From the NCBI GenBank assembly GCA_030704615.1, contig CM060731.1, forward strand, positions 41,788,001 to 41,852,000: a stretch of DNA of 64,000 bases. Direction: 5' to 3'. This DNA is from Takakia lepidozioides. Lineage: Eukaryota; Plantae; Bryophyta. Made by a program: the position numbers and the translations under genes. This document shows, piece after piece, positions 1 through 64,000 of the stretch. How positions within the stretch are numbered: the stretch's first letter is position 1; each line of letters starts with the position of its first letter. Below the pieces are notes generated by a model. The model ran no database searches and had not been told where the DNA came from. It was given only the letters and a program-made list of their open reading frames with translations.

Positions 1-759
1 ACAAAACAAGAGGGGGGAATTGAAAGGTGGTTGTGCATGCTCAGCCAGAGAGGAAGACGTATCTATCATGGTCTTGGATCTCCATGGGGTGAGGCAATTG
101 CGGAGACTAGTCATAATGATGTTGATGATGGAGGTTGGGTAGAGGGGGTAGAAGATGATGATGACGCCCTGGAGAATACATCCCGGACCCTATATGATGA
201 AGCTCCAGAAGATACAGATGTTGGAGAAGGAGATGAAGACACGACCATTGACAACGAGGTGGAGAATGATTCAGATGTGCCTTTTGAGGGCCGAAGCATT
301 TATGACGATGACTCCTATGACCAAGAAGACTTGTAGCTTGATGATGATGTAGAAGCTCCGGATGATGATGTTCAAGTTGATTAGACACGAAATCAAAGCT
401 ACATAATAATTCTCGCACCAAACTTTACCCATCCCTTCGATTGATTGTACATGTACATGCATATTGTAGCTTATTTCTATGATTGATCAAATATGGCTGT
501 GGCTGGTAGTCTTTCAAGAAAGAAGACAGAGACAATGAATATGTCGGAGCAACATATACAGATGTGGTATCAAGAGAATTATCAAAATGAATGTCACAAT
601 CTACAAAAAGGTCCAAAACAACAAGCTAAACCATAAAGAAAAACAAATACCCTACCCCAGTACCATATTAAAATAAATAAATAAATAAAGAACCCCCGAA
701 GGTCCTAAACCTAAACCTAGAAAGCCTTGCCGTAGCTGCCTATGACCCCCACGCGTCGT

Positions 760-1262
760 ACACTGCGACGAGTTTTTTTTGGATTTATGAGGCCGGGGGT
801 CGCAAACGGCGACGGAAAGCCGTCGCAGGCTGCGACCCGTTTTTTTTGTTTTGAAAGAATAGGGCAACCCCTGTTTGCCACGCCTGGCCGTCGCCAAGGC
901 CTTTTGCCATTCATGCCACCATGCGACAACTTGGCGTTGCAAACAAGGGTTGCGATGAAAGGAAGGGCAAGAGATGGCTGCCTTTTTTCGCTAGCGACGG
1001 CCGGCCGTCGCTAGAAAGGGTTGCCTTCTGCCCTCTGGGAGACAACGTTCGGGCGTCACACGGAAGGGCTCCCTTCTGCCCTTCATCCGCTCGTGCGACG
1101 GTCGGGCATCGCCACCTGGCCCCAACGCCAGGTGGCGGCCCGCGGGGTCTGTTTGCGACGGCCCAGTGCTGCAAAAAGGCGCCGCAGGGTTGGCGCCGCG
1201 CGGGGCGTGGGGCCCCGGCTGGCATCGCAACCCCCCCCCCCCCCCCCCCATTTGCTGTAGTG
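760..1262. mobile_element. Right end of a CACTA (EnSpm) DNA transposon with subterminal repeats
   Basis: Ends ...ATTTGCTGTAGTG at 1262 (reverse complement CACTACAGCAAAT). Many GCGACG/CGTCGC-core repeats occur in both orientations at 760-1230. The left end is not seen in the window. Confidence 0.7.
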
Positions 1263-1738
1263 ATGGAATACAACCGCATCCAAATCACTGGCCTCGCCAT
1301 GTGCTGCTGCCCTCAATCAAACATCCTGCACCTTTCTCAAGCACACCCGGTCTCCATCAAGGGGGGGATTTCTCCCCTGTCAGAGTATGCCAATGGTCAT
1401 CCAGTGCCAAGCTCATGAACCTTGCTAAGCCTTCTGGGTCAGTTTTGACCGCTTGGAATATTAAAGCAAACACATTTGTGTGGATTGGAGGCAAACCTAT
1501 CATACAACTGCAGCTAGATCATCAAGAATGGACATGGGATCTTGATGACAAACCATCTTTTTTTCAATACATAGCAAAAAAAAGCTACAAGTGCCTCAAT
1601 ACAAGCTCCATCCCCTTCTCCAAATGGGACGCCAAATGGAGAGCCTACAGATTTCAAAATGAGCATTGGAATGTAATCTGGAAAGACATATGGATCAAAA
1701 CCAGACCTGCAAACTTAGCTGCCTTTCTCTGACAAATC
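1263..1738 (+). pseudogene. LINE (L1-like) ORF2 C-terminal zf-RVT region, decayed; target of the large retroelement
   Basis: Trp-rich KSYKCL...KW...WNVIWKDIW...LAAFL*QI. It continues in frame after the insertion at 31375 as (I)ANKILKVGR*LQF. Confidence 0.65.
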
Positions 1739-1823
1739 TGTCGTGCACCTAAGCATCGTGCCACAACATACATCGTTGTCCAACCACACTTCCTAGCATA
1801 TAGTCCTAGAAAGCCACGCCACA
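1739..1823. repeat. Terminal repeat A (outer copy, 85 bp, TG...CA)
   Basis: TGTCGTGCACC...CCACGCCACA, near-identical to 7842..7926. Confidence 0.9.
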
Positions 1824-1827
1824 ATAA

Positions 1828-1981
1828 TGATACGAAAATGGTTGATACGGAAATGGTGAAAAGAGGAGAAGCCACTCTATCACGTTATATAAGTCAAGCC
1901 AATGGCATCTTTGCTAAAAGACTCCACCATACAGACCTCACCCACTCTCCATTTCAAGTACTAGAGTTATGGCGGCGAGAG
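1828..1981. repeat. Repeat B, first part (split by TIR element 1; 15-bp tandem duplication at its start)
   Basis: Matches 31033..~31165 and continues at 7623. Confidence 0.85.
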
Positions 1982-2672
1982 CCTGGGGGGGTGCACTCTT
2001 TATAAAATGTCCGTATCACGTGCGTTCGCCGCCTAATAAAAAAACCCCCTGTATACGGGTCCTTGGATCATTTATACCCCCTCTGTACATACATTTTGAA
2101 GATTATAAAACCCCCTCCTGTAAATATATAGAAATTTGTAATTTTAAAAAAATACCCCCTTCTGTATGTATATTTCCCTTTTCAATAATTAAAAAATACC
2201 CTCAAATATGTATATGTATGTTTTAATATTATATCAAGTTTATTCATTTAAAAATAGAATAAAATCTAATAAATTCATTAAAAAAATTGTTTGCCCTCGA
2301 TAAAACTTGTTGTGGAATCTCACTTTGAACAATAATCAGATGCCGAGAGGAAATGGACATTGTCAATGCCCTATGTGCAAGAGGCCTGAAGAAAATTTCT
2401 ATTTTCTGATATGCAGTCCTGGGTATTTCATCAGAGAGTGACCCTCTTGAAGACCAAGACCTAGTCACTGCACCTCTGTTCATCAACTAGGACAGTTTCT
2501 GAACTTGTTCTACAGTTTCAACCTTCGCAAGGTCCAATTATGTTCAAAACCTACTGTTAAGAATTCCTCTCCAAAAAGAGATTTCGTGCGCCTTTGCTGC
2601 CACTGTTGGAGTCCAACCTGACTCGCAGTTGACAGAGTTCAATACATTCAATTAGATGACAAGCATTTCATT

Positions 2673-5600
2673 TCACCAATACTCCCCACAAGAACAAACA
2701 CCATTTTGGAAGTGGTGACAGCGGTTTGCATCCCGTACAACAATCTCTTGCTTAGCTATCTTTGAGATGAATTTGGTGGCTGTGTGGCAATCACCACACA
2801 TCCGAAGATTCTTGATGGTCCCTAAAGACATCCCAGAGGGTGTGTTGATAAGCCCCAAAACAATGGCCAGCTTCTCATTGTGGTGGCAAAGAGACGATTC
2901 TTTAAGCTCTTCCTCAACATCATGCAATGCAAAGTGCGGGCTTCACCCCTTCGCACATCATTTGCTCATAGGTCTCCAAAGCCTCCATCCCGCGCCTTTG
3001 TTGTGCATATCCTGCAATCATAGCACTCCACAACAGCACATCTCGTTCAGCCATACTGTCGAACACTCCCTTCATACATGTCCACGAGGGTACTGTTCAA
3101 AATGACATTTGATACAATTGCAGATCTAACAATGTCGCCATGGACCTCTTTGCCCTTTTCCAAAGCTGACAGACTTACACACGCATTGCAAATGTACACA
3201 AACGTGATGTGGTCGGGCTTCACCCCTTCCCCCATCATTTGATCATAGGTCTCCAAAGCCTCCATACCATATCCCTGCTGTGCATACCCTGCAAGCATCG
3301 CACTCCACGACACCACATCTCGTTCAGCCATGGAAACTCTCTTCGCATCCTTAATGCACCCACATTTGGCATACATGTCCACCAAGGGAGTGTTCAGAAT
3401 GACATCTGGTACAATTCCAGCTTTGACAATGTCACCATGGACCTCTTTCCCCTTTTCCAGAGCTCCCAGGCTTGCACACGCATTGCATCCTGCTAACATT
3501 ATATTCCACGTGATCAAAGATCGTTGAGGCATTCTGTTGAACACTTGGTGAGCATCAATGATGCTCCCGCACATAACATACATGTTGACAAGGGTGTTGA
3601 GAAGAAAAACATTTGACGTGAATCCACTTTGGATGATGTGAGTATGCACCTGTTTTCCAACTTCCAGACCAGTGTTGGACTGGTATCAAGTTTTTTACAT
3701 ACCAGACTGGTCCTGGTACCAGGCGTATCACAAAACTTTCATACCAGTCTGGTTTCTATAATGGTGGATGTATTTTTTTCCAGATACTAGTATGAATATG
3801 AGTATCATGACCACAATACCAGCTGGTATGAGATATCAACTCTGGTATCATTCCAAAGCCATCTTGAGTTACAAATTTGTCAAGTGGCAAGTATCAAGTG
3901 AAAACAAATAAAATATACATAAGAAGTAAATATACATAAGTACGAATATATAGGCATATGTACACATAAATTAATTCAGTATACATACCAGAGTAAATGA
4001 GGAAGACGATGGGGGAGTACGGGTATTGTGGCTGGTATGAAAGAACTGATACCAGCCTGGTCTGATATCTGACCAAGTATTCTCCCAAATGATACCAGAC
4101 TGGTCTGATATCTAATACCAGTGCATATACCAGTATTATGTACCAGTCCTTCACCTATATACCAGTCCAACACTATTCCAGACCTTCCATCTTAATGCAC
4201 TTAAGCAAAAGACAAACATACATATCTGAATCTGGTGAAATGCCTTGTGATGTGGTTAGGCTTCACCCCTTCCCCCATCATTTGCTCATAGGTCTCCAAA
4301 GCCTCCATCCCGTGCCCCTGTTGTGCATACCCTGCAAGCATCACGTTCCACGACACCACATCTCGTTCAGCCAGAGTGTTGAAAACTCCCCTCACATCCT
4401 TAACGCACCCACATTTGGCAAACATGTCCACAAGGGCAGAGTTCAAGATGACATCTGGTACAATTCCAGCTTGCACCCAGGCTTTCACACACATTGCAAA
4501 CACAAACAAATGTGATGTGGTTGGGCTTCACTGCTTCGCACATCATTTGCTCATATGTCTCCAAAACACTCCTACCACACCTATGCTTGGTAAATCCTTT
4601 CAACATAATATTCCACGTGATCAAAGATCATTGAGGCATTATGTTGAACACTTGGTGAGCATCCCTGATGTTCCGGCACTTAACATACAGGTTGACAAGG
4701 GTGTTGAGTAGAAAAACATTTGGTGTGAATCCACTTTGGATAATGTGAGTGTGCACCTGCTTTCCAGCTTCGAGACCGTCCATCTTGATGCACTTAAGCA
4801 AGAGACAGACACGTATTTGAATCTGCTGAAATGCCTCCTTGGTTTAGAGTCTGTAGAGCCTCTGTCAGGCTGTCGCTTAAAGTATCTTCACATGCCCAGA
4901 AGTGCCAGAAGAGGCATTGTGGACTCCCTCTCTTGATCCTCTTTCAGAAGCTGTGGTCATGGTTGAGGTGCCTGATTTTATCAACTGTGCCGCTGCAGCT
5001 ACTGCCTTTAGTTGACAATCTACCCATGCAGGTTTCTTATAGCTACTGACCCCCACATGGAATCAAGGTAATCTGGAGCTTGAAGTCCAACCCTCTTGGA
5101 TGAATATGGACCCACACTCTATCCATGCTCATTCAGGAAAAAATAGGGAAAAACTCTGATAACAGGGAAAAACGGGCTGAAATGTGTTGAAGAAGGTACC
5201 TTCATTAGCAGCGCCTTGTTCTATCAAATGCACTGCTACCGCTGCTATTTCCAGTTGACCATCTACCCACGCAGCTTTCTTGTAGCTATTGATCCGCAGG
5301 GAATCAGAAGTAATCTTGTGTTTAAAATTGACCTCTTGGATGAATCGTGTTCCACGACACCACCTTGTTCAGCCATAGTGTTGAACACTCCCTCCGCATC
5401 CTCAATGCTCCCACAATGCTCCCACAATGGCATACATGTCCACAAGGGTATTGTTAATAATCAGATCTGGTACAATTCCAGCTTTGGTGATGCAACCATG
5501 CACCTCTTTGCCCTTTTCCAGGGCTGCAGGCTTGCACACGCACTGCAAACGCACACAAACATGATGTGGTCGAGCTTCACCCCTTCCCCCATCATCTGCT

Positions 5601-6070
5601 TTCAGGTCTCCAAAGCCCCATCTCGCGCTCCTGCTCTGCACACCCTGCAAGCATCGCGTTCCACGACACCACATCTCATTCAGCCATAGTGTTGAACACT
5701 CCCTTGGCATCCTCAATGCTCCCACATTTGGCATACATGGCCACCAGAGCAATGTTCAGGATGACAAATTTTGGTACAATTGCAGATTTGATGACATCAC
5801 CAGGGATCTCTTTGCTTTTTTCCAGGGCTGCCATACGCACTGCAAACTTACACAAACGTTATGTCGGCGGCCTTCACCCCTTCCCCATCATTTGCTCAAA
5901 GGTTGGAGCCTCCATCCCGCACCCCTGCTGTGCATACCCTGCAAGCATCGCACTCCACAACACCACATCTCGTTTAGCCATAGAGTTGAACACTGGTCCC
6001 TTATCCTCGATGCACCCACATTTGGCTACATGTCCACCAGGGCAGGGGCAGTGTTCAGAATGACATCTGG
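2673..6070 (-). pseudogene. PLS-class PPR-DYW RNA-editing factor relics (several rearranged copies)
   Basis: P/L/S motifs (VVSWSAMLAGYAQQG, KPDHITFV, ILNTALVDMYAKCG). DYW domain at 2673-2927 with HNEKLA...CGDCH...CSCGEYW. Frameshifts and deletions throughout. Confidence 0.88.
3670..4175. mobile_element. hAT-like MITE
   Basis: TIRs CAGTGTTGGACTGGTAT / ATACCAGTCCAACACTA, perfect 8-bp TSD TTCCAGAC (3662-3669, 4176-4183), and ATACCAG subterminal repeats. The empty-site paralog is at about 4750-4800. Confidence 0.88.
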
Positions 6071-6365
6071 TAATCTGATAGGCATTCACCTTTTTGCCTC
6101 GGTTGTCCCACCATTGTCTGGGGTCAGAAAAATATTCATTCCACAACTTCTCCTCGTCTTTGTTACCTGTTTTTGGATATTTTCCTGTTGTCACATTGGC
6201 AGTATCATGTCAAAGTCATTCCAAACTATCCTAGATTCACTCAACCAGCTAACTTGCATAATTCAACATGAAAATTTAGGGCCGATTCTGATAGGAGGGG
6301 AAAACAGGGTGAAATGTGTTGCAGAAGGTGCCTTCATCAGCAGTGCCTGATTTTATCAATTGTGC
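6060..6365 (-). pseudogene. OSB-type PDF-motif (organellar ssDNA-binding) module joined to PPR repeats; related modules at ~4960-5345 and ~7050-7170
   Basis: EEKLWNEYFSDPRQWWDNRGKKVN resembles the PDF motif of plant OSB proteins (W..FF..P..WWDNR..K.N...PDFKH). Confidence 0.7.
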
Positions 6366-6389
6366 CGCTACTGCAATCTGAAGACAGTA

Positions 6390-6755
6390 TTCATTTTCTG
6401 ATACACTGTCCGGGGTTCTCTCATTGATAACAAGTACGTTGAAGGTTGCAATGACCAAAAGTGCTTCTAATAGAGTCCCACATCAATTCAATCTCAAAGA
6501 AGTTCATCCCTTGACTGGCTGGAGAGTGGTCTTACACATTGGTGATTCAATGGGGCGCTCTAGGAAGACAACCAAGGGCAAGGACTTCAACTATAGGTGA
6601 CCAAGTGCAGTGGACTCGTGAGAAATCCCAAACCCTAAACGTTCCATTGTGGACTATATCATAATGGACAATTTGTTCCCCCAGTGTGCCAATGTGTTGA
6701 TCGACAGAACTGATATTGGTACCTCTGACCACTTCCTGGTTTGGACTGAGATCAA
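6390..6755 (+). pseudogene. LINE APE-type endonuclease fragment
   Basis: Translates with frameshifts to RSIVDYII ... DIGTSDHFLVW (C-terminal SDH motif). Confidence 0.55.
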
Positions 6756-7622
6756 AAGAGAACCTCTTGTGTGTGCATACTTGTCTGTAGCCAGGTAACG
6801 ACGGATTGGTCAGTGAGAACCACCACGGTGCAGCTGAGCACGGCCTGCTTAGAACAAGCTGACTCTCCCAAGAACCTTGTAAACATCTGGAAGAATACCA
6901 AATCAGGTACTAACAGGAGGCAAGATCCCGTAATAGCAGGATGGAAAAAAATCTTCACATCGTACCTTAAGAAAACGCCACACCTTGCAATTGCAATTGT
7001 CCCACCATTGTCAATCTTCTAAAAACTCATGCCAGGTCTGCTCAGTGCTGCAAATTCAGGGCCGACTCTGTTGAGAGGGCAAGACAGGCTGAAATAGATC
7101 GAAGAAGAAGGTGCCCTCACCACATTGTCCTTGACCTTGTGTCATGACCCATGGAGGATTTGCCCTCCCATCAACCCAAAAGGATCGCTTCCCTAAACTC
7201 TCCCCTAAACCTTGTAAACATCAGGAAGAATACCATGCCCTGTGGAGAGGAGGGGAGAGGAGAGGAGGGAAAAGAGAAAGCCCGCAGAAGGGAAGGCGAA
7301 CGCGGGAGAGGAGTGGAAAGGAGATGAGAGGAGGACAGGGAAAAGAGAAAGCGGCGGGAGGGAAGGGGAGAAAGATCGCGGAGAGGAAAAAAAAAAAAAA
7401 AAACAAAAACAAAGAGATGATCCCGCGGTGCATCGCGGCCAAAACGTCACTCTTACCACTACACTACCCCTTAAAATACAACAACCCCCTCCTGTAAAAT
7501 TATATTTAAGGTGTTTTAAACCCCCCTCTGTATGTATAATGTTGTACATGGGGGGGGTTTAAAATACCCCCTCCTGTGCACGCACGTGGCTGGTACATTT
7601 AATGAGGAGTGCACCCCCCAGG

Positions 7623-7839
7623 GGCGAGAGAGGCCTCGTGAGGTTCGACTAGAAGAAGACGAGCCTGCCTATGTCTCACGTGGAGATAACCTCCCCACGT
7701 CCCAAGTGAGGTTCGCCACCTCACTTGGCACATGGAACCAAATGAAGTCCCAATGCCAACAAAATACAAATATAAATGTATAATGTCCTAATTAGCTAGA
7801 AATAACTATTTCTAACTAATCACAAACAAAACCATGACA
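7623..7839. repeat. Repeat B, second part
   Basis: Matches ~31158..31374 and ends ...AAAACCATGACA. Confidence 0.9.
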
Positions 7840-7841
7840 GC

Positions 7842-7926
7842 TGTCGTGCACCTAAGCATCGTGCCACAACATACATTGTTGTCCAACCACACTTCCTAGC
7901 ATATAGTCCTAGAAAGCCACGCCACA
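7842..7926. repeat. Repeat A (inner copy), preceded on the coding strand by a polypurine tract
   Basis: Near-identical to 1739..1823. The minus strand reads AGGGGGGCGAT-TGTGGC. Confidence 0.9.
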
Positions 7927-8183
7927 ATCGCCCCCCTAGCTGGTGATTAGGTCCCTCTAACACCGGATAGCTTGCAAGTATCCACCCCAATAAGATCATC
8001 GCTTGGTCTTCAATCGCACAAGTCCCAACACCTGAAGTTGATAGATCAAGAGGCCGGGTGCAAACGTAGCCCCATCGTTAGTCGCCTTCATGCAATCCAT
8101 GATCTTCAGTTGAGTATCCATGGCATTGAAGCCCCACTAGCTAGACCTTGGATCACTTGTCCGCCTCGCCACTGTCATGCCCA

Positions 8184-8417
8184 CTACCTCTGTTTAAGGC
8201 ATCGTGGACCTAACCATTCTCCGATAGAAACCTCCTCAAGTGGCGGTGTCAAGCATCCCATGTGCCACCCCCTTGAGCATTTGTCACACACTAACATGGT
8301 TGCAGCGCCACCAGCATGCCCACATAGCATGCAGCGCAACCCTGCATGTACCACTACAAAGTTGGGATCTATCCTCCCATCCACATGTGGAAGGTGACAT
8401 GGCGCATAATTGCGCAC
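8184..8417 (-). pseudogene. PHD finger at the C-terminus of the retroelement integrase
   Basis: CMLCG...MLVCDKCSRGWHMGCLTPPLEEVSIGEWLGPRC, a C4HC3 pattern with one Cys mutated to Gly. Confidence 0.85.
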
Positions 8418-8426
8418 ATGGTCCTT

Positions 8427-9929
8427 TCATACCATGCTATCTCGACCCTCCAGAATCAACACTCCTAAAGGCAACATCTCCCTGACCCTTAGAATCACAC
8501 GTCCTGCTGTGACATCCAAGGTCGTAGGCGCTGCTTGCTGCAAATACACATAGTCCCCAAGGTGGAAACGCCGAACACTTGGCCAATATCCCCCTTCACA
8601 TATAGTGGCGAATCTCAATGTGTCTCGGTATTGGACAATAGCAAGGTTCTCAAAAGCCATAGGCATGACTCTCTTGAACAACTCTGCCCGCTGGGCACAT
8701 GCTTGTGTCCACACATCCGGATCATCAAGGTTGAGAACTATTGCAGCCTCCCTGTGAATAGATGCAGGCAAATCCGGCTCTCGGCCAAAGATAAGAAAGT
8801 AAGGTGAGAATGAGGCAAGTGAAGCTTGTTTGCTGAACCTATAGCCCATAGCTAGCCAAACAAGCTGAAGGTCCCAATCTCCTAGGTGTCCGTTCTGCAA
8901 ACCGTACTTGCGTAAACCTCTCTTGACTGTCTGAACAACTCTCTCTGCCAAGCCATCAGCCTCGGGATGATCCCGAGAAGTAGTGCGGTGATCTATCAGG
9001 GCTTGCTCACACAAAGCCTGAAACTCCCCCAAGAACTCTCTCCCCTGGTCCGTGAGTACCTCGGCTGGAGCACCAAAATGGCTAAGCACTCGATCTAAGA
9101 ATGCATACGCAGCCCTCTCACTTGCCTTGTCAGGCAATGCCACCAGTTCAATCCATTTGGAAAAGTGTTCCACCATCACCATCACATACTTGTTATGACG
9201 AATCATCAATAACAATGGGCCTGCGAAGTCAAGACTCCAACAATAGCCCAAACCCATATTGGGTAAATGATGCAATTGTGGAGTAGGGGCGTTGAAAGAA
9301 GCCCGCACTCTATCACACACCATGCACCTTGCCACTAACTGTTGCTCATCCGTGTGCATGCCCCGCCACCAATATTGTCCTTGCAGCAAATTATGAGTGC
9401 GCTGCACCCAAAAATGTCCCAACTGCTCATGGGCATGGCGTATCAATCGCACTCGTTGTGTTGGATGAGACACAATCCTCACTCGTCCATTCTCCCATAC
9501 TCGGAGTAGGTGAGTCCTCTCCCACTTGAACCTCTTGGCTCGTTGTAGGACCCGATCCTTCTCCTTAGCAGTCACATTAGCTGCTGTCTCTCCGGTACGA
9601 AAGTATGCCAATACTGCTGCATCTTCATGCACATCCTTAGCACCGCCAAACTCCTCACTAGTCTCTGGATCGTCATGCACGCTATCTACATGACCAATCG
9701 CATGGGATGAACCAGTTTGAGCTCCCATTGCTAGAATGCATAAAAATGCCGATGCGTGCCATCCTTGCACCATCTCCTCATCCGTCTCACCATGCCACCG
9801 AACTCCAGTATCATCATGCTCGCTTGTGCATAGATTACGACTCAATCTTTCTGCATCCCGATTGACAATACCGGCTCGATGCACCACCTGGAAGTCGTAC
9901 TTTTTGAAGCATAAGTGCCCACCGTGCAA
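8427..9929 (-). pseudogene. Gypsy-type DDE integrase (HHCC + rve core)
   Basis: HEQLGH...CMVC, WSLDFAGP, VLTDQGREF, ADGLAERVVQT. Confidence 0.92.
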
Positions 9930-10401
9930 GCTTCTCTGTAAGCTTGTCTGACTCCATCAACCACTTCAATGGTTGGTGATCCGTGACAAGGGTGAAGAGA
10001 TTGTCATAGAGGTAGCATCTGAAATGTGCCACTGCCCATACCGCAGCTAGACACTCCCCTTCATAGGAACTATACTTCGCCTCGGCATCATTGTTCGAGC
10101 GGCTAACATATGCCACTACGAACTCTCTTCCCTCATCATCCATTTGTGTAAGCACTGCTCCAATCCCCAACATACTCCAATCCGTATGTAGTTGGAAAGG
10201 CCGCCCCCGAATAGGCCGCCTCAGAATAGGTGCAGAAGTCAATCGAGCCTTGAGTTCCTCAAAGGCTTCCTCCTGCTCCCCCTCCCGCTGCCACTCCTGA
10301 CCCACCTTGGTCAACTTGGTAAAAGCCTTTGCAATGTTGCTAAATCCCTTGACAAACCGTCGATAGTAGTTTGCCAATCCCATGAAAGCACGAAATCCAT
10401 G
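9835..10401 (-). pseudogene. RT thumb and RNase H of the DNMT-bearing retroelement
   Basis: RAFMGLANYYRRFVKGFS, FQLHTDWS, YEGECLAAVWAV, LVTDHQPL. Confidence 0.92.
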
Positions 10402-10767
10402 CCCAGGAGGTGCATTCTTCATAAAAAGACCATATCATGTGCGTGCAGCAACCAATAAACAATACCCCTGTATATAGCTTGATTCATGAATTTATCATAT
10501 GTATTCATATTTTTAAGACTTTATTAAAACCCCTAAAGTATTTATATAAAACAAACAATTAATGAATAACAATACCCTGCTGTATGTATTCATGTGTTGA
10601 TTGAGAATATAAAAACCCTTTAATTAGTTGAAGTAAAGTCGGGCTGTGGTCTCTACACACATTCTGCTGCTGCTTCTTCTTCCCCTTGCTGCACTTGGAG
10701 CTGCACATTTGGGTTTTCTTGTGGGGATCTGTTTGGGAGGGAAGGGAGGAGGAATTGAGGAGGAGAA

Positions 10768-13700
10768 ATGGGTGTGGAACGCAAGTCGGGAGTGATCGCT
10801 CTGTTTGACGTCGATGGCACGCTCACTCCTGCTCGAAAGGTGTGTGGAGGTCTCATGTTCTGCCTCAGAAGCAGATCCAAGTTCAAAAGGCAGCAAGCTC
10901 TTTGTTCTGTAAAGCATTTAAGTGTGGCATTTTTGGACGTGGGGTTTTGTCTCTGTTATGTTATGCTGCGTTTGTGTGCGTTGTAGCCTTATAGACGCGA
11001 TTTTTTCCTTCCTTTTACAAGAATCCGTTATATCTTACTCGCTGATTTAAAGGTTACTCATAAGTCTTTGTTATCATGAACTGCGTACCCGCCACCAGGG
11101 TGTCAGATTGATAGAGAACAAGAATTAATTTGTGCGCCAACACTGAATGTGGGATCTGTTGGATCTGTTGGATCTGTTAGGAAGCGTCACCTCAAATGCT
11201 CAAGTTTCTTCAAGTTCTACGCAAGGTATCACCCTCTTTTTCTCTATTTGTCAATTTCAATAGGAGTGTCTTCCTCAGATGATTCCCCACTGTTTAACAT
11301 CAATGCTCTGAGCGTTTGTGAATCCCAGTCTGCCCAGGGAGTATGTATACTGGCTATGGTGCTTTTCAGGAGAGGGAGTGAGGGATCAGGTTATGGGAGG
11401 GGCTGCCACAGCTGAGATGCGTTCAGAGAGCTCTCTGCATGGGCAATGTGGCCTCCATCCTGGGAATTTCCAAGAGAAAGAGTGAGAGGGGTTTTATGCC
11501 TTACAATACGATCTGGGTTGGAGAACAGAAAAGCCAGACTCGAAACACTTTTTGGGGTTAAGACGGAATAAATCCATACTTTGGTTGCATGCATAGGCAC
11601 ATGAAGTTGAACTACTGATAAAGCTTTGTTCTGTTGGAGACGGGTCCAGGTGGTAACAGTAGGTGTTGTGGGGGGATCCGACCTCATAAAAATTTCTGAA
11701 CAGCTTGGCAAAAATGGTCTCTCTCTCTCTCTCTCAATCCACAATTTTTGGCAGAAGTTTTCAGCTTTGATGACCCAAAAGGCCTGGCAGCCTACCTGCA
11801 TGATGCGCTTTGTCTTCGGGTATCCTTTGATGTATTCTGAAGTGGTTTCTTGTTGTTCTACTTTTTCTGGTGGGCCTTGGAGCCCCCTGTTGATGTGATC
11901 AAGTTTATCTCTTTCTTTATCTCTCTGTTACTTTTGAGACTAGCTGGAGTCAAGCTTATCTTGCAAATGGTGCATTGTTCACCGTGAGTGAGCTGTGGGA
12001 GTTCCATAGGACACTGAGCCAACTGAGACAGATTAGATCTAGTAGTGTGATGGCAAGTCATTACAGTAATGTTTAGAACACAGTTGCTGTCTCAAACCTT
12101 TATGTGTCAGAGCAGCTTTGGAACCAAATGTGGAGGTCGTTGCTCAAATATTGTGCTGACATGGATGCGTGGATGTGTGGCAGCTGTGTCAGAGTATGAT
12201 TATGTCTTCTCAGAGAATGGGCTTGTGGCTCACAAGAATGGGAAACTTATTGGCAATCAGGTCTGTTTGTGTCCCTCCTTTGGCCTTCACTTCATGTTCC
12301 CTTGAACTATTGCAGACCTATGGTACTGTCTGCAGGACAGATGATGAATGCATCTCTTGCTCACCTCTTGAAGACTACATTTGGGTGCTTTCATTTTAGA
12401 TATTGCGGTTTGTGATAGCTTGTGGAGCTGATTATCAAAAAAATTGTCTGCCTTCCTTTGATTCTGCAAGCTAGCTACCAAAGTCCTGATGCTGGAGGGG
12501 AAGATGGACTGTGTTGGGTGCAGAGCCTGAAGGCACATTTGGGTGAGGCAAAGCTCCAGGTAACTATTGCATCCGCCTTTGTTTGGTATTCTTCTAAGCT
12601 GTCATATCCTGCCTGCTTATATGAATGGTCATTGCCATAAACGCTCTGAACTTTGAACTGTCTACACAAGATAACATAAGCTGGAACTGGGGCTTGAAGT
12701 TGTACCAAACACACTTCGACTTGTGTGAGTCCTTGGAGGAAAGTTGTGTGCATCCACAGGTCTGGTTTGCTTGATAATCACAAGGGGTTCAATGCTGCAT
12801 ACCCAACAGAATTCTGTTCATGTAAGCTTTGAATATCATAAGTAACTGGATCATCTTTGCATAATAGACAGACAGTTTGTGATGGGCCCCTTCCAAGACA
12901 AAGCCGCAATACTGTTGTGAACCCCAGGGAAGTGGCAAATGTCCTATGCTGGTGTCTTGTTTCTTGATCTATAGGTTGACTGGTGTTTGGCTTCAATGGC
13001 ATTGTCCGATTATGCTTGGATGTGCACTGTGCCTGGCATGTATTTGAGTTTGAAGTAGACCTCAACCAGTTTTACATCAGGTTAATAACATGGGAAATGA
13101 TGGGGTCTTTTTTGTATGCCTTTTTGATGTGCAGGAGTTTATTAACTTTACACTTCACTACATTGCTGACCTGGATATTCCTATCAAGAGGTCAGTTTCC
13201 CAAAGTGGCAGATGTTGGAAGTAGTTGTCTGTTCTTGGCATATGCTTTCAAATCTCAAGGTTGTCTGTTCATAAGACTCCTAAGGCTTGGCAAGAAGTTA
13301 CAAATGTTGTGCATTAAATTCAATGTTCACCAACTCTAAAAAAAAAAAAAAAAAAAAAAAAAGGCTTCAAATCTAAAAAATGGACCATGAGAATGTGGCA
13401 CTCAAAAAATCAACCCTCCAAAAAAAAAAAAAAAACAAAAAACCTTTGTAGTAGTTGTAGTGCAGCCAAATGTAGATTTGAGATCATTGGCATCACGCAC
13501 CATTGATAGTATTTATATATGTGACCAAAGGGTCTGACCAGCAGTCAGGGAATGGATGTGATGGTCTTATCGTGTGGTGCTTGACAGAGGCACATTCATA
13601 GAGTTCCGAATGGGCATGCTCAATGTGTCCCCAATAGGCCGCAACTGCAGTCAAGAGGAGCGCGAAGAGTTTGAGCGCTACGACAAGGTAAACCAGCCAA

Positions 13701-15686
13701 AAGAAGAGAGAGGGAACCAAGACAACCTTCATGATGTCCACAGTGGCTCCAACAGGCCCATGTGAGAAAGTAGAACAACAAGAACACAAGTAAAGGGCCC
13801 ATGGGAAATAGTAGGACACGAAGAAACCACTTTAGGAAACATAAAGCGCCATCCAAATGCAGGTAGGCTGGCAGGCACTTGTTGCAAGACAGGAGAAAAA
13901 AAGTGATTAATTACTTCCCTGGTAGAGAGAGAGAGAAAAAAAAAATCTGCTGCCTGTGAAATCCATTGGTGATGTCTTCTTTGGGGCATGGTACTGTTGC
14001 GGACAACCTTGAAGAGAATGCAACTGAGTGTCATATGTTGTACATGCGGAACCAGCTGTGACAAGTGTAGCTTCGTTAAGGGTAACTCGTCGGCAAATGG
14101 TCTCTATTTTCCAAACACTAGAAGTAGGGCCTGAGCCATAGTTTGCAAGTGTCTAATGCCCTAGATAACTGTAAGCATGGCTCCCCCCTGAACCCAATCA
14201 GGATCCTTGAAAAGGTTACTTTGGTGCTAGTGAGACGATGTACTTCCCGCCGAGTCCTGGTATTACGTTAGTGCTATTTGCTAGAGAAAATTGGCGTCAG
14301 TACCTGTCTCTTCCTGTCTCTTCCAACCCCAAATTAGGTGATAGAATCATGCTAAACTGGTAATGCAGGTGCACTGTGTGAGGAAAACAATGGTGGGCGT
14401 ACTCAAGGACAAATTCAAGGACTTCAGTCTGACCTTCTCTATCGGTGGCCAGATAAGCTTTGATGTGAGTTGAGCTGTGCTTGTGTAAGATGTTAGATTT
14501 CTCTACTATCTCCTAGATTCCAGTAGCAGTGTATTTGGTAGATTGTGCAACAGTCTCTTGGTGCGTATGTTTGAGCAGGGGCATAACTTGCAGTTTTGTG
14601 GGGTACATCAGGTTTTCCCAAAAGGATGGGATAAAACCTTCTGCCTCCAGTTTGTTGAGAAAGAGTTCTCTGAGATTCACTTCTTCGGTGACAAAACCTA
14701 TGAGGTAGATTACCACTTCTCTGTATATCAAAGGTGAGGATGAGCGAGAGATGTACAGCATAAAATTGGGAGGGGAGGAGGAAGTGCAATAAGGGTGGTG
14801 GCAAACTAGACTTCAAAGGAAAAAATTTGGGTTCTGATACCTTGTGATTGCCTTGAATTGCTGGGTGGGTTCTTCTTGCTATTTTAGATGCTTACTGTCT
14901 TCTGCTATCCTCAATTGGGCCTGTTGGCACTTGTATATTTCTGGTTGATATTATTGTACTACTGTTTCTTTTCTTTTCCTGTGAGGTTTAGAGGCTGATT
15001 GCAGCGGCTATAAGTATCAGATAAGGGCACTGTGGCCACACTTAGGGTGGTCCTGGGCTTAAATATGTTTAGATCTATGTTGGTGGTTGCTTTATGTATG
15101 TATGAGGTCTTAGGAACTGGGCATTAACCCCAAATGTTTGTGAAAATGGAGATTGTCCCAACCCTTTGGCCATAAGGCCCTCCTTGTAGTGCTTATTGAA
15201 AACTAAGTTCTCCTGATGATTTGTTTGAGTCAACAGGGGGGAAATGATTATGAGATCTATGCGTCAGAGAAGACTATAGGCCATACTGGTAAGCATTCTG
15301 TACTTCCTTTTACAACAGAAGAACAGTTATGTAAGGCAATAGTGTTTTTGCGACAGCATTCTTTTCATAACCTGGCAAATTGCGAGTCCTCTGATTTCCA
15401 AACCTCCATCATCTCATTTGGTGCTGTAAGCCGTTTGTTATTTTTTCGGGTGCTGGGGTACTACACATTACCCAAGAATCTTATAAACCTGTCCCCGTTC
15501 TTTTCTAGTTTTTGCTTGGTCCTGGTTAAGCAACATACTACTACATTAATGGAGCCATGGCTAGAGTTGAGTCAGGGCATCCTGTTTTCATACTCTCTCT
15601 CGTTTCTGACGAGAGTAGAACCGGTTTGTGCAGTGACAAGCCCTGAAGACACCATCCAGCAATGCACAGACATTTTCTTATCTTAA
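10768..15686 (+). CDS. PMM: Phosphomannomutase (HAD-IIB), apparently intact, 11 exons, 248 aa
   Basis: Exons 10768-10839, 11181-11225, 11650-11716, 12184-12260, 12524-12559, 13135-13190, 13588-13687, 14369-14464, 14612-14704, 15237-15288, 15634-15686. All introns are GT-AG and phases are consistent (747 nt). Motifs [67 protein letters not shown]. Confidence 0.95.
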
Positions 15687-16139
15687 ATCATTTGCGCTAC
15701 AGAGAATCATGGAGCCTCAGCCTTCCCTTCTCTATGGAGGGTAACTGCTTGCAAGCAGTTTTTGGCATGTAGGAGTGCAGGCTTGTATCCTAACCTTCTT
15801 GTGTCCAGAAGGGTAGATAAAAACTTACTTAGAGATGGTCCTGTATTGTTACAGACTAGAATATAGCAAGAATCCATTCAATGGGCTGTATTCTTTGGGC
15901 TGCTCTCAGTTTTGTTTGGTAGGTGCCCTTATTAGAAAAGTGTTTCTTGAGGCATTACTGCTTTGGTAATTGCATTCAGTTACCACAATAAGGTTGAATT
16001 GAGGCATACGTTGTTGTGGTATAGGAGGCAGGTCGTATGCCAGTTTTTGATTGCATCACAAATGTAATCAGTACAATTTTACAGTGAATTCAATCATTTC
16101 TTTTTTAAAGAAAGGGGATGGAAGCGCTGAGTTTTTATA

Positions 16140-17262
16140 TCAGCCGGACAAAGGCCCAAGGAATACAAAGAGGAAAAAATAACCTCTATATTGGATGCCA
16201 TAGGGGCTGATCCAGGAAGGCAATGCTTCGTAATCAAAGACCTTAAGAAAAGCAGAGGAGGAAGCAGAATTCAGGGACAAAGCAGCAGTGAGAAGAGGAT
16301 CATCTTCAACAGAATACAGAGATCTAGTAACTACCACGCTTCCTCTTGTAAGGTTCATAAGAAAGCTGGGTTCTAGACCTAGTCTTCCTTAGAGCGACGG
16401 TGCCACCAATTGACCTCAGATTCTTCCCCATCTGCTGGTGAGTGCTTCACGCTAATGGAGCTCCCAGCTTGGTGGGATGGTGTCAACCCATTGAACTCAA
16501 TTCAATCATGATGTGAGAGTGAGGTCAAGTGGGGAAGTTTGATTTATCACATTCCTCTTTTTTTTTTCTTTCTAAAGGGAAACACCTAGGAGCAACAGCT
16601 CACAAATCAGGCCCCTTAATTATAGTGAGAGGAAAAAATAACCTCTTTCACAGGAGGAACCTGGCCGTTTTCACATCATTCTTTATACAAGTTGGATGCC
16701 TACTAGAGGATGTTAACAACCTAAATAGACAAGAAATGTTCACCAGAGAAGTCTGCAATGAGTACTGATGAAATTGGTTTTGATTTTGTAAGCAAATGAA
16801 TGACTGTTAGTGTCCCTCTTGGCATAGCCAGTATCTAACCGATTTGAGTAAAATCTTCTGGGAGACTCTTGATTTCCAGGGAGAAGCTTGGCATGGAGCA
16901 GTCTCCCTTAGGACTCCCACCAGCTCTGATGGATCAAACACTATGTATGATGCAAGCCCCTTCATTTCTGACATTGTGTCATCCATGTCCTCCTCTTCTG
17001 GAGTCTCTCTCACGCTACTTTGGATGGCGGGAGCTGAGCTGGCGGATGAACAATGCAAGGAAGTCGTGCGTTTGGATTGGAAAACTTCCCACAAACAGAG
17101 TTTGAAGCCTGCGGCCAAACGACAGCTTTCGGGGCAGTCTTCTGCGTCGCAAAACCAAGGAAGAGCGAAGAGAGAGAGAGAGGGGGGCGGAGAGAGGGGC
17201 GGGGGGGGGGGGGGGGTCTGGCAATTCTTGAGTGTTGTTACAACGAACTTAGCCACATTCAT
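16140..17262 (-). pseudogene. Possible captured, degenerate gene of unknown identity
   Basis: Protein-like minus-strand segments (16807-17262, 16140-16420) with a transit-peptide-like N-terminus. Family not recognised. Confidence 0.25.
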
Positions 17263-18091
17263 GGAGAAGAGAGAGAGGGATCGAGAGAGAGCGCGGAGAA
17301 GAGTGTGACGGATACTCCAGCGATTTCCTCACCAGACACCAGTTCCATATCCGGTGATAAATCCTGTATCTCAACACATGGCTCTTTTTGAACTTCGTGG
17401 CAAAGCTGCTGGAATGCTTAGAAACTCACAACGGTATATCCTAATAACTGAAAACAATAAACCTATGTCTAGTCTCCCAGCATATATGTTCACGGACCAG
17501 TTCTTCCTGATCTTGACTTTGTTGACATGTGTAGTTCACATATAATGCAGTTTAGAACGATGATCTCAGGCAAATAAATCCACCGAGAACGTCAAAATTC
17601 CCCGGAAAAATAACATCAGACTGGAGTATCTCACAAAGTTTGCTTCACGCGCGATGAAAAGATGTCATACTGGAGATAAAAATTAATATAAGACAATTCT
17701 GCGAGACTGATGGGGCCTTGAGCATTCAAGACAGTTCAGTATTCTACAAAACAGCAGGAAATGTGAAGTACTGTGTACATAACCCCAAACATTCAGCTCC
17801 ATGATCATTCTTTGGAAGTATAAATATGTAGCTTCCACATCTTTGTGGGAGCAGCAGTGGTATTTCTAGAGCAACGGTCCTCCCAAGGTAATAAATGGAA
17901 AAAGCTGTTGTGTTTAATGCTGTGCATAAGTACTTGGCGAATTTTTTTCCCTTACACGCAATGTGTGGAGTCTGATCTTTTGTAGCAAGATAGTATGTTC
18001 TGGTCTGGAATGGCATCAGGCTTCGAAACCGTTTATAAACCTGATGTGAACCTGGTGTGGTATAAAACCTGGTGTTTTTTTTAGTTTTCTA

Positions 18092-18340
18092 TGAAAGGAT
18101 TTCCCCATTCAGCTCTATGAATTAATTTTGATGAGCAATTCTTATGCAACTTCTCATGGTGACAAGGCCGATGGGCGAGATGAATCACTCCCTCCTCCTG
18201 GGAGAGACAGGCCAACCAACAGGCATAACGGGAGGGAGTTTTTTTTATCTTGATGCCCATGGGCCTTGTCACCATGAGAAGTTGCATAAGAATTGCTCAT
18301 CAAAATTTCACAAAGCTGAATGGGCTAATCCTTAAACTTT
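18092..18340. repeat. Long inverted repeat (fold-back), candidate hairpin RNA
   Basis: ATTTTGATGAGCAATTCTTATGCAACTTCTCATGGTGACAAGGCC (~18126-18169) pairs with its reverse complement at ~18261-18307. Pairing extends imperfectly outward; loop ~80-90 nt. Confidence 0.8.
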
Positions 18341-19199
18341 CATGGAACACTAGAATCGCTGGGGCAGAGCAACATAATCCAACAATGAGCTGGTACCTCC
18401 TGCTTAGTGTCACTATATCCACAAAGGGAATTTTTGAGCAAAGCTTTATGGTTCTTTTCAAGGGCCACTTTTTTCCTTGTTTGTTACTTTTCTTCTGTCC
18501 CATAAACTCTTTGAGCTTTCCTTGGGCCATATATAGTTTCTCTTTCTTTGCCACCTCAAATAGGTTCAATGCTCCACCAACAACTCATGAATTTCAATTG
18601 ACAGATCCAAATATTTGAGAAATGTTGAGGAAGGTATCTTCTCAAGAAGCTCGTTGTGTTTCAACCGAGTCTGTTTGTTTGTAATGAGTCTGTCTGATCA
18701 GATTAGTACACTGGCACGAGGTTTCCTGTGTTTCAACACATAATAGGGAGGTTCTTAGAGGTGTTGCGTCAAACAGCGTGACCGTGGAGAGAAATGAATT
18801 GAGATGGTACCGTAGAGAGAAAGACAGAAAACAACTTTTGCCCAAAATAGAACAAAGCACAAAAAAGTTGTGAATTCCAAATTTAGTCAAACTTGTTGAG
18901 ACGACATACGCACTGGAAGCGATTATCATTTGTGCTGATCGGAAATCTACGTTGGGGGCTTCCTTGTTAAAGTTGTTGGCGTAGGGAATAGCTGGAGATT
19001 GCGCCGCTGCATCACAGATTTGGAGAAGGAGTTTGCAGTTGGCAGCGAAAGCATAGTTTTGTTTGGAGCTGGGCAGTGAGAGTGCTCATGGTTTTGCTTG
19101 GAGCTGGCAGTGAGAGAGCATACTTCTGTTTGCAGCTGTCAATGAGAGCATGGTTTGTTTATACGATTTCATAGTATGGAGATATGTTGTTAGAGCTAT

Positions 19200-19848
19200 C
19201 ATGGAGTGCATGGATGCAAGCAAAGGGGTGTATCTGGTGGGCACCCGGATTTGGGAAGTGGGGAATAGGTATCGCATTCTATCTCGACTTGGCTCTGGAT
19301 CATACAGAGATGTTTGTAGAGCTTTGGATCTTGAACTCCACTAAGTGGTGGCTATCAAGAGGGTGGAGGATGTGTTTAGCTGCGGGCCAAACGGGAGTTG
19401 AGGGACGTTTGTATCCTCCAACATTTGGCCCATCCCAACGTTATCTCTTTCAAGGAGGTGTTCAGTGTCCACACAACGGGGCGCACCGACCTCTACATAG
19501 TTACTGAAGTCGCAAAATGGGGAGACCTTGCCGATCGTTTGGCTAATCAAGTCGAGCCTATGCCAGCGTTGTGCAATCTATCATCAAAGAGGTACTGCAA
19601 GCTGTTCTGTTCAGTACCTGCACTCTTGCAATGTGTGGCACATGGATATCAAGGCGGAGAACCTACTTTTTAAGGAAGGGCGAGTCCTACTGTGTGATTT
19701 TGGCCTATCCCGGGCTGCAGCTGCAGAGGGTGAGGCTACTTTCGAGCCTCCCAAAGTGATCATGCCCCAGGGGAAGTATACTTCAGCAATTGACATATGG
19801 TCAGTGGGATGCATCTTTGGGGAGTTCCTCCTCATGTATATATTTTAA
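19200..19848 (+). pseudogene. MAP kinase-like (CMGC) pseudogene with internal deletions
   Basis: LGSGSY, VAIKR, HPNVI, HMDIKAENLL, CDFGLSR, YTSAIDIWSVGCIFGE; contains stops and frameshifts. Confidence 0.8.
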
Positions 19849-20169
19849 TACAAAATTATGGACAAACTATAGATCGGATCTAAGAAAAATCAAAATAACT
19901 TGTGTAACCGATAAAAATTAGTATAAAATTTATTTTCCGTTTATAGAACTGTTAAAAACATGCTGAAATGTGTTGAGAAAGGTGCTTTCATTAGCAATGC
20001 CTTGTTTTATCAATTGTGCTACTGCCGCTATTGTTTCCACTTAGGCCAAAACAAGAAGTTTTTTTTTTTTTTAAAGGTGGGGGCCTCTCTCCCTCCCCCG
20101 TTTTCCTTGGCCTAAGTAGGGGGGAGAGAGACAGCAGTAGCAGCTGCTGCTCTCTCCCTGCTTAGGCAA

Positions 20170-22430
20170 ACAAAATGATAAAAAAAACAATAATAGTAAT
20201 AACAGATCTCGTTGCTCCCACATTTGACATACATGTTGACGTGGGTACTGTTCAGAATGACACCTGATATAACCCTAGCTTTGACAACATCACCATGGAC
20301 CTCTTTGCCTTTTTCAAGGGCTGCTTGCATGGTTGCTCATGCATTATAAACACAAATGAACATGATCTGGTCCAACTTCAAGCCTTCCTGCATCATTTGC
20401 TCAAAGGTCTCTATGTCAAAGTCTTCATGTCGCACCCCTCCTATGCATATCCTGCATTCATCACGTTCCACAACACCATATCTCGTTCAGCCATATTGTC
20501 AAAACACTGCATCTGGTTAAACCACCTTGCTGCACCCGCTCTTAAATTACATGTCCACCAAAGTAGGGTTCAGAATGACAGCTGATACAATTCCAGTTCT
20601 TACGATGTCACCATGGACTTCTTTGCCCTTTTCGAAAGGGTATCAGGAGAGAAAGAACTCCCGCTCTCTCTCTCTCTCTCCCCTTTAAGCTCCCGACGCG
20701 ATGAATTCGAGGTCAAATGGTGGGGTCAGCTGCAATGTATGACTAATACCCGGTATCCTAAGTTAATCGACTCTATATCTTGGAAGCAGGACTGCCCAGT
20801 AGATTTCAAATAGTTTGGATTCTAATTTAATGTCCCGGTAGCTATATAAACTATTCTAAGTGTCAAATTGTTGTACAAGGAAAAACAAGCTCATGTGAAA
20901 TGTGATGGGACATACAGCTTGTTGTTAGGTGTTGGTAAAATGCAGGGAGAACATTCTGCTGCTCAAATGGATCCCACCTGCCAGCTGCAACATAGATATT
21001 TGATAGCAACACATAAGTCGCGGCATCCTGTTCATTCGACGTGAGGATAGATATTGCCGCACATTCAGCCATCTCCACATTGCCATGGATTCTGCAAGCA
21101 CCAAGCAAGGCCTTCCACCCCATAACATCTGGATTGATGGCATTTTATTAATCAGGTCCACTGCCTCATCCAGTTGTCCCGCACATCCAAGAAGGTCTAC
21201 CATGCAGCCAAAGTGCTTTACTGTCAGAGTGACACCATGATCTTGACTAAGGGAATCGAAGTAGTGTCTTCCTTCATCCAGTAGGCCAATGTGGCTGCAT
21301 GCAGAGAGAACACATATAAAGGTGATACTGCCCGACTTCAAACCGTTCTTTTGCATTCCTTCAAATAGTTGCAGGACCTCCCTATGACAACCATGCTGGG
21401 CATATCATGCAATCATCGCGTTCCACGACACCACATTTCGTTTAGCCTGCATATTGTCAAATACTCCCTTTGCATCCTCAATGCACCCACATTTTGCATA
21501 CATGTCCACCAGGGCAGTGTCCAGAATGACATTTGGTACAATTCCAGCTTTGATGATGTCACCGTGCACCTCTTTGCCCTTTTCCAAGGCTGCCAGACTT
21601 GCACAATCATTGCAAACGCACACAAACGTGATGTGGTTGTGCTTCACCCCTTCCCCCATCATTTGCTCATAGGTCTCCAAGGCCTCCATCAGTGCCCCTG
21701 CTATGCATATCCTGCAAGCATGTCGTTCCATAACACCAAATCTTGTTCCACCTTGAACACTCACTCCACATCCCCAATGCCCCAATGCTCCCACATTTGG
21801 CATACATGTCCACAAGGGGAGTGTCCAAATCACATCTGGTACAATTTCAGATTGACATGCAACCATAGACCTCTTTGCCCTTTTCCAGGGCTGCCAGACT
21901 TGCACACAAACGTTATGTGGTCAGGCTTTACCCCTTCTCCCATCATTTTCTCGTAGGTCTCCAAAGCCTTCATCCCATGCCCCTGCCGTGCACATCCTGC
22001 AAGCATCGCGCGTTCCATAACACCATATCTCGTCCAGCCATAGTGTTGAACATTCCCTCCGCACCCTCAATGCTCCCACATTTGGCATACATGTCCACGA
22101 GGGTATTGTTCAGAATCAATTCTGATACAATTCCAGCTTTTGCGATGCAACTATGCACCTCGTTGCCCTTTTCTAGGGCTGTCAGGCTTGCACACGGACT
22201 GCAAACGCACACAAACATGATGTGGTCGGGCTTCACCCCTTCCCCCATCATTTGCTCATAGGTCTCCAAAGCCTCCATCCCGCGCCCCTGCTGTGCATAC
22301 CCTGCAAGCATCGCACTCCACGACACCACAACTCATTTAGCCATAGTGTTGAACACTTCCTTTGAATTCTCAAAGCACCCACATTTGACATACATGTCCA
22401 CCAGGGCAGTGTTCAAAACGACATCTGGTA
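20170..22430 (-). pseudogene. PLS-class PPR relics including an E domain
   Basis: PPR motifs as in element 1. HFGCMVDLLG..GQLDEA, WKALLGACRIHGNV and ATYVLLSNIY (20863-21356). Frameshifted. Confidence 0.88.
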
Positions 22431-24460
22431 ATCTGACAGGCATTCACCTCTTTCCCTCGGTTGTCCCACCATTGACTGGGGTCAGAAAAATACTCACTCC
22501 ACAACTTCTCCTCATCTCTGCTACCTGTTTCTGGATACTTTCCTGTTGTCACATTGGCAGTATCATGTCAAAGCCACTCCAAACTAACTCAACCAGCTAA
22601 CTTGCAGAATTCAACATGAAAATTTGGGGCCGATCTGATAAAAAGGAAAAACAGGCTGAACGGTGTTGAAGAAGGTGCCTTGATTAGTAGTGCCTTATTT
22701 TATAAATTGTGCCGCTGCTGCTGCTGCGGCTTCCAGTTGACCATCTACCCATGCAGGTATCTTATATCCTTCCACAGGAATCATATGTAATCTGGAGCTT
22801 GAAATCCGGTCTTCTTGGATGAATCTGGACCCACACTCTATCCCTGTTCTTTCAGGTATCCATGCCCCTGCACGAATCATGCCTACATCCTTGCCTTGCT
22901 GCTAGCAGCTGATAATGATAGCCTATAATTCTTCCAGCAAACCCCCCAACCATACTTCTCACGCTAGTTTCTATGCTGACTTGCGTCTGCTTCCAACAAA
23001 CATTCACCTTAAATTGCCTCGATTGTTCCACCATTGGCTGGGGTCGGAAACGTGTTCATTCCAGAGCTTCTCCTCGGCTCCATTATCTGTTTTTTGATAC
23101 TTTCCTGTTGCCACATTGCCAGTAACATGTCAAAATCACTCCAAAACCACCATAGAGACGAGCTAACTTGCAAAATTCAGCACGAAAATTTTGGGACGAC
23201 TTTGATAACAGGGAAAAACAGGCTGAAATGTGTTGAAGAAGGTGCCTTCATTATACTCAATTGTGCTGTTGCCGCTGCTGTTTCCAGCTGACCATCTACC
23301 CACACAGATTTCTTGTAGCTATTGATCCACAGGGAATCAGAAGTAATCTTGTGATTGAAATCCAACCCCCTAGGATGAATGTGGACCTCTATCCCTGGTC
23401 CTTCAGCCAGCTAACTTGCAAATTTCAGCATGGAAATTTAGGGCCGATTCTGATAAGAGGGAAAAACAGGGTGAAATGTGTTGAAGAAGGTGCCTTCATT
23501 AGCAATGCCTGATTTTATCCATTGTGCCGCTGCTACTGTGGCTTCCAGTTGACCATATGTCTTCCACAGGGAATCATAGGTAATGTGGAGCTTGAAATCC
23601 GGCCCTCTTGGATAAATTTGGGCCCACATTCTATCTCTGCTAGCAGCTGAAGCAGCTGACACTGATGGCATGAAGTTCTTCCAGAAAACACCCTAACCCT
23701 ACCTATAGTAACATGTCAAAAACACTCCAAAACCACCATAGATCCACCCAACGAGCTAACTTACAGAAATCAATATGCATCTCAAGGCCGAGTCTGATGA
23801 GAAGGTAAAACAGGCAGAAATAGGTTGAAGAAGAAGGTGCCTCACCACATTGTCCTTGACCTTGTGTCATGACCCATGGAGGATTTGACCAAACATCAAC
23901 CCAAAAATGACCTCTTGCGTGTGCTGCTTGTGTCTGCAGCATTCAGAATGACATCTGGTAATCTGACAGGCATTCACCTTTTTGTCTCGTTTGTCCCACC
24001 ATTGGCTGGGGTCAGAAAAGTATTCATCCCACAACTTCTCCTCATCTCTGTTACCTGTTTTTGGATACTTTCCTGTTGTCACATTGGCAGTATCATATCA
24101 AAGTCACTCCAAACTACCAAAGGTTCACTCAACCAGCTAACTTGCACAATTCAACATGGAAATTTAGGGCCAATTTTGATAAGAGGGGAAAATAGGGTGA
24201 AATGTGTTGAAGAAGGTGTCTTCTCCTCACCTATGTTATCTGTTTTTGGATACTTTCCTGCTGCCACATCGGCAGTAATTTGTCAAAGTCACTCCTAACC
24301 ACCACAGATCCACCCAACGAGCTAAAGTAAAAAATTCAATATGCATCTCAGGGCCGAGTCTGATGAGAGGGCAAAACATGCTGAAATAGGTCAAAAGAAG
24401 AAGCTGCCCTCACCACATTGTCCTTGACCTTGTGTCATGACCCATGGAGGATTTGACCGA
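22430..24460 (-). pseudogene. Array of degenerate OSB-type PDF-motif modules upstream of the PPR repeats
   Basis: WWDNR/WWDKR at ~22460-22475 and ~23985-24000, RGPDFKLHITYDSLW, DFNHKITSDSLW...WVDGQL. Homologous to 4960-7170. Confidence 0.7.
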
Positions 24461-24878
24461 CCATCATCTCTTGTGTGTGCTGCTTGTACTGTACCCTCCC
24501 AAGAACCTGGTAAACATAAGGAAGAATACGCACAAGAGCCAAGCGCGCGTAGCAGAAGTGAGAGCGGCAGCGAGTACCAACATGAGCCAAGAGCACGCAG
24601 CAGAAGTGGGAGAAGGTCCGCGCAGCGGATGATAGGAGGCGGAAAAAAAACCAACGCAAAAGGATTTGAGCACGCGATGTCGCGGTGGATAAGTGGAGAC
24701 CTTACCAGTATGCTACATACAAACATACGTAACTTACCCCCAAATATATATATATATATATATATTAGGAATTCTTCAGCCCCTTTCTATATACATAGTA
24801 TGTATGTGGGGGTATTAAATTACCCCCATTCTGTTCATGCACGTGATAGGTACATTAAACCTTGGTGCACCCCCCAGG

Positions 24879-25075
24879 CATCCATGGGACGTGGAATGCA
24901 TGCAATGGCCTCCACCTTTGTCTATTGAACACCCAATCCTCCAGGGTATATCATGTGGCCCAGATACTCATTCTGATTGTGGAAGAACTTGCACTTTCCG
25001 GGGTGCAGTTTCAACCCGTACGCTCTCCAGCGCTCAAACACCACCTGAAGGTGTCTCTCATGCTCCTCACATGAA
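24879..25075 (-). pseudogene. Reverse transcriptase fragment
   Basis: EEHERHLQVVFERWRAYGLKLHPGKCKFF...YLGHMI...KVEAI; the N-terminal RT core is deleted. Confidence 0.88.
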
Positions 25076-25129
25076 TTACGATTTATTAATTTAAAATAGT
25101 TACCCCTGGCTGAGAGTCTGAGATCCTGC

Positions 25130-25672
25130 TTACCACAATCGCGGTCGATGCGCGCGTGATCCCACCGCTGCTGCATCCAATAGCACCGCCGATCCAATCC
25201 AAGACCACACCTGATGCACACTGGCCATTACCCTGGCCCGAGAATCCCCCATAAGAGGAACATTCTCTAGGATATAGCCTAGAGGTTGCACTTGCCTTGT
25301 CTGCAAGTCCCGCAACACTCGCAACATCTCCCAAAACAAATACGATCGTGCATCATGCAAGCCATTCCCATGACCTGCGGGAGAGTGTCATTAGCAAGGC
25401 CATCCGGCTATCATGGCCAAGTCAATGGAACCATGCCGGTCCAAATCATTCGCCCCCAGCAAGGTAATGTCTGCTGGCAAGGCCTTTTGATACCCTTGAA
25501 TTGCTGAGAGAGACAACAATTCAGGATATTGGTGTGTGAACAAGGCGATGTGGCGCATAGAAATACGCCAAGCTATTTCATCCTTCTCCACATACAAGTA
25601 CTTGCGTACTTTAATCCTTGCTTGCAACCCTCCTGCAAGCCCAGTGCTCATGCCTCCAAACAGGTCTAGCAA
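25130..25672 (-). pseudogene. C5 cytosine DNA methyltransferase domain inside pol
   Basis: One frame contains LDLFGG (motif I), YVEKD (II), DIT (III), AGWPC**HSPAG (IV, two nonsense codons where QG is expected), YILENV (VI) and AHRPRLW (VIII). Motifs IX/X are lost in a deletion. Confidence 0.9.
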
Positions 25673-26102
25673 ACATCAGGTGGTTGCCAGATAATGGGCA
25701 CTGTGTCCAAAGGAGCTAACTCAGGAGGTCCAGGTGATGTCACTGAACTCCCCTCACTCATCAATGGAAAGACCTCCTGCCATGCTTGATGCACACACTC
25801 GTCTGCTACTCGATGCAAATTCCCAACCGTACCCCACAGTAGAATATGCACAGGCACATGAGGAAGCAAATCAGCATTGTATGCATATTGTTTGTCCTCA
25901 TCAGGTGATGGCCTATCATCTGCATGGCTATTGCCCTCCAAGAGCTCACCACCCCAAGCCACCACCCCTAAGTGGGCATCATGTTCCTATGATCCACCGC
26001 TACATTCACAATAAACCGCACTGGGAGCAGTGCACGTCGGTCATCTCTTGACTGCCACTCCGGCCTATAGGATGTCGTTTCCTCCCAAAAGTCCAAAGTA
26101 AA

Positions 26103-27185
26103 TCATATGGGGTACAACACAGCCCCACCAACAAGCACATCATAGAACATCGCGTCTGTAACAATGGCTTTAGCTCTCATGACTGAGTCGTCCGTAGGAT
26201 GATCCGGCTGCAATCGAATGAAGAACCCAAGGCGTGTAATCCCTCGTGCCTTCTCTGAACCGCCCAAAGATGTTTGAATTTGGAAATGGCAAGGCTCCAA
26301 ATCCGCCTCTGTAAGGCCCAAGCCTGCAATTGCTGCTCTTCCCAACATCAATGGTTGTGCTCCCAAGTCCAACAAGACCCGCAGTGGCCTATACCTCCTC
26401 CCGGCTGGGCCACCCAACTGAAACACACTATCCTGATTGTCCACAAGGACTACCCCAGGAGTCACCATACTACGCTCAATGGTTGGTCTAGCTGGCAACT
26501 CCTGCAACCTTGCAGCTGCCGCTTGCCATGGTGTAGCTGTGGCTGTCTTCACCCTTGAGTCCAAGGCATCCATGCACTGCACATTATCTGTTATTTCCGC
26601 AGATAGTGCCGATGCATCACCACTCTCACAGAGTTTAGCTGCTAATCTGAACACAACAGCTGGCCGAATCCCCGGCATTGTAATTGTCATTGCAGAAAAT
26701 AATGGAGCTTGACAAACCACCGTAGCCGCCCCCAACAATGTACTAGCTGCACCTTGCTTTGCAGCACCACCCAGTGGCATTTCCCGAGCCACACCAACTC
26801 TCCCTACTGGCACTCGTGGCTCTACCTCTGACACACTTGGGCGAGCGGGTACCATCGATGGCATAGTTGGCACTGTCTCAGCCAATGTAAAGGACTGTGG
26901 AAGCTTTGTCTGACGACTTGCTTCCCTCCTTTGTGGATCAAAATCCACATCCGCTCCTCTTGGCTCAGGAGCACGAGTTGCTACTCGAGTGATAGCAGCT
27001 GCAGAGTCCACATGCAATGGTTCTGCAAGTGCGGCTTCACACATGAAGCCCATACCAATCTGGTCTTCCCTAGGCATATGAGGTTGTGCAGGTGGGGCTT
27101 GAACCTCAGGCCTTGGAGCTGGCGCAACATGAGTAGTGGCCATGGTAGCAAGACGTTGCTCTAGCTGGGCAAGCCTATCCACCAT
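26103..27185 (-). pseudogene. Gag-pol linker and aspartic protease
   Basis: RVLLDLGAQPL (degenerate D-S/T-G) and YDVLVGGAVL. Confidence 0.7.
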
Positions 27186-27265
27186 GCATTGGTCATGACC
27201 TTGACTTTGACATTGTGCTCATTGGTTTTGGTTATGACCTCCACCGTGACCTCTGCCTCTCTGGG

Positions 27266-28563
27266 CTACATTGCCTCGTCCTCGGCCACCATTGTTCCCT
27301 TGGAACTGATCTGGCCGTAGCTCAGGATGCAAGTCATAACAATGGGCCTCCTCATGCCCATACTTGCCACAATGCCCACACTGTAGTTATGTAGGCTGTG
27401 CCTATACCGGCCCTTTGCCTCTCTCCGGGAAATCTCTCTTAACATGGGGTCCTCCACAATCCCAACATGTTACACCTGACTGTTGTTGGTCTGAGAATAA
27501 AGGAAGTGACCTCTGCAATTGAGATCCACTCTGTCCTTCCCTGGGCTTCGTCTGAGCCCCCTTGTTGCCTTGAGCACGTTGGGGTAGTGGTTGTTGTTGG
27601 CTAGGAGCCCCACTTCGTTGTGTCTCCTTACCAAATCCCACCATGACCACTCACTCCTCCACCATATTGAGCTCTATCCGCTCTGCCAGCAAAAACACGT
27701 TTGCTAAGGTGGATTGGTCCACTTGTAGGAGAGTTGCATCCCGCACCCTTCTCCTCAGCTCCTTGTCCAATATCCCATACCAGAATTGGACTGCTTGAGC
27801 TTCCGTAACTCCTTGGGTTACATTTATCAATCGCCTCATGTGCGTGTAAGTCTTCCTCAAACTCTCAGTAGGCTTGCGCTGGAACTCTTGCAAGCTTTGC
27901 AATTTCTCCGTCCTTATCCCCTGGTAGTTTCTCCTCAACTCCTCGAAGAACTCCAGAACTGGGTTAAAGACAGGCACTGGTGCTGGTGCTGCAGCAGGAG
28001 CTTGAGTGGATTTCCCATCTCCATCTTTATTTGTCCCACTACTAGTGCTTGCAGTTGGGGATGTTGGTGTAGCTGCTGGTGTCGCCGCTGCCCTTGTGCT
28101 TCTACTGATGGAGATATAGTCAGGTGACCAATATTGTCGCCACTCCTCAATCTCCACCTCATTTCCCCGCCTAAACTCATGGTAGTCATCCATAGGCGGC
28201 CCCTCAAGGTGCTGAAAACAGCCCCTTCCACGCCATAAAAGGTGTAAACAGTTGTGGATTGCGCATCTGCTGCAAATCACATCAACTATCAAACTCCTGT
28301 ATGAAATCATCAAGCTTGATGATGCCCACAGCTCCCGAGTACCGACGTGGCCCCTTGGTAGCTCCATACATTTCCTCCATCGTATCCCACAATAATGGCA
28401 CGGAAATGGCTTGCACTCTCGGCAAGAATCCTCCATACTGTGAGTGTGAACCTTCTTCAGAAAACACTGAAGGTGAAGGTAGCCTAAACTGCACACCTCG
28501 TCTTGTATATCCACTAGTATCGCTGGTGCTCGTACCGGCACTCTCCTCAGCAACTGGTGGCAT
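27266..28563 (-). pseudogene. Gag (capsid-like region plus degenerate zinc knuckles)
   Basis: KLDDFIQEFD, FFEELRRNYQG...EFQRKPTESLRKTYTHMRRL, CWDCGGPH; frameshifted. Confidence 0.7.
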
Positions 28564-29339
28564 CTCCGTGATGAAAACTCACACTCAAACCGGCTATCAA
28601 CCTGTCTCTAAGCCCCCTTTCCACAAAGTAACCGGGTAGAGAACCGGTTGCGGCTTATGGTTTGGAATACTAGGTTTCTATTCTGAACCTGCATCCACCG
28701 CAGACACTCATATGGTCTGCTGGTCATCAACCCAGCCTCACCATAAGAGAAACAATGATGGTCTGCTGGTCATCACCCCAGCCTCACCACCGACAGCACG
28801 CTCTAGGATTGGCCGGCCACAATATTTCCGGCACAACCACCTATAAAAGCAAGCGCCCAAACCAAACTAGCATGGCGCACAGTCAAGCATACATTTGTGG
28901 GAGGAGGATCCAAACACAGGAAACTCAAACAACTACACCGCCCACAGCTTAAATCAATCGATCTGCTTGCGGCTTCAATAAACCTGCAAGATGGCCAAGT
29001 CTCTATCCAAACTAGCTTTGCCTCCGCTTACGGAAAAGCTTTGGCCTACAAGAATGATGGAAGACTATAGAGAAGGGAAGCTAAAGCAATCTCTACGCCC
29101 ATAATGCTCTCATCCCATTGCTCCCCCTATCTTCACACTCATTCTTGCTTAAGCAATAGATAAGACTATCCTTAAATAACCTCTCAAATAACTCTCAAGA
29201 GCCCTCAAATTATTGCCATGAACTTCTGAAATCTGCCCTCAATCAGCCCCTAACATAGACCCACCGAGGTTCAAGAAGTTCGTAAACTTGGACTCTAAAC
29301 AGTCCACCAAAATGCCCTAGGCGCCCGCCAATTAGTGGC

Positions 29340-30290
29340 CTCCACGGTCTCCAACCAGCCCTCACAATGGCTCCACAAACCTGCTCAATATGACCTCCAA
29401 GGACCTCCAAGAGTCCTCCAAACAGCCCTTAAGAAGCTCCACAAATCTGCCAAGTATTGGCCTCCAAGGACCTCCAACAGTCCTCCAACAACCCTTAAAA
29501 AGCTCCTCAAATCTGCCAAGTATTGGCCTCCAAGGACCTCCAAGAGTCCCCCAACAGCCCTTAAGAAGCTCCTCAAATCTGCCAAGTATTTGCCTCCAAG
29601 GACCTCCAATAGTCCCCCAAAGAGCTCTTAGAAAACTCCATAAGCCTGCCCAATATGGGCATCCAAGGACCTCCAATCGTCCTCCAACCAGCCCTCACAA
29701 GGCTCCACAGGCTTGCCAAACATTGGCCTCAAAGGACCCCCAAATAGTCCTTCAAACAGCCCCAAACAGGCTCCACAAGCTTGCAAGATATTGGCTTCAA
29801 TAGACCCCAAATAGTCCTCAAAGCAGGCCCCAATACCCGCAAGATATTGGCCTCAATAGACCCCAAATAAGCCCCCATAAGGCTTCAAGAATATCCATAG
29901 TCAGTCGATTTTTCATCCGTCACTGACCGAGTTTCATCCAAAACCGTGATTTCTCATCCGCAGGTCCGATATTTCATCCGTCACGATAGTTCATCCGTCG
30001 GTGCGATTTTTCATCTGCTGGCACGATAGTTCATCCGCTGCCACGATTTCATCTGCTGACGCAGTTTCATCCATCGCAACCAATTCTCATCCAGGAGCGC
30101 CGATTTTCATCCACTGGCTCAATAGTTCATCCGATGGGACAATGGTGGTGCTCCCAACTCTGGGGCAATGTTCCCGTACGTTCCCATGCATTCCCACGAG
30201 TTCCCAAGGAGTTCCCAAGCGTTCTCACGCGTTCCCTCGAGTTCCCAATGAGTTCACACGCGTTCCCAAGCGTTCCCACGCATTCCCAAG
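29340..30290. repeat. Tandem repeat blocks in the retroelement 5' leader (66-bp units, TTCATCC-core units, GTTCCC-core units)
   Basis: 66-bp period seen between 29459 and 29525. Short-unit arrays at 29905-30135 and 30170-30290. Confidence 0.85.
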
Positions 30291-31032
30291 CTAGGGTTTG
30301 CGCCGCTTTGCCTCTGTGATTGCTGCAACGAGCTATGGCTTCTATGGAGCAACCAGTCGTGTTGTTCTTGGTTTCTTGAGCATCAATAGATCACCAAGAG
30401 TACCTCTAACTCCCTGAGCAAGCTATTTGCCACACAACAAGCTCTCTTTCTCTATGGAACTTATTGAAACAAGCATAGAACAAGCTATTGAGCTTTCTAT
30501 GGCATACCCTCTTCTAGCCATCGCATGCACTCATAGTGGTTCCTTCCATGGCCATAGTACACCTCTTAGAGCTTATAATCCAGCCCTGCACTTGCCACTT
30601 CCATAGACATGCTCTTCCCAAGCTTGGGATTGAAACCCCAACTCAAAGCATGTTCTACAAATACACTATTCTGCCCCAAAGAAAAATCAGATGTCTACCT
30701 CCACTCATAGCTCTCCTAAGCTTGAAGTTGAAGACTCCCACAAGCTGAAACCATGCTCCACACATGCACCGCTTGCTTCCTTAACACCCGAGCTCTTCTT
30801 GAACTCCTCAAACACTGCAACACTTGCAGAACAAGAGCTTCTTCACAAGCTCTCAAACTTTCAATGGGGCTCTCCTTGAAGACCTCCTCTTGTACATAAA
30901 CACCATAAGGCTTTCCTCTTGCAAACCCTGCAACACCTTGTAGCTTAAGAGCTATCTACCAAGCTCTCCTCCACACAAGTGCTAACTATGCTAACACCTT
31001 GCACTCATAGATGTAAGCTGGTCTTCTTCTAG

Positions 31033-31374
31033 TGATACAGAAATGGTGAAAAGAGGAGAAACCACTCTATCACGTATATAAGCCAATGGCACCTGTGCTA
31101 AAGGACTCCACCATACAGACCTCACCCACTCTCCATCTCAAGTACTAGAAATATGGGGACGAGAGAGGTCTCGGGAGGCTCGACTAGTAGAAGACGAGCC
31201 TGCCTACGTCTCATGTGGAGATAACCTCCCCACGTTCCAAGTGAGGTTTACCACCTCACTTGGCACATGGAACCAAATGAAGTCCCAATGCCAACAAAAT
31301 ACAAATATAAATGTATAATGTCTTAATTAGCTAGAAATAACTATTTCTAACTAATCACAAACAAAACCATGACA
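31033..31374. repeat. Repeat B (5' terminal copy, 342 bp, TG...CA)
   Basis: Matches the joined 1843..1981 + 7631..7839. No repeat A adjacent and no TGG-type PBS follows it. Confidence 0.9.
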
Positions 31375-32645
31375 AATCGCAAATAAAATTCTAAAGGTAG
31401 GACGCTGACTTCAGTTCACCGGGGTATTGCTCTGCACATGGTGCTCGTTGGGGGTTTCGGAATCCCTGGAGCAGCCCCATCTGGATTCCTCCTTATCATC
31501 TCTAAACAACGTTGCCGTGTATCCACTCGAATTGCGGATTTAGGGGGAAAAATTAACCCCATTGATGCCATGAGGCATGATACACATCCATGGGATGAGG
31601 GACGAGCCCAAGACATAAGCAAGAGAGACCGCCGAACCGTCCATGACAAGGACCAAAAGGGTCCGGGGATGAGAGGACGGGCGACCATAGTCGGCCATAC
31701 CCCATGCAATTCAATGATGCCTAAATGCAAAAAGCTAAGTGTTGTAACGTACCCTACAAAGTAAGGACGAAAAATCGTAACTGCCTGCCTACTGAGGACC
31801 TTGAAGAGCATTCTGTAGAGCCCGGGAAGCAAGGCGACGTGATCAGTGGTCGAAGTTGAGCTTCACCGATCTCTTTTCTTGATGTGTCTCCAATTGATGT
31901 CGCGGTCAAACTCTGGCGATTCAGGGTAGTGGCGAGAACAATCCGTCCCACTACTTGTATTTCCATTAGCAAACATATTACATGTTAGAGGGCTATTTGG
32001 GACTTAGACACTTTTTACGGGTTCTGTGGGGTACCCCTAATTTTTGCGCAGACTTACGATGGTAGACTTAGACCAACACAGGCTTAGGGGGTGGTACACA
32101 AGGTTGCACAGTCAGTCACAGCCACACAGTCTTACACAGCCTGATGCAGCCTTACACAGTCTGTCACAGTCAATCACAGCCTATCACAGTTAGTCACAGT
32201 TTATCACAGCCCGACACAGCTTTGCACAGCCAGTCACAGCCCGAAAGTTATTTGAAAGCTAATTATCCATATCTTTGGGAGAGGGGAATAGACATAGGGG
32301 AATCATCTGGACCTCACCATTAAGATCAAAGAGTACATCACCCATACCGGAAGAACCAGAGTTGGATGCCACTCCTTCTTATTCTTTACAAGAAAGATTA
32401 AGGGATTTGGTATGGGAAGAAGATCAGCCACGAGGGGAGAGATCTGAGGTATATCCCTGGATAAAAGATTTGACGGAAATCTTTGATAAGAGTTGGCATG
32501 GGACACCAAAGGCAGGAACTCCAGCTTCTGAATCACAAGATAAAGAAGGAGAGGAAGATATGGCAGAGCCAACGGAGAGTTCAGACTCTCCAACACCATT
32601 GCAATTGAGTTACATGAGTGAAGAAGAAGAAACCAGGAGAAGAAC

Positions 32646-34975
32646 TTGGAAGATGAAAACAGAGAGAAGAATTTGGAAGATGAGGAGTATGAAGAAGTAG
32701 ACCCAACAGTTGAGGTTGAGACAACAACCAGGACATCCCAACCTGTTGAACCTGGATCAAGTGGAGCACTTGAATCACAGGCCAACAAAGGTATCAGCTC
32801 AGGGGGATCAGGCGGGCAGCTTGGATCTGGCTCTGGGGGGATAGGGAGTGTGGGAAGTAGTGCAATTGGAGCTGGGAATACTGTAAGTACAGAGGGGCCA
32901 GTAGCAGGGAGTGCTCAAGGGCCAATACTCGGTGGGAGTTCCACCACTACAACAACAGGTCCTCAAGGACCAACACCAACAGGAGGACCAACACCTTTCA
33001 GTGGGCCACGGATGGCGGTACCTCCAACACGGGCAAAACCACATTTTCCAATATATGCAGGGAAAAGGGATCTTGATGTACACATCAGCCAATTTGAGCA
33101 CATGTGTATTGTGAACAATGAGAATGGCGATGATGCCAAGATGAGACTGTTTTCTTGTTCACTTATCAAGAAAACAAGTGAATGGTATGCAAGATTCCCT
33201 GATAATCATTTCCTAACCTGGAATGGCCTTAGTACAGCGTTCCGAAATAGGTTCAGGACAAGCAAAACTGAGGATGAAGTGTATGGGAGTTTACAACAGT
33301 TAAAGCAAAAGAAGCATGAAACTGTTGAAGAGTACATGGAAAAGATAAGTTGATGATGAAAACGTTGGCTGCTGTGCCAGCACCAGGGTTACAGAAGACC
33401 TGGTTTAGGAGTGGATTAAGACCTAAATTACAAAAGAAAGTGGATATGCTACCCCATAATACAGTGGAGGAGGCATTTGAAACAGCCAACAAAATTGAAC
33501 AATTGAGAATGCTCATGAGAGATAAAAGGGATGATGAAGATTCTGAAGATGAGTCAGATGAGGAAGACAAGCAAGAGCTCAAGAGGAAGAGTAAGAAGAA
33601 GGAAAAGTTGAAGGGGGAAAACTATGAGAAGAGGCTGGAGGAAATCTTGAAGAAGTATGCCACGGAGGCTGCAACACATTGGAGGAAGGGTGTTTGGTGT
33701 GCAGGCCATACCACAGCTGAATGTCACATGAGGGAGAAACACTGTACTATATGTAAAATGGATAACCATTCTACTGAGAATTGTTATTACAGCAGAAGGA
33801 CAGCTTCAAGAGAATCTAAGCAAGTGAGGGTGCATCAAGTGCAGCCCCAGCCGAGAAGAAACAATGAACATGACCATTATGGTAGGCCTGGTGGATATAA
33901 CAATGGTATGGCAGGAAGAGGTAATCCAAGAGGGAATTACCAAGGCAATCTCAGAGGCAACTATCAGGGTAATCCCAAGGGGAATTACCAGCCAGGGAAT
34001 CAGGATTATAGAAATAATTCCAGAGCAGACCAAGGGCGAGGACCCAATGGTGAAGAACTGTGTTATTATTGTAACCAGGCAGGACATCGCAAGGCGGCCT
34101 GTCCATTCTGGATCAGACACCAGAATGAGATGAGAGCTAATGTGAATGAGGGCCCAGTGGTGGCAGCTCACATGGTGAGGCCATGCTTTGTACCAGAAGT
34201 AAGTACAATGATAGTGACCAGAAGTAAAGCTAAACTAATACCTCCAGTGGATGAGGAAGAAGATGAAAATGAAGATGGCAGTGATGTGCCTGAAGATGAT
34301 GAGGCTTGGAGAGATGAGAAGGAACTACACAGGGAAGTGGCTGACACCATAAGAGAAATGCAGAAGAATACTGATATTCCTATGGCAGATTCTTCTGGTT
34401 CTGATAGAGAAGATGGAGAGGGTGAAGATGAAGTGAAGAAAGAAGCTGCACAAGTGCAGAGTAATGAAGGGACTCTGGCTGAAGTAATATGCCAGACCAA
34501 AGCTGAGATTACCATTGGACAGCTATTGGCTGTGGCACCTCATTGTAGGCACAAGCTGTATCAAGCAATTAATCAGATTGCTTATGTGACAGAGAACACA
34601 AACCTGAGCAACAAGGTGACAAGTTATAATGTGAAGCTTGAACGGCGAGAAACAGTCATGGACTTTGATGATTCTATGCTGATAATGCAATTGAGAATTG
34701 GAAGCACAGACCTGACTGATGTACTGATAGATGGAGGTTCAGGAGTGAATATCATGACAGACCAATTAAGGCAGAAGCTTGGTTTGAGTAACATGAAAAC
34801 AACTCCATTTACAGTAACAATGGTAGATCAAAGGAGTGTACAGCCATTAGGCTTGATAAGAGGAGTTAAGATACAGATTCAGAAGATGATCTTTAAGATC
34901 ACAGTGACTGTGTTGAAAATGGATGATGTTATGGAAGCTTACTCCTTGTTATTGGGACGACCATGGCTGAAATAG
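32646..34975 (+). pseudogene. Gag (zinc knuckles) and protease of gypsy element 2
   Basis: Retrotransposon gag region, CTICKMDNHSTENC, CYYCNQAGHRKAAC, VLIDGGSGVNIM, LLLGRPWL. Confidence 0.88.
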
Positions 34976-35265
34976 GCCAGGGTATTCCATGACTGGAATT
35001 CCCAGTTACTGACTGTGCATGATGGGAAGCATAAGATACAAGTCACCACTAAGAAATCTAACAGGCTACCTCAAAACGGAAACAAGATTCAATGCCCAAT
35101 CCAAAGATTTCAAGCTAAGCTGCTGGCAGCTAGCAAAGAAAGCCAGATTATGAGTAGACAAATATCGAACGAACAGAAAAGAAAGGTTCAAGCCCTTAAG
35201 AAATGTCTAGGACTCTGGCAAAAAAAGATTGAAACCTCCACCTGCAACGAGCACACCTTCCATAC

Positions 35266-38260
35266 TTATCTTGAAGCATCGTACAGATACATATGAGGTG
35301 GAACTGAAGGTAAGACCCAATGATCCCCACTGGAATAACTCAAAAATCTTGACTGCATCTTCTGCTGCTCAATGTGATAACGTGCAATGAAACAAGCAGC
35401 ATAGTACAATCCATAGCCCATGACCAAACTAGATACCTCCTTGGTCTTGGTGTAGATGTACCCATGAACAACCTGGAAGGCAATTAATTCCTTTAACATG
35501 GTGCCTGCCTCAGACCAGTACCTTGCAAAATGATGATCCTCAATGGGTCGATTGTTCAGAAGAACCTTAGTCCGAGTTGCCACTGGCAACCAAATGCACA
35601 TGATCTGGTAATAGTGTGCCAAAGACTGTGGATGACTGAATTCCTTCCAAGCCAAATCCATCACAATGGGAATTTGATTGAAGGGCATTATCATAGCCCG
35701 ATTGTACTCAAGTGCAGTAGGAGTCCTAGGTGGGTTAAACGCAGCATCTCTCCAAACCTCAGACTGTGGCATTGCCATTGTATCAACAGTGTCAGCCACC
35801 TGCACAGCCACCTGCTGTGGGGGCTGTGATATAGTGGTGACTTTATATGAAGTCCTGTATGACCACAAAGCTGTCAGCAGCTTTGTATCCCAATCCGTTC
35901 TGTTTGCATTGACTATCTTAGCCAAAATAGTGCATAGTATTTTGTTGGTGGCCTCTGCCTGCCCGTTACCCTGTGGGTAATAGGTTGTACTCTTCATGTG
36001 CACAATCATGCACTCTTTAATCAATAATTCTATGGTCTCATTAATGAAGTGACTTCCCTGGTCACTGATAAATTCCAGGGGACAGCCAAATCTTGTAAGT
36101 ATGTTCTCATACATGAACCTTGCTGTAGACTTAGCTGTGTTGTCCCTCAGAGCCTTGGCTTCCATCCACTTTGTAGTATAATCAGTGGTTGTGATTATAT
36201 ACTTGTTCTGTGTATTCCTGGCTGGTGGGTTTATTGGTCCAACAAAGTCTAGTCCCCATTTCTGAAATGATTCAGTATGCATCGTCGGATGCAAAGCCAT
36301 ATTTCCAGATCTTTGCAAAGGTCCTAGACTCTGACACTCATCACAACTTTTGCAATACTTGTACACATCTTTAAACAGATTAGGCCACCAGTAACCTACA
36401 AGTAGTATTTTTCTGCTGGTAGTCTCCTCTCCAAAATGACCCCCAGCCACTCCTTTATGAATTTATTCTAAAATTTTATTTACTTCATGGTGGTACAAAC
36501 ATCGTTTAAGAACTCCATCAGGTCCTAGCTTATACAATCTGCCACCTATCATAGTGTAGGGTAAAGCCTTGATAGCTATTCTCTTCCTCTGTTCTTTCCT
36601 ATAATTGGGTGGGCACTGACCATGAGTAAGGTAGTATTGGATTGGCCACTGCCAATCTAACCAATCATCTGCACTTCCTCGCACCTCCACTGCAAATAGA
36701 CTCGCATCAGGTAGTTGGTCGTCTACTCCCGTGGCGGGCTCTCCTGTTGGACAAGTGATCTGCCACAAGGTGCAAACGGCCAGGCTTGTAAACAATTTCG
36801 AATTCAAACTCGTGCAAGATTATTAACCATCTTGTTATCCTGCCACTTATCAAAGGCTTGTTCACCAGATAAATCAAAGCCTGATGATCCACATAAAACA
36901 TAAACTTCATTCCCAATAGGTAATGCCTGAATTTCTTGATTGCATAAATCATTGTCAATGCTTCTCTTTCAGTTGTGCTATAATTCCTTTCAGCACTGTT
37001 CAACAACCTGCTAGTATAGTACACATGTGAATCTATGTTTCCTGTGACATTTTGGGCTAACACAGCTCCCAATGCTTCTCCTGAGGCATCACAGTGTACA
37101 TAAAATACTACGTGCCAATGTGGGTTAATCAGCACAGGTGTAGTTGTTATTGACAATGTAAGTGCTTCAAATGCTTGTTGACATCAGCTGTCCATGCAAA
37201 CACTGCATCCTTCTTCAAAAACTTGCTCAAAGGTGTTGCCATCTGTGCATACCGTCTGATAAACCGTCTGATAAACCTTCTGTAGTAAATGGTTTGTCCA
37301 ACGAATCTCCTTAGACTTTTAACATTTTCTAGTGGTGGAGATGATTTAATGGCCTCTGTCTTTCTGGGATCTACAAGCAGTCATCTCTTACACACAATGT
37401 GTCCCAGAAGTTACCCTGAATTCACACAGAAACTACACTTTTTTGGAATCAGACCAAGACCTCTCATCCTGCATCTGGCCAAACATAATTCCAACTTCTG
37501 CAAGTGCTCATTCTTAGAGCTGTACACACTGAAGTCATCTAAGAACACTTGCATGAAATCATCCAGATACTCATGGAATGATTGACTTATCACTCTCTGA
37601 AAAGTTGCTGGTGCATTACAAAGTCCAAAAGACATGACTTTGTATGCATAAGCACATCAGTCTGTGATGAAAGTTGTCTTTCCTTGGTCTTCTTCCGCCA
37701 CTTGCACTTGGTTATATCCACTAAAGCCATCCATGAATGAGTACATCTCATGGCTTGCCACAGTGTCCATTACAGCTTCTGTAAATGACAAAGGAAAGAG
37801 ATCTTTCTTTGTACAAGCATTCAACTTCTTATAGTTCACACAAACCCTAAAGTTGTCATTCTCTTGGGAACTATCATAATGGATGACAGCCAAGTTGTAT
37901 ACTCTATCGGGTATATGAACTTAGCCTCAGTCAACTTCCTGATCTCTTCCCCAACCTTCTGTGCATAATTAGGATTCATCATATACCTTGCCTGTTTGAT
38001 TGGTACCGACCCTGGTTCCAGTTCAATCTTATGCTGGCAGATCTCAGGTGGTATCCCTTTCAGATCCTCATAGCTCCCAAGAAATACATCTTTGTATTTG
38101 ATAAACAGGCTCTTAGCTTCCTCAAAGATTCTGGCTCCAAGTCAGCCCCTACTTTCACCATTCTTGGTTCCTCCTCAGTTCCCACATTCACGTCTCTCAC
38201 CTGCTCTTCAGCTGCGATTGTCCATCCAGCCACTACTTCATCCTGTAAACTCACAATGGT
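35266..38260 (-). pseudogene. RT-RNase H-integrase of gypsy element 2 (inverted), plus part of an extra ORF
   Basis: DGFSGYNQ, MSFGLCNAPATFQR, FLDDFSV, HCDAS, TTERE, VDHQAL, GGHFG...CDEC, WGLDFVGP, SDQGSHF, QGNGQAE. Confidence 0.9.
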
Positions 38261-41200
38261 TGGTTATTCTAGATTTCCATTTCTCCTCTCTTTTCCTCAT
38301 AGAATTTGGTGGGTAACTACTTGTTTCACCCTCAATTGTGGTTGCTATTACTGTACCACAACAGATACCATTAAAACAACTCAGGCCTCCCAGTTGCATT
38401 TCTGCAACCTGCTCCCACTCTGGGTGTGCAGCAAACAGGGTAACCTCCTGCTCCTCATCAATTCCTCCCCTCTAGTCATACTCTCTGACTCCACGAGGTC
38501 TTCTACTTATTTTGCTTGCAAGCGACTAATGCAAGTAGTACAGTTTAAGCTTCCAGACATGGTGGGCCAACACTGTAAACCACGCAGAATTCCTGAGAAG
38601 CCACTTAAAGTTCGGCCACCGAAACATCTCAGGGGGGAAGATGATTCTGATACTACTGGTTCTACAGAGGAACCTTTTGATATGGCGGAGGACTATGCAC
38701 TACAGATGGCAGAGAAGAAACGACGGGGATCTCCTATGCCTGAGAGGTTACCGCGTTATCAACCACAGGAGGGTCAGGCATTTCCATTTGGTGCTCAATC
38801 GCCTTCATCAGCCAGTGACAGGGCTCGGGCTCGCACACAGAGCCCTCCAAGGGACTCTCACCGACAGAATGGTGCTCGGTCACAAAGGTTGCTGATCCTA
38901 AACAGTAACCTGAGGACAACGGTTTTGAGAGGGGGAGGGGTAATGTTAGAGGGCTGTTTGGGACTTAGACATTTTTTACGGGTTCTGTGGGGTACCCTTA
39001 ATTTTTGCGCAGACTTACGATGGTAGACTTAGACCAACACAGGCTTAGGGGGTGGTACAAAAGGTTGTACAGCCAGTCACAGCCATACACAAGCCTGACT
39101 CAAGCCTTACACAGTCTGTCACAGTCATCACAGCCTATCACAGTTATCACAGTCTATCACAGCCCGACACAGCTTCGCACAACCAGTCACAGCCCGACAT
39201 AGGCCGACACGGCCAGTCACAACTCGGCACAGTCACAGCCGACACAGCTTGGCACAGCCCGTCACAGCGTACATAGGAAACGGTTATCATTGGCCGGGAA
39301 CGACTGTGTGGGAACGACATCTACAAAGAGAACGTGCTTACTTCTTAGGTGACAGATAATTAGTTAGGCGGTTAGAACAGCTTGTAGATAAATTAGGCAG
39401 AACAAGCATCATGGGGGACTTCACGGGGGCACTTCTTGGTCATTGAGAAGAGGAGATGGGGCGGAGAGCAGGAACGGGAGCACGGTGAAGGAGGAGAGAA
39501 GATCGGTAGATGCTTGATACATGCAAAGTTGTAGTGATACTGTAGAAGAGATTAGAGACACCAAGGCTTCGGCCTGATACATGATAAATCTTAATCGGAT
39601 ACTTATTTGATACAATCACACTATGTAGAGAGACTTGAGTGAACCTGTGGAATGAATGGATGAGTGAATGGAACCTGATAGATACTGAAGCAATCGGATG
39701 CTTAAGTATACATAGAAAGGTAATTTGCTAACATGAAGGTAAGAAGAAATATAAACAGGAAGCACAACCATGATACACTAGCTATAGGTCATGACTGATT
39801 GTTCTGAGCGGGCTGAGTGCATAGAGATATCCAACTCTTCTATCTTGGAGTTCCTACCTCGGATAACGAAGGAATGGGTGAGTAAAAGCCGCTTGACATT
39901 ACCCTTTTATTTAACCAGGATTTTCTTATAGGGGGGGATGGGGGGGGGGTGTTGCGGTATTTCTTTTCTTGATCAACGGTGTACTCACATTATATGAATC
40001 CCCGTCCCCGTCCCACTTAAATAAGTACCCCAAATCTGTAAAGGGTTCTTTAATCCAATATCAATAAAATAGGGATAGTGGAAGGAACTAATGGCGTGCA
40101 ATCTAGGGGTGGGTTAGAGCTTCTATTGCATAGCAAGCTATAGCCTAGTGCCAGTCTCTCCAAAAGATAGTGACATTGCACAAGAGACATTTATATTTTG
40201 TCCACCCTTAGCTTAGGGCCGCAAAGTGCAGCCGCCGCTCTGCCCCGGGCTGAGGTGTGGGTCCTTTGTGTGTGTTTGTAACTGTTAACCATCACATTAG
40301 TAATGAGGACCTCACATATCATCTTGTATCTTTGCTCAATTTTGATGCAAAGAGCATTCAATATCCGGGTGAAAGCATGCTAATGTATTTCCCACTGACA
40401 CTCCTGAAAAGGACTAAATTTTGACTGCTGGCGAGTTACACCAGCAGGCGTCCCTTTTTCCGCGCGTGTGGACATGACATGTTGCGATGAAACGCGCGTT
40501 ATTAAAATACAGATGATTAGTGGGCACCTCGACCACATCCATTGGATGCTAGTAATCCTTTGTCCCTCTCTCACCAATTTTGCTCGTAACACCACTAATT
40601 TTTGAATTTACGATACTAATCGACCCTTTTCCACCATTTTTTCCCCTCATCGCATCCAAGCCGGTTTTGGTGTGTTTGATGCCTATTTCAGTGCTGCAGA
40701 TGCTCGTATAATTTTTAGGAGTTTATTTGATATATTTTTAATTTTAAACTAATTTGCAATGAAATGATACACTATTTGTAAGAACTCTTTTGGCCTCAAA
40801 TTCAAAATTGGAGGACCTTTGTACCATTTCAAGGACATGGCCCTTCTTCCTTTTCAGTAGCTAAACACTTTTGGTGAAAGAACTATGTTCAAATTTTGAG
40901 GTTTAGTAGTACCAAGTTTGGTTGCCCCCCAGTGTTATGCCCAACGGCGTCTGTAGAAAATTCCCTATGATAATGGGTATTTTTGTTTTTGCAGGTCTAC
41001 TGTCTTTTTTGCATTCTTCCATACCTCAAATAAGCACATGAAAATCCCTAATAGGCACTTCACATGTTATGGGTGTGTGAAAATGAGTCCTAAAGGACTA
41101 CTTAACATTTTGGGACATTTTGATACCTTGTGCTATTCAAGACTTTTTAGGACCCCTTAAACTTGTCAAATCACAAAACAATTATATGGGCATGACACAG

Positions 41201-44164
41201 AACTTCAAGGGCTTTCCACATGACTTTATAATGTGTATGTGTGTTTTCATAGTGAACTCAATATCCTAAATTTGGATCGATTGCGTCATATGGCTGGAAA
41301 ACAGTTTGTGACAACCTTTTTGGTTCATATTAGTGTGCTTTTGTGACCATCCATCCAGTACATAACCTTCATATTGGGCTACCAGCAACACATGGACACA
41401 TAGATGGCTTTATAAGTCCAACATCGAGCATCTTTTTGACCTCTTTCCCAATCCTAGCCATTTCTTCTACAAGCATATGCCAATATAAGCCAACGCAGAT
41501 TGGCACGAGTATACTCTACCAAACATATGACTGCATTTTGGACTTACATTTTTTTATTTCATTTGTTTTTATGCTTTTTAATTATTATTCCCCCGCTATT
41601 TTTTATCACCCCCCCTATATTTCTCGTTGGAAATTTTTAGTGTCGATTATGCTATTGTGCCTCGTGATTTCATGCGGCTTATACTCGCTCTTGATGTTAC
41701 TTTAATATGTCTTTACATAGACTGGTTTTATATTGTGTTTAAACTTATGAAATCTTTTTAGGATCGCAGCATGGACGCACCGACCTTTGTTCTTCCTGTT
41801 TCCCTTGTTTTTCCGCAAGATTTCCGTCTTTTGAATTCACTACTTGGTGGTATTTGCTCGCTATATGCATTGCACTTGTAGGGATTTCTTTTTTCTCAGT
41901 TTTTATGTGTTGGCTCTTTTCCCTGTCCATACCTTCAATTTCCATAGTTCTTATCTTTGTGCATCCTCTTCTGCCTTCTCTGCCCACCCCAGTCTCTCTT
42001 CCCTTTGGACCGTTTCTCATAATTGTTTTGTATGCGCTTCATGCTTCGTTTATGCATGTTTGAGACTTCAGGTGATGCTCTTGTAGACCTCGTTGTGTCG
42101 TGTGCAACTATCTGCGCGGACCGTTTCCTATGGGTACTCATGTTGTTTTCTGTGCATATGTCCCACATAAATTTTTGGTTTTATTCGGCTGCTTCTTTTG
42201 TGTCTGGCTGGCAATACTGTCTGAATTCGCGCTTTCGAGCTCCTGCCTTACGGTAGTGATATTATGCAGACCAAATACCGTTTAGGAAAAATGCCTCATT
42301 GGGAACCGTTCCCTTTCGTTAAAGAAAAAAAGAAAAATCTACATCTGGGTTCAGGAATCGAAAATCCAGGAAGTTTCGAGTCCTCAACTAAGAACTTTCC
42401 CTCCTACATAAAAACACACCCACCGACGAAGCCGCCTACTTCCTCAAGGCATTGCACGTTCTTCAAGCTTTTGCATCTGTCACCCCCACCCACTCTACCA
42501 ACCCTCCTTCCATTTCTCGCCCGCTCCGTTTTCTTATCTTGAATACTGGGATCATGCAGGCATCATGCACCCTGGATTTGGTAGTCCATTTGTTTTTGGC
42601 TCATGAATGCGGTGCCCACATTCTAGGAATCCAGCAAGCGAGCCAGGGTGGGGTATGTAGTAATCAGTCCGGGCAGGCAGGCGAACAGGCTTGCCTAACT
42701 TATATTGGAAGCAGCCAGCGGCGACTGCAAGTTGAAGCAACCAACCCAAATTGCGCACACGCACGCAGCCTTGAGTGCATTGAATGGCGTGCACTCATCT
42801 GCTTTGCTTGGGCTCTGTGCCCTCGCTTCCCTCCCTTTTCAAAACCGTGTGCGAATTTGAAGGAGAGCTCAAGATCCCACCGCATCTTCGCTCTCACACT
42901 CTCGCCAGATCCTCGATCCGACCTCCTCTCTCTCTCTCCCTCCCTCTCTCTCTTCCATCTCTTTTTTTTTTTTTTTTTTTTTCTCTCTTCCATCTTCCAT
43001 CTGAACCACTGGAGTAGGCAACCGCCTGAGTTAATCTTTCATATAATAAATGAAGTAAAATCTATAAAAGGAAAATATTTATTTCAGCATATAAAGGGGG
43101 CATATCTATTTCGGATACATAATGGTCATGATTTTCATTAGTCCGGTACATGAGTAGGATATTGTACTGAGAGCCACAGGGTAATTTTGGGTCAAATCTT
43201 GCTTACCAGCCCCACCTTTTTAAAAATTGAAACAAAAATTTGGCACTAGTTGGCATCCTAAAGACAGAGAGTCGATAGCATCAATGGGAATAGGTAGGAC
43301 TTCCGGTTATCTTTTTGGAACCAGTTAGCATTTGTGTCGAGTGTAGGAAGAGCCGCACACTTCACTACTAGAATGTAGACATGTGCGGAATGGCGGACGA
43401 GCATGACTTGTGGGACGACGCTTGTACATGAAATGAAAGGGAGAGTAGGTAGGCTGGGAAGCATGACAAGCGTGAAACACATGTGACAAGTTTCAAATTT
43501 TGTCGAAAGAGAGACTTCTAGAATGACTCCGGTCTATGGATCTATCCAGTAATAAGTCCAGTACATAATAAGTCCAGTGGTAAGTCCAGTGCCAGTGCGA
43601 ACGACAAAATAGAGACCACAGAATTCTTAAGAAAGTTCCAGTTTTGCACTCATGCGAGTCACCAACCATCAATTAATTAATGTGAAACACACTGTCTCTT
43701 CTGTTGACTAAGGCGCTCAATTTGTAAGTTTATAATTATGATTATTTAGTTTTTATATTTTTTTAATAGTCGTATGGCTGTTTTTTTCCCTGAATCAGGT
43801 ATGATATTATTAGCGATAATTGTCTCCATATGCAGGTGTCTCCATATACGTCGGATGAAAACTCGTTTTGGATGAAACATTGGATGACAAATAGGCATAT
43901 CGTCATATTAAGTAAGATAATGTCCATCTGTGGAAGCAATCTCAAATAATACTCGTAGCAGACTCGCTGCCCCAGCTCGCCGGCAGCTCGGATTATTCTC
44001 GATATGCTCCTCCACATTGACATTATCTCATACGTAAAGCGCGGATGGTGACAAGTTTTGTTTTTTTTCTAAAGTAAAAAATAACTTTGCCAGCCATTTC
44101 AGTTTCCAATCAGGACTCTGGCAGGAGAAAATATGTGGGATGAAAGAGTTTTTGAGAAAATTAC

Positions 44165-44812
44165 CAGTGTTGGACTGGTATACCTGGTTTAACCTAGGTA
44201 TGGAATACAGGTATGAATATATATATTGAAGAACATACCAAGTCGGGTATGAAAGAACCAGTGTAACCCGTGTGATACACGTACTGGGGGAGTATGGCTT
44301 TAGGATTCCCCCACACATACCATACCAGTCTGGGTATATGGAGGAATAGCATGGTCCCGATACCAGTATTGCGGTGAGTTCATGGCGAATGGAGGTAGGT
44401 ATGAGTATATGTTAGTGCAGCTAGTTATACCCTGTACTACAATTTGGTTAATTCAAGGCTCCATGTTGCAATTTAGACTTCATTTTCTGTTTCGTGCTAC
44501 TTTGGGTTACCTTTGCCTAGTGTTTCATGGCTTGGATTAAAATTAGCTATGTGCTAAATGACATTTATTTTTATGTATGGTGAGATGTAGAAATACCATA
44601 CCAGTGCTCATACCCCCCTAGTATCACCAGAGAAAGGGCAATACCAATACCATACCCATATACAGCCCAAAGTACAACTACTCATACCAGATTCATACCC
44701 AAGTTGCTCATACCTGTATAGATACCTATACCAGCCTGGTATGAAAAAGGGGTGGGACCCTTCATACCAGGACCAGTCTGGTATTAAAAAATGGACATCA
44801 GTCCAACACCTG
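44165..44812. mobile_element. Second copy of the hAT-like MITE family (opposite orientation)
   Basis: CAGTGTTGGACTGGTAT ... CAGTCCAACAC with ATACCAG repeats; TSD not evident. Confidence 0.7.
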
Positions 44813-45160
44813 ATTTTGGTTTTGTAAAGACTTGGAAAAAGCAAGATTTTATTTATTTATTTTTTGACTCTGACTGACCACTACAATATTGCAAGTGAGT
44901 TGCTCTATTATTCCTCAAAAAGAGAGTAAATAATACCATCAATCTATTGGGCACTGTACCCTTTTTCGAAATAAACACATAAATAAAGGCACTGCCGTTT
45001 AAAATTAAAATAAGTAAGAGAATAGAGGGGTTGAGAATAGGCACGACATATCCCGGGATTGGGGCGCGCCGAGTTAGGGGCCGTTGTCCAGGCGCTGGTT
45101 ACCCGGCGGTCGGTGGCGAGCAGGGGGGACCAGCGGACGGACATTCGAACGGTCGTCGGA

Positions 45161-45291
45161 GGCGACCATTGGACAGATACCGTTGCCTCGCTCGAGTCTT
45201 TGAGGCGACCATCGGACGGATTCCGTTGCCTCGCTCGAGTCTTTGAGGCGACCATTGGACGGATTCCGTTGCCTCGCTCAAGTCTTTGAGG
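45161..45291. repeat. 43-bp tandem repeat x3
   Basis: GGCGACCATTGGACGGATTCCGTTGCCTCGCTCGAGTCTTTGA, head-to-tail with no spacers. Confidence 0.9.
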
Positions 45292-46251
45292 GCCCCCACG
45301 CGAGTTTCTTGGCGTAGTGTGCGAGAGAGACGACATCGCTCTCGTCTTTCGGTTGAAGTTAGGATTGTTTTGGAGCATTCGCTGGAGTCTTCTGTCTGCA
45401 CTCTCTACTCAGTCGGTCGTTTGATTCGATATCTTGTTTTTGGTTTCTGGATCTTTGTGGTAATCTGTTGAAGAACTTCTAGAAGATATGGTGTACGCCG
45501 GAGACCTGGAGCTGCCAGTGGTAGGGTTTACATCTTTATTCTTTGAAAAGATTATTCGTTTTTGTATTGGAGATTTAGTCTGTGTCACCTCGTGTTGGCT
45601 GCTGGAGCTATATGAACAAGAGATCGGCATTTTTTAATTGTGTCGATGCCGATGGCGTGTGCCGGTTAGGGCCTTGTGTTCTCCTCTCCTTTCTCGACAT
45701 GTGGGATGCTGGATGTGTGTTTGTCTTCCTGTTGATCTTGCACGAACAATGGCTCACAATACAGCTGGTGGGAGTGGAGAAGATATGATGGAAGTTCTAT
45801 CCAAATGTGACTGAAGGGATCTGTCGAGTTCATAGAGACTGGCATGCAAGCGGGAGTCGAGCATTCTGGTGGTCCCTTTTACATCTAGCTGATCTCTCTG
45901 TGGTTTGGAGAGCCGTTGTCCGATCGTCCATAAGCAGATTGGTGATTGCTGTGCCTCCTGAATTTACTTGGTTTCTTGAGGATGCCGGTGAGGGAAGCCA
46001 CACAACGGAGATCTGGAATGGAAATTTGCTGTTTTGTGTCCTATTGGTTGAGGAACGGACGGAAGAGCAGATGCTCTGTTTCCCTCAATGTGGCGTGCCA
46101 ATGTAAATCGTTGAATTTCCCAGGACATCAGGTCAGTCCGCAGGTTCAGATAATCGGGGTGTTGGTTTAGGACGTGCTGAAGGGCTTCCCGTCGTGTCCA
46201 AGGCTTGGATTGCGCTTCATACTTGAGGTTCAGTGGTTTGAAGTTGTAGCC

Positions 46252-48643
46252 ATGGGGTACTTGTCCTGTCGAACGGTGACAGCCATTGGCACCTGTGAGG
46301 ACGCACATCGCAAGCACAAGAAGAGGCCTGTGAAGCTGCAAGTCTTCAAGTATGTGGTAAGAGTGCCTCTAGAAAGAGATCCTCTGGCAACGGATAGTAG
46401 TTGTGAGATTAGATTTATCGCAAGGTTGGAGTCCAAGGTAGAGTGGAATAGCTATAGTAGTTCAATCGAAGATTGCCTTCGGTGCCGCCCGAATCTGGAC
46501 CGGGTGCATTGCAAATCCAACAAGACTTGGTTCTGCAGCAGTCGACCGTCAGTAGGTGAAGTGTTTGAATGGTAATGGGAGAGGGGGGCCTGGGTTTGGG
46601 GAGGGTGGATTTGCTTGTTATCTTTGCTGTGGATGCCCTCTTATCAGAGATTGCTCAAAGTCGGGGTTTATGTTTGTGGAATGATCAGTAGAGGTAGTGC
46701 TGCATTGAGTGGTCGACAGTTGCCGAACAGCATGCGGGTGGTTTTGGTCTGTGCTTCGATTTTAGTAATGAAGTTGGTTTCTATGTATCGTGTCGTTGAA
46801 GGATTTGGAGAAAGCGACGGGGGATTTTTCGTTAAAGAGATTACTTGGCAAGGGCAGCCATGGATGCGTGTACAAAGGCACACTGGAGAATGGCAAGTTG
46901 GTTGCGGTGAAGCGTCCCACATTTGCTCGGCAGCTCCTGCAAGACGAAACTTCGTTTGATAATGAGCTGGAAATTTTGTCGAAGCTGTGGAATGACAGGG
47001 TGGTCAACTTATTGGGGTTCAGCCGCGATTCAGAGGAGAAGCTTTTGGTGGTCGAGTTCATGGCTAACGGCACACTGCATGACAATCTTCACAGGAGCCA
47101 GACGCCTATGAGCTGGCCGATGCGTGTCCATCTGGCCCTGCAAACAGCCAGGGGGATTTTGTCTCTCCACTCTGCCCGGCCCCCAATCATTCACCGAGAT
47201 ATCAAGTCCTCCAATGTGATGATTGATGACAAGTGGAATGCCAAGCTTGGAGATTTCGGACTGGCTCTACGAGGCCACATTGAGGATGTATTAAGCAAAC
47301 CTACACCCCCAGCAGGCACCCTCGGCTATCTAGACCCAGAGTATGAGACTCCATCTGATTTGAGCACAAAAACAGATGTCTTCAGTTTTGGTATACTGCT
47401 GCTTGAAATAATTAGTGGCCGCAATGCCATTGATTTGGCGTACGACCCTTCCAGCATCCTTGAGTGGGCCCTGCCTCTCATCAAACAAGGGAAGCAAGTT
47501 GCTGTGTGCGACAGAAAGTTAAGACTCTGGGCAAACTTCAAGCCACTGAGACAGATGATACATCTGGCAGTGAAGTGTGTGCGGACTTCTAGCTACAGGC
47601 GCCCTTCCATGTTCGAAGTGGTTGAGGATCTGAAGGAAATTCATAGCAAAATCTCACCTCCAATACTTGATGGCCTGACACGCGCGGTAAAGTCAAGTCT
47701 CAGTGCACAGAGGAACAGGCTAGGGGTGTCATCTCGGAAGCCCAAGAGTGCTACCAAGTCCTGCCCAAAGTCACCGGGGCTACTGGCCCAGGCACCAATA
47801 GTCACAGAGGAGAGCTCAGGGGCAATCACTCTATATGGGGACACATCTGTAGTTGACAATGAGGAAATTGTCCCTGACAGGAGCCCCTCAAATTTTTTGA
47901 CACCTGCCAGGACACCTGATGAGACGCCCTCAAATCCACTCACACCTGACAGCAGCGAGGCAGCAGAATCAGAGATTGCTCTGGAGGACTATGCATCAGC
48001 AAATGCATCTTTCCGATCCAGCAACAGTGCAGCAACGATGGATCTTTATGAGGACATGAGCGAGTATGGCACATGGTCAAGTGCACGTGAATGTGCTTGT
48101 GGGTTGTCTTGTAGAGGTAAGATAAAGAGTGGGTGGAGATCCTTATCATGTTGTGACAGTCCTGGGGTTTCATATGAAATGGGTGGGGGCCTACCTTGTG
48201 GGCATCGCCAACTCAATGCAGCTTCCTTGGAGGAACCAAATGGCGAGTTCATAGATAGACTCACTTGTAGACCTTGTAGTAACCAAGTTTTTGAAGAAAC
48301 TGAAGAAGCGCACATCAGTGTCACTCAATTCAAGGCGACAGAGCAGCAATTTAGTGCAATCTCTTCATATGGGGATGGAGACCTCACTGAACAGACCAAT
48401 GACTCTAGGAAAATGGAGTCAGAAGATCCTGGGGTGAAGGCTGTTGATGAAGCTGTAGATAATGGTGTGCTGAGCCAACCCAATGGCATGGGAGGGACTA
48501 TCGATGGCAAGAGTGCAGTGTGTCCTCAGCTAGTGCAGCAGACCACGTCCTTGATCACCTCAAAGACCAGAACTTGCCTGGGAGCTGCTAGGAGACCCTG
48601 TTCGCCCAGACTGGAGGGAGATGAGGATCTACAGCCTAGGTAA
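46252..48643 (+). CDS. Receptor-like cytoplasmic Ser/Thr kinase (MGYLSC-type RLCK) with a long Ser/acidic C-tail, ~648 aa
   Basis: join(46252..46356,46802..48643), GT-AG, phase 0. MGYLSC N-terminus, LGKGSHG, VAVK, HRDIKSSN, DFG, GTLGYLDPEY, DVFSFG. Confidence 0.9.
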
Positions 48644-49947
48644 CTTTTTTAGAGGATTCCTTATGGGGCCTTCCATTACTTGAATTGGTCCTATAGGATG
48701 CCAAAGCACTCATTTAGTTGTTCCTTGTTTTTTTTGTTCTAGCCTGCATGCAGAGAAGAATGTGAATTTTTCTGGGCCAGAGATGTCACCCCTTGCAAGG
48801 GTTCCTTCTCAGTTGACTGTATATCATAGAGGTAATCTGGATCTCTTCTTTAGCTTGGCACAGGCCTTCTTGCCTTCCAGCAATGCTTATGACTGTTCAC
48901 TGCGGTGGAGCCTTTTTGGAGAGCTATATTTACGCAGTCATACTGTAGAAATGCAACTTGATAACTTTTCAGTGATAGATTAGATTGGACTTAACTTTAG
49001 AAAGAAAGAAGGGAAGAAAGTTCTATAAGATTTTGGAGGGCTCATTGGACGTTATCGTCAGGATAAAATTACAGTAGGTTATTCTACATCCCACTTTTTC
49101 GGATTGAAGATGGTTGTGCAGCAGCAAAAGAACATAGTAAGTTTCCTCTTCTCCAATAAAATCTGAACTGAGCTCATTGCGGTTACTGCAGGAATGTAAG
49201 GTGCTTTGGATTTGGGAGGTCAGTTTCAGTACCCTCCGTTTACAGGCCGAGTCACTGTGGGAGCAAATATAGTACTTGAAGATGTGAGCTCCTCCAGCAG
49301 ATCCTGCTCCCGTCTCGAAGTAATTGTACATCACCCAATGGACCATTGGGAACCTCATTTCTTTCATCAATTTTTACACTTATGAGCGGAGATGTAATCT
49401 ACAGTTCAGTTGCAGCATAATCAATTAGAATCACTGAAATTAGTGAATAGACAGACACTTGCTTAGAACACTAAATAGGGATATAGTCGTCTTATGAGAC
49501 TCTGTTGACAAGACAAGATTATGTTGTACTCACTTGTCGATGACAAGACTTAGCACCTAATTGAAGAGTTTGAATTGGGTTTCTCTCTCTTGGTGAGTAG
49601 GAATATGAGCATTCCAGCGCTGCAGACATGGCAATATAACAGTTGACTGCCAGGGGGAGTTGGCTAAGAAACGTGGACAAGCATTCATACTACCACAGTT
49701 TCAGACAGACCAGGAAAACACCAACAATTTCTTGGAAATAGAACAGGAGTAAGACACGCAGTATGTCAAGGGAGCCAATTCAATCACCAGAGTTGCAAAT
49801 TCTTAACTGATACCTGACCACTCTTCTGCAGTGTTTTCCTCTGCATTAATCTCTAGTTCGAGTTAGTGCATGCTTCTGAAAGAGAATACTTTTGACAGAA
49901 TATGTAGCACTACAGTATCCGAATCAATGCGACTAACCCTCTGCATT

Positions 49948-51792
49948 TCAATTACTTTGCATGTCAAAGAGTCTGGGGACCCCCCTGATTTTTGGCTTGA
50001 GGTAAACCTGGCACTTGATGACCTCCCCCAGTACAGAAAAACCAGGTGATACCATGAAGTCCACTTTGGTTGAGAACAGTGCTGCGGAAGCATTACCCTC
50101 TAGCCCAGAATATACAGTCTCCATAAACTTCTCGTCAAATTCAGTGAGTCTCTTGATGCGGAAGATGGTCGGTGCTTGGTGGCATTCAAAGGAAAGCATG
50201 TGAAGCCACCACACATTCTTGGCAGCCTGCAGGAAATCAGCCGTGAGATTATGGGGCCACTCCTCCGCAAATTTCAGTTTTGCTTGGAACATCTGAAGCT
50301 TTGCCTGACAAAACTGGTGGAATCTTCTATTGTAGGCTGCATTTTGGGGATCGGTTGCATCCTCAGCCTTGAAATCCAGTGAAGGCCTCTCAAATTGCAG
50401 CAGGTATCCGAGAGACTGCATGGTGTCACAGGGGACACCGAAGCTGTCTTTGTCGAAGTTGTGAAAGAAAACGTTGCTGACATAGGCCGTCACTCCATAC
50501 ACCAGATCACGAGGTCTGGCAAAAGCGGCCATTGGCAAGAGCTTGTGCAAAATATCTCCCAACTTCCTTCTTTGCCCATCGACACTCGTTGCTTGCGCCT
50601 CATGCATAAACTCTTTAGAGAAAAGCTCCAAATAGCTTCGTGTGGATTGCACACCACATCTGAGAGAGTGAAGTGTCGGCCTTACAGAAGCATCCGAGTA
50701 CTGTACATCTGCCTTACGGCGCTGCTGCGGCTCAAGAGGGGATGCGGAAGTAAAGCGTTGGTGGTACAAGGACATGTTGTTGTGCACGTCACTTGAATTT
50801 GTGGCCATAATCTGCATCGGGCTCCGGATTCCCTGAATGTCTTCCTCTTGCTCGGCCATCACATCTCTCCAAGATACCGTTTGAGAGGTTCTGCATCCTG
50901 TTCTGCAGAATATAACCAAACGTCTTTTGCAAAGTCCCCTCACAGTCCCAAGCCAAGAATGAACTCCAGACTTGTGCCCTTGAGCAAACTCCCTACTTCT
51001 TAAGTTACATCCAAACAAACTCCTTCCAGTATACCTGCTTGCAAGCAGCCGGGAAGAATGCTCTGTCTTAGTAGAACTGAACGAGCATTCTCCAGCCAGC
51101 GAGCATGATGATTTTGGATATACCGGCTCATCCGAAGCTCTCCCAGTATCTGTCAACGAACTGGTTTCGGAATCCTGAGGATGCTGCAATTTGCTATACC
51201 TTATAGGAGATTTGTGTGAGTCTCTCGACTCTGAAGAGTAAGCAGCGGACATCCTTCCAATATTATGTGTTAACAAGGAGGAGGGAGAATTGGATACCAA
51301 GGTGGATGGAGATACTCTAGCGCGGTGAGGCTCCTGGAAAATGGAGGACGAGTCCTGAAATTTAGAATAACCGGAGGATGACGCTTGTGCACTTGTGTGC
51401 GTGCACGCACCGAGTTCTTCCTGTTCTTCGTAGATTGGTGACAGATGTTTGCGCTTATTATGAGCTCCGCTATATGTTCTCATATGCCTCCTCCTACGGA
51501 AAACAGGTGATCTTAGCTGCCTTCCACGGTCATCCAGTAGTCTTGCCTGCAAATTACCCGGTGCCCTTGGCCGGTACTTCCCAAGAAGTACCCATGGTGG
51601 CCTCTGTTCCAATGCTCTTGGCTGCAACAGTGCTCCCTCGGATGTATTAACCCGATGCCCAGATCGGATCGGAGATGCAGGCTTCATGAGAATCTGTTGG
51701 AAATTTGGCCGGTTTACATTATCCTGCCAGTGGTTGGAAGGCTCCACACTTTCCGTAATTTCCTCGTTAGCAGATCTCTTCACTACTGCCAT
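49948..51792 (-). CDS. IRK-interacting protein / GIL1-like protein (conserved C-terminal domain, disordered N-terminus)
   Basis: Open frame of more than 600 codons ending FLQAAKNVWWLHMLSF...IFRI...FDEKFME...VDFMVSPGF...VIKCQVYL. Start codon uncertain. Confidence 0.8.
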   Translation of the reverse strand: MAVVKRSANEEITESVEPSNHWQDNVNRPNFQQILMKPASPIRSGHRVNTSEGALLQPRALEQRPPWVLLGKYRPRAPGNLQARLLDDRGRQLRSPVFRRRRHMRTYSGAHNKRKHLSPIYEEQEELGACTHTSAQASSSGYSKFQDSSSIFQEPHRARVSPSTLVSNSPSSLLTHNIGRMSAAYSSESRDSHKSPIRYSKLQHPQDSETSSLTDTGRASDEPVYPKSSCSLAGECSFSSTKTEHSSRLLASRYTGRSLFGCNLRSREFAQGHKSGVHSWLGTVRGLCKRRLVIFCRTGCRTSQTVSWRDVMAEQEEDIQGIRSPMQIMATNSSDVHNNMSLYHQRFTSASPLEPQQRRKADVQYSDASVRPTLHSLRCGVQSTRSYLELFSKEFMHEAQATSVDGQRRKLGDILHKLLPMAAFARPRDLVYGVTAYVSNVFFHNFDKDSFGVPCDTMQSLGYLLQFERPSLDFKAEDATDPQNAAYNRRFHQFCQAKLQMFQAKLKFAEEWPHNLTADFLQAAKNVWWLHMLSFECHQAPTIFRIKRLTEFDEKFMETVYSGLEGNASAALFSTKVDFMVSPGFSVLGEVIKCQVYLKPKIRGVPRLFDMQSN

Positions 51793-52429
51793 CAATTGCT
51801 CAAGAGGTAATCGCCGGGAGCTAATCAAACGACTTTGACAACTTCACACGACATTTTCTCGGAGATCTCAAGCAGTCTCGGCTGTGAACTCAGGAAGCCA
51901 GTGAACGCCTGTGAGAAATGACACACTTCTCACCAAGATGGCCCTTCCGCCTCTCTCTCTCTCTCTCTTCACTCATCGAATTGCATGCCTGTGAATACAG
52001 AACGCGAGACCTTGCAGAGAAAAGTCATGATCTACACATTTATGGAAGAATGTGCTCTAGATCCCAGCCGCTGGAAAATACTCAGAATCCTTGCCACGCT
52101 CAAGCTCCAAAGACACGCAAAGGCCCATGCACTCCCTCTTCACCTTCCTTTTGTGCGAGACAGACCGTATCTTTTCCGCGAGACCGTCGACTTTATCTTT
52201 TCACGGCTGAGATCTTCTTAAATTATAATCCAACGGTAGAATATGAATCCATATTTGAAATTGTCAACGTCCTTTTCGGCGGAAGGTGGACGATGCTATC
52301 CTCCGACGATCGGAGTATTTATCGTCCTTCTTTCCGACGTCAGAGTTAACTCTCGCGACCAACAACACTGGACGATGTGATTCGTCCGACGATCGGAGCG
52401 TCTATCGTCCTTCCGTCTTACGTCGAAGC

Positions 52430-53085
52430 TCTCTCAACATGCTGCCGTTGCTGCAGTGGTATGGAGGCTTGCAATTGCTTGTCAGAATCGCTGGACAATT
52501 CTCGTCACAACGTCACTCGTGCGATCGATGCATTCATCAAGTCTTTCTATGCGAGCTTCAATGATATCATTGTTGTGATGGCTGTGATCTTGGCTCGCAG
52601 CGCACTGTGCTCCGATTTTTTTCTAAGAACGTACGGATCAGATCGGTTTGCCTCTTCACCATACTCATCTAATTACGTTACAAAGGAGTTTATAAGCGAA
52701 ATCCCATCGGTTAGGGGTCTATGGTAGCATTCAGAGCTCTGTTTCTTTGTGTTATATGATCCGTTCTTATGGTGCGCTGCAGGTACTTGCAGACATCCTT
52801 TTGTTTTGTCATGGATATTGCTGTTGTATGGCCATATAGGTAAGTCTTTGGACAGGATCCACCACGTCGAATCTGAACCATAGCTGTTTTTATCAAGGGA
52901 CTGCATTTTGGTTTGGACACCAGTTTCAGGGAGAGTGCAAGAAGGAAGGCTCCCAGAGTGATTATTGTCATAATCGTTAGGGGAGAACGTTGAAGTCAGC
53001 TGGATTGTGTATTCGGAACTAGTTCGCACTTAATTTCTCCCTTCCAAGAGCCTGCTGTGCGAACGTAATTAAGTTCTATCTTGCT
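52430..53085 (+). pseudogene. Possible degenerate IRKI/GIL1-like paralog, divergently oriented
   Basis: Fragments RAIDAFIKSF, AVVWPYR*VFGQDPP and NVIKFYL occur in the same order as the family motifs; weak. Confidence 0.3.
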
Positions 53086-53864
53086 TTCCTTCCGAGCCAA
53101 TGGAAGAAGGCATGATACCAGTTTTTACACTTTTTAACCTCAGACGAGCCTCATACACAACAGGAAAATATAATGCTCCTGAAGGGAAGAACTAACTCCC
53201 GGCCTCGTGTGCACGTGTTACGCTACGAAGGACAATCTTGGAAAGAGGTAACCTACTTCTCCATTCGAGTTTATAAATTATCGATCAGAGAACAGGGATG
53301 ATGATTTAAGAACGATCATCGCGTGAGAAGCAGCTCAAAGTGCTTCTTTTGGGGTTGGGAGGCACTGGATCCCAAACTTCTGGATACCTGTGCATACATA
53401 TGGAGAGGCCTTACCGTCTGTGATCGGCGACCTGGCAGATGAAGTAGTGCTACTAGCTGTCGTTGCAATATCAACTTGGTCACGTCAATTATTTTAAAAG
53501 ATCAGTTATAGGTTCAATGCAAGACATTCAGATGTGAAGAAGGCGTGGCCACCAGAATGCAAACCTTAACATGTCTTGTGGTACATATTTCCAGTACAGG
53601 AAAGAGGCATCCAGCTCGATATTAAACTTGCATTCCGATCCTGATGATATAAGAGCTTCAGGAAAAGTCTCTGAATCCAAAATCTTGACCATCCGAGTTT
53701 TTTTCTTCTCGTTTTCTTCCTCCTTGGAGGGTTCTTCGTTCGGGACCCCAAAAAAAAGCTTGACCCTGAAGCTAAACCCTGGCTACCGATTAAGGCATGC
53801 TTCAAGTATTGGAAGATTCCCTATGCGCTTTCACGCAATCAAGGTCAAACCATTGAAAAGAAGA

Positions 53865-54060
53865 CTTGAAGTCAATTTGTTGACAAAGCTTGAAAACGCT
53901 GTGGGCACCCATGAAATTTGGGAGAGGGCAACATTAGCATTGAGAGAGGCAGTGGAGGACAAGGGGTATTGATGAGGTAGGTGGTGCATTCTACGGTCCT
54001 AAAATTGACGTGAAGATTGAAGATGGTATTGGACGTAAACGGCAGTGCTCAAGCATCCAG
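53865..54060 (+). pseudogene. Isolated exon of an organellar-type threonyl-tRNA synthetase
   Basis: [17 protein letters not shown]..., then a frameshift, [27 protein letters not shown], followed by a GTAAG donor. Confidence 0.8.
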
Positions 54061-54644
54061 GTAAGAAGGGGAACTTGATTATATCACATCCTAGGTGTTG
54101 CTAATGTGGTACAATAACAACTGGAGTTGGCAATGTCCTCATATACTCGTATGAACAAGTGCACGTAGCTTGTGTTGGGAGTTTAGAAGATGAGGTCTAC
54201 TCAACCATACCAGGGGCATTATCTGGCCAAATGGTTTACCCAGAGGCTTCCTACTCTCTGGAGGAAAGCAACAGAAAAAGTGCGCATTAGCTTAAGGAGG
54301 CATTAGCCCTATTAGATGGAGGGAGGACTTATGTTGGGTGTGTGGCATCAATCGACACCTTCATCTTCACCATGGTAGATTCTTTAGTTGAATCTCTGAT
54401 TGTACAGACATCACATGGAGCCTCCAGGGCCTTTGGGTCACAACGTATCCAATACAAATAGAGAGCTTGCTTGGAGATTTCTTGGAGCTTGAGAAATATC
54501 ATCTGAGTTTGAGGGGAAAGATTTGTAACATAATTGAGTCATGCAGGATGATGTTAAATCAAGTTCAGTTTCCTGAATCAGTCACCTCCATCGTCAATTT
54601 GCTTTCAAAAGAAGAGATGGAAGCAGCAACTCTTCCAGCACTTG

Positions 54645-54765
54645 GGGGGACTTGAGGGCACTATGGAAGGCAGGACAACTGAAAGAGGCGCTGCGTATCT
54701 CGAACGAACGAGGCATTTTGGCAGATTCCACTACCTGTGTCTCTCTCTTGCAGGAGTGCATCAAA
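54645..54765 (+). pseudogene. PPR N-terminal fragment
   Basis: LRALWKAGQLKEALRISNERGILADSTTCVSLLQEC. Confidence 0.55.
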
Positions 54766-57733
54766 GTATTCTTGGCAAAATTTGTTGCAGCCTCCAAGCC
54801 AGAGTCTTGGCAATGATTTTGTTGGAGGAGGAGAGTCATGACTTGACAGATTCCCAGAGCTCTCCCCTTCTATTGCTAAACTAAAACAGAAGCTGTCCTA
54901 TTGGATCTCAATCAACCTATCCTTGGTGGGCAGAGCTTTGATACTTTGATTCAGGTTTTACTAGCCTCCATGTGGTTCATTGCTTCTGTGTGGTCCCTGG
55001 CTCGGCATATGCCCGTTTGGGGCTTGATTTGCGGCCTCCTGCGTTGGTTGCCAGATGGTGTCTCTCACACATTGCTGTGCAAGTGAGAATGAATGTGTAT
55101 ACGCCGACAACATCCCCCACGGTGCAGTAGGTGGAGTTAGTTAGAGGTACGATTTACTGGTACTCTTTGTGGCCACCTTGCTGGACCGGATTGTTTGGCT
55201 AGGCAGGCTGAGCCTATTCATGGTTACATTTCTTACAGACTGTCTGAGACCACTGTCTTGTTGCCACTGTCTGAGACCTTGACATAGTTGCAGCCGGTGG
55301 TCTCAATGGGCATCATCACAACTCACAAGCTTTCCTGCTGCTAAGTCTGCCCGGAGCAATCTGGTTGTGTGATTTCAGCCTTGGCTGCCTTTCCTCCAAA
55401 AACAAAAAAGAGGCTCAGAAACCAGAAGCCAAACCTTCCAAAACTGACCTCAAGTGCAATGAACCTCAAGCATTTGCAACAAACTGAATAAGAACCTCCC
55501 CTGAAACTCCTCCAATTTTCAGTAACAAAACGAGATGCTGAAACAACTTCGCATTTGGTGGCTTGCAACTAACCATTCAAGCCAAGCACCCAAACAGCCA
55601 GAACGTAACGTGGATGTATGAACTTCTTTCCAAACTAATGAACCATCCCAAGCACTTTGTCAACACACAAGGCACCCTGCCCTACCTGACTGTCCAGTGG
55701 GTTTCGACTTTTAAGTGAATCCCTTCCCAATAGAGATGTTTTTGCGCAAGCGATGGCTAAAGTTGACTACCATTCGAGTGGACAATCCCAGTGACCTATC
55801 AATTGGTTTTGTTGAAAGCAAGTAAAGGAATTCAAGAGTGACGATGACATGAAACAAGAATAATTCAGGCTCTGGTAAAATCTGAGGTCTGTAAATGTGC
55901 CCCTTTAGTGACGAGACAAGTTTTCAACACCGACAGATTGATGGAATGTGGTATCTACAAACACTTTCAGCAAATCACATGAATACCCACAGCTTCCCAA
56001 CAGATCATGTTTCTCCAGTCATGGAGCTTAGAATGTAAGGACACAGTTCACAAGCACCACATCTTCAAACAAGATTCTTGACAAAGATGACAAACCTGGT
56101 GTTGCACAACTCCAATGAATTGAAAGTAGGCTGGACTTGCCGTTTTCATCCCTATTCACCTTATGATTTGACAGGCGCACTTGGATTGTGTCATCTGGGA
56201 GCTGCTTGCGTCTCAGTGTACACCACAGAAATCACAAACCAAGGGCAGAAACTTGAAAAAGGAATCAGTTTTTACCGTTAAATATCCGTACGCACGGTAC
56301 TCTGAGGTGAAGAGGCTGTAGGTAGAATTTCCCTTGAAGGCCTAAGTCAATAGATAAGATGTGCTTGGTCAAACATTCAGGTGACAAGGGAGATGTTATA
56401 AACAGAGGTGGGCAAGGATATTACAAGTGCAACAACTGCAAATGTTCAGCTAGGTCAAATGGCCTAAGAAAATCACTAAGGTGTGATCACCACTCTAAAA
56501 ACTGTCAGCCACTCTACACAACGTGCGTTGTTGAAGTAGGTGCAAATATTTGCTCTGGTTATGGAAGTGTACAACTGTATGTAACTGAACCAGTGGACAG
56601 TTCCATGATAAGGTTCCCAAACACAGTCAGAAAGAAGCCAATTGATAACTAAGTCTGGCTTGTATACATGATCATCACAACCCATGAAAGCATCCATTAA
56701 GGTAGTGGCATCTAGAAGTGTGCGCGACCGCACTATGTCCCCTATTTTTGATGAATGAAGTCACCCTTTTCATCCTAGTACTGTGCACTTTTGTAAAGGA
56801 GGCGATTCAAGGTTAATTATTGCTTTGGATTAGGTACGATGTGAGGCGTTTTGGAGTACAAGGGGCTTATTTAATGGTGCATTAGTGAAGCTAATTACAT
56901 AGCAGCCTATTGATTCTTATTTCAAATTCCTAATTTGTTTTTGAAAGTGGAGGCCAGTGTTTTGGGACAATGGCCAATTAATACAGCACCCAAGCATCAA
57001 TGCAAATGGGATGCACAGTGCACCTTATATAGTGTTACAATGCACACATTTTTATCATGCTTCCGTTGCCAAGGATGAGGGAAGAATGGGAAATGAGGGA
57101 GTTGTGGAGTCTTCTAGCTGTGTCCACGCGGTCGGCTAGTTTAGGGTTCTCAGATGGCCATATATGAGGAGTTGTAGGTCAACTCAGGGCATACTTAAGG
57201 GTCCTACTTGGAGTTGTATATGGTCAGATTTTGCACAGGTCGTCATCCCTCCAAAGGAAAGTTATGGGTCCTTCCATAAGTAGATGTGCCCAATCCCGCG
57301 TTGGGAGACCGTTACTTTTGGGCCCACACATGGCCTAGTTTTGTTAATTTTTGGGACAGTTGTAGGTGCACATTTTGTGCACTCAGAGCAACTTAAAGCA
57401 CATATCAAGGAGGATTATATGGCATTATAGGATGGACCTACTGAGTAGTAGTGGGATAATATGCACTTTGATTTTGATAATTCATATATAATACATCCAT
57501 GATTGGAAAATTATGTGCTTTGCTCAAATGATTGTTGCTTCATTTGCTATTCTGCTCATATAATTTTTGTGACACTACACCCTCCGAGGAGTTGCACACT
57601 GCTTAAAAGCACACTTCAAGATACCACTACCTTAGCCAAATCTCACAGCCGCCTAACACTAGTAGGAAATGGGTGACTATTGACATTGTTTAAAGGGCGT
57701 ATGCTAGCAAATGTCCATGCTCTTTTAGCATAG

Positions 57734-58167
57734 TTACAGCTCAAATCCCAAGAACTTCACTGGCATTAGACCCATGCATGGCATTATCCCATCTGATGTT
57801 GGGGACAGTTTGAGGCATGTAGCTCGGGTAGCATCAATCACTGCTCCTTCATAATCCCCCAAAAGGTATTTCACATAGCCGCGATGCTTCAATACCTCAT
57901 AGTCCCCACCTTGGGATAAGGCATTTGCACAATCAAGGTCGGTTAATGATCCATCAAAGCCTTCCATGTGCCCACTTCACTATTCCATGTTCTTGCCAAC
58001 GAAAGCCAATAGAATCACACAATTCGATAGCCTTGTTGAGATCAACCAATGCTGCCGGATAATCGCCACTCAACGCCTTCAACACTCCACGAAGACTGTA
58101 ACATGACACATAACTCAGCTTGAGAGTAGAAGTCGATATCAAACTACATGTTTCAAATGCTTGCACT
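57734..58167 (-). pseudogene. TPR-repeat exon (frameshifted)
   Basis: RGVLKALSGDYPAALVDLNKAIEL and RGYVKYLLGDYEGAVIDATRA. Confidence 0.7.
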
Positions 58168-58613
58168 CTAGAGGGCCAATATCAACATCTCAACCTTGTC
58201 GCTCATACTATAGTAAGACATGTTTTTTATTCAAGACACTTCCTGTGCAATACTAAGATCTCAATTTTCACATGAATTTTTTTGGCTGTGATTGTCATTA
58301 ATGCATAATTATAACTAGTTGGTTTGAACTATACTCTAGTAATTATAAGAAAACAATGTTACATTCAATCAAAATAAATACCACTTCAAACTGCACTAAC
58401 ATTAGCTCAACACCAATGTAAAGATTAACACTCAATCCATTCCAATTACAACAAGTTGTATTTTGAAAGTTTTCAAAAATTCTCAATAAAAAATTAGATG
58501 AAATTTTCAATCCTTACACACATTCCTAGTTCAATATCAGCTCTCTTCTCAAATATCCTTGACTCATCTGAACAATTTCATATGAGTATGCCCAATTTCA
58601 AATGCACATATAC

Positions 58614-61600
58614 CTCATAACATCACCATTGTTCGGCCGGACTTGATCCAACAAATTGAGATTTGATAGGCTCAAATGATATGTGTTGTCACAATTTCCA
58701 AGTGGTCTCATCCAACAAATTGAGTTGTCAATGACATAGAAACAACCGTTTGGCAAATTTGAAACCGATTCTTTTGAAAGAATAAGTTTACAACAATTCG
58801 TGATGCGAAACTTTTCAACACAAATCAGATCTCAAAAAGATGTAGGCAAGCTCTCCAAACTCGTAGAGGTCCAAGTATTCGAGGTCTTTCAATTGCCCCG
58901 AGCAGTCAGGCAAGGCTTGTATGTTGCAACAACCCTCAACGACGAGGACTTTTAACCCTTTTGGTTAAACAGCGGAGTCTGGAAGGCCTTTGAGTGTTGT
59001 ACAATTCTTGAGCTGCATGTCTTGGAGACAAATCAATGCTCCGATGGAATCTGGCAAGCTCTCCAAGCTTGTACAAGATTCAAGGTTTAAGTATTTGAGG
59101 TCCTTCAACTGCCCCAAGCAGTCGGGCAAGGCTTGTATGTTGCAACAACCCTCAAGGTCGAGGACTTTTAACGCTGTTAGTTTAACAATGGAGTTTGGAA
59201 GGCCTTTGAGTGTTGTACAATTCTTGAGCCGCATTTTTTGGAGACGAATCAATGCTCCGATGGAATCTGGCAAGCTCTCCAAGCTCGTACAAGATGAGAG
59301 GTCCAACTCTTCGAGGTCCTTCAACTGCCCCAAGCAGTCAGGCAAGGCTTGTATGTTGGAACAACCCTCAAGGACAAGGACTTTTAACGCTGATAATTTA
59401 ACAACAGAGTCTAGAAGGCCTTTGAATGTTGTACAATTCTTGAGCCACATTTTTTGGACAGAAATCAATGCTCCGATGGAATCTGGCAAGCTCTCCAAGC
59501 TCATACAAAATGAGAGGTTCAAGTATTCGAGGTCCTTCAACAGCCCCAAGCAGTCAGGCAAGGCTTGTATGTTGGAACAACCCGCAATGTCGAGGACTTT
59601 TAACGCTGTTAGTTTAACAACGGAGTCTGGAAGGCCTTTGAGTGTTATACGATTCTTGAGCCGTATTTCTTGGAGACGACTGCATGCTACAATGGAATCT
59701 GCCCAACTCTTCAAAGCCATACAAGATGAGAGGTTCAAGTATTCGAGCTCCTTCAACAACCCCAAGCAATCAGGAAAGGTTTGCATGTTCCAAGAACCCT
59801 CAAGGACGAGGACTTTTAACGCCGTTAATTTAACAACGGAGTCTTGAAGGCCTTTGAGTATTGTACAATTCTTGAGCCACATTTTTTGGAGATGAATCAA
59901 TGCTCCGATGGAATCTGGCATGCTCCTCAAGCTCATACAAGATGAGAGGTTCAAGTATTCTAGGTCTTTTAACAACCCTAAGCAGTCAGACAAAGCTTGT
60001 ATGTTGCCACAACCCTCAAGGACGAGGATTTTTAACGCTCCAAGATTAGCAATGGATGCTGGCAGACCTGTGAGTGTTGTACAATTCTTGAGCCACATTT
60101 TTTGGAGATGAATCAATGCTCTGATGGAAATCTGGCAAGCACTCCAAGCTCGTACAAAATGAGAGGTCTAACTCTTCGAGGTCCTTCAAATGCCCCAAGC
60201 AGTCAGGCAAGGCTTGTATGTTGGAACAACCCTCAAGGTAGAGGACTTTTAATGCCGTTAGTTCAACAACAGACTCTGGAAGGCCTTCGAGTGTTGTACA
60301 ATTCTTGAGCCGTATTTTTTGGAGACGAATCAATGCATTGATGGAATCTGGCAAGCTCTCCAAGCTCGTACAAAATGAGAGGTTCAAGTATTCGAGATCC
60401 TTCAACAACCCCAAGCAGTCAGGCAAGACTTTTATGTTGGAACAACTCTCAAGGACGAGGACTTTTAACGCTGTTAGTTTAACAACAGAGTTCGGAAGGC
60501 CTTTGAGTGTTATACAATTCTTGAGCCGCATATTTTGGAGACGAATCAATGCTCCGATTGAATCTGGCAAGCTCTCCAAGCTCGTACAAAATTAGAGGTT
60601 CAAGTATTCGAGGTCCTTCAATAGCCCCAAGCAGTCAGGCAAGGCTTGTATGTTGGAACAACCCTCAAGGACGAGGACTCTACTAGTTTAACAACGGAGT
60701 GTTGTACAATTCTTCAGCCACATTTTTTGGAGACGAATCAATGCTCCGATTTTATCTGACAAACTCTCCAAGTTCGTACAAAATGAGAGTTTCAAGTATT
60801 CGAGCATCTTCAACTGTCCCAAACAGTCAAGCAAGGCTTGTATGTTGCAACAACCCTCAAGGTCGAGGACTTTTTACGCTGTTAGTTTAACAACGGAGTC
60901 TGGAAGGCCTTTGAGTGTTGCCCAATTCTTGAGCCGTATTTCTTGGAGACGAATGCATGCTACAATGGAATCTGGCCAGCTTTCCAAGGTCGTACAAGAT
61001 GAGAGGTTCAAGTATTCAAGCTCCTTCAACAACCCCAAGCAGTCAGGCAAGGCTTGTATGTTTGAACAACCCTCAAGGACGAGGACTTTTAACACTGTTA
61101 GTTTAACAACGGAGTCTGGAAGGCGTTTGAGTGTTGTACAATTCTTGAGCCACATTTTTGGAGACGAATCAATGCTCCGATGGAATCTGGCAAGCTCTCC
61201 AAGCTCGTACAAGATGAGAGGTCCAAGTACTCGAGGTCCTTCAACTGCCCCAAGCAGTCGGGCAAGGTTTGTAGGTTGGAACAACCCTCAAGGTTGAGGA
61301 CTTTTAACGCTGTTTTTTAACAAGGGAGTCTAGAAAGTGTTGTACAATTCTTGAGCCACATTTTTTGGAGACGAATCAATGCTCCAATGGAATCTGGCAA
61401 GCTCTCCAAGCTCATACAAGATTCGAGCTTCGAGCTTCTTCAACACCCCAAGCAGTCAGTCAAGGCTTGTATGTTGCAACAATCCTCAAGGTCGAGGACT
61501 TTTAACGCTGTTAGTTTAACAACGGAGTTTGGAAGGCCTTTGAGTGTTGTACAATTCTTGAGCCGCATCTTTTGGAGACGAATCAATGCTCCGATGGAAT

Positions 61601-64000
61601 CTGGTAAGCTCTCCAAGCTCGTACAAAATAAGAGGTTCAAGTATTCAAGGTCCTTCAACAGCCCCAAGCAATCAGGCAAGGCTTGTATGTTGGAACAACC
61701 CTGAAGGCGGAGGTCTTTTAACGCTGCAAGCTTGGCTATAGAGTCCGGCACACGTGTCAACAATGTACACCCTTTGATAATCATCTTTTGAAGCATTCTT
61801 AGCTGTCCGATCGAATGTGGAAGCATTTCAAGTCTCGAGCATCTAAAGAGTTGTAGCTCTTCCACTTTCATGACACAAGTGATCTTGGTCTGTGGTGGCC
61901 CCTTCAAGTCAATAAACCAAAATTCATTAATATCCGAACCTAGTTTTATTGAAAATAACAAAATATTCATCATTTCTCATTCCACAAGACGATATTCCAA
62001 AAATCATACAAAATCCCAACTCTTCATTTGATTTAATTCTTGATCTTTCAATTTTAAGTGAGGCGTACTTGGTTATCATGATGTTCTTCCCACAACTTTT
62101 GGATGGTTCTGTCTCATACTTGAAGCACACTTAAATTGTTCGCATAAGAGAACACAGGAGGCAAATAGTCGGACCGCATATCACAGATACGAAGCCATGT
62201 CAAACTCCTTGGAAAAGTAATAAAAGGTTCCCATGTGAAGTCGTGCAAGAAAATAATTCTTAACTCTTTCATTGAGGAAAAGCCTTCTACGGCCAATCCT
62301 GTTTCATCTCCCTCCACATTCTTCAAATTCAGTGAAAGCACTTGGACCTTGCGTTTGATCTGGATAGCACCACAACAAATCTGTCATATCTATAGAAAAA
62401 CAACATCAACAACATCTTGAAAAAAACATTTCATTCATATGACACCTATGAAACCAATTTAAATATCAATAAAAAAAGGTGAACGCGTCGCCGAAGCAAG
62501 CGGTAACTTATGGTGTCACTTGACCCAGAAGGGAGAGGTTATAGAAATATCAATCAAATCTTGTGTTTTTTTTGTACAATGAATATCCCTCAAGTTGTCG
62601 AAAAGTATGACACCTCCTGAAGGAAGCGTAGCTTATGGAGTCACTTCACCCCCAAGGGCTACTGCCTTCCCTTAGGAAGGTGGACAACTTCATGACCCAC
62701 TAGACCGTGGTTTGAACCCACAACCACATCCGACGTGGTATGTGCCCATTACCACTGGGCTACATGCTGGTTGTCATCAAGTTGTCAATTTACACTCAAG
62801 TTTTGAAGTTTTATAGCTTTCGAGTGTGTTTGATGTGACAATATACTTCAGCTACCTCAATAGTCACTCATCAATCAAACATTCTTTACCTACACCAAAC
62901 AAATTTTTGACAACAAATGGAACACATAATTCAATTTTATGAAATTACCGCATTCTCCATCAGGTCTGTGCCTTGTCTTGGGGTATCCAAAAACCCCTCC
63001 ACTTCTCAAGCAAACCATGTTTTGTCTTCGAAATGTGTCGACCCCTGTCCCCGAGATGATCATGCATCAAGAATCTCCCTCCACCGTCGACCTTCACCAA
63101 TGACTTATCGATGAGATTTCGAAGTCCATTCTTTGCAGCCCACTCAGATGTTTGCCAGGCTCGTTCAGCTGTACCACTTTCAAGGAACATTTTCTGATCA
63201 TCTTCTTGCAAAGCGTCAAAGCTTATCCGCAAGACTTTAATAAATCTTTTACTCTGTCCAAGATAAGATAGGACTTCTTCCCAATTGCCTCGCTCCTTCT
63301 CATCATGCAAGTGTGCGCCAATTATCTCCAAAATTAATGGAAGCCCACCACAAGCTTCAACAACCCCTTTTGCAAGCTTTTCAAAGTGCTCTTTTGGGAT
63401 TGAATTCGAGAAGGCATGCAGATTGAATAACTTCTCTGAATCGTCCTTACAAAGATCCTCAACATTGTAGATACCATCAAATCGTGACATCAGTCGTTTA
63501 TCACGGGATGTCACCACGCAACGACTCCCATCTCAAAGTGCTCCGAGTATCTCTTCGTTGAATAAAGCGTCCATTTGGAATTGATCGTCAATGTCATCCA
63601 ACACAACTAAAACCTTCTTCCCGCGTAGGCGTTCCTTCAATATTACTTTTCCCCGAGCTACGTAATGCATCCTTGAATCCTTTTTTTTGCATATGTCATC
63701 GTGCAATTGCTTTTGCATGTTGACGACCCCATCAGGCTGCTTAGCTCGGTCCTTGATGTCCCACACAAAACTTGCTGCATCAAAACCCGTAAAAATGCTA
63801 TTGTAGCTTTCTTTTGCCAATGTCGTCTTTCCCACTCCACCCGTGCCCCATATGCCAAATTTCCGTACTCCTTGTCCAAGCTCTAGACTTTGGATGACGA
63901 ATTGTGCTCTTTCCTTCAGCCCCATAGGGTGTTTGGCAATTTCAAATGGTAGTATATTTAAGACTTTGGCAACTTGTTCGACCACCTTCTTCACCACACT
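58614..64000 (-). pseudogene. NB-ARC-LRR (NLR) gene with multiple frameshifts; 5' end outside the window
   Basis: P-loop GTGGVGKTTLAK, kinase-2 LVVLDDID, VTSRD, GLPL, MHDHL. Intron at ~62390-62948. About 40 LRRs at 58850-61900. Confidence 0.92.
62600..62776 (-). mobile_element. tRNA-derived SINE in the NLR intron
   Basis: The minus strand has box A TAGCCCAGTGG and box B GGTTCAAACC. Flanking direct repeat TCAAGTTGTC at 62590-62599 and 62777-62786. Confidence 0.65.

Follow-up and report, generated by a model that had tools for sequence, protein, structure and literature searches.

Two diverged members of a probably hAT-like transposon family in Takakia lepidozioides carry decayed PPR and PDF-like gene fragments

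PPR sequences as cargo of mobile elements

PPR-DYW proteins determine which RNA sites are edited in organelles, and early land plants possess thousands of them. The accepted driver of the PPR expansion in these plants is retroposition, a model which PMC3814199 attributes to O'Toole et al. 2008. In a kingdom-wide study, 2,016 PPRs and 750 DYW-type genes were counted in Takakia lepidozioides, the most DYW-type genes of all (PMC13386178). The study reported that dispersed duplication is dominant, noted 'limited retroposition features', with weak signatures of retroposition in Takakia, and made no mention of DNA transposons. That fragments of PPR genes may be transposon cargo is already known from grapevine, where the CACTA element Cactavine-5 carries such a fragment (PMC2528002).

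Two elements within a 64-kb stretch of Takakia DNA (hereafter the window) were compared with these systems. Like the Pack-MULEs and other transduplicating DNA transposons (MULEs of rice and Arabidopsis, Cactavine-5), they are non-autonomous TIR elements filled with a patchwork of gene fragments with intron borders, amplified by transposition and mostly non-coding. By contrast, their target duplications comprise 8 bp and their TIRs are short, so that by the features tested they are neither MULE nor CACTA elements. Moreover, unlike in the known examples, one amplified PLS triplet and PDF-like exons prevail in their cargo, which diverged members seem to have in common through descent. With non-autonomous hAT elements of the Ds / dTph1 type they have in common the 8-bp duplication, short TIRs, clustered subterminal repeats, the lack of a transposase and closely linked insertions, but they differ from them in their tip, which is CCTGG and not YARNG, and in their large gene-fragment cargo. 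The dispersed, TE-associated PPR copies of the retroposition model (O'Toole et al. 2008, as cited in PMC3814199; PMC13386178) are similar in this respect. The copies in the Takakia elements, however, moved as DNA, contain intron and splice-site remnants, are enclosed by TIRs and target duplications without a poly(A) tail, and are fragments instead of whole intronless genes. On the basis of the two copies examined, the elements are likely diverged members of a hAT-like non-autonomous family with an ancestral chimeric PPR/PDF-like cassette, which is now dead cargo.

Ends, insertion sites and superfamily of the elements

The coordinates of both elements and their parts are listed in Table 1. Element 1 is bounded by perfect TIRs of 14-15 nt, CCTGGGGGGGTGCAC on the left and GTGCACCCCCCAGG on the right, whose core GGGGGTGCAC occurs three times in the window while 0.14 occurrences were expected. 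Repeats resembling ACCCCCTYYTGTA are clustered within approximately 250 nt of both ends, and five of the six matches to this motif in the window (at most one mismatch) lie within the ends of element 1. The sister LTR is unbroken across the insertion point and contains the target 8-mer GACGAGAG once, positions 1843-1981 aligning with 31033-31165 and positions 7625-7839 with 31160-31374. Chance inverted repeats as the source of the element 1 ends were ruled out by this empty site. No transposase-type Pfam domain was detected in any element 1 ORF tested and no transposase in the whole window; Tandem Repeats Finder and Rfam searches gave no result.

For element 2, the right end that a previous sequence-only reading had placed was confirmed at 24865-24878. 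The left end, which that reading had left unplaced, was found at 10402, making the element larger than thought. It consists of a decayed copy of the terminus (CCCAGGAGGTGCAT), after which approximately 45 nt show homology to the element 1 left end. When element 2 was excised in silico, the continuity of the ORF in the retrotransposon pol region did not discriminate between duplication lengths. Both elements reside in one retrotransposon, only 2.8 kb apart. The RNase H and integrase ORFs of this host are located on the minus strand (8427-10422) and its LTRs are 94.2% identical after removal of element 1. Presumably, the host, a Ty3/gypsy retrotransposon, integrated first and the two elements each inserted into it separately afterwards.

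The homology between the corresponding ends of elements 1 and 2, left and right, extends over approximately 45-190 nt. Between the left and right arms, identity is about 78% over 50 nt, and no alignment is possible beyond that. When the four termini were used as a profile, only these four ends were detected in the 64 kb (E = 1e-22 to 1e-31), a result which, as the profile was built from the same ends, shows only the absence of further ends. Judged by their termini, elements 1 and 2 are members of one TIR transposon family.

This family of cut-and-paste DNA transposons is probably hAT-like, non-autonomous and of the Pack type; no autonomous partner was seen in the window. The 8-bp duplication, perfect in element 1 and matching at seven of eight positions in element 2, is the one feature from which the assignment to hAT is drawn. 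Among the common plant superfamilies, none other than hAT is known to make duplications of this length. Short TIRs, within the range of about 5-27 nt of hAT elements, and subterminal repeats are present as well. On the other hand, target duplications of 8 bp are made by P elements too and occasionally by MULEs. It is therefore conceivable, if somewhat doubtful, that the family belongs to another superfamily, be it Mutator-like (Pack-MULE), P-like or other. The tip CCTGGGG deviates from the YARNG usual for hAT elements, and host gene fragments (PPR, DYW, E-motif and PDF-like exons with intron borders) replace the transposase, a kind of carriage that is classic for Pack-MULEs (PMC2528002, PMC3814199). 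However, neither the 9-11-bp duplications nor the long TIRs (approximately 100 nt or more) of Pack-MULEs were found; both members have the 8-bp duplication, and their TIRs, perfect over 14-15 nt only, are short compared to the 100 nt and more typical of MULEs.

Table 1. Features of elements 1 and 2 and of the insertion site of element 1 (window coordinates)
Feature	Position	Strand	Evidence or remark
Element 1, non-autonomous TIR transposon	1982..7622 (5,641 bp)	- (cargo genes)	TIRs, target duplication, empty site
Target site duplication (8 bp) GGCGAGAG, left copy	1974..1981	none	direct sequence reading; single at empty site
Target site duplication (8 bp) GGCGAGAG, right copy	7623..7630	none	direct sequence reading; perfect match to left copy
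Left TIR (1982-1996) and subterminal region	1982..2230	+	about five ACCCCCTYYTGTA-like motifs
Right TIR (7609-7622) and subterminal repeats	7440..7622	-	
DYW deaminase domain, C-terminal 84 aa up to stop codon	2673..2927	-	Pfam DYW_deaminase 6e-36; alignment to 7o4e
PLS-type PPR units	2937..3669	-	includes the element's longest ORF (200 aa, 3047-3649)
Nested 506-bp hAT-like MITE	3670..4175	none	TIR CAGTGTTGGACTGGTAT, perfect 8-bp duplication TTCCAGAC
More broken PPR units, incl. duplicated 'leader' PPR segment	4176..4836	-	
PDF-like exon C copies and repeated intron pieces	4961..5345	-	tblastn with element 2 exon C ORF; blastn
Tandem S-P-L PPR units of ~305 bp, two and a bit	5346..6074	-	stops and frameshifts
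15-nt intron remnant GTGAATGCCTATCAG, PDF-like exon to mid-PPR motif	6075..6089	-	alignment of E1, E2a and E2c
PDF-like exon B (..EEKLWNEYFSDPRQWWDNRGKK)	6090..6184	-	bordered by AG and GT; no Pfam match
Snippet resembling LINE endonuclease end (..TSDHFLVW..)	6622..6795	+	translation; no Pfam match
Exon A block (..NPPWVMTQGQGQC, then GTGAGG at 7110-7120)	7056..7181	-	common to element 2
Element 2, 14.5-kb member of the family	10402..24878	-	ends; target duplication AATCCATG / CATCCATG
PPR/PDF-like mosaic of element 2	19926..24470	-	
Empty target site of element 1	31158..31165, in sister LTR 31033-31374	none	alignment

Composition and decay of the cargo

No PPR-like DNA occurs in the window outside the two elements. 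Pfam searches (DYW_deaminase, PPR families, E_motif) corroborated the earlier observation that both of them hold PLS-PPR sequences on the minus strand, in the form of gene fragments; several of their minus-strand ORFs match PPR families. Element 1 had been described as ending in a DYW domain and element 2 in an E domain. Both domains were indeed detected, but neither is complete. The DYW piece corresponds to residues 55-138 of the 138-residue solved domain (7o4e), while the PG box and the first half, with the first 54 or so residues, are missing. It has retained HxE (as HNE) and CxxCH (as CGDCH), terminates with EYW and is directly fused to a P-type PPR motif at position ~2937. The E_motif match of element 2 (Pfam 2e-8, 20863-21123) covers profile positions 1-40 of 63. 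The mosaic of element 2 comprises an L2-S2-E1-E2 piece (20866-21356), slightly more than three PLS units (21391-22431) and another scrap of PPR sequence (20228-20638). Exon B is present in it four times, exon A twice and exon C several times. Element 2 also carries a PMM gene and a kinase fragment.

The exons labelled PDF-like may resemble (W..YF.DP.QWWDNR; DF.HK....LW....WV..QL) the ~50-aa PDF motif of OSB-type organellar ssDNA-binding proteins. They did not match any Pfam model, even at E = 10, Atlas look-ups were blank, and the exon B ORF did not yield candidates in a protein search. Exons A and B are both in phase 1, as read directly from the sequence. The snippet at 6622-6795, which by its motif may stem from the end of a LINE endonuclease, is absent from element 2.

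Frame switches and stops occur throughout both elements, the longest ORF comprising 200 aa, and tblastn matches to the cargo change frames and contain up to six stops. The PPR proteins retrieved in a protein search with this ORF, from Diphasiastrum, Sphagnum, ferns and metagenomes, were no more than 27-53% identical to it. A reading frame that runs continuously through the PLS array, E1/E2 and DYW is absent, and so is a DYW domain that is complete from the PG box to the DYW end and includes HxE and CxxC. The PLS units of ~305 bp all go back to a single triplet and are 74-90% alike. Their differences at codon positions 1, 2 and 3 amount to 0.182, 0.163 and 0.166, with 40, 37 and 40 variable columns (p = 0.93); the lower values at positions 1 and 2 that purifying selection on the repeats would leave are not seen. 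The similarity of the units and the neutrality of their differences ruled out that a natural multi-triplet PPR gene was captured whole. Both cargoes thus read as broken, neutrally decaying patchworks, by which PPR sequence was spread and not working editing factors.

Origin of the cassette and PPR family expansion

Homology just inside both right ends, noticed already in the sequence-only reading, was substantiated. Positions 7056-7173 and 24348-24466 are 90.8% identical, the exon A block at 7056-7181 is 88.9% identical to 23782-23906, and a block reading GTAAACAT...GAAGAATAC at 7208-7232 matches 24505-24530. In both elements, the right end is composed of TIR, subterminal repeats, a purine-rich spacer, the GTAAACAT block and exon A, in this order, and the distance from exon A to the right tip is 441 nt in element 1 and 412 nt in element 2. 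The chimeric junction of a PDF-like exon, 15 nt of intron and the middle of a PPR motif was encountered in three copies (6060-6090, ~22415-22450 and ~23940-23975). The best pair of PLS units spans both elements (89.6% identity, 90/92 support). Due to the identical order at the right ends and the threefold occurrence of the same odd junction, it is probable that the PPR/PDF-like cassette was inherited within the family. It probably moved at least two times, to judge by the separate target duplications of the two elements and by the empty site of element 1.

The view that the cassette is part of the family and not a chance capture agrees with order, orientation and recurring junction. The divergence of the two elements fits less well. 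Their cargo blocks are approximately 90.5% alike and their termini only about 75% (Fisher p = 4e-11), which would not be expected under simple co-descent followed by neutral decay. The gap may result from later cargo exchange or conversion, or from separate captures from an abundant source. The latter would mean that abundant PPR/PDF-like sequence was picked up separately, or was exchanged afterwards through gap repair with ectopic templates, and that the cassette is not ancestral. This is consistent with the divergence values and with the purine-rich spacers between end and cargo, which hardly align across the elements. We nevertheless consider it unlikely, since exon A has the same order, orientation and nearly the same distance to the right tip in both elements and since the identical illegitimate junction points to one founding event, even though a pre-formed mosaic could have been the captured source.

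The family, having no transposase of its own, would depend on mobilisation in trans. If the cassette is ancestral, the common ancestor of elements 1 and 2 would have gained a chimeric genomic piece beside its right end before the two diverged. In this piece, an illegitimate breakpoint would connect exons and introns of a gene with PDF-like motifs with PLS-type PPR repeats. The capture may be regarded as transduplication of the Pack type, presumably with a switch of template in the course of gap repair. Subsequently, a single S-P-L triplet would have been amplified in tandem inside the elements, and scraps would have been added over time, namely the DYW tail, the E-motif piece, the LINE snippet and the MITE, and in element 2 the PMM gene and the kinase fragment. 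Later on, the whole cargo would have decayed neutrally.

It had further been proposed that transposition of these elements spreads and reshuffles RNA-editing factors. In its strong form, the family would be an engine of PPR expansion that duplicated and reshuffled PPR-DYW genes as DNA, some of them working, and this would help to explain the very large PPR family of the plant. Cargo-bearing members did transpose, and the intron borders kept in the cargo indicate that the copying started from DNA instead of mRNA. The dispersed duplication and the scarcity of retroposition features reported for Takakia would also fit. However, neither copy holds an intact gene, both being non-coding patchworks with truncated DYW and E pieces and neutrally evolving PLS units, which makes such an engine very improbable and leaves the proposal unsupported by the two copies. 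Scarcely more probable is a broader scenario, in which several DNA-transposon families of Takakia would pass around a pre-formed PDF-PPR(-DYW) mosaic whose copies stay similar through templated gap repair or gene conversion. Of the ~2,000 annotated PPR 'genes', a sizeable share, with some working editing factors among them, would then have arisen by DNA-level transduplication instead of retroposition, which would also explain the 'limited retroposition features'. The wider claim that these transposons expanded the PPR family is a hypothesis, as the window shows only dead cargo. Elements of this type nevertheless provide a specific alternative, open to testing, for the origin of dispersed PPR sequence with its introns kept, and part of the PPR gene counts may consist of transposon-borne pseudogene fragments. 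Their practical effect would be inflated numbers of PPR sequences and gene models and dispersed homology, not new editing factors.

The MITE nested in element 1 has CAG/TAG tips. Its insertion is apparent from an uninterrupted paralogous site within the same element, at 4602-4836, which matches 3495-3670 plus 4176-4245 with 86-90% identity.

Ends and insertion sites of the two elements

Element 1, the TIR transposon at 1982-7622, has the left terminus CCTGGGGGGGTGCAC and the right terminus GTGCACCCCCCAGG, as read from the sequence, and its ends are bordered by a perfect direct duplication of 8 bp, GGCGAGAG (1974-1981 and 7623-7630). The window contains three copies of the terminal 10-nt core, where 0.14 would be expected. 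The strongest proof of the insertion lies in its flanks (1843-1981 and 7623-7839): they are the two halves of a single LTR, whose sister copy at 31033-31374 runs uninterrupted across the insertion point and contains the target 8-mer once (GACGAGAG, 31158-31165). Thus, element 1 was genuinely inserted by transposition and duplicated 8 bp of its target site.

Element 2 belongs to the same family and spans 10402-24878. Its right end (24865-24878) was located where the sequence-only reading had placed it, and the left end, absent from that reading, was added at 10402. The left end starts with CCCAGGAGGTGCAT, followed by about 45 nt that track the corresponding end of element 1, several CpG sites having undergone C-to-T changes. 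The 8-mers AATCCATG and CATCCATG flank the element. A profile of the four termini, searched over the 64 kb, matched the same four ends from which it had been built and nothing more. When the window was searched with element 1 by BLASTN, PPR-like DNA was confined to the two elements. Within the window, every TIR pair is loaded with PPR sequence and every PPR sequence lies within a TIR pair.

Because of the 8-bp duplication, the short TIRs and the subterminal repeats, the family may be hAT-like, for which the chances appear roughly balanced, since the tip CCTGG differs from the usual hAT tip and no autonomous partner was seen. A MULE, characterized by a 9-11-bp duplication and long TIRs, was ruled out on the tested features. 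None of the tested ORFs of element 1 revealed a transposase-type domain.

Both elements are housed by a single Ty3/gypsy-type retrotransposon (minus strand), element 1 having inserted into an LTR and element 2 into pol, close to RNase H. With element 1 taken out, the two LTRs are 94.2% identical. The empty sister LTR shows that the retrotransposon had integrated before either element inserted. Between the two elements, the divergence is about 10-25%; the family had thus already split into two lineages, both of which were active once the retrotransposon was in place. The two elements are only 2.8 kb apart, a spacing that is unlikely to have arisen by chance for an assumed few hundred copies in approximately 325 Mb (inferred size), and which points to local hopping, a preferred target or numerous copies. 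A direct repeat of 88 nt (1738-1825 and 7841-7928; 98.9% identical) brackets the LTR copy holding element 1 and may reflect a tandem or recombinant arrangement of retroelements.

Composition of the cargo

Captured gene fragments, nested insertions and retrotransposon domains of the two elements and their host
Feature	Position	Strand	Description
Exon A, element 1	7121-7181	-	Exon-like block, GTGAGG donor site at end
LINE-like snippet, element 1	6622-6795	+	Open 58-aa stretch, ends ..GTSDHFLVWTEIKREPL
Exon B, element 1	6090-6184	-	95 nt, AG/GT borders, codes ..EEKLWNEYFSDPRQWWDNRGKK
Nested MITE, within PPR unit of element 1	3670-4175		506 bp, TIRs CAGTGTTGGACTGGTAT / ATACCAGTCCAACACTA
Exon A copies, element 2	19926-24470		2
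Exon B copies, element 2	19926-24470		4
Exon C copies, element 2	19926-24470		Several
PLS units, element 2	19926-24470		Three and a bit
L2-S2-E1-E2 piece, element 2	19926-24470		E motif cut at profile position 40/63
Protein-kinase fragment, element 2	19200-19848	+	Pfam Pkinase 6.5e-19, MAPK-like DIWSVGCIF motif
Integrase, host retrotransposon	8427-9929	-	
RNase H, host retrotransposon	9835-10422	-	

Going inward from its right end, element 1 presents on the minus strand the TIR with subterminal repeats, a spacer that is pyrimidine-rich on this (cargo) strand and, as the first exon-like block, exon A. The exons were named after the PDF motif, which we presume them to resemble; they gave no Pfam match. 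Exon A is followed by about 650 nt including the LINE-like snippet on the opposite strand, which is missing from element 2. We take its open stretch to resemble the C-terminus of a LINE apurinic-type endonuclease, for which no Pfam match was obtained. A repeated intron sequence leads to exon B, and judged from their sequences, the two exons would be mutually in phase. After exon B and 15 nt of intron, the sequence abruptly enters the middle of a PPR S motif. Past this junction, S-P-L units of about 305 bp and further PDF-like exon/intron pieces were found. A leader segment is duplicated, one copy being split by the nested MITE, which has many CTGGTAT-type repeats and a perfect 8-bp duplication of its own (TTCCAGAC). 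Since the paralogous site at 4602-4836 is uninterrupted, this insertion postdates the internal duplication.

The cargo of element 1 closes with the last 84 residues of a DYW domain, joined directly to a P motif. Pfam confirmed the PPR and DYW_deaminase assignments for the ORFs of element 1. In an alignment with the solved domain of 138 residues, the DYW piece covers residues 55-138 and therefore is devoid of the PG-box half. At the join (2927-2940), both the P motif (EGVKP..) and the DYW domain (..GYVPD..) read G-x-x-P, which hints at possible microhomology at the deletion breakpoint.

Element 2 harbors the cargo modules of element 1 in rearranged form at 19926-24470. The remainder contains a PMM gene, the kinase fragment and other material. 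The kinase fragment, which ends abruptly at approximately 19830 with AT-rich DNA beyond, is another captured scrap. At 18095-18333, element 2 also contains a compact inverted repeat that resembles a small MITE or hairpin; its 53-nt arms are 98% complementary and enclose a loop of 78 nt, and 27-nt arms form another pair outside them.

Probable inheritance of the cassette and its decay

The right ends of both elements have the same order of TIR, subterminal repeats, spacer, GTAAACAT...GAAGAATAC block and exon A. Exon A has the same orientation in both and ends 441 nt (element 1) and 412 nt (element 2) from the tip. Moreover, the illegitimate junction from exon B via GTGAATGCCTRTCAG into the middle of the PPR is identical in element 1 and at two places in element 2, which points to a probable single founding event. 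Together, these matches indicate that the PPR/PDF cassette belongs to the family. In a tree of the PLS units, the only supported clade comprised one unit of each element (89.6% identity). As the target duplications of the two elements differ, a cargo-bearing element transposed at least twice. The cargo blocks are far more similar between the elements than the termini (9.5% versus 24.6% mismatches; Fisher p = 4e-11). Ectopic conversion would account for this, as would gap repair with other copies of the cargo as templates; on the other hand, a faster decay of the AT-rich, indel-prone ends would have the same result.

The sequence-only reading had regarded the cargo as editing-factor genes and the family as a possible engine of PPR expansion, but intact editing-factor genes are not present in the elements. 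Besides the loss of half of the DYW domain, protein-level mapping revealed frame shifts between adjacent pieces, with as many as six stops in a single piece, and the longest ORF in the cargo of both elements comprises 200 aa. At the DNA level, the PLS units are mutually 74-90% identical, and their tree is star-like; all derive from a single triplet by copying, unlike those of a natural editing factor, in which the triplets are diverse. Differences per site amounted to 0.182, 0.163 and 0.166 at codon positions 1, 2 and 3, with 40, 37 and 40 variable columns (p = 0.93). This even distribution shows that, once amplified, the array decayed free of coding constraint. The closest PPR proteins in the public collection, identified with the 200-aa ORF, are 45-53% identical and originate from Diphasiastrum, Sphagnum and ferns.

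PPR families and neighboring genes

DNA transposons are well known to capture fragments of host genes. In grapevine, a CACTA family with a PPR fragment has been described (PMC2528002), and retroposition was held responsible for PPR expansion (PMC3814199). A 2026 survey reported 2,016 PPRs and 750 DYW-type genes for T. lepidozioides, dispersed duplication being dominant, yet with "limited retroposition features"; neither DNA transposons nor pseudogenes are mentioned there (PMC13386178). Our literature search retrieved no paper tying Takakia PPR genes to DNA transposons. Outside the elements, long ORFs encode a protein kinase (46790-48643, plus strand; Pkinase 1.6e-39), a protein with a GIL1/IRKI C-terminal domain (49948-51828, minus strand) and an LRR protein (58965-60116, minus strand).

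Follow-up and report, generated by a model that had tools for sequence, protein, structure and literature searches.

Pack-type TIR elements normally hold gene fragments only. The locus described here raises the question of whether a transposon with no visible transposase could have carried an entire, intron-containing gene for phosphomannomutase (PMM) into a retroelement, and whether that gene is kept there by selection. A sequence-only reading had proposed both. We analysed a window of 64,000 nt of Takakia lepidozioides (contig CM060731.1 of assembly GCA_030704615.1, positions 41,788,001-41,852,000 of the forward strand), to which all coordinates below refer. With a probability of about 0.78, we read the locus as a Pack-type element inserted in a retroelement and carrying a native moss PMM gene that was taken up as DNA and is either in use or a young duplicate. 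Capture or relocation at the DNA level by such an element is well supported; for selection, the conservation test excludes just long neutral drift.

Ends of the transposon and a sister element

The transposon, designated E2, occupies positions 10402-24878 (14,477 bp, no strand assigned); it begins with CCCAGGAGGTGCAT and terminates with GTGCACCCCCCAGG. It is bordered by the TSD copies aatccatg (10394-10401) and catccatg (24879-24886), which agree at seven of eight positions, a match with a calculated chance of ∼4 × 10−4. The right TIR and subterminal region (24681-24878, minus strand) has an intact tip, CCTGGGGGGTGCAC, while in its left counterpart (10402-10609, plus strand) the tip is degraded, with 4 of its 14 nucleotides no longer agreeing with the family consensus. 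The two ends of E2 match each other at 10/14 positions over the tip and at 28/46 further in.

The same window contains a sister element, E1 (1982-7622, likewise with no strand assigned), of the same family and in the same orientation, which splits the left LTR of the host retroelement. Its TSD is a perfect 8 bp, GGCGAGAG, at 1974-1981 and 7623-7630, so the duplication around E2 is of the length seen in its relative, with one mismatch. The ends of E1 form near-perfect TIRs (14/15 matches); over longer stretches left and right agree at 36/47 and 51/79 positions, with weaker similarity farther in. All four termini can be aligned over ∼75 nt, and the end sequences common to the two elements run to ∼200 bp at 69-78% identity; the left end of E2 is 69% identical to E1 positions 1987-2171 over 190 bp (E-value 4 × 10−11), and the 14-mer at its right end is an exact match to the right end of E1.

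In a leave-one-out test, an nhmmer profile was built from the two E1 ends alone and run over the 64-kb window. It matched 24878-24691 (E-value 9.4 × 10−12) and 10406-10599 (E-value 2.5 × 10−10), i.e. both ends of E2 at the boundaries given by the sequence-only reading; E1 itself aside, nothing else in the window scored better than 10−3. Chance agreement of TIRs and TSD is rejected because a profile made without E2 finds its ends. The TIR-like ends and the 7/8 TSD proposed for this interval are thus borne out: E2 is a genuine TIR transposon, non-autonomous, and its family makes TSDs of 8 bp. E2 appears to be older than E1 (TIRs 28/46 versus 36/47, TSD 7/8 versus 8/8). The two elements are 2.8 kb apart in one retroelement, E1 in the LTR and E2 in pol.

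The interrupted retroelement

The 3′ part of the host LTR retroelement lies at 7631-10401 and the 5′ part at 24879-31374, both on the minus strand. The former comprises an LTR piece (7631-7840), an integrase ORF (8427-9929) and an RNase H ORF from 9835; the latter comprises the C-end of the RT (24922-25221), a DNMT-like piece (25130-25672), gag-like ORFs and an LTR (31033-31374). Pfam searches assigned the RT piece to the last portion of RVT_1 (profile positions 161-205 of 205), and on the other flank detected RT_RNaseH at 9835-10422 and the integrase, all on the minus strand; the RNase H ORF as listed reaches 10422, 21 nt inside E2. The pol domains on the two flanks are therefore collinear, which confirms that a retroelement was interrupted; the site is the RT-RNase H linker, outside the RT catalytic core, rather than the RT itself as had been suggested.

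When E1 and one copy of its TSD are removed, the left LTR gives an unbroken alignment to 31033-31374 (92.5% over 348 bp). Removal of one TSD copy of E2 leaves the RT and RNase H frames 1 nt out of register, and a stop is present 14 codons upstream; the host retroelement therefore was, or has become, defective, and a seamless empty site is not demonstrable. The host is a Ty3/gypsy-like LTR retroelement that is older than the insertion of E2. Since E2 is nested in it, the PMM gene cannot occupy an ancestral syntenic position here.

Structure of the PMM gene

A complete PMM gene of 11 exons was delineated on the plus strand at 10768-15686 by tblastn exon mapping, splice sites, ORF check and Pfam. 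The exons are located at 10768-10839, 11181-11225, 11650-11716, 12184-12260, 12524-12559, 13135-13190, 13588-13687, 14369-14464, 14612-14704, 15237-15288 and 15634-15686, in blocks identical in layout to those of the Sphagnum locus. All 10 introns are GT-AG, with canonical sequence at each of the 20 splice sites, and the coding sequence of 747 nt translates to 248 aa with no internal stop. The model keeps the DxDxT nucleophile motif as DVDGT at residue 14 and the GDK...GGND motif across exons 9-10; the ORF of exon 10 matches the Pfam PMM family (PF03332, HAD superfamily). That the gene is whole and free of visible lesions, as the sequence-only reading had it, is confirmed. Flanking DNA was carried with the gene, ∼160-180 bp upstream and ∼3.4 kb downstream. 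A TATAAAA sequence is present at ∼10610; if the gene is driven from the edge of the transposon, transcripts would be predicted to begin close to 10640. CpG is depleted, with observed/expected ratios of 0.50 (coding sequence) and 0.27 (introns).

Relatives of the gene, conservation and selection

A profile of the six well-aligned PMM exons, together with two scaffold proteins, was used to search a protein collection. The search returned moss, liverwort and fern PMMs and no protein identical to the model; an ORF specific to this locus, 15216-15686 (the last two exons with intron 10 between them), likewise had no match in the collection. The nearest protein to the model is 87% identical. In the phylogeny the gene falls inside the moss clade (support 95/91), with an end branch of 0.084 against a median of 0.091. 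Its mean identity to 11 outgroups is 77.7%, the values for other mosses being 76.0-78.6%, and among 130 invariant columns it keeps 129, deviating at one, where controls deviate at 0-2. Against a moss transcript dN/dS is 0.036, with dS saturated.

As far as sequence comparison can tell, then, nothing indicates that constraint on the coding sequence has been relaxed, and the gene should therefore be either still in use or a fairly young redundant duplicate. The 95% upper bound on its neutral drift is ∼1.5% per site, and the two LTRs have diverged by ∼3.0% per lineage; this suggests only that drift, if there was any, lasted for less than about half of the age of the host retroelement. The conservation test would thus exclude long neutral drift and nothing shorter. 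The intact frame is in itself weak evidence of selection, given that ORFs of 500, 360 and 300 aa persist in the surrounding retroelement, which is older and presumably neutral. We consider the odds that this copy is still in use to be about even, judging from these comparisons. The PMM loci of Sphagnum and Ceratodon have no neighbour genes in common, and none of their neighbours recurs in the other cargo of E2, so synteny is uninformative at such distance.

Remaining cargo and the family backbone

A homology map of the two elements places the E2-specific block at 10590-19950, an extra 9.4 kb relative to E1. Downstream of the PMM gene this block consists of anonymous DNA (15687-19149, no strand assigned) with no E1 homology, in which a hairpin of 239 bp is found at 18095-18333; no Pfam domain was detected among 40 stop-to-stop segments (≥45 aa) from 15690-19160. 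An intronless, broken piece of a protein kinase of the CMGC type (MAPK/CDK-like) follows on the plus strand (19150-19848, three frames). It covers positions 47-191 of the Pkinase profile only, with 47-92 and 109-191 in different frames, and the PDB entries most similar to it are MAPK and CDK. An intact kinase ORF at 46790 was considered as its source and rejected, the two being unrelated. Instead of having been captured from the host, the fragment may have been left over from the lineage of the transposon itself.

The family backbone common to both elements is made up of a 190-bp left end, a decayed PPR block and a right end. In E2 decayed PLS-type PPR repeats and upstream repeat units extend over 19954-24529 on the minus strand, collinear with E1 2937-7233 at 70-91% identity; Pfam matched PPR on short ORFs of ≤166 aa in several frames. 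The domains found inside E2 were PMM, Pkinase and PPR only, and Pfam searches of the tested ORFs and segments revealed no transposase domain in E1, E2 or the remainder of the window. The claims that all cargo other than PMM is decayed and that no transposase is visible agree with these results, both PPR and kinase being broken across frames. Searches also gave no degenerate internal TIRs inside E2, and no TSD, TIR or repeat at the edges of the 9.4-kb block.

Comparison with known systems

hAT elements have a YARNG consensus tip and short TIRs, and their transposase combines a BED finger, a DDE domain and the hAT dimerisation domain. E1 and E2 share the 8-bp TSD of hAT elements, while their family tip, CCTGGGGGGTGCAC (CCTGG), departs from YARNG and inverted similarity extends over ∼45-75 nt. 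Mutator-like elements (MULEs) make a TSD of 9-11 bp, usually 9, and have long TIRs of ∼100 bp or more; both elements here have 8 bp, and the TSD of E1 is not extendable to 9 bp. In maize, Ac/Ds (hAT) macrotransposons can move intact host genes situated between two element ends, as Huang and Dooner reportedly described in 2008. Besides the TSD length, the spacing of 2.8 kb between E1 and E2 fits the nearby transposition typical of Ac/Ds; unlike a macrotransposon of that system, E2 has no internal element ends, and no hAT transposase is tied to its family. A scan of metagenomes for the TIR pattern gave eight stretches, seven in high-GC bacterial contigs and one in a contig of 33% GC; we regard all eight as chance matches, the 33%-GC contig having no further similarity.

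The closest likeness is to Pack-TYPE elements (Pack-MULE, Pack-hAT and Pack-CACTA; PMC8903248): E2 has TIRs shared within its family, a TSD of family length, no transposase domain found, and a host-gene-derived interior that includes broken PPR and kinase sequences. It also has a family neighbour in the same orientation, a configuration that the same paper ties to cargo acquisition. It differs from them in that its cargo includes a whole 11-exon gene with an open frame, together with 3.4 kb of the DNA that follows it, in its length of 14.5 kb and its bryophyte host, and in a TIR sequence that fits no family that could be named. Maize Helitrons, which according to PMC1657028 bear and copy complete host genes such as intact copies of cytidine deaminase, are also DNA transposons, but of the rolling-circle kind with no TIRs or TSD, whereas E2 has both. 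Starships of fungi, the giant cargo elements of PMC11162782, are likewise mobile units with functional-looking host-type genes. Starships encode a recombinase of their own and exceed E2 in size tenfold or more, in contrast to E2, a small and passive TIR element.

Proposed origin of the composite element and alternative explanations

Because all 10 introns and flanking DNA are present, the PMM gene was taken up as genomic DNA and not via RNA. The proposed history involves a family that generates 8-bp target duplications and has imperfect TIRs of ∼75 nt beginning with CCTGGGGGGTGCAC. By one route, two nearby family ends flanking a PMM locus would have been used jointly, i.e. by macrotransposition (the term macrotransposon appears in PMC3260210) or neighbour fusion; acquisition of DNA through mobilisation of neighbouring same-family insertions in the same orientation was described by Gisby and Catoni 2022 (PMC8903248). 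As no internal TIRs are left in E2, this route would have no direct trace. By the other, template switching during gap repair may have brought in the 9.4-kb block. The composite with PMM would then have transposed to the present site in the RT-RNase H linker. The sister copy E1, oriented like E2, inserted into the LTR of the same retroelement at a distance of 2.8 kb.

The most serious competitor accepts the transposon and its position and holds that a canonical PMM exists elsewhere and that the gene here is its redundant duplicate, silenced but so young that it is intact for want of time; we give this somewhat less than an even chance. The long ORFs kept by the older retroelement make intactness non-discriminating, the bound on neutral drift leaves room for a silent period, and the gene is CpG-depleted, sits in a nest of transposable elements and has just ∼160-180 bp of native upstream DNA. 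Against silence are the 20 canonical splice sites, and the absence of excess change at invariant sites in an element that nevertheless seems older than E1. At the opposite extreme, PMM here may be the sole working copy of the plant, relocated by macrotransposition into retrotransposon pol and driven from a promoter at the subterminal edge of the transposon in methylation-prone chromatin, which we think unlikely.

Two further readings question whether the transposon ever carried the gene. An E1-like E2 could have arrived first, the 9.4-kb PMM block being added in place later as filler in double-strand break repair or by segmental duplication. No PMM-bearing copy of the family besides E2 is known, and the block edges (∼10590-10609 and ∼19950) have no recognisable signature either way; but the block directly adjoins the left subterminal region on one side and the backbone on the other, the usual position of Pack-type cargo, its edges lack a TSD, TIR or repeat of their own, and it would still be non-ancestral at the present site, so that we hold such an addition to be improbable. 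Even less credible is an assembly chimera, in which family ends or other repeats would have led the assembler astray and the gene would lie physically outside the retroelement. The region is a dense repeat nest; however, two false joins would have to yield by chance matching TSDs, correctly oriented ends and collinear pol halves, and the end sequences that E1 and E2 have in common are too short and too diverged to fool a long-read assembler.

Significance of the locus

A clean passive TIR element with an entire multi-exon housekeeping gene would go beyond the fragment shuffling known for Pack-type transposons, and a PMM with ancestral introns and undisturbed conservation would show that whole functional genes can be duplicated or relocated by such elements in bryophytes. 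A tidy natural control is at hand in the window: a sister element with no PMM lies only 2.8 kb from E2, and the LTR host is dated. Should there be a donor locus, its comparison with E2 would provide a date for the capture and a record of its mechanism; if the PMM here is the sole copy, an essential gene would reside inside nested transposons, which would bear on the escape of genes from the silencing of transposable elements.

Element ends and host retroelement

When compared only with each other, the two ends of E2, the non-autonomous TIR transposon at 10402-24878 carrying the phosphomannomutase gene (PMM), form a weak inverted repeat (10/14 matches at the tip and 28/46 deeper). The first bases at 10402 are CCCAGGAGGTGCAT and the last bases at 24878 are GTGCACCCCCCAGG; the flanks, aatccatg on the left and catccatg on the right, give a 7/8 target site duplication (TSD). 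Decisive evidence for these ends is provided by a second element, E1 (1982-7622), which starts with CCTGGGGGGGTGCAC, finishes with GTGCACCCCCCAGG and has a perfect 8-bp duplication, GGCGAGAG, on both sides. About 75 nt can be aligned across all four termini. A profile made solely of E1's two ends and run over the 64-kb window matched the right end of E2, with model position 1 precisely at 24878 (E-value 9.4e-12), and its left end, starting at 10406 (E-value 2.5e-10); no further match of note was found anywhere in the 64-kb window. Given the shared termini and the exclusiveness of these matches, E2 is a true member of a TIR family with 8-bp TSDs. Thus, the boundaries placed at 10402 and 24878 in the sequence-only reading were correct, and E1, by its termini, its TSD and the profile matches, bears out the TIR ends and 7/8 TSD described there. 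The length of the TSD would fit hAT, while the TIR tip of the family is at odds with the hAT consensus tip. E2 looks older than E1, as its TIRs are more degraded and its TSD is 7/8.

Both elements were inserted, 2.8 kb apart and in identical orientation, into a single Ty3/gypsy-like LTR retroelement of ∼9.4 kb. Read across E2, its Pfam domains, all on the minus strand, follow the order RT end (24922-25221), RNase H (RT_RNaseH, 9835-10422) and integrase (8427-9929); RVT_1 was detected solely as its final 45 profile positions. We rebuilt the left LTR by deleting E1 and one TSD copy, joining 1843-1981 to 7631-7839; it aligned to 31033-31374 with a gap-free junction and 92.5% identity over 348 bp, and both LTRs have TG...CA termini. 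E1 thus lies in an LTR. E2, thought earlier to split the RT, is indeed within pol, with the RT end and RNase H on opposite sides, the exact site being the RT-RNase H linker. Deletion of one E2 TSD copy leaves the RT and RNase H frames 1 nt out of register, with a stop 14 codons upstream, and so the seamlessness of the empty site is not demonstrable; regardless of this, the retroelement copy is defective.

In pol, cytosine-5 DNA methyltransferase-like motifs (FGG, PC, ENV) precede the RT remnant at 25130-25672, where the Pfam DNA_methylase match is weak (E-value 0.004, under the curated cut-off). An 88-bp block, present at 1738-1825 and 7841-7928 in copies 98.9% identical, brackets the left LTR (X-LTR-X), and a partial repeat of the LTR start, 17 nt long, occupies 1826-1842; this arrangement is suggestive of a retroelement junction, either tandem or recombinant. 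Elsewhere in the window, a tandem array at 58800-61730 comprises 13 or more 216-bp units (81-94% identity) with long ORFs overlapping on both strands. Next to the TE nest are two ORFs that resemble intact host genes: an intronless one for a 617-aa protein kinase (46790-48643) and one of 626 aa whose C-terminal domain is of the GIL1/IRKI type (49948-51828).

Cargo of E2

E1 and E2 have in common the left 190 bp (69% identity), the right end and, adjoining it in both, a long block in which upstream repeat units accompany decayed PPR repeats of the PLS type (2937-7233 in E1 and 19954-24529 in E2; 70-91%, the longest shared stretch being ∼1 kb at ∼81% identity). The PPR cargo must then be older than the split of E1 and E2 and travels with the family. 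Only E2 has the block at 10590-19950, which consists of PMM, 3.4 kb of DNA with no detectable protein domain, and a CMGC-type kinase fragment, intronless and broken across three frames. The decay of all cargo other than PMM, reported earlier, is evident in this fragment and in the PPR repeats; also in agreement with the earlier reading, domain searches found no transposase in E2. The anonymous E2 DNA contains a 239-bp near-perfect hairpin (18095-18333; core arms of 53 nt, 98%), which resembles either a MITE or a locus for hairpin RNA.

PMM (10768-15686, plus strand) was delineated by tblastn with PMM proteins, followed by inspection of boundaries. Its eleven exon blocks, with GT-AG borders in 10 of 10 introns, give a 747-nt CDS with no internal stops, encoding 248 aa with the DVDGT nucleophile and GDK...GGND motifs; this confirms the complete, lesion-free gene proposed from sequence. 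Among known proteins, the closest to the model was that of a moss transcript in a JGI sample (87%), followed by those of Sphagnum (84%), Riccia (83%) and Ceratodon (82%). A search of the protein collection with exon-based profile A7 found no protein identical to the model, and a locus-specific ORF had no match there. In a maximum-likelihood tree PMM of E2 falls within the moss clade (support 95/91), with a terminal branch of 0.084 versus a median of 0.091. This placement and the PLS-type PPR genes would fit a bryophyte close to the base of the mosses, such as Takakia lepidozioides, for which a PPR expansion is reported (PMC13120521). All eleven exon blocks recur at the Sphagnum locus, so the E2 gene keeps the ancestral structure and was captured as DNA rather than as a retrocopy. 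The neighbours of PMM in Sphagnum and Ceratodon differ from each other, which makes synteny comparison uninformative; still, nesting of the gene in a transposon within a retroelement excludes an ancestral position, the finding that would have spoken against the earlier proposal.

Introns 3 and 7 carry an inverted ∼100-bp pair (11782-11877 and 13754-13876, 78-95% complementary) around exons 4-7, which may be two small oppositely oriented TE insertions and could form a fold in the pre-mRNA.

The cargo has the left subterminal region on one side and the family backbone on the other. Family homology ends at 10589-10609 and PMM begins with its ATG at 10768, so the gene brought along only ∼160-180 bp of its native upstream DNA; a TATAAAA is present at ∼10610. 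The PMM locus could have been picked up between two family ends lying close by on either side of it and acting as one element (macrotransposition, or the neighbour-fusion model of cargo acquisition; Gisby and Catoni, PMC8903248); E1 and E2 do show local, same-orientation insertion by the family. Template switching in gap repair would be another route. Neither left a detectable trace in E2, and a search inside it for degenerate internal copies of the family ends found none.

Is PMM constrained?

Mean identity of the E2 PMM to eleven non-moss PMMs is 77.7%, with eight other moss sequences spanning 76.0-78.6%. It deviates in one of the 130 columns invariant in the other 19 sequences; ten of these, taken as controls, gave 0-2 deviations. 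The dN/dS proposed earlier as a check is 0.036 against the moss transcript, a value with saturated dS that reflects mostly pre-capture history. With at most one deviation, neutral drift of PMM is limited to ∼1.5% per site (95% upper bound); the LTR pair indicates ∼3.0% per lineage since insertion of the retroelement, at which ∼9 deviations would be predicted for PMM. Two readings fit: the entry of PMM was more recent than roughly half the retroelement's age, or the gene is under constraint. An intact frame is weak proof by itself, as the retroelement, older than the E2 insertion, retains a 500-aa ORF; the apparent greater age of E2 relative to E1 mildly favours constraint. We would give about even odds that the E2 PMM is functional.

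CpG observed/expected is 0.27 in PMM introns (10840-15633), 0.50 in the CDS and 0.40-0.58 in surrounding TE sequence; these values hint at past heavy methylation over the gene body.

The observation made from sequence thus holds as a whole, while its interpretation, a functional gene moved or duplicated by a giant Pack-like element and kept by selection, was half right: E2 is a real Pack-type TIR element, and its cargo, a whole and well-preserved housekeeping gene, is unusual for this class.
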